33,382 nucleotides of DNA from a virus (taxonomy: Duplodnaviria > Heunggongvirae > Uroviricota > Caudoviricetes), in IMG/VR virus record IMGVR_UViG_2874945390_000012. One strand, given 5' to 3'. Below the pieces are notes generated by a model. The model had not been told where the DNA came from. It saw only the letters and a program-made list of their open reading frames with translations, and made no database searches. Shown here piece by piece: positions 1-33,382 of the stretch. The position numbers and the translations under genes were made by a program. How positions within the stretch are numbered: the stretch's first letter is position 1; the number at the start of each line of letters is the position of its first letter.

Positions 1-15937: not shown

Positions 15938-16843
15938 TTATGCCGGGGTGGTGATGTACGGGCTGTCCACGATCTTCACATCCTTGTACCAGATGTTGGA
16001 ATCGCCACCGTTAACCAGCATGGCGTCAATAATGAGCTTCGCGTCCGCACGGTTTTTCGGCCCCACCACAAGGGTGGTCGGGCGGATGCCCAGCGGCTCA
16101 CCGTTGGTGCCCTTCATGCCCCGCAGCAACTCATTGGCTTTTTTGTAGTTCTCCACCGTCAGTGCTGCATGGGAACCGACGGCGGTCTGCCAGAAGCCGA
16201 AGCCCGCATTACAGCGACCGTCCACGCCGTACAGGAACTCGTGGTTCTTGAAGGTGTGCTCGCTGTTCAGATCGTCCAGGGCTTCAAACTTAAAGGCGCG
16301 TCGCGTCTGCCAGATGATGGGTTTCAGCACCTGCGACTCATCAATCAGGAACCACGGTTCGCCCTTGTCTGATGCCGGGGTGCCGACAACGTTGCTGTAC
16401 GTACCGTCACCCAGCGGGTAGTCTTCATCAAAGAAGTTCTGGCCGTCAAAGCACAGGGTGTTAAAACCGGCACACAACAGGGCGTAACACAGCTTGTCCG
16501 GGAACACAGCAGTCATACGGCCATAGCGTTCGGCGGTAATGCTGTACTGACCAATCTGGTCATCTTCAATGTGTTCACGCTTAACGCGAATGGAACTTTC
16601 CCAGAGTTTGTTGGTGATGGTGTAACCATAACCGTCCAGCGTTGCCAGCTGACGCTCACCGACCCATTCTTTGATGTCCGGTAAATCTTTCATCCAGCCG
16701 TAAGTGTTGGAGGCGGACGAACTCGGCACCTCAGAAGCAATACGATTCCACTGCGGTTCGACACCACTCAGTCCACGGGTAAAGGCGGCGCTCAGGCAGG
16801 TGGTCAGTGCATGAAGGATTTCAGAACTGATAGTCTGTGACAT
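15938..16843 (-). CDS. Major capsid protein (Mu T-like)
   Basis: 301-aa ORF after the I-like gene; size and position match Mu T. Confidence 0.85.
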   Translation of the reverse strand: MSQTISSEILHALTTCLSAAFTRGLSGVEPQWNRIASEVPSSSASNTYGWMKDLPDIKEWVGERQLATLDGYGYTITNKLWESSIRVKREHIEDDQIGQYSITAERYGRMTAVFPDKLCYALLCAGFNTLCFDGQNFFDEDYPLGDGTYSNVVGTPASDKGEPWFLIDESQVLKPIIWQTRRAFKFEALDDLNSEHTFKNHEFLYGVDGRCNAGFGFWQTAVGSHAALTVENYKKANELLRGMKGTNGEPLGIRPTTLVVGPKNRADAKLIIDAMLVNGGDSNIWYKDVKIVDSPYITTPA

Positions 16844-16850
16844 GTGTTAC

Positions 16851-17807
16851 TTACTCCTGTTTCGGTTTAGCGGCGAGGAACTCTTCCCCGGTAATACCCA
16901 TGCTGCGACACATCGCCAGTTCGGCATCGGTCAGTGTCTGCGCGGGTTTATCCTTGCCCTGGCTGGGCTTGTCGTTGTTAACCAGCGGCTGTGCACCTTT
17001 GGTGTACTCCGCAAACTGTTTGCGGCCTTCTTCCGTGCGGCAGGTGGCAAGGAACATGTCACGGTTTGCCGGGGCGACTTTTCCGGCCCCGATGGCCGCA
17101 TCCACAAGCGCCTCGGCTTCCTTCTCTTCCAGTTGCTGAAGGCGTTTTTCTGCGGTTTCGGCACGGTTCAGTGCCAGATTGTGGGTTTCCACCGGCACAA
17201 ACTTCGTCAGGTCAGGTGTCTGTGCGCGGTTCAGCGCCACCTGTTCGTTCTCCTGAAGTTGTTTAATGGCGGCCACGGTATCGTCCACCGTGGCGGATTC
17301 AGCCAGCCCAAGCAGGCCGGTGATTTGCACAGGTACTGTCATCGGGTTTTTCTCCGTATTCAGTGCAGGAAAATCCAGGTTAGGTTTGTTGGTCAGCCCG
17401 ACGCTGGACAGGCGCGTCACCGCACCGTCTGCGTCATGGAAAAACGCCGGGCTGTAATAGCGGTAGCGGCGCTCGCTCAGCATCCACCGGGCGGACTCAC
17501 TCCAGACAACACGCCCTTCAATGGTGCCGCTGTCCGTCACCCGCAGTGCTTCCACCCAGCCATACGCCGGAGCCTCTTCACCCCGCGGGCCTTTAATTTC
17601 GGTGGCATGTTCAATGTCCACCGGAATGTTGATGTCGGACGAACGGGCAACCACCTCATGTGGATTGCGGTTCATCCACGTCCGGCCATCGCGCCCGGTG
17701 AACTCACCCGCAGGAACGAGTTCAAGCCATTCCGGCAGTTGAGCGGGTGTCAGCTCAGGGATGGGTTCTGGCAGGGAAAAACACAGCGCCAGCAGTTCCG
17801 GTTGCAT
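16851..17807 (-). CDS. Head maturation protease/scaffold (Mu I-like)
   Basis: 318-aa ORF preceding the major capsid gene; Glu/Ala-rich coiled C-terminal half typical of I/Z scaffold; GGAG SD 8 nt upstream. Confidence 0.8.
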   Translation of the reverse strand: MQPELLALCFSLPEPIPELTPAQLPEWLELVPAGEFTGRDGRTWMNRNPHEVVARSSDINIPVDIEHATEIKGPRGEEAPAYGWVEALRVTDSGTIEGRVVWSESARWMLSERRYRYYSPAFFHDADGAVTRLSSVGLTNKPNLDFPALNTEKNPMTVPVQITGLLGLAESATVDDTVAAIKQLQENEQVALNRAQTPDLTKFVPVETHNLALNRAETAEKRLQQLEEKEAEALVDAAIGAGKVAPANRDMFLATCRTEEGRKQFAEYTKGAQPLVNNDKPSQGKDKPAQTLTDAELAMCRSMGITGEEFLAAKPKQE

Positions 17808-18021
17808 GTCAGTCTCCGTCGTCTGGGGTTACCGACGGTCAGTATGCGGAAGGCAGAAAAAAAGCCGGATTTACCGGCTTCACTGAAAACGGGGAAATAC
17901 CCCCTTCAAAACCCCTTCAAAAACGCCACAGACGCTTCAAAAAAGCCAGGGTGTACATTCATGCTATCAGAATAAAAAACGCGTTTCTGATGCGTTTCAG
18001 GGGTATTTACGGCGGGGTGGG
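17808..18021. promoter_or_regulatory. Central 214-bp non-coding island between F and I: terminators, repeats and the I-operon leader; candidate strong gyrase site
   Basis: No ORF in operon sense. Contains a terminator hairpin AAGCCGG-taaat-CCGGCTT plus T7 at 17857-17885, tandem TTTTGAAGGGG repeats, an AAACGCGTTT palindrome plus T-run, and a GGGGtatttCCCC hairpin. Confidence 0.6.
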
Positions 18022-18786
18022 TTATTCACTGTTAAAACGGGCCTGTCTGGCCGCCAGCTGGCGCGCCAGCTCCTGCTCACGGTTTATACCGGGATTGTAG
18101 TTCCAGCCCGGATCAATCCCTTCCGGCACATCTTCCTCTTCGCCCGTGCGTTTGTTCACCCAGCGGACAGTTCTGATTTCCGGCGCTTCGGTGTGAATGG
18201 TGCCCTGTGCCGCCAGTTGCGCATACTCACCACGGCTGACCTGACGGATGGTGCATTTGCAGCCCCAGCCGTTAGGGGCAAAATGCGTCTGCCAGAACGG
18301 ATGATCTACCGGCAGACACAGACGCGCCCATTTCACATGCTCCACCCGGTGCTCACGGGATGGCCCCAGCTCGTACATCAGATACGGCATGGCCTGCTTT
18401 GTCCGCTGAATGCGTTCCCACTGGCCCGCCGCGCGGGCGGTGCGCATGTTGGTATCAAAAATCGTGCGGAGGCGGCGGTCGCTGCCCAGTTGCACGGTGC
18501 GGGTTTCACCCGTCAGCGGATCATCCATCTCCTGTACGCCCCACCATCCGCGTTTTATCAGCAACGGTTGCAGCATCTCCCGGAACTCGCTGAACGTCTG
18601 CCCGCTTTGCAGGGCGTCTTCCACAAGGGCTTTCACATCCGACAACAAATCCAGTTGCAGCATTCTGGCCACGGGGAAGCTGTACCGGTGCTCTTCCCGC
18701 CACACATCCCGGTAATCAAAACCGGGACGCAGCTTCTTCGCCTTCAGCCACGCCAGCGCCTCTTTCGGGATGAGGGTTTCACGCAT
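18022..18786 (-). CDS. Head morphogenesis protein (Mu F-like)
   Basis: ORF starting at MRETLIPKEALAWLKAKK..., overlapping the portal stop; position after the portal as in Mu. Confidence 0.75.
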   Translation of the reverse strand: MRETLIPKEALAWLKAKKLRPGFDYRDVWREEHRYSFPVARMLQLDLLSDVKALVEDALQSGQTFSEFREMLQPLLIKRGWWGVQEMDDPLTGETRTVQLGSDRRLRTIFDTNMRTARAAGQWERIQRTKQAMPYLMYELGPSREHRVEHVKWARLCLPVDHPFWQTHFAPNGWGCKCTIRQVSRGEYAQLAAQGTIHTEAPEIRTVRWVNKRTGEEEDVPEGIDPGWNYNPGINREQELARQLAARQARFNSE

Positions 18787-20350
18787 GAGCAGTGTCTCCC
18801 AGCGCACGCGCCTTAAAGCACACCTCCGCCAGTTGCAGGGCAAAGTCGTCCGCGTTCAGCGTTTCCTGAAGCTCAGGCAGGCGTTTCAGAAAGTCATCAA
18901 AACTGTCGCACTCCTGCGCCAGTGTCAGCACCGGGTTCGTGAACGCCTCGCCGGTTTTCTGCCAGTCACGCAGGGCATCATCCACCATCTGTGCCAGTTC
19001 GTCGGGGTGTTCCCTGTTCAGGGCGACGCGCTCGCGGTTCATCGCCATATCACCCGGCATCCCGGCGGAAACCGGATGCAGAACATCAGCCCCTTCGTCT
19101 GGCTCAGCCAGGCCGAACCGGTCCCGCAGCTCCGATTCCTGAACCCGCATCCCCCGGTCAATCAGCGGCACCAGAGCATCCGTCAGCGCCTTCAGATCTT
19201 CGGCTTCACTGATACGCAGAACAACACGGGGGTAGTGCGCCTGTGGCCCGTAGTTGGCCTCGATGTAGGGCCGCACCAGATATTCATTCAGCGTGTTAGC
19301 CAGCTGTCGCGCGTCCCAGCGCACAATGTCCATGCGCACCTGATTGTGCACGTCCGCCTGTGAACGCGAACTGCCGTTATCCGTGGTCATGGTCTGCCCC
19401 AGCACAGCCTTACTGATTTGCGCATCGCACCATTCCGCCATTTCACGGAACAGTGCGCCGCCGTTATTCCGGCTAGCGGTTTCCTGCATCTCCAGTTGCA
19501 TGGACTGCGGAATGGCACACCCGGCATCCGAGGCAATGGAGGCAATCGCATCAATCAGCACGCGGATTTGCTCCTCCGTGGCGTTGGGACCGTATTTCCC
19601 CACCGTAACCGGAATGCCGAATTTTTCCGCAAATGCCCACCAGTCGCGCACGGTAAAGGATTTCAGCATGTACATCACAGCCACCAGACGGGCCAGACCG
19701 TTACGCAGCGGCAGACCGGATTTCAGACGCGGCTGGTGAACAATGAATTTTCCCGGTGTCAGCGGTACGCCATCCACCGGTTCATCGTCCGTCAGCAGGC
19801 GGAACTGGCGCAGCGTGGGCTTTTCGGCTTTCAGAAAACGGGGATCAACCCACTCATAATCACGGGGCATCCAGTGGTTGTTGCGGGTGTCCCACAGGAT
19901 TTCACAGACCGCCACGCCTTTTCCCAGCCCGTCGAGCAAATCAAACATCAGTTCGGGGATTTGCGGGGCTTCCATCAGCGCACGGATGGCGTCCGCCAGC
20001 TGCACGTCGGCATCGTCATCACTGGCGGCCACCACCACCGGTTCGATACCTGCCACTGTCAGCTTGCGGGTGCGCAGCACCGAGGCGTAATGCAAATCAC
20101 GTTCTTCCATCTCTTCGGCAAGGATAAAAAAATCACGCGTGATGCCGTCGGCGGCATTGCGCAGAATGCCTGCCAGCCTGCCGGGGTTCAGCCCGGAGGC
20201 GACGCTGATACCCGGCGAGGTCGGACGCACACCGGCATGACGCGGACGGGCCTGTGCTTCGTTGAGCGCCTCTTTTTTCAGCGTGTCTTCCTCACCGGTT
20301 GCCGGATTCAGCAGACGGCGAACGGCCCCGGCCAGTTGTTTCAGGTTCAC
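18779..20350 (-). CDS. Portal protein (Mu gp29/H-like)
   Basis: 523-aa ORF immediately after the terminase large subunit gene. Confidence 0.85.
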   Translation of the reverse strand: MNLKQLAGAVRRLLNPATGEEDTLKKEALNEAQARPRHAGVRPTSPGISVASGLNPGRLAGILRNAADGITRDFFILAEEMEERDLHYASVLRTRKLTVAGIEPVVVAASDDDADVQLADAIRALMEAPQIPELMFDLLDGLGKGVAVCEILWDTRNNHWMPRDYEWVDPRFLKAEKPTLRQFRLLTDDEPVDGVPLTPGKFIVHQPRLKSGLPLRNGLARLVAVMYMLKSFTVRDWWAFAEKFGIPVTVGKYGPNATEEQIRVLIDAIASIASDAGCAIPQSMQLEMQETASRNNGGALFREMAEWCDAQISKAVLGQTMTTDNGSSRSQADVHNQVRMDIVRWDARQLANTLNEYLVRPYIEANYGPQAHYPRVVLRISEAEDLKALTDALVPLIDRGMRVQESELRDRFGLAEPDEGADVLHPVSAGMPGDMAMNRERVALNREHPDELAQMVDDALRDWQKTGEAFTNPVLTLAQECDSFDDFLKRLPELQETLNADDFALQLAEVCFKARALGDTAHA

Positions 20351-21882
20351 AGTAAACCTCCCTCATTTTTCAGGCCGCGTGTCAGCTTCATCTGGCGGCG
20401 CGCGTTGCCTTCTTCCGGTTTCGCCGGGCGGTTCAGGCGGTGCAGCTCGTAACGGTGGCAGTCATCTTTACTGGCAAGGAAGCCCAGGAAAATAGCCACA
20501 GCGGCGTCGCCGTGACGCTTGCGGCCATCACTGCCTTTAGTACGGGCATCGTCAATACCGGGAACGCCACGCAGTAACTGAATGGCCCCGAGGTCATTGA
20601 TCACATCTTCATGCTTCGGAAGGATCAGCTCATCATCTTCAAACGCCGCACGGAAACGGGGCATGTTTTCGCGGTAGAACGCCACGGACAGCATCACCTG
20701 TTCCACCTCGTCGCCGTATCGTTCTGCCGCCTGTTCTGCCAGATACTGACCATTACCCCGCGCATCCATTTTGATACCGTCACGACGGGGCAGACGATCG
20801 CAAAGCCAGAACAGCACCTGCTCCTGCTGTTTAAACGGCACATTGGCAAGCTCAACCAGAAACGGCACCTCGCGGGTGGTGTCGTCGTTCACCGTCACCG
20901 GGGCCAGCACGGTCAGGTCACCCGAACGCGCAAAGTCTTCCCCCAGACAGTGGCGCAGATTCTTCGGGAGTTTTTCCAGCTCAGGGCGCACCACCGTTTC
21001 CAGCCATTCCCTGATCTCTGCCCGGCGCTGGCCTTCCGTCAGTGCGTTAAATTCCGGTGTGCCGGTAAAGCGCAACACTTTTCCGGTGCCACGGGCCGCA
21101 CGTTCACGCAGTGAGCGGGGGATATACGTGCCGCCGCCGTTTTTCGGGACGCAGTAATACTCCTCCAGCGCATCTTCGCGGGTGGCGGTATTTCGCAGCA
21201 GGCCTTCTTTCCATTCCACCTCGGCTTCCGGTGACCACACCATGCCGCGCACCTGACAGATACGCCGGTACAGCCCGTCATTACAGGCGTCATCCAGCGT
21301 GATGGTGTGAATACGGTAATCTTTTTTGCCCGCGCGGCTTTCCTGAATCAGCTGGTTAAACGGGTTGTCCACGCCGTCATGGGTGGAGATAAGGCGAACC
21401 TTACCGCCCCACGTGGTCAGTGGTGTGACCGCCTTGAGTACCTCATCCAGCTTTTCATGAAACGCCGCTTCGTCGATGGTGGCATTCCCCTGCATCCCGC
21501 GAATGTTGCCCGGATTACTGGACAGCGCCTTGACCTTAAATCCGCTGGCGAAGTACACGACGAACGTCAGAATGTCCTTGTCTTCGTCGGTGATCACTTC
21601 CTCGCGGATTTCTTCCGCGGCTGCATTAAACGCTTTTGCCCACATCGCCACGGCGTCGATAAATTCGCGGGCCATCTCCTTGTTCGAACCGATGTAAAAG
21701 TGATCGCGCCCGCCGTTTTCCTTCTTCAGTGATGCGGTCAGTGCCGCATCTGCCGCTTCCGCCCAGGTTAAACCGGTACGGCGGGATTTTTCGGCGATTT
21801 TCAGTTTTGAATCATCCGCCACCCAGCGTTTCTGATACGGCAGCAGAACATCGGATTCACTGAATGCGTTCATCTGTGTCAT
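20347..21882 (-). CDS. Terminase large subunit (Mu gp28-like)
   Basis: 511-aa ORF; size and position typical; overlaps neighbours by 4 nt. Confidence 0.85.
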   Translation of the reverse strand: MTQMNAFSESDVLLPYQKRWVADDSKLKIAEKSRRTGLTWAEAADAALTASLKKENGGRDHFYIGSNKEMAREFIDAVAMWAKAFNAAAEEIREEVITDEDKDILTFVVYFASGFKVKALSSNPGNIRGMQGNATIDEAAFHEKLDEVLKAVTPLTTWGGKVRLISTHDGVDNPFNQLIQESRAGKKDYRIHTITLDDACNDGLYRRICQVRGMVWSPEAEVEWKEGLLRNTATREDALEEYYCVPKNGGGTYIPRSLRERAARGTGKVLRFTGTPEFNALTEGQRRAEIREWLETVVRPELEKLPKNLRHCLGEDFARSGDLTVLAPVTVNDDTTREVPFLVELANVPFKQQEQVLFWLCDRLPRRDGIKMDARGNGQYLAEQAAERYGDEVEQVMLSVAFYRENMPRFRAAFEDDELILPKHEDVINDLGAIQLLRGVPGIDDARTKGSDGRKRHGDAAVAIFLGFLASKDDCHRYELHRLNRPAKPEEGNARRQMKLTRGLKNEGGLL

Positions 21883-22460
21883 ACACTAATCCCCAGAATT
21901 TCACGTTTGATGGTGTCAGCCGCACCGCCTGACAGACCGCCCGCTCTGACCAGCTCTTCGGTTTTCTCTGCCATTTCCTGCGCAAACGCATCGCGGATTG
22001 CTTTTTCGCGTTTATGGCTGGTCATGGCTGCCGCTTCCAGACGCTGGGCAACCAGCGCCAGTTGCCCCAGCGCCTTCGGTGCAACAGGTTTGTCGTCTTC
22101 TGTCATCGACATGGACGTTTCAAAGGCCAGCGTTTTTACAAACTCCATCAGCAGCCTGCCGACGTCTGACGTCGGCGCGGAACCCAGCTTTGCCGCCCAG
22201 ACTTCGGCCATTTCGCGGGAGGCACGGATTTTTGCCCCGACTTTTTCCATGCGGCTGGCATAGCGGTTTAAGCCCGTCCGGCTTAACTGCATCTCCCCCG
22301 GCAGGTTGTGTTCGTCAATCAGGGCATTGATGGCTTCGCGGATTTCTTCCTGCGTGTGCCGCTTTTCCCGCAGCATCTGGTGTAACTGCTCACGGATGCT
22401 GTCCGGGAGTAAATCCACTTTGGAAAGACGGCCACGGGTGGGGCGTTGTTCATTTTCCAT
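21879..22460 (-). CDS. Putative terminase small subunit (Mu gp27-like)
   Basis: 193-aa ORF immediately upstream of the large terminase gene; basic N-terminus. Confidence 0.6.
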   Translation of the reverse strand: MENEQRPTRGRLSKVDLLPDSIREQLHQMLREKRHTQEEIREAINALIDEHNLPGEMQLSRTGLNRYASRMEKVGAKIRASREMAEVWAAKLGSAPTSDVGRLLMEFVKTLAFETSMSMTEDDKPVAPKALGQLALVAQRLEAAAMTSHKREKAIRDAFAQEMAEKTEELVRAGGLSGGAADTIKREILGISV

Positions 22461-22737
22461 CTTCTGTCCTCTGTGTTTTCAGACCGGCGTATATTTCTTC
22501 ACGAACGGACTGAATATCCTTACCTGGCAGCTTCCACAGCCGCGCATATGCCGGTGATGAACGCAGGGCACGTTTCACGGGGGTATCCGGTGCATCCGGG
22601 TTCCAGGGCTTTCCGGTCTGTTGTTCGTATGCACGGACAATGGTGTTTTGCTCGATATCTGCCAGCACAAGGCAGTACGCCAGCTGCCGCACGACGGCCC
22701 GTTCTCCACGACTTAACGGCTTCAGTTTTCGGGCCAT
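22450..22737 (-). CDS. Hypothetical protein (Mu gp26-like by position)
   Basis: 95-aa ORF in operon context. Confidence 0.45.
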   Translation of the reverse strand: MARKLKPLSRGERAVVRQLAYCLVLADIEQNTIVRAYEQQTGKPWNPDAPDTPVKRALRSSPAYARLWKLPGKDIQSVREEIYAGLKTQRTEDGK

Positions 22738-22739
22738 GT

Positions 22740-23033
22740 TCAGTCCCTCGCACGGTTTTTTTTAACGCCCGGCACACCGGACAGGCCGTTTGCCACATCC
22801 TCGCCGCTGCCGGTGATTTCAGCCACGTAACAGCCGCCCACATCAGACAGACGAACCAGCCCCTGCTCGCGCAGCCATGCAAGCTGGGTGCGCACCACAT
22901 CACGGGATACCTTATGACCGTAGGCCTGAAGGCAGGTCTGCAACACGGATTCATTCGCGCTGTCGCCACAGTCCAGCAGGGAACGCAGCAACACCAGACG
23001 ACGGTCTTCAGTGAGGATCTCTTTCATCGCCAT
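22740..23033 (-). CDS. Hypothetical protein, possible winged-helix
   Basis: 97-aa ORF in operon context. Confidence 0.45.
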   Translation of the reverse strand: MAMKEILTEDRRLVLLRSLLDCGDSANESVLQTCLQAYGHKVSRDVVRTQLAWLREQGLVRLSDVGGCYVAEITGSGEDVANGLSGVPGVKKNRARD

Positions 23034-23338
23034 TATTTTTTTTCCTTTAATTCGTTCTCTAATAACAAATCGCTGATGCGGGATACCTGGCGGATGGATG
23101 GCCCCAGCTCTTTGATTTCACCCCGCAGGTTGCTGATATCCAGTTGCAGGCGGTGAAATTCATTGCGGTCGGGTAGCTGATTCACCAGGCCTTCCATCAC
23201 CGACACGCGGGAACGCAGCGAATCAAACTCTTCGCGTTTGACGTAAGTCTTCGCCAGAATCAGCTGAATCAGGTTTATTGCTGTCATCAACAGCGCCCAT
23301 AAAACAGGCCAGTTGGCCCGGATCACTTCCCAGGACAC
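23033..23338 (-). CDS. Membrane-anchored coiled-coil protein (i-spanin-like / DUF2730-like)
   Basis: N-terminal hydrophobic helix (WPVLWALLMTAINLIQLIL) followed by a coiled-coil-like region; lies in the lysis gene cluster. Confidence 0.5.
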   Translation of the reverse strand: MSWEVIRANWPVLWALLMTAINLIQLILAKTYVKREEFDSLRSRVSVMEGLVNQLPDRNEFHRLQLDISNLRGEIKELGPSIRQVSRISDLLLENELKEKK

Positions 23339-23550
23339 GTCTTCCTCCTGCGTTCCCGCGCCTGCTGGCAGTCAATACAGGTCACCACATCCGGCAGTAC
23401 CGCAATGCGCTGTGCCGGAATAACGTTACCGCAGTCATTGCAGAAGCCCCGACTGTGGGGTGCTTCTTTTATCCGCATCAGCCAGGCGTTAACGACGTCC
23501 TGACGTTCGTTTAAAACCACTTCACTGATGCGGTCGGTTTCATCGGTCAT
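23323..23550 (-). CDS. TraR/DksA-family C4 zinc-finger protein
   Basis: CNDCGNVIP...CIDCQ C4 motif near the C-terminus; 75 aa. Confidence 0.7.
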   Translation of the reverse strand: MTDETDRISEVVLNERQDVVNAWLMRIKEAPHSRGFCNDCGNVIPAQRIAVLPDVVTCIDCQQARERRRKTCPGK

Positions 23551-24155
23551 TTCGGCCCCGCTGATATTTTGTGACAGCTCGATTTGCTGTAACGGGCAAA
23601 GCCGTCAAGGGTTCTTACCCCGAGATAGCCCAGCGCCGGGGTAAACAACATCAGCGTGATATCCCAGTCCGGTGACGGCATATGCAGCGTGATACCGTTC
23701 GCACCGGCAACCGCACCGGCAATCTGGCCACAGGAGAGCAACAGCACATAGGCCAGACTGCTGTAACAGGACAGACGGGCCAGCAACGGGCGCGTCTGGC
23801 GCACATAGCTGTCCGTGGCGTTGTCACCGTTGCGGATGGTTTCCTGTTGTTCGTGGTGAGCGGCCTGCTGGTCAGCCAGCACCAGCTTCTGCCGCTCCAC
23901 CTCCAGCTGTTGCAGCTGGACTTTCAGGGTTTCCAGCTGCACCAGTTGCTCCGGTGACAGCATCACCAGTTTTTGTTCCAGAATGCGTTGCTGTTCAGCC
24001 ACCGGCAGGCTTTCCCGGACGCTTTCCACCATACCGGCCACCGAGTCAGCGGCGGCAGATGTGCTGCCACCAAACCAGCGCCCGACGGAACGAATCAGCC
24101 CCGGCCCGGCTTTCAGCAGAACGGAGGCGATGCCTGAAAGGGTTAACGGGTCCAT
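23547..24155 (-). CDS. Putative holin-like membrane protein (soluble coiled N-terminal part, hydrophobic C-terminal helices)
   Basis: 202-aa ORF; C-terminal hydrophobic segments (LLARLSCYSSLAYVLLLSCGQIAGAVAG; ITLMLFTPALGYLGV). Confidence 0.45.
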   Translation of the reverse strand: MDPLTLSGIASVLLKAGPGLIRSVGRWFGGSTSAAADSVAGMVESVRESLPVAEQQRILEQKLVMLSPEQLVQLETLKVQLQQLEVERQKLVLADQQAAHHEQQETIRNGDNATDSYVRQTRPLLARLSCYSSLAYVLLLSCGQIAGAVAGANGITLHMPSPDWDITLMLFTPALGYLGVRTLDGFARYSKSSCHKISAGPK

Positions 24156-24553
24156 GAATCCCCCTTATGAAAACGGCGCTGATGTTTATAAAGTGCCGCA
24201 CAAAAGATACCGCCCAGCCAGAACGCCAGCTGATAAGGCTCCTTCAGATAAAGAAGGCCGAATGTCAGCATGAAAAAACCAACGGCCCAGACCACCCATG
24301 ACCACACGACAATTCGAAGGGAGGCGGCCCGGAAACGCCTTTTGGGTTGCAGGCGATAAGGTACGTTGCCCAGCTGGAAACTGTGAATCAGGCAGAGTGT
24401 CGCGCCGTATGCCAGCACCATGACTCCAAACGCCTGCCATCCGGCAAAACAGCTCGCCAGAAAAAGGACTGCCGACAGCCCCAGAAACGACCACTGGCAC
24501 AACATAAAGCGGGAGTAAATAACGCGAACAAAAAGACTATTCATTCTGTACAT
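24143..24553 (-). CDS. Integral membrane protein (3-4 TM helices), lysis-associated candidate
   Basis: Starts at MYRMNSLF...; strongly hydrophobic segments; directly downstream of the endolysin region. Confidence 0.5.
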   Translation of the reverse strand: MYRMNSLFVRVIYSRFMLCQWSFLGLSAVLFLASCFAGWQAFGVMVLAYGATLCLIHSFQLGNVPYRLQPKRRFRAASLRIVVWSWVVWAVGFFMLTFGLLYLKEPYQLAFWLGGIFCAALYKHQRRFHKGDSWTR

Positions 24554-24764
24554 TGAGTTTTTCCTTGTACTTCTGGCACTGCCAGAAAATGTCCCGTGTA
24601 TCCACGGTGTTCCAGCCACGCATGTAGTGGCTGGCGTGTGTGCCGTCATGACCGGTATAGTCCAGCGGTTTCGGGGGCGGACCTCCGGCCATACGATGTA
24701 AAACCTCCTGACGCAGGCGGTCACGCCGCCCGGCTCTCAGCAAGGCATCCCAGCCTTTGCCCAT
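24537..24764 (-). CDS. Small hypothetical protein between the endolysin and the membrane protein
   Basis: 75-aa ORF starting 2 nt after the endolysin stop. Confidence 0.3.
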   Translation of the reverse strand: MGKGWDALLRAGRRDRLRQEVLHRMAGGPPPKPLDYTGHDGTHASHYMRGWNTVDTRDIFWQCQKYKEKLNVQNE

Positions 24765-24765
24765 A

Positions 24766-25353
24766 TCATCCCCGCGTGACGGACGACACGTTGTCGATAA
24801 TTTCCAGACAGGCGTCGGTCACTTTCTCCATGCGGTTAAACCAGCCGTTCAGGTATTTGCCCTGGGCAGGTTTGGATTTGATGATGTCGGCATAAAAGCG
24901 GGAACGACGGACAATGCAGCGGGTCAGCAACCAGTCCGGGGTGGACAGGCTCACTGCCTTACGGGTACGCGGACCGATGATGCCGTCAGCATCCACATCA
25001 GCGGCTTCCTGCAAAATCCTGATAGCTTTTTTAACGCCATGCTGAACCGCCGCATCGAACACAAACATCGCCACGCCATCAGGCCACTGGTCACATCCGG
25101 CAGGCAGCCAGTAATCGCGCCAGTAAATCTGCGCGACCTGTTCGCGGGTTAAATCCCTGATGCGGGTATCCGGTTTACCGTCGCCGCTGACATCGGTTTT
25201 GCCGTCAATCACACCGTCGCGGCGGTCAGAAATGCCGTATCTGGTTTCGCCGCCACGGTCAGTGGGGTCATTGACATAGACGCCTTCGATATCGGGACGC
25301 AGAATAAAATTCAGCGCATGTTCAAAGGCCGGGGAGAATTTCAGATTTTCCAT
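24766..25353 (-). CDS. Endolysin, GH108-type muramidase with a C-terminal peptidoglycan-binding domain
   Basis: Motifs TDRGGETRYGI and DGIIGPRTR; 195 aa; first gene after the Mor/C gene and terminator; SD AGGTG upstream. Confidence 0.8.
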   Translation of the reverse strand: MENLKFSPAFEHALNFILRPDIEGVYVNDPTDRGGETRYGISDRRDGVIDGKTDVSGDGKPDTRIRDLTREQVAQIYWRDYWLPAGCDQWPDGVAMFVFDAAVQHGVKKAIRILQEAADVDADGIIGPRTRKAVSLSTPDWLLTRCIVRRSRFYADIIKSKPAQGKYLNGWFNRMEKVTDACLEIIDNVSSVTRG

Positions 25354-25410
25354 AAAAGCACCTGTGAAGCAGAGTTAAACGTGGTCTGCTTCATGGTGCC
25401 GGAGGCATAA

Positions 25411-25436
25411 AAAAAGCCGGATTTACCGGCTTCATT
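25411..25436 (-). terminator. Rho-independent terminator after the Mor/C-like gene
   Basis: Minus-strand sense TGAAGCCGGTAAATCCGGCTTTTTTT: 7-bp stem, 5-nt loop, T7; identical to the element at 17857-17885. Confidence 0.65.
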
Positions 25437-25438
25437 GA

Positions 25439-25888
25439 TTAAGGACGTCGTGGCGGACGACGAACGGGGTGAGGCAGGTTCGGGGAGTGGTAAAACAAAT
25501 CCGGCTGGTATTTATTACACTCCAGACGCCGCATCCGTTTGATGGCCTTGTAGACGGTTTTATACGTCACCCCGTAACGCTGAACCAGTTCAGGAATATT
25601 ATGGCCGTTAAAATCACGCCAGATACGCATATCCCGGACAAGATTCTCCAGAATATTCCCCCTCGGAACATAAACCTGCATCCCGCCGATATGGCGACAA
25701 ATCGCCACAACCAGCTCAAGGGAATGAGCAGGGTCTGCGCCAATCCGGGCCAGCTCTTTACGCAGCAGTGCGTTCAGTTCAGAAAGTAACGCCGGATAAG
25801 CCGTGTTTTCCTGGTAATCGTTAAGGTATTCCAGAACGCTGTCGTCCCGGAAGTCTTCGAATAAATCCTGCTCTTTCATCTGTTTCAT
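25439..25888 (-). CDS. mor: Mor/C-family transcriptional activator (closest to Mu Mor)
   Basis: ...DPAHSLELVVAICRHIGGMQVYVPRGNILENLVRDMRIWRDFNGHNIPELVQRYGVTYKTVYKAIKRMRRL closely matches the Mu Mor C-terminal HTH region as I recall it. Confidence 0.85.
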   Translation of the reverse strand: MKQMKEQDLFEDFRDDSVLEYLNDYQENTAYPALLSELNALLRKELARIGADPAHSLELVVAICRHIGGMQVYVPRGNILENLVRDMRIWRDFNGHNIPELVQRYGVTYKTVYKAIKRMRRLECNKYQPDLFYHSPNLPHPVRRPPRRP

Positions 25889-25939
25889 ACAGCAATTCTC
25901 CCGCTGTTTCGTGCGCGGGCATACGCACTGGTCAGTGCA

Positions 25940-26434
25940 TCATAGCCGCGCAGCTCCTGCCCGGTTTCGCTCACAGGTAAAGGCACACCATGTCGGGCAA
26001 AGGCTCACGGATGCAGCGCATATGCCACTGTTTGAGCGTTTCGAGCACAACCTGCAACGATTCCCGTGACACCAGGCCAGCGTGGAAACACCCTGACCGC
26101 CATTACGTCTGGCTGTCAGGCGTTCAACGTATTTGTCCAGCGCAGCGTCGCTGATATCGGAGACGAAACCATCAAGGAACATCTGCTGCCAGATTTTATA
26201 AATCTTCTCGCGCGGTGTGACATGCCCCTTAAAGCGACGGCGGGGATGTTTTTTCTGCTTCTTAAAACCGCGCTCTTTCATGGCATCGAGCACACGTTCC
26301 AGTTGTGCAACGGAAAGCTCGCGGCAACTGGTTTTGCCCGTGCACTGCACCAGAAAGGTGCGGTAAGTGTCATCGTCGAGTTGCAGGTCACGACGGGCAA
26401 CATGAATTAATTTAATCAGGGATGTGCGGCTCAT
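25940..26434 (-). CDS. gemA: GemA-like protein (Mu gp16 family); C-terminal ~50 aa possibly out of frame
   Basis: N-terminus MSRTSLIKLIHVARRDLQLDDDTYRTFLVQCTGKTSCRELSVAQLERVLDAMKERGFKK is GemA-like; the C-terminal segment is Cys/Arg-rich and atypical, while an alternative frame reads protein-like. Confidence 0.7.
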   Translation of the reverse strand: MSRTSLIKLIHVARRDLQLDDDTYRTFLVQCTGKTSCRELSVAQLERVLDAMKERGFKKQKKHPRRRFKGHVTPREKIYKIWQQMFLDGFVSDISDAALDKYVERLTARRNGGQGVSTLAWCHGNRCRLCSKRSNSGICAASVSLCPTWCAFTCERNRAGAARL

Positions 26435-26747
26435 TATGTCCCCCCGGATTTAAAATTAATTCGGTGTTGAATAGCTCTTTACTCATTCGATGTAGCACAT
26501 CGAGGGCGGCAACTGCCGCTACTTTATCCTGGCTGGCAATGATTTTTCGTAATTCCTCAATAATCCAGGCTGGACTTAATGATTCGGCAATCATCGTGCG
26601 TTTTTCTGAAATTAAATTTTCTCTGGCCTGCTCATAGCGTTGGTATACGACATTATCCAGAAAATCATTTACCTTTTGTTCTGACATGCCACTGGAAATT
26701 AAGGTTGCAGCCATTAAATCAGCATCAGTAATCATCTGTATTTTCAT
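26412..26747 (-). CDS. Hypothetical early protein
   Basis: 111-aa ORF in the early operon; coupled overlaps with neighbours. Confidence 0.5.
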   Translation of the reverse strand: MKIQMITDADLMAATLISSGMSEQKVNDFLDNVVYQRYEQARENLISEKRTMIAESLSPAWIIEELRKIIASQDKVAAVAALDVLHRMSKELFNTELILNPGGHNEPHIPD

Positions 26748-27087
26748 CTCTTAATACCTTTTCTGGATTCAGGAAAACTGCGCCGGTAACCTCCAGCAGA
26801 TTCACCAGAGCATGGGTCGCAATTGCTGCAGCCAGGCAATCACCGTTGTAGCAGGCATTGTCGATAACGCTTTTTATTATTCTTATCAGCGATGGCAGTG
26901 TGGTGTTTTCCAGAATTTCCAGCCTGAACTGCTTCAGCCAGTATTCATATTCAGCTTCATCAAATGGACGCTCACCCATCAGTTCCGTCAGTGTTGCATC
27001 GGCCTGCTCTGGCGTATATCCACTGACAACCAGTTGCGCCCGCATTTCAGCCCGATATTTCGGGTCGTCATAAATACGTTTACTCAT
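26725..27087 (-). CDS. Hypothetical early protein
   Basis: 120-aa ORF in the early operon. Confidence 0.5.
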   Translation of the reverse strand: MSKRIYDDPKYRAEMRAQLVVSGYTPEQADATLTELMGERPFDEAEYEYWLKQFRLEILENTTLPSLIRIIKSVIDNACYNGDCLAAAIATHALVNLLEVTGAVFLNPEKVLRDENTDDY

Positions 27088-27262
27088 TTCTTAATGCATC
27101 CTCACAATAAAAGATTTCACCGGAATAACGTTTTTGTATGCGCTCCATCACCTGCATACATGCCTGCTCTGTGGGCCAGATTTTTTCTGTTACAGGTATG
27201 GCATCGCAGGCATCATTCCCACAGGTGCCAACCAGCAGGACAAAGCCAATTGACTTAATCAT
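27080..27262 (-). CDS. Small Cys-rich exported protein, possible lipoprotein
   Basis: MIKSIGFVLLVGTCGNDACDAIPV...: N-terminal signal-like hydrophobic segment ending in Cys, four further Cys; ATG at 27262 overlaps the upstream stop by 8 nt. Confidence 0.5.
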   Translation of the reverse strand: MIKSIGFVLLVGTCGNDACDAIPVTEKIWPTEQACMQVMERIQKRYSGEIFYCEDALRNE

Positions 27263-27794
27263 GCCCGCTGATTTCCTGTGTTTCCGCCGGAACCGGTGAA
27301 TAATCAAGAATGAGATAGCGCAGGACGTGGTCGGTGATATTCCAGCCACTGGAGCCACAAATAAAACGACCCAGCCGGATATCGATATACGCCATCACAA
27401 AACGGGGCATTCCCTGTTTGCACATCTCGTCATCCACTTCAGCAACGATGTAAACCGGCTCGCAGGTCAGTACGCCTGTCGCAAATTCTTTTGCCAGTGC
27501 CGGAATGGCGTTACCTTCCAGCCAGGGCAAAGAACGACGGAACGTGCACCATGCAGCATCATCAACCCCTGGCAGCTCCGTTGTGTTTCGCCTTACAGGT
27601 GACGTCAGACGAGGGCGCGGAACGTCATAAAATCCGTTGCATTCGGTGAGCACTCCGGCATCAACCGCATCACGCAGGAAATACACCATTGACGAGGGCA
27701 GCATATTCATTTTTTCAGCCAGAACCCCGCAGGTCAGACGCCCGTAAGCCCGTAATAATGTGCTGACACCGTTCAGAACTTTTGCATCAATCAC
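27255..27794 (-). CDS. Hypothetical early protein
   Basis: 179-aa ORF in the early operon. Confidence 0.5.
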   Translation of the reverse strand: MIDAKVLNGVSTLLRAYGRLTCGVLAEKMNMLPSSMVYFLRDAVDAGVLTECNGFYDVPRPRLTSPVRRNTTELPGVDDAAWCTFRRSLPWLEGNAIPALAKEFATGVLTCEPVYIVAEVDDEMCKQGMPRFVMAYIDIRLGRFICGSSGWNITDHVLRYLILDYSPVPAETQEISGHD

Positions 27795-27797
27795 CGG

Positions 27798-28352
27798 TTA
27801 TTCCTCCGTCAGTGCCACAAATTCAGAATGTTTAATGCGCTGGCATTCGGCAGGAACCGGTCCCTTAACCTCACCATCCAGCAGGCACACCTCAAACAAA
27901 ATGCCGAATCCGTCACGGCTGTGGTGCATCGTCCAGACTGATTTGAGATCAAACATGTTGGGTACAACATCAACCCCGAGTTCATTACACAACCAGACCG
28001 GGAATGTGGGATATTTCCGGAGTTGCTCTTCATGTTCCTGAATAAGCGTCGCATTGTTTCGGCCTTCCGGTGTTGTTATATCCGGTACAACGCCATAAAA
28101 CTGAAATCCACCAATAAACAGTCCGTCTGATTTACCACGCCATAATTCCGGCGCTAATTGATTCATCCAGATACATTCAACCCGTTCATACCCTCTGTTA
28201 CTGACAAGGGAAACACCGTCTGCGCCAAACGCACGCTGCAATGAGCAGATGATTTTGTCACGCTTAACAGAAACATCTTTCAGCCAGCGAATCGTATAAC
28301 CGTTAGCGGCTGCGTCACTCAGTTTAAAATAAGCATATGCTTTCATATTCAT
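27798..28352 (-). CDS. Hypothetical early protein
   Basis: ORF starting MNMKAYAYF... with SD GGAAA upstream; ~185 aa. Confidence 0.5.
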   Translation of the reverse strand: MNMKAYAYFKLSDAAANGYTIRWLKDVSVKRDKIICSLQRAFGADGVSLVSNRGYERVECIWMNQLAPELWRGKSDGLFIGGFQFYGVVPDITTPEGRNNATLIQEHEEQLRKYPTFPVWLCNELGVDVVPNMFDLKSVWTMHHSRDGFGILFEVCLLDGEVKGPVPAECQRIKHSEFVALTEE

Positions 28353-28443
28353 TTCCTCTGGTCCTGATTCAGGCGCGAGCAATCCCCTGACGCATCGCGC
28401 CATAATTAAAAGAAAGTGAATTAATTAAATATTCGTCGTGGTA

Positions 28444-28968
28444 TTAAATACCGGCTTCCTGTTCAAACGGAATAATAGAAAAATCTTCAATGCCTGATTT
28501 AACTGTAATTCCGGCGACACCTGCGACTGCTTTCGGCTCCAGTAAAATCGCTTCCTTGTTGATTTCCTGTTTCGTGCGAATAAAGCGTTGAAGGCCAAGA
28601 CGCTCCAGTGTTTCCATCACTGCATCCACACCGCGAATACTTACTGATGGTGGGCGCTGACGCCATGACACATCACCGGTTACCAGGTTTGCCGTCTTCA
28701 CCTTGCCGCCGTTCGTCAGTTCGTCACGGTTCGCTTCACACCATCCCTGAACGCCTTTTGAAAGGGTTTCGATACTGGTTTTAAGCGGTGCAATCTGTGA
28801 GGCGTATTTCTCCGTAATCTCAGCGATAGCGTCATTCATTTCCGTTTCAAGTCGTGCTGCTTCGCGTTGCAGGTCCCCAATCCGGCGGATATCACATACC
28901 ACGGCATCGCGGGATTGCGGAACATAAGCCGCTGCGGCGTTCCTGATTCGTTTTGCGGGTTTAGCCAT
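28444..28968 (-). CDS. gam: Gam, host-nuclease inhibitor (Ku-like DNA end-binding protein)
   Basis: 174 aa; MAKPAKRIRNAAAAYVPQSRDAV...GVQGWCEANRDELTNGGKVKTANLVTGDVSWR...SGIEDFSIIPFEQEAGI closely resembles Mu Gam as I recall it. Confidence 0.9.
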   Translation of the reverse strand: MAKPAKRIRNAAAAYVPQSRDAVVCDIRRIGDLQREAARLETEMNDAIAEITEKYASQIAPLKTSIETLSKGVQGWCEANRDELTNGGKVKTANLVTGDVSWRQRPPSVSIRGVDAVMETLERLGLQRFIRTKQEINKEAILLEPKAVAGVAGITVKSGIEDFSIIPFEQEAGI

Positions 28969-28986
28969 AAATAAAGCTCCTGTTAA

Positions 28987-29286
28987 TTAATATTCACTGT
29001 ATACAATGCCGGATACAGCACGATTGCTTAATTCCATCTTTTTGGCTATCACATGAATAGCCAGCCCTTCTTTATAAAGTTCACGGCATAAATATTTGTC
29101 GTGCTCACTGACCCGGTATGCACACAACGATATTCCGTGCCTTCTGGCATGTGCCTGTAGGGCGGTTGGGGCAACTTTCAGTTTTTTCGCCATTTCCTCG
29201 ACGGTCATTTTTCCGACACTGGCTTCGATAAATTCCCGGTCTTCGCGTGACCAGCGTTTACGATTACACGTCATTCCGGTCACCAC
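28987..29286 (-). CDS. Putative DNA-binding protein with two HTH-like segments
   Basis: RWSREDREFIEASVGKMTVEEMAKKLKVAPTALQAHARRHGIS and GLAIHVIAKKMELSNRAVSGIV look like helix-turn-helix motifs; 99 aa. Confidence 0.45.
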   Translation of the reverse strand: MVTGMTCNRKRWSREDREFIEASVGKMTVEEMAKKLKVAPTALQAHARRHGISLCAYRVSEHDKYLCRELYKEGLAIHVIAKKMELSNRAVSGIVYSEY

Positions 29287-29706
29287 TCAGTACAACAGAG
29301 GCTCGCGCAGTGATGCCGGAATATGCCGCAGCGATAACTGAACCGCTTTTAGGACAAGCGAGGAATAACAGCAGCGCGCCCAGCCTTTTGCCATTAACCG
29401 GTAATCGCGCCAGATACGCTGCCACATTTCACGGGCTTTCGGGTCTGACGCGCAGATGTATTCGCGGTCCATGACGTATTCCCATAAATCCACATTGAAG
29501 GCATTGCCAAACGTAATGGCGCGGAATACCGCCTCTCCGCAATAACGCGCACAAATGCTGTAATGGTCAAATGCAATCAGGTAAGTCTTTTCGCCATACC
29601 CCTCAACTTCGCGCGCACAAATAAATTCGCGCAAGTCTCCACCATTGTTATTACGCTCTTTAATCCGAATTAATGCCCGGATTTCATTTCGGATTTTGAC
29701 GTTCAT
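29287..29706 (-). CDS. Hypothetical early protein
   Basis: ORF from MNVKIRNEIRAL...; SD AAGGAA 9 nt upstream of the ATG at 29706. Confidence 0.5.
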   Translation of the reverse strand: MNVKIRNEIRALIRIKERNNNGGDLREFICAREVEGYGEKTYLIAFDHYSICARYCGEAVFRAITFGNAFNVDLWEYVMDREYICASDPKAREMWQRIWRDYRLMAKGWARCCYSSLVLKAVQLSLRHIPASLREPLLY

Positions 29707-29720
29707 TGTCAGCGTTCCTT

Positions 29721-29999
29721 TCAGTGGCATGTTTTTTCAACAGCCATTTCAGTGACACGGCCACCGGTGATGACACTATCGTTTTTCAAAATCTCGATAG
29801 CTTCATGGGCTGACTCATTAATTATTTTCTGGCTTTTATTAAGCACCAGTAACGCCACCATGCCAGCAAGTGTACCCTCATCACCGTCCAGTTCCGCACT
29901 ACCGTCCACCGCAATGCTGGTGCGCAAATTCAGTCCTTTAATTCCAGATACTGTATTTTTAATTTCAATAATTACTTTTGCCATTTTGTTATTCCTCAC
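29721..29999 (-). CDS. Hypothetical early protein
   Basis: 92-aa ORF (alternative start at MAKVII, 29984). Confidence 0.45.
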   Translation of the reverse strand: MRNNKMAKVIIEIKNTVSGIKGLNLRTSIAVDGSAELDGDEGTLAGMVALLVLNKSQKIINESAHEAIEILKNDSVITGGRVTEMAVEKTCH

Positions 30000-30016
30000 A
30001 AATAAATAAGCCGTTA

Positions 30017-30244
30017 TTAACGCCAGATAATCTGGCAGCCATTAAGGCGGGCCGTCCATACTGAACGGGCAACCCCTGATTTATGCTCCATAATCCTGAC
30101 AGCGTTTCTGACCAGCTCCGGTGGTGGGCAGGTGATTTCAAGTACCGGACGCGCCACGCCGAGATATGATTCATTTACGTGACTCCCGTGCGCCTGTAAC
30201 CAGTTCTGCGCATCCGTTGCCATTTTTATATTTCGTGACATCAT
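30017..30244 (-). CDS. Small hypothetical early protein (kil-region position)
   Basis: 75-aa ORF immediately downstream of B. Confidence 0.4.
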
Positions 30245-30259
30245 GGTTTATGTCCTTTA

Positions 30260-31210
30260 CTACCAGTTCAGTAACCTGGGGTTGCTGTAAGCCTCCTTAA
30301 AAGCCGCTTTAATGTGACTTTTATTCAGGGATGTGCCTGCACCTTTTGCCGCCAGCCACGCATGATTCAGTGTGTGAGTTAATACACGCAATCCCCCGGG
30401 CTTTTCGGCTACCCTCATCAGCAGGTCCAGCTCATCTTCCTGTGTTACTCCCCATGCTTTGGCTACAGCCATCACATCGGTCTTTTTTACTTTGCGCAGT
30501 TGTTTTGTCATGGCAAAACGGCTGAACAGACGGGCCAGTTCATCAGTCCCACGACGGGTGGCATCCGCCATCTGTTTCGGGTTGCCAATTAAAACCATCC
30601 CCACGCCAGTGGCATCCTGAATGGCGCGTAATTGCTCCAGACCATCCACACTTAAGTGATCAGCTTCATCAATAATCAGAAGGGGGTTAACACGGCCACT
30701 GGTTTCTTTACCACCACCCAGTTTTCTGCGAATGGCGCGGGTTATATTCCCCTTATTTCTTCCCGGATTATTAATTTCCAGCGCATATGCTATTTCAAGG
30801 AGGCATTCCGTTACGCTCGAATGTGCCGGAGCAAGAGTCACCATCCAGGCATTAGCTGTCCTGCGACAATATTCCCGGGCAGCAAAGGTTTTTCCGACAC
30901 CCGGTACTCCAACAACGACACTGATAATCCCGAGTGAGCGCACTGTTTTAAACAGCTCATGCAAATCACAAAATGTCTGGGTCTTCACAACACCAGGGGT
31001 ACCTGACAAGTTCTGTCCCTTCTGCCAGACCTGATACCATTTCTGTAATTTGTCATGCATACCTTCGACATTACCGTTGTACTCTCCTTTACGCAGAGCC
31101 GAGAGTGTTGCCGGAGACATTCCGGCTTCATCAGCAATATCTTCCTGAGACTTGTCGCCCTCGTTAATCAAAGCGTTAATAGTGTTGAAAACATCATCAA
31201 TATCAGTCAT
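30260..31210 (-). CDS. B: MuB-like AAA+ ATPase, target DNA activator
   Basis: 316 aa; N-terminal HTH-like region, Walker A VVGVPGVGKTF, Walker B LLIIDEADHL; directly downstream of the transposase. Confidence 0.9.
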   Translation of the reverse strand: MTDIDDVFNTINALINEGDKSQEDIADEAGMSPATLSALRKGEYNGNVEGMHDKLQKWYQVWQKGQNLSGTPGVVKTQTFCDLHELFKTVRSLGIISVVVGVPGVGKTFAAREYCRRTANAWMVTLAPAHSSVTECLLEIAYALEINNPGRNKGNITRAIRRKLGGGKETSGRVNPLLIIDEADHLSVDGLEQLRAIQDATGVGMVLIGNPKQMADATRRGTDELARLFSRFAMTKQLRKVKKTDVMAVAKAWGVTQEDELDLLMRVAEKPGGLRVLTHTLNHAWLAAKGAGTSLNKSHIKAAFKEAYSNPRLLNW

Positions 31211-31243
31211 AGTATTTCCTCGGTTATTTCAAATCAGCTTTGT

Positions 31244-31275
31244 TTCCTTTATTTAACAGTCCGTTCCCGCGGACT
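31244..31275. terminator. Hairpin with T7 run in the A-B intergenic region
   Basis: + strand CAGTCCG-ttcccg-CGGACTG followed by TTTTTTT; in the A-to-B sense the hairpin is preceded by an A-run and followed by TTAAAT. Confidence 0.35.
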
Positions 31276-31285
31276 GTTTTTTTAT

Positions 31286-33382: not shown

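What the first reader, a model, noticed from the sequence alone, without database searches (positions are those of the whole stretch)
17857..17885. Second copy of the duplicated terminator hairpin, 50 nt before the I start codon
Same 26-nt hairpin plus T7 as after the Mor/C gene, placed only ~50 nt upstream of the I-like gene's ATG. A second terminator-like hairpin (AAACGCGTTT plus T-run) lies further upstream. This leaves very little room for a conventional promoter, implying either read-through or antitermination of the hairpin, or that the hairpin DNA is itself a protein-binding dyad (GCCGG-taaat-CCGGC).
Basis: seen in the sequence. Interest (0 to 1): 0.45.

Follow-up and report, generated by a model that had tools for sequence, protein, structure and literature searches.

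The report
Mor-activated late promoter containing a terminator hairpin
The duplicated "terminator" just upstream of the head-protease gene of this Mu-like E. coli prophage is most likely a copy of phage Mu's well-studied Mor-activated promoter, in which the activator's binding site overlaps a terminator hairpin, so no read-through or antitermination is needed and the feature is a new example of known biology.

Summary
A hairpin plus T7 at 17857-17883 recurs with one mismatch at 25409-25435, inside a 42-nt repeat. All genes here read on the minus strand.

The window is a Mu-like E. coli prophage with a single Mor/C-family activator, 62% identical to Mu Mor. Copy 2 lies upstream of the endolysin gene and copy 1 upstream of protease gene I.

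Phage Mu carries the same element just after mor: AGTAAAGCCGGTTAATCCGGCTTTTTTT. Published Pm numbering places the Mor site (-51 to -36) on the hairpin's 5' arm and loop. The 3' arm and T-run fill the -35/spacer region, and the -10 starts 10 nt after the T-run.

The window has the same register: CATACT at 17846-17841, predicted start about 17833, 26 nt before the ATG. This also aligns with Mu's mapped PI promoter.

In 34 distinct enterobacterial relatives, the box and an NANNCT hexamer 22-23 nt downstream are always present upstream of I. Hairpin strength there ranges from 0 to -16.9 kcal/mol and the T-run is usually absent. The endolysin-proximal copy always keeps hairpin and T-run.

Best reading: a Mor-dependent late promoter that also carries an intrinsic terminator for incoming transcription. 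Antitermination is unnecessary. The "second hairpin" is not credible; it lies in a region homologous to Mu's central gyrase site.

The parts
17857..17885 (-). The finding: hairpin GAAGCCGG-TAAAT-CCGGCTTT (17881-17861) plus T-run (17863-17857). It corresponds to about -52 to -24 of the predicted promoter.
17869..17884 (-). Predicted Mor-binding element AGTGA-AGCCGG-TAAAT. It matches 14 of 16 bases of the Mu Pm element AGTAA-AGCCGG-TTAAT (-51 to -36).
   Evidence: Mu numbering checked against published bases -57 to -52 = GTAAAC; conserved in relatives
17841..17846 (-). Predicted -10 hexamer CATACT, 10 nt after the T-run as in Mu Pm (TATCCT). It aligns with the -10 CAAACT of Mu PI.
17833..17833 (-). 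Predicted transcription start (plus or minus 2 nt), giving a 26-nt leader with GGAG (17816-17813) before the ATG at 17807. Inferred by register with Mu Pm, not measured.
16851..17807 (-). Gene I (Mu-like head protease/scaffold), first gene of the operon served by the promoter.
   Evidence: PF10123, 6e-45
25409..25437 (-). Copy 2 of the module: box AATGA-AGCCGG-TAAAT (25436-25421), hairpin 25433-25413, T7 25415-25409. It lies upstream of the endolysin gene.
25393..25398 (-). Predicted -10 of copy 2 (CACCAT; relatives have CAAAAT, CACTAT or TAAATT). Predicted start about 25385, 32 nt before the endolysin ATG at 25353.
25439..25888 (-). The only Mor/C-family activator gene in the window (149 aa). 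It is 62% identical to Mu Mor and 32% to Mu C, with recognition-helix region TVYKAIKRMRRL.
24766..25353 (-). GH108 endolysin, first gene downstream of copy 2.
18022..18843 (-). Mu F-like head morphogenesis gene, last gene of the upstream late operon whose transcript would meet the copy-1 hairpin.
17890..17960 (-). Neighbouring block TTTTTTGAAGCG..GCGTTTTTGAAGGGGTTTTGAAGGGGGTA with phased T-tracts. It is homologous to the Mu G-I intergenic region that holds the strong gyrase site. It is not part of the promoter but abuts it.
6961..7006 (-). Candidate third box CAGGGAAAACGGTAAATC (7006-6989), then 22 nt, then TATTAT (6966-6961). It lies inside the gp45 baseplate gene and is a possible internal late promoter (lead only).

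Best explanation
The element is the core of an activator-dependent late promoter, the equivalent of Mu PI. It is built like Mu's middle promoter Pm and is recognised by the prophage's single Mor protein.

On DNA, Mor binds AGTGA-AGCCGG-TAAAT (17884-17869), which is the 5' arm and loop of the hairpin, centred near -43.5. The 3' arm and T-run occupy the position of a missing -35 element and the spacer. RNA polymerase with sigma-70 uses CATACT (17846-17841) as the -10 and starts near 17833. Transcripts of gene I therefore begin downstream of the T-run and never contain the hairpin.

As RNA, the same sequence transcribed from upstream folds into a G+C-rich stem followed by U7. This is predicted to terminate incoming transcription: the lys-to-F operon at copy 1, and the early operon at copy 2.

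The phage therefore seems to run a two-step cascade, early genes to Mor to late operons, using copies of one promoter/terminator module.

Shown here: sequence identity, register and conservation. Inferred: Mor binding, the start site and termination efficiency.
For: 1. Mu carries the same hairpin and T7 directly after mor. The published bases -57 to -52 = GTAAAC (PMC4390567 Table 3) fix Pm +1 at L006 position 1725. The published Mor element at -51 to -36 (PMC4287176) is then AGTAAAGCCGGTTAAT. The -10 TATCCT starts 10 nt after the T-run, and the window has CATACT at exactly that spacing.

2. The window encodes one Mor/C protein, 62% identical to Mu Mor and 32% to Mu C. Its helix-turn-helix region is nearly identical to Mor's and different from C's. 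RefSeq annotates a single Mor gene in the whole near-identical prophage.

3. MAFFT aligns the box with the activator-site position (CATAAC motif) upstream of Mu PI, and CATACT with the Mu PI -10 CAAACT. The -10 assignments come from the promoter oligonucleotides and the '20 nt downstream of the start' statement in PMC4461284.

4. Conservation upstream of gene I:
- In 34 distinct sequences from enterobacterial relatives, SSGTWAAT is followed at 22-23 nt by NANNCT (S = G/C, W = A/T). Hairpin energy ranges from 0.0 to -16.9 kcal/mol and most lack a T-run.
- Vibrionaceae relatives keep C(C/G)GTAAATC plus 21 nt plus TATTCT with no hairpin at all.

5. Every distinct variant of the endolysin-proximal copy recovered from relatives with Mor 63-99% identical keeps hairpin and T7-9. 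Homology begins at about -55 whatever lies upstream, whether the mor end or inserted genes.

6. The 53-nt element occurs in 46 of 5426 E. coli genomes, always at least twice per genome. It is 100% identical in 45 of 47 records although the intergenic region as a whole is about 92% identical.

7. No sigma-70-type promoter match lies in the F-I gap. The two copies are the strongest sense-strand terminator-like sites in the window.
Against: - There is no transcript, footprint or binding data for this phage.
- The -10 hexamers are weak: 4 of 6 matches for CATACT and 3 of 6 for CACCAT.
- The two 5-bp half-sites are less symmetric than in Mu (3 of 5 against 4 of 5).
- Upstream of gene I in relatives, the helix is still 81% paired. 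Three pairs show changes on both sides, and the covariation score exceeds every shuffled control and every slid control. Something beyond the published 16-bp element may therefore be selected, either hairpin potential or a longer dyad. That alignment is dominated by 2-3 haplotypes, so this is weak evidence.
- Termination efficiency is unknown, and some read-through into gene I cannot be excluded.
Confidence: 0.78

Rival explanations
1. The hairpin is only an intrinsic terminator. Gene I is expressed by partial read-through from the upstream late operon, or from an unrecognised promoter elsewhere in the gap.
For: The terminator anatomy is canonical, at -12.8 kcal/mol with U7. The predicted -10 hexamers are weak.
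Against: Relatives lose the 3' arm and T-run upstream of gene I but keep the 5' arm, the loop and a correctly spaced NANNCT hexamer. The stem sequence is invariant across very divergent phages instead of covarying freely at the endolysin copy. It is identical in register to the mapped Mu Pm promoter. No sigma-70 promoter match lies in the gap.
Confidence: 0.08
2. Antitermination: a phage factor or RNA element lets polymerase read through the hairpin.
For: The only support is the position of a strong terminator-like hairpin 49 nt before an essential late gene.
Against: RefSeq annotates no Q/N-type antiterminator in the near-identical prophage. No known RNA family matches the gap; the only hit is sroD at 19 bits against a 50-bit gathering score. 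Mu-type phages are documented to control middle and late genes by the activators Mor and C (PMC2582627, PMC4390567). Most relatives have no T-run at this position.
Confidence: 0.03
3. The symmetric dyad GCCGG-N5-CCGGC (or the longer GAAGCCGG/CCGGCTTC) is itself the recognised site. The binder could be a Mor tetramer or another protein, so both arms matter at the DNA level.
For: Hairpin and dyad potential is partly kept upstream of gene I in relatives. Compensatory changes include AGCGG/CCGCT in L191 and AACCGG/CCGGTT in L202, and 81% of cells are paired. Bases just downstream of the Mor and C elements are reported to be critical for activation (PMC2582627). A preprint reports that Mor and C bind as tetramers over about 26 bp.
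Against: The published Mor footprint is -56 to -36 and the published element is -51 to -36, which stops at the loop. The innermost variable pair is broken in 14 of 24 relatives, and several relatives have no pairing at all (0.0 kcal/mol) yet keep the box and -10. In the preprint, the region corresponding to the 3' arm is the suboptimal -35 element contacted by sigma region 4.
Confidence: 0.08
4. The hairpin is part of the central gyrase-binding site, or some other DNA-structural element, rather than a transcription signal.
For: It abuts a block homologous to the Mu strong-gyrase-site region near the centre of the prophage, with phased T-tracts.
Against: The second copy lies upstream of the endolysin gene, far from the centre. 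Mu and a Mu-type E. coli prophage keep the gyrase-site block but have no such hairpin upstream of I; they have the C-type CATAAC promoter motif there instead.
Confidence: 0.03

Closest known systems
Phage Mu middle promoter Pm (Mor-dependent, sigma-70)
   Same: - The box matches 14 of 16 bases.
- The hairpin stem is the same and a T7 run follows.
- The distance to the -10 is the same and there is no -35.
- The activator is 62% identical, with a near-identical helix-turn-helix.
- Copy 2 sits at the same genomic boundary, the end of the early region.

   Different: - Here the promoter drives late operons directly (endolysin and head genes) instead of a middle operon encoding C. There is no C gene.
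- It is present in two copies, possibly three.
- The loop is TAAAT instead of TTAAT.
- The half-sites are less symmetric.
Phage Mu late promoter PI (C-dependent)
   Same: - Same genomic position, between the head-morphogenesis genes with the gyrase-site block and gene I.
- The -10 hexamers align (CAAACT versus CATACT).
- An activator site overlaps the -35 region.

   Different: - Mu PI has the CATAAC motif shared by the C-dependent late promoters (CATAACCCC in PI), 29 nt upstream of the -10, and no hairpin or T-run.
- The window has a Mor-type box, 28 nt from GTAAAT to the -10, embedded in a terminator hairpin.
Intrinsic (Rho-independent) terminator at an operon boundary
   Same: - G+C-rich 8-bp stem, 5-nt loop and U7 tail in the sense orientation after a gene.
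- The same hairpin in Mu lies at about 9.2 kb and is the top terminator-like hit there.
- From my own memory, not checked here: Mu's early-transcript terminator was named t9.2, and the lys transcript was reported to end between G and I.
   Different: - The stem sequence is frozen rather than free to covary, because its 5' half doubles as a protein-binding site.
- The terminator part is dispensable upstream of gene I in most relatives.
Lambda-type late antitermination (Q/qut, N/nut)
   Same: Only the picture of a terminator standing before late genes.
   Different: - No antiterminator gene or RNA element was found.
- The predicted start lies downstream of the terminator.

Membership tests
Mor/C-dependent promoter of Mu type (Pm-like) | A Mor/C-family activator is encoded by the same element | tested here: met
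   PF08765 at 1.2e-30. 62% identical to Mu Mor. Single copy in the window and in the near-identical full prophage.
Mor/C-dependent promoter of Mu type (Pm-like) | A 16-bp imperfect dyad (two 5-bp repeats with a G/C-rich 6-bp spacer) overlapping the -35 region, centred near -43.5 | tested here: met
   AGTGA-AGCCGG-TAAAT matches 14 of 16 bases of the Mu element. Its position relative to the -10 hexamer is identical to Mu Pm. Its position relative to a measured start site cannot be tested.
Mor/C-dependent promoter of Mu type (Pm-like) | A recognisable -10 hexamer and no -35 hexamer | tested here: met
   CATACT has A at position 2 and T at position 6 (4 of 6 matches). Candidate -35 hexamers at 16-18 bp spacing match TTGACA at 1-2 positions by direct reading. 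There is no hit in the sigma-70 scan. NANNCT is conserved in 34 of 34 distinct relatives.
Mor/C-dependent promoter of Mu type (Pm-like) | An A/T-rich proximal UP subsite at -57 to -52 | tested here: inconclusive
   The window has GTTTTC (copy 1) and TTAATC (copy 2) against GTAAAC in Mu. All are A/T-rich, but sequence alone is not diagnostic.
Mor/C-dependent promoter of Mu type (Pm-like) | Transcription depends on the activator, and the activator footprints on the element | not testable with these tools
   Needs EMSA or footprinting, promoter fusions, or RNA-seq of an induced lysogen with and without mor.
Intrinsic (Rho-independent) terminator | A stable G+C-rich stem-loop immediately followed by a U-tract, in the sense orientation downstream of a gene | tested here: met
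   8 pairs, 5 of them G-C, loop of 5, then T7. -12.8 and -12.6 kcal/mol, z -3.4 and -3.6.
Intrinsic (Rho-independent) terminator | The structure rather than the sequence is conserved in relatives | tested here: inconclusive
   At the endolysin copy, hairpin and T-run are present in all relatives, but the stem is invariant so there is no covariation to count. Upstream of gene I, 81% of cells pair and 3 pairs change on both sides. However, the T-run is present in only 4 of 24 distinct sequences, and energies range from 0 to -16.9 kcal/mol.
Intrinsic (Rho-independent) terminator | Measured termination of transcription | not testable with these tools
   Needs Term-seq or an in vitro termination assay.
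Processive antitermination system (lambda Q/N type, put RNA) | An antiterminator protein gene or a cis-acting antiterminator RNA upstream of the terminator | tested here: not met
   None is annotated in the near-identical prophage. No Rfam family reaches threshold in 17600-18200.
Mu strong gyrase site (neighbouring block 17890-17960, not the hairpin itself) | Central position in the genome, in the intergenic region before gene I, homologous to the Mu site | tested here: met
   The Mu record marks the gyrase cut at 17879/80 in the G-I gap. The block aligns across Mu, a Mu-type E. coli prophage, the window and Klebsiella relatives. The gap lies at about 48% of the roughly 34.5-kb prophage.
Mu strong gyrase site (neighbouring block 17890-17960, not the hairpin itself) | Strong gyrase cleavage and a requirement for efficient replication | not testable with these tools
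   Needs a quinolone-induced cleavage assay or deletion analysis.

The most novel reading that the evidence does not exclude
The 27-nt module may be a true dual-use element in which Mor occupancy on the DNA also affects what happens to polymerases arriving from upstream. Mor could act as a roadblock or could alter hairpin-dependent termination. One protein would then set both the stop of the upstream operon and the restart of the next one. Copying the module, together with a third box embedded in the gp45 coding sequence, would be how Mor-only Mu-like phages create new late operon boundaries.
Probability: 0.1. Interest if true: 0.5.

Novelty: new member of a known kind. Interest (0 to 1): 0.3.

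Why it matters
It turns an apparent paradox, a strong terminator right in front of an essential head gene, into a testable and ordinary mechanism.

It also indicates that a widespread group of enterobacterial Mu-like prophages runs a shorter regulatory cascade than Mu. Mor appears to activate late operons directly through Pm-type promoters, with no C protein.

For annotation, the motif GAAGCCGGTWAATCC followed at about 21 nt by an NANNCT hexamer marks late promoters in these prophages. A 'terminator' call there should not be read as an operon end only.

The natural variants form a ready-made mutant series for separating the promoter function from the terminator function. They range from a full hairpin with T-run, to a hairpin without T-run, to no hairpin at all.

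Tried and rejected
- Megablast of the F-I region against the phage collection found nothing. Distant blastn found only Klebsiella phage Kp4866-3 as a useful relative.
- The genome-contig scan with the I protein returned only 4 loci. The IMG/VR scans were far more useful.
- Blastn of the 53-nt element against the phage collection gave only chance hits, so Mu itself had to be fetched by accession.
- Rfam gave no family.
- No sigma-70 promoter match lies in the gap.
- I looked for further exact or near copies of the box. Only three exist in the window, and none lies in the gene N region where Mu has PP.
- I first mis-assigned the Mu Plys -10 to CATAAT and took the ATAACC..GGTTAT hairpin as the C site. 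The published oligonucleotides show the -10 is TAGACT and that a CATAAT/CATAAC motif lies 29 nt upstream of it.
- A Mor-type reading of the region upstream of com/mom (GATTAAATACC, 22 nt, TATCCT) matches only the right half-site, so I did not count it.
- The AAACGCGTTT 'second terminator' was rejected as a hairpin.
- The older primary papers were not held in the library: Artsimovitch and Howe 1996, Oram and Pato 2004 and 2006, and the lys/P terminator paper. The names t9.2 and the lys-transcript terminator therefore rest on my memory only.

Full report
**Observation**

All phage genes in the window read on the minus strand. The 27-mer at 17857-17883 recurs at 25409-25435 with one mismatch, and no match appeared in shuffled sequence. 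The repeat extends to 42 nt at 90% identity, 17845-17886 versus 25397-25438.

On the coding strand it reads GAAGCCGG-TAAAT-CCGGCTTT followed by further T's (seven in all). This is an 8-bp stem with five G-C pairs. It folds at -12.8 kcal/mol (copy 1) and -12.6 kcal/mol (copy 2), with z about -3.5. The T-run ends 49 nt before the ATG of gene I at 17807.

The 'second hairpin' AAACGCGTTTTTT (17986-17974) is a palindrome with no room for a loop. The best fold of that stretch uses other bases and is unremarkable at -7.8 kcal/mol, z -1.8.

**Context**

Pfam identifies the following genes, all on the minus strand:

| Gene | Coordinates |
|---|---|
| GemA | 25940-26434 |
| Mor-family protein | 25439-25888 |
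| GH108 endolysin | 24766-25353 |
| gp27 | 21879-22460 |
| large terminase | 20347-21882 |
| Mu portal | 18779-20350 |
| Mu F | 18022-18843 |
| Mu I protease | 16851-17807 |
| Mu T capsid | 15938-16843 |

- The window is a Mu-like prophage present in 49 of 5426 complete E. coli genomes.
- It has only one Mor/C-family gene, 62% identical to Mu Mor and 32% to Mu C.
- RefSeq also annotates a single Mor gene in the near-identical complete prophage of strain FDAARGOS_943.
- Copy 2 of the hairpin lies between mor and the endolysin gene. Copy 1 lies between F and I.
- These are the positions of Mu's Pm/Plys region and of Mu's PI.

**Link to Mu Pm**

In phage Mu (NC_000929) the sequence directly after the mor stop codon is AACAGTAAAGCCGGTTAATCCGGCTTTTTTTACGTCCTCAATATCCTG. 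It has the same stem and the same T7, with loop TTAAT instead of TAAAT. It is also the best terminator-like hit in that 12-kb part of Mu.

- Ma and Howe (PMC4390567, Table 3) give Pm bases -57 to -52 as GTAAAC. This fixes +1 at locus position 1725.
- The Mor dyad element is published as -51 to -36, and the Mor footprint as -56 to -36 (PMC4287176). It is described as two 5-bp inverted repeats separated by a G/C-rich hexanucleotide.
- On this numbering the element is AGTAA-AGCCGG-TTAAT, which is the 5' arm and loop of the hairpin.
- The 3' arm and T-run fall at -35 to -24. The -10 TATCCT begins 10 nt after the T-run.
- The window has AGTGA-AGCCGG-TAAAT (14 of 16 identical), followed by CCGGC, T7, 10 nt and CATACT.
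- Copy 2 has AATGA-AGCCGG-TAAAT, followed by the same spacing and CACCAT.
- The recognition-helix region TVYKAI(K/R)RMRRL is the same in the window protein, in Mu Mor and in two intermediate relatives. It differs in Mu C.

**Link to Mu PI**

A MAFFT alignment covered the F/G-to-I intergenic regions of the window, another E. coli variant, Klebsiella phage Kp4866-3, an IMG/VR relative, a Mu-type E. coli prophage and Mu itself. It places the window's box over the activator-site position (the CATAAC motif) of Mu PI. It places CATACT over CAAACT.

The oligonucleotides in PMC4461284, designed with 20 nt downstream of each mapped start, show the CATAAC/CATAAT motif followed by 29 nt and then the -10 in Plys, PI and PP. 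This confirms CAAACT as the -10 of PI.

Phages that have C (Mu, and the prophage in strain TUM9757) carry this C-type motif upstream of I and keep the hairpin only at Pm. Phages without C carry the Mor-type box upstream of I.

**Comparative test**

1. Within the E. coli clade, the block from CAGTGAAGCCGG to CATACTG upstream of I is essentially invariant while the flanks vary. The 53-nt element occurs in 46 genomes, always at least twice per genome. It is 100% identical in 45 of 47 records, although the gap as a whole is about 92% identical.

2. At the endolysin copy, the upstream context differs between variants. It may be the mor end, or any of several inserted genes. Homology begins at about -55 in every case.

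3. Every distinct variant of the endolysin copy recovered from relatives with Mor 63-99% identical keeps GAAGCCGGTWAATCCGGC and T7-9 (W = A/T). A hexamer with A at position 2 and T at position 6 follows in each.

4. Upstream of gene I, all 34 distinct sequences from enterobacterial relatives that matched the box pattern have SSGTWAAT followed at 22-23 nt by NANNCT (S = G/C). The hexamers are CATACT, GACACT, CACACT, CATGCT and CATCCT.
- Hairpin energy there ranges from 0.0 to -16.9 kcal/mol, and the T-run is present in a minority.
- Two examples: Kp4866-3 folds at -8.7 kcal/mol (z -1.4), and L029 at -4.3 (z 0.0).

5. Vibrionaceae relatives keep C(C/G)GTAAATC plus 21 nt plus TATTCT with no hairpin. 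They place a separate, unrelated terminator hairpin before their endolysin promoter.

The DNA box and the -10 are therefore the conserved unit. The terminator is strictly kept only at the early/late boundary.

**A nuance**

On 24 distinct gene I sites, the helix is still 81% paired. Three pairs change on both sides, and the covariation score is above every shuffled control and every slid control. However, the pair at alignment columns 10-20 is broken in 14 of 24 sequences, and the set is dominated by two or three haplotypes.

Bases just downstream of the Mor and C elements are reported to matter for activation. A preprint places sigma region 4 on the suboptimal -35 there and reports tetrameric binding. 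Some selection on the 3' arm, at the DNA or the RNA level, is therefore plausible and unresolved.

**Mechanism proposed**

1. Mor is made from the early operon and binds the box.
2. It recruits polymerase to a promoter that lacks a -35 element.
3. Initiation occurs about 24 nt past the T-run. The predicted starts are about 17833 for gene I (26-nt leader with GGAG) and about 25385 for the endolysin gene.
4. Transcription arriving from upstream meets the hairpin and U7 and is predicted to stop there.
5. No antitermination is needed.

Sequence identity, register and conservation are shown here. Binding, start sites and termination are inferred.

**Surroundings**

The block 17890-17960 is homologous to the Mu G-I region that carries the annotated gyrase cut site. 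A 46-nt stretch is 96% identical in an otherwise dissimilar Mu-type prophage. Its T-tracts are spaced at roughly 10-11 or 21 bp. The gap lies near the centre of the roughly 34.5-kb prophage.

**Novelty**

This is a new member of a known kind, a Pm-type Mor-dependent promoter. The modest new points are:

- it is used directly for late operons in a phage group that has Mor but no C;
- it exists as a duplicated promoter/terminator module;
- there is a possible third box inside gp45.

**Limits**

- No experimental data exist for this phage.
- The names t9.2 and the Mu lys-transcript terminator are from my memory and could not be checked.

Noticed in passing
window 17890-17960 (-): The block TTTTTTGAAGCG..GCGTTTTTGAAGGGGTTTTGAAGGGGGTA is homologous to the Mu G-I intergenic region that carries the annotated strong gyrase cut site. 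A 46-nt stretch is 96% identical in an otherwise dissimilar Mu-type E. coli prophage (TUM9757). T-tracts are phased at about 10-11 or 21 bp, and the gap lies at about 48% of the prophage. It is probably this phage's central gyrase site.
   Followed up: partly
window 6961-7006 (-): A third copy of the box, CAGGGAAAACGGTAAATC, followed by 22 nt and TATTAT, lies inside the gp45 (baseplate V) coding sequence. A degenerate pattern summarising the three sites (CAGNGAARNCGGTWAATC, up to 1 mismatch) matches only these three places in the window and none in shuffles. The codons GGG-AAR-NNG-GTW-AAT keep their synonymous positions in 28 distinct gp45 relatives at 63-70% protein identity. Mu's own PP also lies inside a gene (N). 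This is a possible internal late promoter.
   Followed up: partly
window 6445-8349 (-): Relative to the 99%-identical FDAARGOS_943 prophage, the window lacks about 70 nt in gp44/P and about 49 nt at the gp45/gp46 junction. This produces split and fused ORFs (7513-8349, 7364-7678, 6654-7373, 6445-6633). The baseplate genes look defective, or the assembly has errors.
   Followed up: partly
window 1-210: Positions 1-113 do not match the FDAARGOS_943 locus, so the prophage right end is near 114 and the insertion site differs between strains. The repeats ATATGGAA..TTCAAGATAA at 141-202 look like transposase end-binding sites.
   Followed up: no
window 240-1200 (-): A com/mom-like pair sits at the right end. 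Upstream of it is a GATCGAT...ATCGATC cluster (about 1160-1185) that resembles, from my memory of the Mu literature, the Dam/OxyR-controlled region of Mu Pmom. A weak Mor-type reading (GATTAAATACC, 22 nt, TATCCT) matches only the right half-site.
   Followed up: no
window 200-217 (both strands): A bidirectional terminator-like hairpin, GCAGCGG-TTAAT-GCCGCTG, lies just after mom. Its loop is the same TTAAT as in the Mu Pm hairpin.
   Followed up: no
window 17891-17904 (-): A small hairpin, GGGG-GTATTT-CCCC followed by GTTTTC, lies immediately upstream of the box. It aligns with AATCCCGTTTTATC in the Mu G-I gap and could be a weak additional terminator for the upstream operon.
   Followed up: no
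window 25439-25888 (-), N-terminus: The Mor protein has the DLF motif (QDLFE), which is invariant in all six aligned Mor/C proteins. A 2026 paper (PMC12867686) proposes this motif as a sliding-clamp-binding motif in Mu C and Mor.
   Followed up: no
L007 937-1434; L005 3160-3480; L012, L014 and others: In several relatives, unrelated extra genes (morons) are inserted between mor and the hairpin. One is an AT-rich membrane-like ORF in Kp4866-3. The hairpin/box module always stays at the same distance from the endolysin gene.
   Followed up: partly
L149-L215, upstream of gene I: There are two promoter 'alleles' upstream of gene I among relatives. One has hairpin, T-run, 22-nt spacing and CATACT. 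The other has a weak or absent hairpin, no T-run, 23-nt spacing and GACACT or CACACT. They are distributed mosaically across lineages, which suggests module exchange.
   Followed up: partly

What the first reader, a model, noticed from the sequence alone, without database searches (positions are those of the whole stretch)
25354..25440. Conserved ~45-bp element upstream of both the lys and I operons
TGAAGCCGGTAAATCCGGCTTTTTTT is identical at 25411-25436 and 17857-17885 (minus-strand sense), followed in both cases by a similar box TGCCTyCnGCA. Each copy sits ~50-60 nt upstream of the first start codon of a late operon (endolysin; I-like gene). The hairpin plus T7 looks like an intrinsic terminator closing the upstream operon, but the conserved downstream box and the fixed distance to the start codon suggest it is also part of the late promoter or activator-binding region.
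Basis: seen in the sequence. Interest (0 to 1): 0.55.

Follow-up and report, generated by a model that had tools for sequence, protein, structure and literature searches.

The report
Mor-activated late promoters overlapping terminators
The repeated element is two copies of a promoter type already characterised in phage Mu (the Mor-activated middle promoter Pm), each overlapping a transcription terminator; this Mu-like E. coli prophage uses it directly in front of its lysis and head-gene operons, so it is a real regulatory element of a known kind.

Summary
It sits inside a 42-nt repeat that is 38/42 identical.

The window is a Mu-like E. coli prophage with one Mor/C-family gene, 62% identical to Mu Mor. 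Both copies are homologues of Mu's middle promoter Pm:
- Mu's mapped Mor site (-51..-36) is AGTAA-AGCCGG-TTAAT. Here it is AATGA-AGCCGG-TAAAT (lys) and AGTGA-AGCCGG-TAAAT (I).
- Both keep Mu's 22-nt gap to a -10 hexamer (CACCAT, CATACT) and have no -35.

The Mor site covers 3 nt upstream of the hairpin, its left arm and its loop. The right arm plus T7 completes an intrinsic terminator for the upstream operon.

Comparative support:
- Relatives keep the 16-bp site at I but lack the right arm and T-run.
- Both promoters of a phage share the same right half-site in 28/28 loci.
- TAAAT versus TTAAT tracks a Lys/Arg change in the Mor helix-turn-helix region.

A second, covarying hairpin would occlude the lys ribosome-binding site in read-through RNA only, as in T4 gene e. 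Nothing here has been tested experimentally. Verdict: new member of a known kind.

The parts
25439..25888 (-). mor: the only Mor/C-family activator gene in the window. It is the last gene of the early operon.
   Evidence: Pfam Mor, E 1e-30. 62% identical to Mu Mor and 32% to Mu C, with the helix-turn-helix region RYGVTxxTVYKAIxRMRRL conserved. tblastn finds no second homologue in the window.
25421..25436 (-). Mor-type binding site of the lys promoter, AATGA-AGCCGG-TAAAT, predicted to span -51..-36.
   Evidence: 13/16 identical to Mu Pm's mapped Mor site AGTAAAGCCGGTTAAT. Conserved in all relatives, including the 3 nt outside the hairpin.
25409..25433 (-). Intrinsic terminator of the early operon: stem-loop GAAGCCGG-TAAAT-CCGGCTTT (25433-25413) with T7 (25415-25409). 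It overlaps the Mor site and the -35 region and spacer of the promoter.
   Evidence: Terminator scan. -12.6 kcal/mol, z -3.2. Coordinates checked.
25393..25408 (-). Promoter spacer box ATGCCTCCGG (25408-25399) and -10 hexamer CACCAT (25398-25393). There is no -35 and no extended -10.
   Evidence: The 22-nt distance from the Mor site matches Mu Pm. In every distinct real promoter instance among relatives, position 2 of the hexamer is A and position 6 is T; the one exception is a duplicated partial site in L084. The -35 window reads ATCCGG/TCCGGC. No sigma-70 consensus site was called there.
25385..25385 (-). Predicted transcription start of the lys operon. Inferred by analogy with Mu Pm, where +1 lies 8 positions after the last base of the hexamer.
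   Evidence: Not mapped experimentally.
25357..25400 (-). Fold-back leader hairpin. The 5' strand is GGCACC-A-TGAAGCAGA (covering the -10 through +1). The 3' strand is TCTGCTTCA-CA-GGTGCT, which contains the Shine-Dalgarno AGGTG. It can form only in RNA that reads in from upstream.
   Evidence: -22.9 kcal/mol, z -4.7. Opening the ribosome-binding site costs 18.1 kcal/mol in read-through RNA and 4.8 in promoter-initiated RNA; 0 of 100 shuffles of the 5' part reach 18.1. Different stem sequences occupy the same place in relatives.
24766..25353 (-). lys, a GH108 endolysin and the first gene of the operon served by the first copy.
   Evidence: Pfam Glyco_hydro_108 plus PG_binding_3. PGAP annotation.
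17869..17884 (-). Mor-type binding site of the I promoter, AGTGA-AGCCGG-TAAAT.
   Evidence: 14/16 identical to Mu Pm's Mor site. Retained in relatives whose I promoter has no terminator.
17857..17881 (-). Intrinsic terminator closing the lys-terminase-portal-F operon: stem-loop 17881-17861 and T7 17863-17857. It overlaps the I promoter.
   Evidence: (-12.8 kcal/mol, z -3.5). Absent at this position in 11 related loci.
17841..17856 (-). Spacer box CTGCCTTCCG (17856-17847) and -10 hexamer CATACT (17846-17841). Predicted +1 is G at 17833.
   Evidence: The box plus -10 aligns with Mu PI CCTCCCGCAAACTGAC.
17816..17838 (-). Short leader hairpin CCGTCG-N11-CGACGG, with its 5' arm at -6..+1. It is the weak counterpart of the lys fold-back structure.
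   Evidence: z -1.0; 8.0 versus 3.6 kcal/mol; 23/100 shuffles reach it. Not significant in this phage, but strong in related I leaders.
16851..17807 (-). I, the Mu-like head protease/scaffold gene and the first gene of the operon served by the second copy.
   Evidence: Pfam Mu-like_Pro, E 6e-45.

Best explanation
Each copy is a compact regulatory module that does two jobs, one read as DNA and one as RNA.

As DNA, it is a sigma-70 promoter of the Mu Pm type. It has no -35 element, so it needs the phage's Mor protein. A Mor dimer would bind the 16-bp element A(A/G)TGA-AGCCGG-TAAAT, centred about 43.5 bp upstream of the start, and recruit RNA polymerase to the -10 hexamer (CACCAT or CATACT) 22 nt downstream.

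As RNA, transcribed from upstream, the same stretch folds into GAAGCCGG-TAAAT-CCGGCUUU followed by U7. That is an intrinsic terminator, ending the early operon after mor and ending the lys-to-F operon before I.

The phage has Mor but no C protein. Mor therefore switches on the lysis and head operons directly, in a two-step cascade instead of Mu's three steps.

Shown here: the homology, the spacing, the conservation pattern and the cognate activator gene. Inferred: Mor binding, the start sites, and actual termination.

A further inferred layer concerns RNA that escapes the terminator at lys. Such RNA carries the -10/+1 region, which pairs with the Shine-Dalgarno region and blocks translation. 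RNA started at the Mor promoter lacks that strand and can be translated.
For: 1. Direct homology to Mu Pm.
- Mu 9163-9250 reads ...GTAAAC-AGTAAAGCCGGTTAAT-CCGGC-TTTTTTT-ACGTCCTCAA-TATCCT-GTGATGA-A....
- Primer JM1 in PMC4390567 fixes -57 = G and -52 = C. The published Mor site at -51..-36 (PMC4287176) is therefore AGTAA-AGCCGG-TTAAT. This matches 'two 5-bp inverted repeats separated by a G/C-rich hexanucleotide, centred at -43.5'.
- The window copies match that site at 13/16 and 14/16 positions and keep the same 22-nt gap to the -10.
- A cloning primer named 'Mu Pm nt9163' contains this hairpin (PMC9239132).

2. Cognate activator. The gene ending 2 nt upstream of the lys-copy site is 62% identical to Mu Mor, with a nearly identical helix-turn-helix region, and only 32% identical to Mu C. 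It is the only family member in the window.

3. The module travels with the downstream operon.
- In relatives, unrelated secreted or membrane-protein genes lie between mor and the element. The element stays directly upstream of lys or I.
- The module is near-invariant while Lys and I proteins diverge to about 60% identity. This comes partly from loci selected for the exact 26-mer. It is also seen in loci found through the Mor protein.

4. Natural dissection. Eleven related loci have an I promoter with an intact AGTGAAGCCGGTTAAT but no right arm and no T-run. The constrained unit is therefore the 16-bp site, not the hairpin.

5. Concerted variation.
- The right half-site is the same at both promoters of a phage in 28/28 loci. 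The same holds in Raoultella, Kluyvera and Brenneria genomes.
- TAAAT always accompanies ...YKAI-K-RMRR (49 loci) and TTAAT always accompanies ...YKAI-R-RMR (39 loci, including Mu).

6. -10 signature. A at hexamer position 2 and T at position 6 in every distinct real promoter instance.

7. Terminator..

8. Fold-back. In 15 of 17 independent leader families, at most 1 of 100 shuffles of the 5' part reaches the observed cost of opening the ribosome-binding site. Medians are 15.3 kcal/mol for read-through RNA, 4.3 for promoter-initiated RNA and 6.4 for shuffled controls.
Against: - No experiment supports any of this for this phage. Mor binding, start sites and termination all rest on homology.
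- The half-sites here are less symmetric than Mu's: 3/5 complementary against 4/5 in Mu.
- The Lys/Arg versus A/T association may reflect a single evolutionary event, so it is not independent statistical evidence.
- Part of the comparative set was collected by exact match to the 26-mer, which inflates apparent conservation.
- The same hairpin plus T-run occurs as a plain terminator in unrelated Bacteroidota, Ignavibacteria and Alphaproteobacteria. The hairpin alone is therefore not diagnostic.
- No third Mor-type site was found for the tail genes, so their transcription is unexplained.
- The fold-back structure is not significant at the window's I copy.
Confidence: 0.82

Rival explanations
1. 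The element is only a duplicated intrinsic terminator. The late transcripts start elsewhere or are made by read-through.
For: Canonical terminator anatomy at both sites. The identical hairpin acts as an apparently ordinary terminator in unrelated bacteria. A further terminator-like hairpin lies just after the F-like gene (17970-17999), so termination signals are common in this spacer.
Against: Conservation extends to the 3 nt upstream of the stem and to a correctly spaced -10 hexamer. Relatives keep the 16-bp site with no hairpin or T-run. The sequence is homologous to a promoter with a mapped activator site. Terminators normally tolerate loop and compensatory stem changes, yet none are seen apart from the one loop base that tracks Mor.
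Confidence: 0.06
2. The activator binds the whole perfect inverted repeat GAAGCCGG-N5-CCGGCTTC, centred near -37, rather than the offset 16-bp site.
For: The hairpin is the most obvious dyad in the region, and dimeric helix-turn-helix proteins usually bind symmetric sites. This was my first working idea.
Against: In Mu the mapped site is the offset element at -51..-36. Eleven related I promoters lack the right arm but keep the offset element intact. The bases upstream of the stem (A-R-T) are conserved although they lie outside the inverted repeat.
Confidence: 0.05
3. The module is a transcription attenuator. The promoter lies further upstream, and a phage factor suppresses the hairpin+T7 terminator to allow late expression.
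For: The terminator sits in what would be a 5' leader for read-through RNA, and a second structured hairpin follows it.
Against: No antiterminator gene or alternative pairing with the terminator stem was seen. There is no Rfam match. For the lys copy, the upstream sequence is the mor coding region. The terminator is dispensable at I in relatives. Read-through RNA is predicted to have an occluded ribosome-binding site, the opposite of what an antitermination design needs.
Confidence: 0.04

Closest known systems
Phage Mu middle promoter Pm (Mor-dependent), with the hairpin and T7 that follow mor
   Same: - A 16-bp Mor site of the form 5 bp - AGCCGG - 5 bp, at 13-14/16 identity.
- The site overlaps the left arm and loop of a GC-rich hairpin followed by T7.
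- A 22-nt gap to a -10 hexamer, no -35 and no extended -10.
- The site starts immediately after the mor stop codon.
- A downstream hairpin whose 5' arm lies between the -10 and +1.

   Different: In Mu there is one copy, and it drives the middle operon (gp18 through C). Here there are two copies, and they drive the lys and I operons directly. The half-site sequences differ: ARTGA/TAAAT here against AGTAA/TTAAT in Mu. That the Mu hairpin is the early-transcript terminator 't9.2' is my recollection of Howe-lab papers from 1989-1990; I could not check it in the held library.
Phage Mu C-dependent late promoters Plys and PI
   Same: They sit in the same genomic positions: upstream of lys, and between the F/G genes and I. 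They serve the same operons. The core of the I promoter is homologous: window CCTTCCGCATACTGAC against Mu CCTCCCGCAAACTGAC, each followed by a hairpin and then the ATG.
   Different: Mu uses the C protein and a TTAT-N5-6-ATAA box (PMC12867686). The window has neither the C gene nor that box. The activator site has been exchanged for a Mor-type site while the core promoter was kept.
Mu-like phages lacking the middle operon (Mannheimia 3927AP2 and phiMhaMu2, Haemophilus parasuis SuMu)
   Same: lys lies immediately downstream of mor and there is no C gene. This was noted in PMC4553209.
   Different: That paper left open what replaces C. In this window, Pm-type Mor sites in front of both lys and I give a concrete answer for this enterobacterial lineage. 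I did not examine those Pasteurellaceae phages.
T4 gene e (lysozyme), soc and I-TevI: translation gated by a hairpin that contains the late promoter
   Same: Long transcripts from upstream sequester the ribosome-binding site in a hairpin. The late promoter lies in the DNA that encodes the 5' strand of that hairpin, so late transcripts lack this strand and are translated (PMC3014915). The predicted lys leader here has the same geometry.
   Different: The promoter type differs: sigma-70 plus Mor here, gp55 in T4. Here an intrinsic terminator precedes the hairpin. For this phage the mechanism is only predicted. A comparable logic, IS10 'fold-back inhibition', is cited from memory only.

Membership tests
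Mu Pm-type Mor-dependent promoter | A 16-bp element with two 5-bp inverted repeats separated by a G/C-rich hexanucleotide | tested here: met
   AATGA-AGCCGG-TAAAT and AGTGA-AGCCGG-TAAAT, against Mu AGTAA-AGCCGG-TTAAT. Caveat: only 3/5 of the half-site positions are complementary here, against 4/5 in Mu.
Mu Pm-type Mor-dependent promoter | Element centred about 43.5 bp upstream of +1, which puts 22 nt between the element and the -10 hexamer | tested here: met
   22 nt at both copies, as in Mu, and 22-23 nt in all relatives. The +1 itself is inferred, not mapped.
Mu Pm-type Mor-dependent promoter | Recognisable -10 hexamer, no -35 hexamer, no extended -10 (TGn) | tested here: met
   CACCAT and CATACT. 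The -35 window ATCCGG/TCCGGC matches TTGACA at no more than 2 of 6 positions. The bases before the hexamers are GG and CG. No consensus promoter was called.
Mu Pm-type Mor-dependent promoter | Cognate Mor-family activator encoded by the same phage | tested here: met
   25439-25888(-): Pfam Mor, 62% identical to Mu Mor, helix-turn-helix region conserved. A residue in that region covaries with the site.
Mu Pm-type Mor-dependent promoter | Proximal UP-element subsite (A-rich, -57..-52) | tested here: inconclusive
   The lys copy reads TTAATC, with A at -55 and -54 as in Mu. The I copy reads GTTTTC. Both are A/T-rich but neither matches Mu's GTAAAC.
Mu Pm-type Mor-dependent promoter | Transcription initiation and a DNase footprint that depend on Mor | not testable with these tools
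   Needs in vivo or in vitro assays.
Intrinsic (Rho-independent) terminator | G+C-rich stem-loop immediately followed by a U-tract, on the strand of the upstream genes and after their stop codon | tested here: met
   An 8-pair stem, a 5-nt loop and T7. -12.6 and -12.8 kcal/mol. The stem starts 5 nt after the mor stop codon and about 140 nt after the F-like stop codon.
Intrinsic (Rho-independent) terminator | Transcript 3' ends at the U-tract | not testable with these tools
   Needs Term-seq or S1 mapping.
Mu C-dependent late promoter | TTAT-N5-6-ATAA C box centred at -43.5, and a C activator gene | tested here: not met
   No such box in -55..-30 of either copy. No C orthologue; the best match is the Mor gene at 32% identity.
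T4 gene e-type promoter-dependent translational gating | The ribosome-binding site is sequestered in upstream-initiated RNA, and the late +1 lies within or after the 5' strand of the inhibitory helix | tested here: inconclusive
   Predicted clearly for the lys copy (18.1 versus 4.8 kcal/mol; 0/100 shuffles) and for 15 of 17 leader families. Not significant for the window's I copy. The +1 is inferred and there are no translation data.

The most novel reading that the evidence does not exclude
Mor- and C-dependent promoters of Mu-like phages, including Mu's own Pm and PI, routinely place their -10/+1 region inside the 5' strand of a hairpin that occludes the ribosome-binding site of the first gene. 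Together with the overlapping terminator this makes a double lock. RNA arriving from the upstream operon is mostly terminated, and what leaks through cannot be translated. Only RNA started by the activator makes protein, which matters most for the endolysin. As far as I could find, this T4 gene e-like logic has not been described for Mu-type phages. My literature search for it was limited.
Probability: 0.45. Interest if true: 0.5.

Novelty: new member of a known kind. Interest (0 to 1): 0.3.

Why it matters
The element explains how a widespread group of Mu-like enterobacterial prophages times lysis and head assembly without Mu's C protein. These prophages occur in E. coli including STEC strains, and in Raoultella, Kluyvera, Brenneria, Serratia, Pluralibacter and Trabulsiella. 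In them, Mor acts directly on Pm-type promoters placed before lys and I. An earlier comparative paper on other Mu-like phages left open what replaces C (PMC4553209).

The element is also a compact example of one sequence read in two ways, as an activator site in DNA and as a terminator in RNA. Natural variants separate the two functions.

Practical uses:
- It gives a search motif for late promoters in Mu-like prophages.
- It offers a candidate specificity pair for engineering orthogonal Mor/promoter sets: Lys/Arg in the Mor helix-turn-helix region against A/T at -39.
- It yields a testable prediction of promoter-dependent translation of the endolysin.

None of this overturns what is known about Mu regulation.

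Tried and rejected
- Whole hairpin as the activator dyad, centred at -37. This was my first idea. I rejected it after mapping Mu's site with primer JM1 and finding I promoters without a right arm.
- A third or fourth copy, equivalents of Mu PP and Pmom. No further match at 3 mismatches or fewer. The best other 16-mer matches score 13/16 and lie inside genes. The relaxed half-site pattern gives three extra hits (229-244, 4468-4483, 28415-28430) with no T-run or -10 context. The promoter for the tail genes remains unidentified.
- A known RNA family. Rfam at gathering thresholds finds nothing in the window.
- Named phage relatives. megablast of 9 kb against INPHARED found only a 74% partial hit to Klebsiella phage Kp4866-3. 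A 51-nt blastn query found nothing useful, not even Mu, presumably because of query length and low-complexity masking.
- Primary literature. The original papers on Pm and Plys mutagenesis (PMC145667, PMC1205707) and a Mu review (PMC4486318) are not held. Searches for 't9.2' found nothing usable. The statement that Mu's hairpin is the early terminator therefore rests on memory.
- Locating Mu's Plys C box from sequence alone. I could not place it confidently and make no claim about it.
- A column-wise covariation count for the leader hairpin. I did not run it because the pairing register differs between families, and used per-family shuffle tests instead.
- The first accessibility metric (mean unpaired probability) was too crude and misplaced some start codons. 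I replaced it with the opening-energy calculation.
Full report
**What the window is**

The genes run on the minus strand. Pfam hits identify:
- a GemA gene (25940-26434);
- a Mor-family activator (25439-25888);
- a GH108 endolysin (24766-25353);
- a Mu-type portal (18779-20350);
- an F-like head morphogenesis gene (18022-18843);
- the Mu-like I protease/scaffold (16851-17807);
- the gpT major head protein (15938-16843).

A long ORF at the upstream end (31286-33382) lies where Mu's transposase gene would be, but I did not test it.

The region is 99% identical to a prophage in E. coli FDAARGOS_943. It is 90-98% identical to prophages in about 50 other complete E. coli genomes, including STEC strains. 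PGAP annotates the same functions there. No close relative is present among deposited phage genomes.

**The observation**

The 26-mer TGAAGCCGGTAAATCCGGCTTTTTTT occurs exactly twice, at 25409-25434 and 17857-17882, both on the minus strand. There is no other copy at up to three mismatches, and none in 100 shuffles.

The similarity extends to 42 nt (25397-25438 versus 17845-17886), with 38/42 identical. The downstream boxes are TGCCTCCGGCA and TGCCTTCCGCA. The T-runs end 55 and 49 nt before the lys and I start codons.

The stem-loop plus T7 satisfies the intrinsic-terminator scan. It folds at -12.6 and -12.8 kcal/mol, about 3 standard deviations better than shuffles.

**What it is**

The decisive comparison is with phage Mu itself. 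Directly after Mu's mor gene the sequence reads:

ctgtaaacAGTAAAGCCGGTTAATccggcTTTTTTTacgtcctcaaTATCCTgtgatgaA

The window reads:

- lys copy: aatcAATGAAGCCGGTAAATccggcTTTTTTTatgcctccggCACCATgaagcagA
- I copy: ttcAGTGAAGCCGGTAAATccggcTTTTTTTctgccttccgCATACTgaccgtcG

The Mu region is the middle promoter Pm. [quoted passage not shown] The element consists of two 5-bp inverted repeats separated by a G/C-rich hexanucleotide. Pm has a -10 hexamer but no -35 and no extended -10 (PMC4287176; PMC4390567).

Primer JM1 of PMC4390567 spans -87..-48 and places its degenerate positions at -57 and -52. This fixes the numbering on the Mu sequence:
- the Mor site is AGTAA-AGCCGG-TTAAT;
- the -10 hexamer TATCCT lies at -13..-8;
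- +1 is the A after GTGATGA.

A cloning primer named 'Mu Pm nt9163' in PMC9239132 contains the same hairpin.

The window's two copies match Mu's Mor site at 13/16 and 14/16 positions. They keep exactly the same 22-nt gap to a hexamer with A at position 2 and T at position 6.

The protein encoded immediately upstream of the lys copy is 62% identical to Mu Mor. Its helix-turn-helix region (RYGVTYKTVYKAIKRMRRL) is almost unchanged from Mu's. It is only 32% identical to Mu C. tblastn finds no second Mor/C gene in the window.

**Anatomy**

The activator site is offset from the hairpin. It comprises 3 nt upstream of the stem, the left arm (which is the G/C-rich spacer AGCCGG) and the loop (the right half-site TAAAT). 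The right arm and the T-run fall at about -35..-24, which is the -35 region and spacer of the promoter.

Window coordinates are listed under 'parts' and were verified.

**Comparative evidence that the promoter reading is right**

1. The module stays with the downstream operon. An exact-match scan of IMG/VR found the 26-mer in 57 stretches. Their flanks are otherwise very divergent (Lys and I proteins down to about 62% identity), but the element always lies about 50 nt upstream of a lys or I homologue. The upstream gene is often not mor. It can be one of several unrelated genes for secreted or membrane proteins inserted between mor and the element.

2. The same architecture appears in loci found without using the element. 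These were collected through the Mor protein. They show the site, 22-23 nt, then a hexamer of the form nAnnnT, then G.

3. A natural dissection separates site from terminator. In one lineage (Mor about 64% identical; 11 loci) the I promoter keeps AGTGAAGCCGGTTAAT intact. It is followed by CCACCTG..., with no right arm and no T-run. What is constrained is the 16-bp site. The terminator is an optional addition at that position.

4. Variation is concerted. The right half-site is TAAAT in some phages and TTAAT in others, but it is the same at both promoters of a phage in 28/28 loci. The same holds in Raoultella, Kluyvera and Brenneria genomes. TAAAT is always found with Mor proteins reading ...YKAI-K-RMRR (49 loci, at least ten variants of the region). 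TTAAT is always found with ...YKAI-R-RMR (39 loci, including Mu). This is what a protein-DNA contact predicts. It may rest on a single evolutionary switch, so it is suggestive only.

5. The hairpin alone is not specific. The same hairpin and T-run occur in Bacteroidota, Ignavibacteria and an alphaproteobacterium with none of the flanking promoter features. The hairpin by itself is just a good terminator, and the specificity lies in the whole module.

**How it most likely works**

Early transcription from the left end would run through mor and stop at the hairpin/U7, inside the lys promoter. Once Mor accumulates, it would bind -51..-36 and recruit RNA polymerase to start about 7 nt after CACCAT.

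The lys operon runs through the lysis genes, terminase, portal and the F-like gene. It would end at the second terminator, where a second Mor-dependent promoter starts the I operon. Placing the terminator within the promoter should also shield the promoter from occlusion by incoming polymerases. That last point is inference.

Because no C gene is present, the cascade has two tiers rather than Mu's three. The mor-lys adjacency without C has been noted in Mannheimia and Haemophilus parasuis Mu-like phages, where the replacement for C was left open (PMC4553209).

At the I promoter, the sequence downstream of about -25 is homologous to Mu's C-dependent PI (CCTyCCGCAwACTGAC followed by a hairpin). 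Upstream of that point, Mu has its C-site region where the window has the Mor site. That looks like an exchange of activator sites on a conserved core promoter.

**A second layer: the leader hairpin**

Between the -10 and the start codon, every family has a hairpin whose sequence differs but whose position is constant. Its 5' arm begins at the last base of the -10 hexamer, or within 3 nt after it, and ends around +1. In the lys leaders an outer helix also pairs the spacer/-10 region with the Shine-Dalgarno sequence, and often with the AUG.

A transcript started at the Mor promoter would lack the 5' strand. A transcript reading through the terminator would contain it.

- Folding the read-through leaders gives z-scores of -3 or lower in 12 of 15 families.
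- The energy needed to open the ribosome-binding site has a median of 15.3 kcal/mol in read-through RNA. It is 4.3 in promoter-initiated RNA and 6.4 when the 5' part is shuffled.
- In 15 of 17 families, at most 1 of 100 shuffles reaches the observed value.
- For the window's lys copy the figures are 18.1 versus 4.8, with 0/100 shuffles. For its I copy they are 8.0 versus 3.6, with 23/100, which is not significant.
- Mu's own Pm and PI leaders show the effect in the opening-energy test. Mu Pm's overall fold z-score is only -1.4.

This is the logic established for T4 lysozyme gene e, soc and I-TevI (PMC3014915). Here it is a prediction.

**Comparison with what is known, and novelty**

The element is a member of the Pm-type, Mor-dependent promoter class. 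All sequence-level defining features are met. Mor-dependent initiation cannot be tested here.

It is not a C-type late promoter: it has no TTAT-N5-6-ATAA box (PMC12867686) and the phage has no C gene. It is also a standard intrinsic terminator.

What is new is modest:
- duplication of the Pm module in front of lys and I in a C-less lineage;
- natural variants that separate the site from the terminator;
- the half-site/Mor residue association;
- the predicted fold-back gate.

I rate it a new member of a known kind, of moderate-to-low interest to a specialist.

**Limits**

- Everything rests on sequence, homology and folding predictions.
- Part of the comparative sample was selected by exact match to the 26-mer.
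- Many loci are close relatives, so counts of loci are not counts of independent events.
- The promoter that serves the tail genes was not found.
- That Mu's hairpin is the early-transcript terminator is from my memory of the older literature, which is not in the held library.

Noticed in passing
window 17886-17975 (minus strand), upstream of the I promoter: Phased T-tract repeats (TTTTTTGAAGCG...GTTTTTGAAGGGGTTTTGAAGGGGG) align with Mu's G-I intergenic region. The Mu record annotates the gyrase cut site of the strong gyrase site in that region. The window may carry an equivalent central gyrase site next to the I promoter.
   Followed up: partly
L003, L004, L009, L010, L014, L015, L021, L024, L025, L032, L048, L056 and others; also L090-L107 immediately after mor: In many relatives, unrelated genes for signal-peptide or membrane proteins (105-171 aa) are inserted between mor and the lys promoter module. 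Several start at an ATG that overlaps or closely follows the mor stop codon. This position looks like a hotspot for cargo genes that would be expressed with the early operon.
   Followed up: partly
L129-L131, L135, L138, L140, L141, L145, L146, L148 (Ignavibacteria, Algoriphagus, Crocinitomicaceae, Bacteroidaceae, an alphaproteobacterium): The identical 24-nt hairpin plus T-run (TRAAGCCGGTWAATCCGGCTTTTT) occurs in unrelated bacteria without any of the promoter features. My estimate of the random expectation in 596 Gb is about 0.02. This looks like convergence on a favourable terminator sequence.
   Followed up: partly
window ~190-215 (minus strand), just after the stop of ORF 240-977: Another terminator-like hairpin with a TTAAT loop, GCAGCGG-TTAAT-GCCGCTG-TTTTAT, lies near the right end of the prophage. 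A relaxed half-site match, AGTGATCCCACTTAAT, lies at 229-244. No -10 or gene follows, so this is probably only the terminator of the last late operon.
   Followed up: no
window 17970-17999 (minus strand): A second, weaker terminator-like hairpin, AAACGC-ATCAGAA-(A)CGCGTT followed by TTTTT, lies about 25 nt after the F-like gene's stop codon. It is upstream of the T-tract region and the main terminator, so the lys operon may have tandem terminators.
   Followed up: no
L073, L091, L099, L072, L087 (IMG/VR contigs with Mu-type Mor): These phages carry a Mor site and hairpin identical to Mu Pm, but the site directly precedes a GH108-type lys gene (MPEFSPAF...). Their I promoter looks like Mu's C-type PI. 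They may be a mixed arrangement, with lys under Mor and I under C. I did not locate their C gene.
   Followed up: no
L084 ~2409-2480: A tandem duplication of the hairpin/T-run/spacer part of the Pm-type module (…AATCCGGCTTTTTTTACGCCCTCAATGCCGGTTAATCCGGCTTTTTTTACGCCCTCAATATTCT…). This is a possible intermediate showing how the module gets duplicated.
   Followed up: no
L058 1385-1420 (Mu 10384-10419): Mu's C gene is also followed at once by an inverted repeat, ATAACCGGCA-TCC-TGCCGGTTAT, lying between the C stop codon and lys. A terminator abutting the next promoter may therefore be a general feature of the Mu cascade. I could not place the Plys C box with confidence from sequence alone.
   Followed up: no
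window 1-15900: No Mor-type site or other recognisable promoter was found ahead of the tail and baseplate genes. Either the I transcript runs about 17 kb to the right end, or these genes use a promoter of a different kind.
   Followed up: partly

What the first reader, a model, noticed from the sequence alone, without database searches (positions are those of the whole stretch)
25439..25888. Only one Mor/C-family activator; no separate C gene between mor and lys
In Mu, Mor activates the middle promoter driving C, and C activates the late promoters; C lies just upstream of lys. Here the Mor-like gene is followed directly by a terminator and then the endolysin, and no second Mor/C-like ORF appears anywhere in the window. 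The regulatory cascade may be shortened, with one activator serving the late promoters, or C may be encoded elsewhere.
Basis: partly seen in the sequence, partly recalled or inferred. Interest (0 to 1): 0.5.

Follow-up and report, generated by a model that had tools for sequence, protein, structure and literature searches.

The report
Single Mor activator, reiterated late promoters
This Mu-like E. coli prophage has only one Mor/C-type activator gene, and copies of that activator's likely binding site sit in front of both the lysis/packaging genes and the head genes, so it probably runs a two-step cascade, a design that turns out to be common rather than exceptional.

Summary
Window 25439-25888 (-) encodes a 149-aa Mor ortholog. 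It matches Pfam Mor at 106 bits and is 62% identical to Mu Mor. Six-frame searches with Mu Mor, Mu C and a Mor+C profile find no second family member. In a 99%-identical E. coli prophage, only ner and the repressor lie beyond the window.

The "terminator" after mor is homologous to Mu's middle promoter Pm, and 14 of its 16 box positions match the Mor-binding element. A second copy (38/42 nt) lies 7.5 kb downstream, in front of the head protease gene I, where Mu has its C-dependent promoter PI.

In IMG/VR contigs, 54 of 54 single-activator phages carry two such boxes. All 14 Mu-type phages that have C carry only the Pm box. The mom promoter shows the same split: a C box when C is present and a different conserved sequence when it is absent.

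The window's Mor also carries MuC's C-terminal clamp-binding motif QPDLF.

Best reading: one activator drives the late operons directly. The absence of C in other Mu-like phages is already published; the reiterated box appears not to be. Nothing here is tested experimentally, and control of mom is unresolved. Interest is moderate.

The parts
25439..25888 (-). mor: the only Mor/C-family activator gene (149 aa). It has N-terminal EQDLF and C-terminal QPDLF (residues 128-132), followed by a 17-aa Pro/Arg-rich tail.
   Evidence: Pfam PF08765 at 106 bits. 1RR7 at E=5.5e-52. The only six-frame hit. Motifs.
25397..25438 (-). Copy 1 of the 42-nt repeat: TCAATGAAGCCGGTAAATCCGGCTTTTTTTATGCCTCCGGCA. It is homologous to Mu Pm and the early terminator t9.2.
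   Evidence: Longest direct repeat in the window, 38/42 identical to copy 2. An exact 25-mer occurs twice, with 0 expected by chance. Comparison with Mu Pm.
25421..25436 (-). Predicted Mor box 1, AATGAAGCCGGTAAAT. It corresponds to Mu Pm positions -51..-36 (AGTAAAGCCGGTTAAT).
   Evidence: Mu numbering was fixed with -57G and -54A from PMC4390567.
25413..25433 (-). Terminator-like hairpin (8 pairs, 5-nt loop) followed by a run of seven T. It overlaps box 1 and is the probable end of the early operon.
   Evidence: dG -12.6 kcal/mol.
25393..25398 (-). -10-like hexamer CACCAT, 22 nt after box 1. This is the same spacing as TATCCT in Mu Pm. There is no -35.
   Evidence: Relatives have CAAAAT, CACTAT or CAATAT at the same spacing.
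25365..25393 (-). 5'-proximal stem-loop of the predicted lys-operon transcript (TGAAGCAGA..TCTGCTTCA).
   Evidence: A stem-loop sits at this position in all relatives, each with a different sequence.
24766..25353 (-). GH108 + PG_binding_3 endolysin, the first gene of the predicted Mor-dependent operon.
   Evidence: PHROG endolysin.
24537..24764 (-). Homolog of Mu gp18 (E18), the first gene of Mu's middle operon. Here it lies in the same operon as the lysis and packaging genes.
   Evidence: 64% identity over 72 aa, E=6e-32.
17845..17886 (-). Copy 2 of the 42-nt repeat, in the F-I intergenic region, at the position of Mu PI.
17869..17884 (-). Predicted Mor box 2, AGTGAAGCCGGTAAAT.
   Evidence: Conserved at this position in 11 genome loci and 54 of 54 single-activator viral contigs.
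17841..17846 (-). -10-like hexamer CATACT, 22 nt after box 2. It aligns with the -10 region of Mu PI (CCGCA[A/T]ACTGAC).
16851..17807 (-). Head protease/scaffold gene I, the first gene downstream of box 2.
   Evidence: tblastn to Mu I and relatives. Annotated 'phage protease' in VL40.
6988..7006 (-). Candidate third, weaker Mor box (CAGGGAAAACGGTAAATCT) inside the gp45-like baseplate gene, with TATTAT 23 nt downstream (6961-6966). It is a possible analog of Mu PP.
   Evidence: PWM score 20.9; the next-best non-box site scores 9.8. A hit at the same place in Kp4866-3 scores 16.9. Third-codon-position conservation is 0.98 against a gene mean of 0.84. The coding constraint confounds this.

Best explanation
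The prophage probably runs a two-tier lytic cascade instead of Mu's three-tier one.

mor is the last gene of the early operon, and its product is the only Mor/C-family activator. I infer that it binds a 16-bp box at about -51..-36 of promoters that have a -10 but no -35.

That box occurs at least twice. The first copy is immediately after mor. There it overlaps the early terminator hairpin exactly as in Mu Pm, and it would drive GH108 lysin, the gp18 homolog, lysis genes, terminase, portal and F. The second copy lies between F and I and would drive the head operon and probably the tail genes.

A weaker third box inside the gp45-like gene may boost the baseplate and fibre genes. The activator also carries MuC's C-terminal clamp-binding motif QPDLF. 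It may therefore couple late transcription to replication, as MuC does.

Shown here: a single family member, the reiterated box, its conservation, and its anticorrelation with C. Inferred: binding, activation, operon extents and clamp dependence.
For: (1) There is one Mor/C homolog in six frames and none in the flank of a 99% relative.

(2) The region after mor is homologous to Mu Pm. The box matches 14 of 16 positions, and the T-run and box-to--10 spacing are the same. The Mu element was located from PMC4390567.

(3) Unbiased repeat searches find a 42-nt second copy before gene I in the window. They find the same in Raoultella, Klebsiella, Kluyvera and Brenneria prophages.

(4) In the P-I copies of L007, L008, L010 and Kp4866-3, the right hairpin arm and T-run decay. 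The left arm plus loop, which is the Mor element, stays conserved. Selection there is therefore not only for a terminator.

(5) The T(A/T)AAT variant is the same in both copies in 11 of 11 genomes.

(6) In IMG/VR contigs, 54 of 54 single-activator loci have two boxes and 14 of 14 loci with C have one. Fisher p=4e-13 on unique mor sequences.

(7) Mu PI and the window's P-I share the -10 and downstream sequence but differ in the upstream box.

(8) Pmom carries TTAT-N6-ATAA only in phages that have C. No such C box precedes any late gene in the window.

(9) The recognition helix is nearly identical to Mu Mor's. QPDLF is present, as in MuC (PMC12867686).
Against: No binding, transcript or reporter data exist for this phage.

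The C-versus-box correlation is largely clade against clade, so the p-value overstates independence.

The box overlaps a good intrinsic terminator. Some P-I copies keep the hairpin through compensatory changes (L014, L005), so terminator function is also under selection and could explain part of the conservation.

The -10 elements are weak (CACCAT, CATACT).

No Mor box lies upstream of com-mom, so at least one late promoter is unexplained.

The third box lies in coding sequence. It does not follow the TTAAT variant of the other two boxes in Kp4866-3.

In the Vibrionaceae relative tested (L019), the two upstream regions share no motif.
Confidence: 0.75

Rival explanations
1. The repeated element is only a duplicated intrinsic terminator that closes the early operon and the lysis/packaging operon. 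Late genes would then be expressed by read-through or from promoters controlled by something else.
For: Both copies score as terminators: 8-bp stem, 5 GC pairs and a T-run. Compensatory changes keep the hairpin in the P-I copies of L014 and L005.
Against: In L008, L010, L007 and Kp4866-3 the right arm and U-tract of the P-I copy are degraded, yet the left arm plus loop is conserved. The repeat extends 12 nt beyond the T-run to a -10-like hexamer at the same spacing as in Mu Pm. The homologous Mu sequence is the experimentally defined Mor site (PMC4390567). The second copy is absent exactly where C exists.
Confidence: 0.1
2. A non-homologous protein replaces C as late activator. Candidates are the TraR/DksA-like zinc-finger protein (23323-23550), the D5-like HTH protein (28987-29286) or an uncharacterised small ORF. 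Mor would then only turn on the first operon.
For: A DksA/TraR-family protein is encoded in the first Mor-box operon. Several small ORFs have no known function. The conserved, non-Mor sequence at Pmom in C-less phages needs some factor.
Against: The P-I promoter carries a full Mor box, not a different motif. From my own knowledge, not tested here, TraR/DksA proteins act through the RNA polymerase secondary channel rather than as site-specific activators. The D5-like protein is also present in Mu (87% identical gp9), and Mu still needs C.
Confidence: 0.08
3. C has simply been lost from a decaying prophage or is supplied in trans from elsewhere in the host genome. On this view the element is not a functional two-tier phage.
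For: The window shows several frameshifts relative to close relatives, in gemA, the gene at 13970-14579 and gp45/46.
Against: The frameshifts are single-base deletions in homopolymer runs, which is typical of sequencing error. The same C-less layout occurs in 60 viral contigs, 13 genome loci and the complete genome of Klebsiella phage Kp4866-3. It also occurs in inducible Pasteurellaceae phages (PMC4553209).
Confidence: 0.04

Closest known systems
Bacteriophage Mu Mor and its middle promoter Pm (PDB 1RR7; Mor-TAC 9L0Y)
   Same: The gene is syntenic with Mu mor: it follows gemA and is the last early gene. The protein is 62% identical, with the same beta-strand linker and a nearly identical recognition helix. 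The box after mor matches Mu's at 14 of 16 positions, overlaps the early terminator, and has the same T-run and the same 22-nt distance to the -10.
   Different: In Mu the box occurs once and drives a middle operon whose key product is C. Here it occurs at least twice and directly precedes late genes. The protein ends in QPDLF plus a 17-aa tail where Mu Mor has QPSLL.
Bacteriophage Mu C (late activator; C-TAC 9L0X)
   Same: The inferred job is the same: activating the lysis and head operons from promoters that lack a -35, at about -43.5. The C-terminal clamp-binding motif QPDLF is shared. The P-I core promoter is orthologous to Mu PI (PMC12867686).
   Different: Identity to C is only 32%. No C gene is present. 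No TTAT-N5-6-ATAA box precedes the lys, I or mom genes in the window.
C-less Mu-like phages of Pasteurellaceae (Mannheimia 3927AP2, phiMhaMu2, Haemophilus parasuis SuMu)
   Same: In these phages mor is followed directly by a GH108/PG_binding_3 lysin and no C gene is present, as stated in PMC4553209.
   Different: Those papers report the absence of C and call for experiments, but propose no mechanism. The window phage has a Mu-type early region (82-97% aa identity for kil, gp7, gp8, gp9, gp11 and gemA) and a com-mom module, which 3927AP2 lacks.
Yersinia phage vB_YpM_5/6 (Muvirus)
   Same: It has Pm followed directly by a homolog of the window's GH108 gene.
   Different: It still carries C and the Mu-type lysin further downstream, and it has only one Mor box. 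It looks like a recombinant between the two lineages with the junction at Pm.

Membership tests
[quoted passage not shown] | Profile match above the curated threshold, and sequence similarity to solved Mor and C | tested here: met
   106.1 bits against a cut-off of 24.9. 1RR7 at E=5.5e-52 and MuC 9L0X at E=7.5e-14.
[quoted passage not shown] | Small protein (about 100-150 aa) with an acidic N-terminal half and a basic C-terminal half (PMC2582627) | tested here: met
   149 aa. Residues 1-66 have net charge -6 and residues 67-149 have net charge +10.
[quoted passage not shown] | Invariant beta-strand linker residues GG..Y.P.G between the dimerisation and HTH domains (PMC2582627) | tested here: met
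   G68, G69, Y73, P75 and G77 are invariant in the 13-sequence alignment.
[quoted passage not shown] | C-terminal helix-turn-helix | tested here: met
   HTH_28 and HTH_23 sub-threshold matches at residues 94-121. The region aligns to the Mor HTH with a nearly identical recognition helix.
[quoted passage not shown] | Binds a 16-bp imperfect dyad centred near -43.5 of a promoter that has a -10 but no -35 | not testable with these tools
   Only the predicted sites can be shown. The boxes at 25421-25436 and 17869-17884 lie 22 nt upstream of -10-like hexamers. No sigma-70 consensus promoter lies upstream of lys or I.
[quoted passage not shown] | Clamp-binding motifs: N-terminal Qx[D/E][L/M]F and/or C-terminal QPDLF (PMC12867686) | tested here: met
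   EQDLF at residues 6-10 (a partial match, as in Mu Mor) and QPDLF at residues 128-132 (an exact match to MuC). Clamp binding itself was not tested.
Mu-type three-tier cascade (Mor -> C -> late promoters) | A second family member, C, encoded in a middle operon downstream of Pm | tested here: not met
   No second hit in six frames of the window. None in a close relative's flank.
Mu-type three-tier cascade (Mor -> C -> late promoters) | [quoted passage not shown] | tested here: not met
   The window has only two pattern matches, at 185-197 and 30081-30093, and neither is upstream of a late gene. Pmom in C-less phages has a different conserved sequence.
Mu-type three-tier cascade (Mor -> C -> late promoters) | A Pm-type Mor box overlapping the early terminator just after mor | tested here: met
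C-less (two-tier) Mu-like phages | mor followed directly by a GH108/PG_binding_3 lysin, with no C | tested here: met
   The description for 3927AP2, phiMhaMu2 and SuMu is in PMC4553209.
C-less (two-tier) Mu-like phages | A Mor box reiterated in front of the head protease gene (a feature defined here, not in the literature) | tested here: met
   Present in the window, 11 genome loci and Kp4866-3 and 54 of 54 viral contigs.

The most novel reading that the evidence does not exclude
Mu's textbook three-step cascade may be a lineage-specific elaboration. On this reading, the prevalent and possibly ancestral design among Mor-carrying transposable phages is a two-step cascade. One clamp-binding Mor-type activator fires a reiterated terminator/promoter cassette. 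The Muvirus lineage then gained a second, divergent family member (C), and the activator boxes at Plys, PI, PP and Pmom were replaced together while the core promoters were kept.
Probability: 0.45. Interest if true: 0.55.

Novelty: new variant of a known kind. Interest (0 to 1): 0.42.

Why it matters
Mu is the reference model for Mor/C activators, and structural and clamp-coupling work appeared in 2025-2026. If a single Mor ortholog drives late operons from Pm-type boxes, it gives a natural one-protein system for asking three questions. What distinguishes a 'middle' from a 'late' activator? Is the C-terminal clamp-binding motif the late-specific feature? How are promoters rewired when a paralog is gained? 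The orthologous core promoters with swapped upstream boxes bear directly on that last question.

It also answers, at the level of a testable prediction, the question left open for C-less Mu-like phages in PMC4553209. And it offers a simple annotation rule for late promoters in this prophage group, which my similarity search matched in 56 of 5426 complete E. coli genomes.

Tried and rejected
- A Mor box at com-mom. Mismatch and PWM scans find nothing upstream of com. A TAAAT half-site does sit 23 nt from a TATCCT hexamer, but the left half and spacer do not match, so I did not count it.
- C-type boxes in the window. TTAT-N5-6-ATAA occurs twice, and neither copy is at a late gene.
- Vibrionaceae relatives. 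In L019 the regions upstream of GH108 and of I share no significant motif; the local alignment score equals the shuffled mean. The reiterated-box model is therefore only demonstrated for the enterobacterial group.
- Other activator candidates. Pfam and PHROG scans of the small ORFs between B and terL show no second activator family. They find only a DksA/TraR zinc finger and a D5-like HTH that Mu also has.
- My first reading of 6654-7373 as an intact 239-aa protein, based, was wrong. Twenty-seven relatives end at 178 aa.
- Artsimovitch & Howe 1996 (PMC145667), which defines the Mor site, is not held. I placed the element from the description in PMC4390567 and checked the numbering with -57G and -54A.
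- Literature searches found no paper describing a reiterated Mor box. That search covers only the held library.

Full report
**What is there**

The window is a Mu-like prophage on the minus strand. In order it carries transposase A (31286-33382), B, kil, gam, gemA (25940-26434), mor (25439-25888), a GH108 endolysin (24766-25353), lysis and packaging genes, portal, F, the head protease I (16851-17807), the major head gene T, tail genes, and com-mom (mom 240-977).

The ORF at 25439-25888 matches Pfam Mor (PF08765) at 106 bits against a cut-off of 24.9. It matches the Mor crystal structure 1RR7 at E=5.5e-52 and MuC at E=7.5e-14. It is 62% identical to Mu Mor and about 32% identical to Mu C.

**Is it the only one?**

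I translated every stop-to-stop segment of at least 25 aa in six frames, 751 segments in all. phmmer with Mu Mor, Mu C and the window protein hits only this ORF, and all other segments have E>1. A profile built from 13 Mor orthologs plus Mu C gives the same result.

A 99%-identical prophage in E. coli VL40 shows only a ner-like gene and a repressor beyond A, followed by host cusS.

**What the 'terminator' really is**

The 85-nt gap after mor reads TCAATGAAGCCGGTAAATCCGGCTTTTTTTATGCCTCCGGCACCATG on the coding strand. At the same position Mu has ACAGTAAAGCCGGTTAATCCGGCTTTTTTTACGTCCTCAATATCCTG, which is its middle promoter Pm overlapping the early terminator.

PMC4390567 describes the Mor site as a 16-bp element centred at -43.5. 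It consists of two 5-bp inverted repeats around a G/C-rich hexamer, and the footprint spans -56 to -33. I set +1 at Mu 9224, because this makes -57 a G and -54 an A, as that paper states. The element is then AGTAAAGCCGGTTAAT. The window has AATGAAGCCGGTAAAT at the equivalent place, followed after 22 nt by a -10-like CACCAT. The scan tool also calls the hairpin plus T-run a terminator.

**The second copy**

An unbiased repeat search returns, as the longest direct repeat of the window, a 42-nt pair at 25397-25438 and 17845-17886, identical at 38 of 42 positions. The exact 25-mer occurs twice where none is expected by chance.

The second copy lies in the F-I intergenic region, 22 nt upstream of CATACT and about 60 nt upstream of the I start. 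Mu has only one copy of the box. At the corresponding place Mu has its C-dependent promoter PI.

Aligning Mu PI with the window and seven relatives shows a shared -10 and downstream sequence (CCGCA[A/T]ACTGAC) but different sequence where the activator box lies.

**Relatives**

Thirteen genome loci with at least 3.8 kb on either side of mor each contain one Mor/C homolog. They come from Pluralibacter, Raoultella, Klebsiella, Serratia, Kluyvera, Brenneria, Photobacterium and Thaumasiovibrio. The complete genome of Klebsiella phage Kp4866-3 also has one. Only Mu and Yersinia phage vB_YpM_5 have two.

Gene order is conserved from gemA and mor through GH108 to I and T in 12 of the 13; the Thaumasiovibrio locus showed no GH108, terminase or portal match.

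Repeat searches in these loci independently recover the same pair of boxes. In 11 enterobacterial genomes the box [CA(A/G)(T/G)GAA(G/A)(C/G)CGGT(A/T)AATCC] occurs upstream of GH108 and upstream of I, with -10-like hexamers 22-23 nt after it.

Two details argue for a protein-binding site rather than only a terminator. First, in several P-I copies (L007, L008, L010, Kp4866-3) the right hairpin arm and the T-run are degraded, while the left arm and loop, which form the Mor element, are kept. Second, the TAAAT/TTAAT variant is the same in both copies in 11 of 11 genomes.

Against this, L014 and L005 keep the hairpin through compensatory changes. Terminator function, or perfect dyad symmetry, is therefore probably also selected.

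**The key comparison**

I examined 80 IMG/VR contigs carrying a Mor relative. Sixty have one Mor/C gene. Twenty have two, with C lying 0.3-1.4 kb downstream of mor.

| Loci with at least 9.9 kb downstream of mor | Two boxes | One box (Pm only) |
|---|---|---|
| Single activator (54) | 54 | 0 |
| Two activators (14) | 0 | 14 |

In the single-activator loci the second box lies a median 7.7 kb after the first. On unique mor sequences the split is 51/0 against 0/12, Fisher p=4e-13. This is largely a contrast between clades, so the p-value is not phylogenetically corrected. The single-activator group does, however, span Mor identities from 61% to 99%.

The com-mom module gives an independent echo. 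Mom is about 95% identical between the two groups. Yet the activator region of Pmom is TTAT-N6-ATAA in every contig that has C, and TGATTAAATACCCCCAGCCCTCCGGGC in all but one of the C-less contigs checked (L177 differs).

**Protein features**

The recognition helix (YKTVYKAIKRMRR) differs from Mu Mor's (FNTVYKAIRRMRR) at three positions, which is consistent with the nearly identical box.

The C-terminus reads QPDLF, identical to the C-terminal clamp-binding motif that PMC12867686 shows to be needed for clamp-stimulated late transcription by MuC. Mu Mor has QPSLL there.

Among unique single activators sampled, 39 of about 60 have QxxLF at this position. The motif is therefore frequent but not universal.

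**Interpretation**

The most economical reading is a two-tier cascade in which early transcription makes Mor and Mor activates P-lys and P-I directly. Mu's middle-operon gene E18 has a homolog (24537-24764, 64% identity) inside the first Mor-box operon. In this phage, then, the 'middle' and 'lys' operons are one.

A third, weaker box lies inside the gp45-like gene (7006-6988, PWM 20.9, with TATTAT 23 nt downstream). It recurs at the same place in Kp4866-3. It also coincides with the highest third-codon-position conservation in the gene (0.98 against a mean of 0.84). It could be the analog of Mu PP, but coding constraint makes this only suggestive.

**What remains open**

Nothing here is functional evidence. 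No Mor box precedes com-mom, so control of mom in C-less phages is unexplained. The Vibrionaceae relative tested shows no shared motif. The direction of evolution, whether C was gained in Muvirus or lost elsewhere, is not resolved.

**Novelty**

The absence of C and the direct mor-lys adjacency were already noted for Mannheimia and Haemophilus parasuis Mu-like phages, with a call for experiments (PMC4553209). I found no paper in the held library that describes the reiterated Mor box or its anticorrelation with C.

I therefore rate this a new variant of a known kind. It is of moderate interest: unsurprising to a Mu specialist in outline, but specific and directly testable.

Noticed in passing
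window ~26005 and ~26063 (gemA); ~14206 and ~14290 (gene 13970-14579); 6654-7373 (gp45/gp46); 7364-8349 (P-like): Relative to the 99%-identical VL40 prophage, the window lacks single bases in homopolymer runs (AAA, CCC, CCCC), and this splits or extends ORFs. gp45 ends at 178 aa in 27 relatives but runs on to 240 aa here. The pattern looks like sequencing or assembly error rather than prophage decay.
   Followed up: partly
window 17890-17960 (-), F-I intergenic region: Three phased TTTTTGAAG / TTTTAAAC-type repeats align with the region around Mu's annotated strong gyrase cut site (Mu 17879/17880) and with the same intergenic region of five relatives. This is a candidate strong-gyrase-site homolog just upstream of Mor box 2.
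   Followed up: partly
window 25365-25393 (-) and 17816-17838 (-): A stem-loop starts right at or after the -10 of each Mor-box promoter. In eight and seven relatives respectively, a stem-loop sits at the same position with an unrelated sequence. It may be a 5'-terminal mRNA stabiliser or a regulatory hairpin.
   Followed up: partly
window 1040-1200 (-), upstream of com: The Dam/OxyR-type GATC cluster is conserved with Mu. The C box is replaced by TGATTAAATACCCCCAGCCCTCCGGGC, which is conserved in most C-less phages. CCCCCAG also pairs with CTGGGGG at the com ribosome-binding site. The activator of mom here is unknown.
   Followed up: partly
L002 (Yersinia phage vB_YpM_5) 2200-3600: This Muvirus has Pm followed by a homolog of the window's GH108 gene, then a small ORF, then C, then the Mu-type lysin. 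That suggests recombination between the two lineages at the shared Pm cassette.
   Followed up: no
window 25439-25492 (-), Mor residues 133-149: A 17-aa Pro/Arg-rich C-terminal tail (YHSPNLPHPVRRPPRRP) follows QPDLF. It is found only in the E. coli/Salmonella subgroup of Mor orthologs. Its function is unknown. The 2025 preprint 10.1101/2025.05.02.651988 assigns the termini of Mor/C a role in tetramer stabilisation.
   Followed up: no
window 26440-31210 versus 15900-25350: The genome is mosaic. Early genes kil, gp7, gp8, gp9, gp11 and gemA are 82-97% identical in protein to Mu. Late genes are only 28-60% identical and follow the GH108/TraR/DUF2730 lineage seen in Klebsiella, Raoultella, Serratia and Brenneria prophages.
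   Followed up: partly

What the first reader, a model, noticed from the sequence alone, without database searches (positions are those of the whole stretch)
26412..28352. Early accessory block between gam and gemA, including a small Cys-rich exported protein
Five tightly coupled ORFs of unknown function lie between gam and the gemA-like gene, the semi-essential region where Mu-like phages carry host-takeover and anti-defence cargo. One (27080..27262, ~60 aa) has a signal-like N-terminus ending in Cys (VLLVGTC) and four further cysteines, typical of a small lipoprotein or periplasmic protein. Prophage-encoded small lipoproteins often mediate superinfection exclusion. Its start and stop each overlap a neighbour by 8 nt.
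Basis: inference. Interest (0 to 1): 0.55.

Follow-up and report, generated by a model that had tools for sequence, protein, structure and literature searches.

The report
Mu-like prophage early accessory gene block
The interval holds five real but ordinary accessory genes of a Mu-type prophage, and its small cysteine-containing protein is most likely a compact cytoplasmic protein, distantly like the prophage lysis protein YdfD, not an exported lipoprotein.

Summary
The five minus-strand ORFs at 26412-28352 are real and tightly coupled. Junctions run from +3 to -23 nt, and two are exact 8-nt overlaps. dN/dS is 0.10-0.21 for the three genes tested (O3-O5). They form a mosaic of exchangeable cassettes in the semi-essential early region of a Mu-type prophage. 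O1 equals SfMu gp11 (100% aa). O2 is Mu gp11 (86%). O5 resembles SfMu gp14 (42%). O3 and O4 belong to PHROG families of unknown function.

The lipoprotein reading of the 60-aa O3 is not supported:
- Its box is VGT|C, and it has four cysteines in total, not five.
- None of 20 family representatives passes a full lipoprotein rule.
- The hydrophobic N-terminus is the most conserved segment.
- AlphaFold2 models it as a core beta-strand (pLDDT 89).

The O3 family also sits in early-left recombination operons of unrelated temperate phages. In Erwiniaceae it is a syntenic chromosomal gene. Profile comparison links it weakly to DUF1482 (YebW/YdfD; E 2.6e-5, probability 75%). YdfD is a cytoplasmic prophage lysis protein that binds IspG.

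My best reading is a small cytoplasmic binder of a host protein. Its function is untested. This is a new member of a known kind and of low interest.

The parts
27798..28352 (-). O1: 184-aa protein (probable true start at 28346, giving 182 aa). Identical to SfMu gp11, which RefSeq names 'DUF5420 family'. PHROG 2260. Function unknown.
27255..27794 (-). O2: 179-aa homologue of phage Mu gp11 (Mup11). GTG start with a GGAGGA Shine-Dalgarno 7 nt upstream. Function unknown.
   Evidence: 86% aa identity to Mu gp11 and 84% to SfMu gp12. Pfam PF25754 Gp11_C at E 1.1e-38 and PHROG 1949 at E 8e-101. 87% nt identity to Mu. RBS. The N-terminal 89 aa has no significant Pfam match.
27080..27262 (-). O3: 60-aa protein with four cysteines (C14, C19, C35, C53). 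PHROG 16556. Predicted beta-beta-alpha-beta mini-protein. Overlaps both neighbours by 8 nt.
   Evidence: PHROG 16556 at E 6.5e-25. Deep HMM search finds 29 cluster representatives. AlphaFold2 pLDDT 89.3 with strands 2-14, 19-29 and 50-59 and a helix at 32-45. Lipoprotein rule failed. dN/dS 0.15-0.21. hhalign to DUF1482 gives E 2.6e-5.
26725..27087 (-). O4: 120-aa protein. PHROG 27371. A rare cassette bounded by a 12-nt direct repeat.
   Evidence: PHROG 27371 at E 1.5e-79. Homologues only in E. coli/Shigella. Full length in 5 of 5,426 E. coli genomes. One distant phage hit, Klebsiella Kp4866-3 at 37%. dN/dS 0.17. Precisely absent from the FDAARGOS_943 prophage.
26412..26747 (-). O5: 111-aa protein. 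PHROG 1988. Homologue of SfMu gp14. Overlaps gemA by 23 nt.
   Evidence: 42% identity to SfMu gp14 at E 1.3e-22. PHROG 1988 at E 2.7e-42. Only sub-threshold Pfam/NCBIfam hits: DUF6308 at 19.6 bits and GpsB at 21 bits. dN/dS 0.10.
27084..27095 (-). Junction repeat copy 1 (ATTAAGAAATGA), containing the O4 start codon.
   Evidence: The 12-mer ATTAAGARATGA occurs only twice in the window, where 0 matches are expected. A related prophage has a single junction and lacks O4.
26744..26755 (-). Junction repeat copy 2 (ATTAAGAGATGA), containing the O5 start codon.
28444..28968 (-). gam, the upstream boundary gene (host nuclease inhibitor).
   Evidence: Pfam Phage_Mu_Gam at E 1.9e-43. 92% identity to Mu Gam.
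25940..26434 (-). gemA-like downstream boundary gene, frameshifted after codon 125.
   Evidence: Pfam GemA at E 4.8e-27. 82% identity to Mu GemA over residues 1-125 only. Two 1-bp deletions relative to three intact homologues.

Best explanation
The interval is the variable part of the semi-essential early operon of a Mu-type (Muvirus) prophage of the E. coli/Shigella lineage. It holds five translationally coupled accessory genes. They are probably transcribed with gam, gemA and mor on the early transcript during lytic growth (inferred). Each is an independently exchangeable cassette, and the block is a new combination of already catalogued cassettes (shown).

The small protein O3 is most likely not exported. 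Its hydrophobic N-terminus is probably the first core strand of a 60-residue beta-beta-alpha-beta cytoplasmic protein (predicted). O3 belongs to a family found in three settings: Mu-like prophages, the early-left recombination/anti-restriction operons of unrelated temperate phages, and a syntenic chromosomal site in Erwiniaceae (shown). The family is probably a distant branch of the DUF1482 (YebW/YdfD) group (suggestive, not proven).

By analogy with YdfD, which binds and inhibits the cytoplasmic enzyme IspG, the most likely mode of action is stoichiometric binding of a cytoplasmic host protein early in lytic development (inferred). The target is unknown. The other four proteins have no assignable function. 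I take them to be host-takeover or phage-replication helpers of the kind historically mapped to this region.
For: Context:
- Mu A, B, gp7, gp8, gp9, gam, gemA and mor homologues flank the block, all on the minus strand.
- No promoter-like site lies inside the block, and a strong terminator-like hairpin follows mor at 25413-25433.
- Junctions run from +3 to -23 nt.

Mosaicism:
- O1 is 100% identical to SfMu gp11, O2 is 86% identical to Mu gp11 and O5 is 42% identical to SfMu gp14. O3 and O4 are absent from Mu and SfMu.
- Cassettes come and go in E. coli prophages.
- O4 is bounded by a 12-nt direct repeat and is precisely missing from a relative.

O3 is not a lipoprotein:
- Rule test gives 0 of 20 representatives.
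- G6 is invariant, and residues 5-13 have the lowest entropy: 1.2 bits against 1.96 bits for the helix.
- P0014 has a net negative n-region, P0021 has LLL|C and P0037 has H-x-H in place of the two cysteines.
- The AlphaFold2 model has pLDDT 89.3 with residues 2-14 as a paired strand.
- Whole-length fold matches (TM 0.7-0.84) are to other 53-67-aa uncharacterised phage proteins.

Family spread:
- 80 IMG/VR loci, none with Mu neighbours.
- Next to Sak4/SSB/methylases, Lar/SSB/xis-int, or RecE-RecT.
- 80 Erwiniaceae species loci, 60 with the same 85-aa neighbour and 56 with osmC.

DUF1482 link:
- hhalign of the O3-family profile against a YdfD/YebW profile gives E 2.6e-5, probability 75%, 52 columns.
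- Controls score 9.6-10.3 reversed, 10.6 +/- 2.5 column-shuffled, and 17.9 +/- 3.1 with the N-terminus held fixed. The real score is 29.9.
- Against YebW alone, E is 2.7e-4.
- ydfD sits in the same kind of operon (cI ... dicB-ydfD-recE).
- YdfD binds IspG through residues 1-28 and loses activity when 1-5 N-terminal residues are removed (PMC8835842).
Against: - No experiment bears on any of the five proteins.
- The O3 model rests on seven near-identical sequences, and AlphaFold2 is not a signal-peptide predictor.
- Several clades of the family do carry a canonical-looking lipobox (VSA|C, VSS|C, LTS|C) directly after a hydrophobic run. A very short lipoprotein signal cannot be excluded.
- I applied the lipoprotein rule from memory of PROSITE PS51257. 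SignalP and LipoP were not available.
- The DUF1482 link is weak. The Pfam DUF1482 model does not hit O3 even at E <= 10.
- Enlarging the alignments lowered the hhalign probability to 60%, and sequence-profile scores are only 10-12 bits.
- One of 150 N-terminus-fixed shuffles reached the real score.
- The four conserved cysteines are unexplained.
- Early-operon transcription is inferred from Mu, not shown here.
Confidence: 0.6

Rival explanations
1. One reading: O3 is a small lipoprotein or periplasmic protein, exported through residues 1-13 and acylated at C14. It blocks a receptor or DNA entry and so gives superinfection exclusion, as T5 Llp or the Cor proteins do.
For: - Hydrophobic run IGFVLLVG followed by Cys, with K3 in the n-region.
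- Related clades have canonical-looking boxes VSA|C, VSS|C and LTS|C.
- The cysteine pairs are lost or kept together in some members, which could reflect disulfides.
Against: - O3's own box is VGT|C, with Cys at position 14.
- No representative combines a box, a K/R and a Cys position of at least 15 (0 of 20).
- Position -1 includes P, T, V and L. One member has a net negative n-region, and one replaces both cysteines with His.
- The segment is the best-conserved part of the protein, with an invariant Gly-aromatic pair. That is the opposite of typical signal peptides.
- It is modelled as a core strand at pLDDT about 90.
- Acylating C14 would leave an odd number of cysteines.
- No internal promoter is predicted, and the operons concerned are repressed in lysogens.
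- The probable relative YdfD acts in the cytoplasm and needs its intact N-terminus.
Confidence: 0.12
2. O3 is a functional equivalent of YdfD: a single-gene lysis or host-killing factor that inhibits IspG (or another Fe-S enzyme of envelope precursor synthesis) and is held in check by neighbouring early genes.
For: - Remote profile similarity to DUF1482 over nearly the whole length.
- Same size, same hydrophobic N-terminus directly after Met, and the same conserved [IV]-Y-x-T-x-x-x-C plus a later Cys.
- Same operon class, next to kil/dicB-type and recombination genes.
- YdfD biology is described in PMC8835842.
Against: - Identity is about 15%, and the Pfam DUF1482 model does not detect O3.
- The acidic C-terminal tail that the YdfD authors propose as inhibitory is not conserved in O3.
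- A core chromosomal copy in nearly all sampled Erwiniaceae is hard to reconcile with a potent lysis protein.
- Target specificity cannot be inferred at this distance.
Confidence: 0.1
3. The block serves the phage's own transposition, replication or regulation (the genetically defined arm and cim functions of the Mu semi-essential region), rather than host takeover or anti-defence.
For: [quoted passage not shown]
- O2 (gp11) is conserved at 84-87% nt identity in Mu, D108, SfMu and Yersinia Mu-like phages. That fits a phage-intrinsic role.
Against: - O1, O3, O4 and O5 are each missing from many otherwise similar Mu-type prophages.
- The O3 family occurs in non-transposable phages and in bacterial chromosomes.
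- Which open reading frames correspond to arm and cim is not established in anything I could read.
Confidence: 0.2
4. The genes are decaying remnants in a defective prophage and no longer have a function.
For: - gemA carries two frameshifting deletions.
- O3 is a frameshifted pseudogene in other prophages.
Against: - All five ORFs are intact and full-length relative to homologues.
- dN/dS is 0.10-0.21 for O3-O5.
- The gemA lesions lie in short homopolymer runs and could be sequencing errors.
Confidence: 0.05

Closest known systems
Semi-essential early region of phage Mu and SfMu (Mup11-Mup15; SfMu gp11-gp16)
   Same: - Same position between gam and gemA, same strand and the same tight coupling.
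- O2 is Mu gp11, O1 is SfMu gp11 and O5 is related to SfMu gp14.
- Another gene of this region, Mup07, is reported as the counter-defence gene gnarl2 (bioRxiv 10.1101/2023.04.06.535777). Its homologue lies at 29721-29999.
   Different: Mu gp12, gp13, gp14 and the opposite-strand gp15 are absent. They are replaced by O3 and O4, which neither Mu nor SfMu carries. The exact five-gene combination was found at 80% or more coverage in only one of 5,426 E. coli genomes.
DUF1482 (PF07358; PHROG 1092): E. coli YebW and the Qin-prophage lysis protein YdfD
   Same: - Proteins of about 60 aa that start with a hydrophobic stretch directly after Met.
- A variable Cys pair in the following turn (YebW and Klebsiella phage Kp4865-4), a conserved [IV]-[YH]-x-T-x-x-x-C and a later Cys.
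- Both phage-borne and chromosomal members.
- Phage copies sit in early-left operons beside recombination genes.
- Profile-profile E 2.6e-5.
   Different: - O3 is not detected by the Pfam DUF1482 model and falls in a different PHROG.
- Identity is about 15%.
- The C-terminal parts differ: O3 has a predicted final strand with C53, whereas YdfD has an acidic tail.
- IspG binding and lysis are shown only for YdfD (PMC8835842).
Small phage lipoproteins for superinfection exclusion (T5 Llp, Cor of phi80/N15/HK022), cited from general knowledge
   Same: Small size, a hydrophobic N-terminus followed by Cys, and phage origin.
   Different: Those proteins have charged n-regions, signals of about 15 residues or more, and canonical lipoboxes. 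O3 and its family fail these tests, and the segment is conserved and predicted to be structural.
Small phage-encoded protein inhibitors with alpha/beta mini-folds (AcrIC8, AcrIC9, T7 Gp2)
   Different: Scores are at the level of generic fold resemblance. ClpS, the RuBisCO small subunit and a topoisomerase domain score the same. Identity is 6-12%, and there is no evidence of homology or of anti-CRISPR activity.

Membership tests
Bacterial lipoprotein (signal peptidase II substrate; PROSITE PS51257 rule as recalled) | Lipobox [LVI][ASTVI][GAS]-C | tested here: not met
   O3 has V-G-T|C. Among 20 family representatives, 6 have a DOLOP-type box and 7 match the PROSITE pattern. Position -1 is A, P, T, S, V or L.
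Bacterial lipoprotein (signal peptidase II substrate; PROSITE PS51257 rule as recalled) | Positively charged n-region (K/R in the first 7 residues) and Cys at positions 15-35 | tested here: not met
   O3 has K3, but its Cys is at position 14. Seventeen of 20 representatives have no K/R, and P0014 has a net negative n-region. The full rule is passed by 0 of 20.
Bacterial lipoprotein (signal peptidase II substrate; PROSITE PS51257 rule as recalled) | Cleavage and acylation in vivo | not testable with these tools
   Needs globomycin or palmitate labelling. SignalP and LipoP were not available.
Mu-type semi-essential early-region accessory genes | Located between gam and gemA/mor, co-oriented with the early operon of a Mu-like transposable phage | tested here: met
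   A, B, gp7-gp9, gam, gemA and mor homologues lie in Mu order on the minus strand. There is no internal promoter-like site, and a terminator-like hairpin follows mor.
Mu-type semi-essential early-region accessory genes | Dispensable and variable among related phages | tested here: met
   Presence/absence counts in 5,426 E. coli genomes and three differently composed prophages. Dispensability for growth itself was not tested.
Phage Mu gp11 family (Pfam PF25754 Gp11_C) - O2 | Match to the family model above the gathering score | tested here: met
   131.8 bits against a cut-off of 27, at E 1.1e-38, covering the full 78-position model. 86% identity to Mu gp11.
DUF5420 - O1 | Match to the family model | tested here: inconclusive
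   O1 is 100% identical to SfMu gp11, which RefSeq names a 'DUF5420 family protein'. The Pfam copy available here returned no family for O1, even at E <= 10.
PHROG 16556 - O3 | Match to the family profile over its full length | tested here: met
   E 6.5e-25 over profile positions 2-55 of 55. Distant representatives P0013, P0021, P0028 and P0037 hit the same PHROG.
DUF1482 (PF07358; YebW/YdfD) - O3 | Match to the Pfam model | tested here: not met
   No Pfam family for O3 at E <= 10. YdfD and YebW score 91 and 123 bits against the same library.
DUF1482 (PF07358; YebW/YdfD) - O3 | Remote homology by profile-profile comparison | tested here: inconclusive
   hhalign E 2.6e-5, probability 75%, 52 columns. 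Larger alignments give E 8.8e-5 and probability 60%. Shuffle controls lie well below, except 1 of 150 with the N-terminus fixed. hmmsearch scores are only 10-12 bits.
DUF1482 (PF07358; YebW/YdfD) - O3 | Cell lysis on expression and binding of IspG (YdfD only) | not testable with these tools
   Known for YdfD from PMC8835842. No data exist for O3.
Known anti-phage defence components (PADLOC) - all five ORFs | Match to a defence-system model | tested here: not met
   No significant hit. The best is E 0.038 at 10 bits, for O3. No anti-defence protein library was available to search.

The most novel reading that the evidence does not exclude
PHROG 16556, the O3 family, is an unrecognised sister branch of the YdfD/YebW (DUF1482) group. 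These would be roughly 60-residue cytoplasmic proteins that temperate phages of several kinds, including Mu-like ones, place in their early operons to bind and shut down a specific host enzyme. One copy would have been domesticated as a core chromosomal gene in Erwiniaceae. On this reading O3 would be a new host-enzyme inhibitor (toxic or lysis-promoting) with its own target.
Probability: 0.25. Interest if true: 0.5.

Novelty: new member of a known kind. Interest (0 to 1): 0.25.

Why it matters
As it stands, the finding is a routine example of mosaic accessory cargo in the early region of a Mu-type prophage. All five genes are already in catalogues as hypothetical proteins.

Two things are worth keeping:
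- A cautionary result. A short hydrophobic N-terminus ending in Cys is not enough to call a lipoprotein, and here family-wide evidence points the other way.
- A modest lead. The small protein belongs to a widespread family with no Pfam coverage. That family shares its genomic niche, and possibly its ancestry, with YdfD, one of the few prophage proteins with a known host enzyme target. It also has a conserved chromosomal copy in Erwiniaceae.

If the link holds, a simple toxicity and pull-down experiment could reveal a new phage-host protein interaction.

Tried and rejected
- Pfam, NCBIfam and PADLOC scans of the five proteins gave nothing beyond Gp11_C for O2. Sub-threshold hits (HTH_48, DUF6308, GpsB, MotS) were disregarded.
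- PDB sequence searches for O1, O2, O4, O5 and the O3-family profile found nothing.
- Foldseek of O3 against BFVD returned only uncharacterised small phage proteins, best E 0.014.
- The AlphaFold-database library was not available.
- O4/O5 paralogy: Smith-Waterman z was about 3 (22 of 2,000 shuffles reached the score). BLASTP found nothing, and hhalign gave E 0.22. Not supported.
- Opposite-strand and nested ORFs in the block have no PHROG match. No Rfam family is present.
- No promoter-like site lies inside the block.
- Literature: no paper mentions DUF5420. Nothing specific was found on Mu gp11-gp14. The phage Tn-seq and MuC papers were not relevant.
- The search for related loci with the diverse O3 alignment failed for lack of a conserved stretch, so a single representative was used instead.
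- A Cys4 zinc site for O3 was considered. Model coordinates are not returned, so the geometry could not be checked. The His-x-His replacement in P0037 hints at metal binding, but single losses of C35 or C53 in other members argue against a strict four-ligand site.
- An upstream GTG (27358) would add a basic n-region to O3, but it lies inside O2. PGAP does not use it. In 66 of 79 IMG/VR loci an in-frame stop rules out any extension.
Full report
**What is there**

The window is a Mu-type prophage read on the minus strand. The order is transposase A (cut at the window end), B, homologues of Mu gp7, gp8 and gp9, gam (28444-28968), the five ORFs of the finding, a gemA-like gene (25940-26434), mor (25439-25888), and then lysis and morphogenesis genes.

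The five ORFs are:
- O1, 27798-28352 (184 aa)
- O2, 27255-27794 (179 aa, GTG start)
- O3, 27080-27262 (60 aa)
- O4, 26725-27087 (120 aa)
- O5, 26412-26747 (111 aa)

Junctions are +3, -8, -8, -23 and -23 nt. The two 8-nt overlaps around O3 are ATGATTAA and ATGAGTAA. Every ORF matches a PHROG family over its full length, at E 6.5e-25 to 8e-101. Against copies in E. coli prophages, dN/dS is 0.15-0.21 for O3, 0.17 for O4 and 0.10 for O5. ORFs on the other strand have no family match, and no Rfam family is present.

The observation therefore holds, with three corrections:
- O3 has four cysteines in total, not five.
- O1 most likely starts at the second ATG, 28346.
- gemA is frameshifted by two single-base deletions.

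**Relation to Mu**

- O1 is 100% identical in protein sequence to SfMu gp11, which RefSeq names a DUF5420 family protein.
- O2 is 86% identical to Mu gp11 and carries the Pfam Gp11_C domain.
- O5 is 42% identical to SfMu gp14.
- O3 and O4 have no counterpart in Mu, D108 or SfMu.

The SfMu authors already noted that their ORF11 and ORF14 are unique relative to Mu and D108, and that this part of the genome differs between the phages (PMC4406740). None of these proteins has a described function. No paper in the library mentions DUF5420.

**Accessory, mosaic character**

I counted full-length matches (80% or more of the query) among 5,426 complete E. coli genomes:

| Feature | Genomes with a full-length match |
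|---|---|
| close gam | 118 |
| O3 | 47 |
| O1 | 6 |
| O4 | 5 |
| 80% or more of the block | 1 |

Related prophages show different arrangements:
- One prophage of strain FDAARGOS_943 has O1-O2-O3-O5 and lacks O4.
- Strain bR_120_Kylling has O2-O3-O4-O5 and lacks O1.
- A second FDAARGOS_943 prophage has O1-O2, a frameshifted O3, and then Mu gp14/gp15-type genes.

O4 is bounded by the 12-nt direct repeat ATTAAGARATGA, which holds the start codons of O4 and O5. The repeat occurs nowhere else in the window. The O4-less prophage has a single copy of this junction. Its O3 then reads on to end in ...NENTDDY, the same tail that ends O4 here. O1, O3, O4 and O5 have 40-47% G+C against 54.8% for the window.

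No sigma-70-like promoter is predicted inside the block, and a strong terminator-like hairpin follows mor. This fits, but does not prove, co-transcription with the Mu early operon.

**The small protein O3: is it exported?**

I tested it in five ways.

1. *Lipoprotein rule* (PROSITE PS51257 as I recall it, plus the DOLOP lipobox). O3 has V-G-T|C with Cys at position 14, and fails. Across 20 representatives from an exhaustive HMM search, none passes the whole rule. Only O3's own clade has a K/R near the N-terminus. Position -1 is A, P, T, S, V or L. One member has a net negative n-region, one has LLL|C, and one has His-x-His in place of both N-terminal cysteines.
2. *Conservation.* Signal peptides usually drift, but here residues 5-13 are the best-conserved segment: mean column entropy is 1.2 bits against 1.96 for the helix. 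Gly6 is invariant and followed by an aromatic residue.
4. *Start codon.* In 66 of 79 related viral loci, an in-frame stop just upstream rules out a longer N-terminus.
5. *Setting.* The operons that carry this family are early lytic operons, not lysogen-expressed morons.

Caveats remain. The model rests on seven close sequences. Several clades do have canonical-looking boxes (VSA|C, VSS|C). No dedicated signal-peptide predictor was available. I put export at about 12%.

**Where else the O3 family occurs**

An HMM search of 1.8 billion cluster representatives found 29 at E <= 1e-3, nearly all 50-90 aa. The shared motif is M-(x)-L-I-G-F-V-L-L-V-S-x-C-G-x-D-x-C-D-A-x-P-V-T-E-x-I-Y-x-T-x-x-x-C ... 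R-P ... C-G-E-V.

- Eighty IMG/VR loci carry it with no Mu-like neighbours.
- In one such locus it lies among a Sak4-like annealing protein, SSB, a DksA-like protein and two DNA methyltransferases.
- In Yersinia phage vB_YenM_30.14 it lies between SSB/Lar and methylases, xis and int.
- In Aeromonas phage pAEv1818 it lies directly after RecE-RecT and before xis-int.
- The family is also a chromosomal gene in Erwiniaceae. Eighty species-representative genomes of Pantoea, Erwinia, Tatumella, Mixta, Rosenbergiella and relatives carry it at 69-96% identity. Sixty have the same 85-aa gene downstream, 56 have osmC and 51 have lldD.
- Neither Pfam nor NCBIfam covers the family.

**A possible link to DUF1482 (YebW/YdfD)**

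The motif reminded me of E. coli YebW, so I fetched the K-12 sequence and tested the idea.

| Comparison | Result |
|---|---|
| O3-family profile vs YebW alone | E 2.7e-4 |
| O3-family profile vs five-sequence YdfD/YebW profile | E 2.6e-5, probability 75%, 52 columns, score 29.9 |
| Control: reversed profiles | score 9.6-10.3 |
| Control: column-shuffled | score 10.6 +/- 2.5, maximum 20.5 |
| Control: N-terminal 16 columns fixed, rest shuffled | score 17.9 +/- 3.1; 1 of 150 reached the real score |
| Enlarged alignments (138 and 8 sequences) | E 8.8e-5, probability 60% |
| Sequence-profile searches | 10-12 bits, always in the same register |
| Pfam DUF1482 model vs O3 | no hit |
| Pfam DUF1482 model vs YdfD and YebW | 91 and 123 bits |

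The two families are also different PHROGs. Homology is therefore plausible, about 55-60% in my estimate, but not established.

The shared features go beyond score:
- the same length;
- a hydrophobic stretch directly after Met that lies inside the Pfam domain;
- an optional Cys pair in the following turn (present in YebW and in Klebsiella phage Kp4865-4);
- a conserved [IV]-[YH]-x-T-x-x-x-C and a later Cys;
- both phage-borne and chromosomal members;
- for the phage copies, a place in the early-left operon next to recE (cI ... dicF-dicB-ydfD-recE).

YdfD is characterised. Its overexpression lyses E. coli. It binds IspG in vitro and in vivo through residues 1-28. Removing one to five N-terminal residues abolishes activity, and the conserved cysteines are not needed for binding (PMC8835842). 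If O3 is related, its N-terminus is a working part of a cytoplasmic protein.

**Mechanism I commit to**

The block is a set of independently exchangeable early accessory genes. I expect them to be expressed from the early promoter on induction or infection.

O3 is a small cytoplasmic beta-beta-alpha-beta protein that acts by binding a host protein. Its target is unknown, and IspG itself is about 10% likely.

- Shown: gene reality, coupling, mosaicism, family distribution, and failure of the lipoprotein rule.
- Predicted: the fold.
- Inferred: the timing of expression, cytoplasmic location, DUF1482 kinship and mode of action.

For the other four proteins I can only say the following:
- O1 has a confident model (pLDDT 88.5) with no similar solved fold.
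- O2 is Mu gp11.
- O4 and O5 matched no solved structure by sequence, and no structure model was made for either.

The region's record supports a host-directed role for at least some of them. Gam is here, the genetically defined kil, arm and cim functions map here (PMC4553209), and Mup07 is reported as the counter-defence gene gnarl2. A phage-intrinsic role remains a live alternative for O2.

**Verdict**

This is ordinary mosaic accessory cargo of a Mu-type prophage, and a new combination of catalogued cassettes. The headline idea of a small exclusion lipoprotein is unlikely. The one lead worth an experiment is the O3 family's possible kinship with YdfD, together with its conserved chromosomal copy in Erwiniaceae. 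Interest 0.25; novelty: new member of a known kind.

Noticed in passing
window 25940-26434 (-), lesions near 26064 and 25985: gemA has two 1-bp deletions (GGGG to GGG, and GAAG to GAG) relative to intact homologues in Mu and two E. coli prophages. This gives a 164-aa product with an aberrant C-terminus, while the rest of GemA is readable in two other frames. It is either a pseudogene in a decaying prophage or a pair of homopolymer sequencing errors.
   Followed up: partly
window 27084-27095 and 26744-26755 (-): The 12-nt direct repeat ATTAAGARATGA brackets the O4 cassette and contains the O4 and O5 start codons. A related prophage (L003) has one junction copy and lacks O4 exactly, and its O3 then ends with O4's tail ...NENTDDY. 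This looks like a cassette gained or lost by recombination at a conserved gene-boundary sequence.
   Followed up: yes
window 29721-29999 (-): A homologue of Mu gp7 (Mup07/E6). A preprint reports this gene as 'gnarl2', a small counter-defence accessory gene thought to alter O-antigen (bioRxiv 10.1101/2023.04.06.535777).
   Followed up: no
L088-L167 (for example L104:3001-3171, with the neighbour at L104:3257-3514): The O3 family has a syntenic chromosomal orthologue in nearly all sampled Erwiniaceae species. It is usually followed by a conserved 85-aa gene and lies next to osmC and lldD. Neither small gene has Pfam or NCBIfam coverage.
   Followed up: partly
L087:2783-2966; proteins P0008-P0010: O3 is frameshifted near codon 27 in several E. 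coli prophages and is annotated as a pseudogene in a second FDAARGOS_943 prophage. The gene is evidently dispensable there.
   Followed up: partly
window 25413-25433 (-): A strong terminator-like hairpin (GAAGCCGG...CCGGCTTT followed by a T-run) lies immediately after mor, at the expected end of the early transcription unit.
   Followed up: no
window 25439-25888 (-): Mor is 149 aa, with a proline/arginine-rich C-terminal extension relative to Mu Mor (129 aa, 62% identity). A Mor of similar length is annotated in an E. coli prophage (L003).
   Followed up: no
window 27263-27358 (-), inside O2: The O3 reading frame stays open for 32 codons upstream of its ATG, from a GTG at 27358, and would encode a basic stretch (RFRRKHRKSAG) just before the hydrophobic run. 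It overlaps the end of O2, PGAP does not use it, and the wider family has no equivalent. It is the only way O3 could acquire a conventional n-region.
   Followed up: partly
protein P0037: One distant family representative replaces the two N-terminal cysteines with His-x-His while keeping the other two cysteines. This hints at a metal-ligand role for that pair.
   Followed up: no
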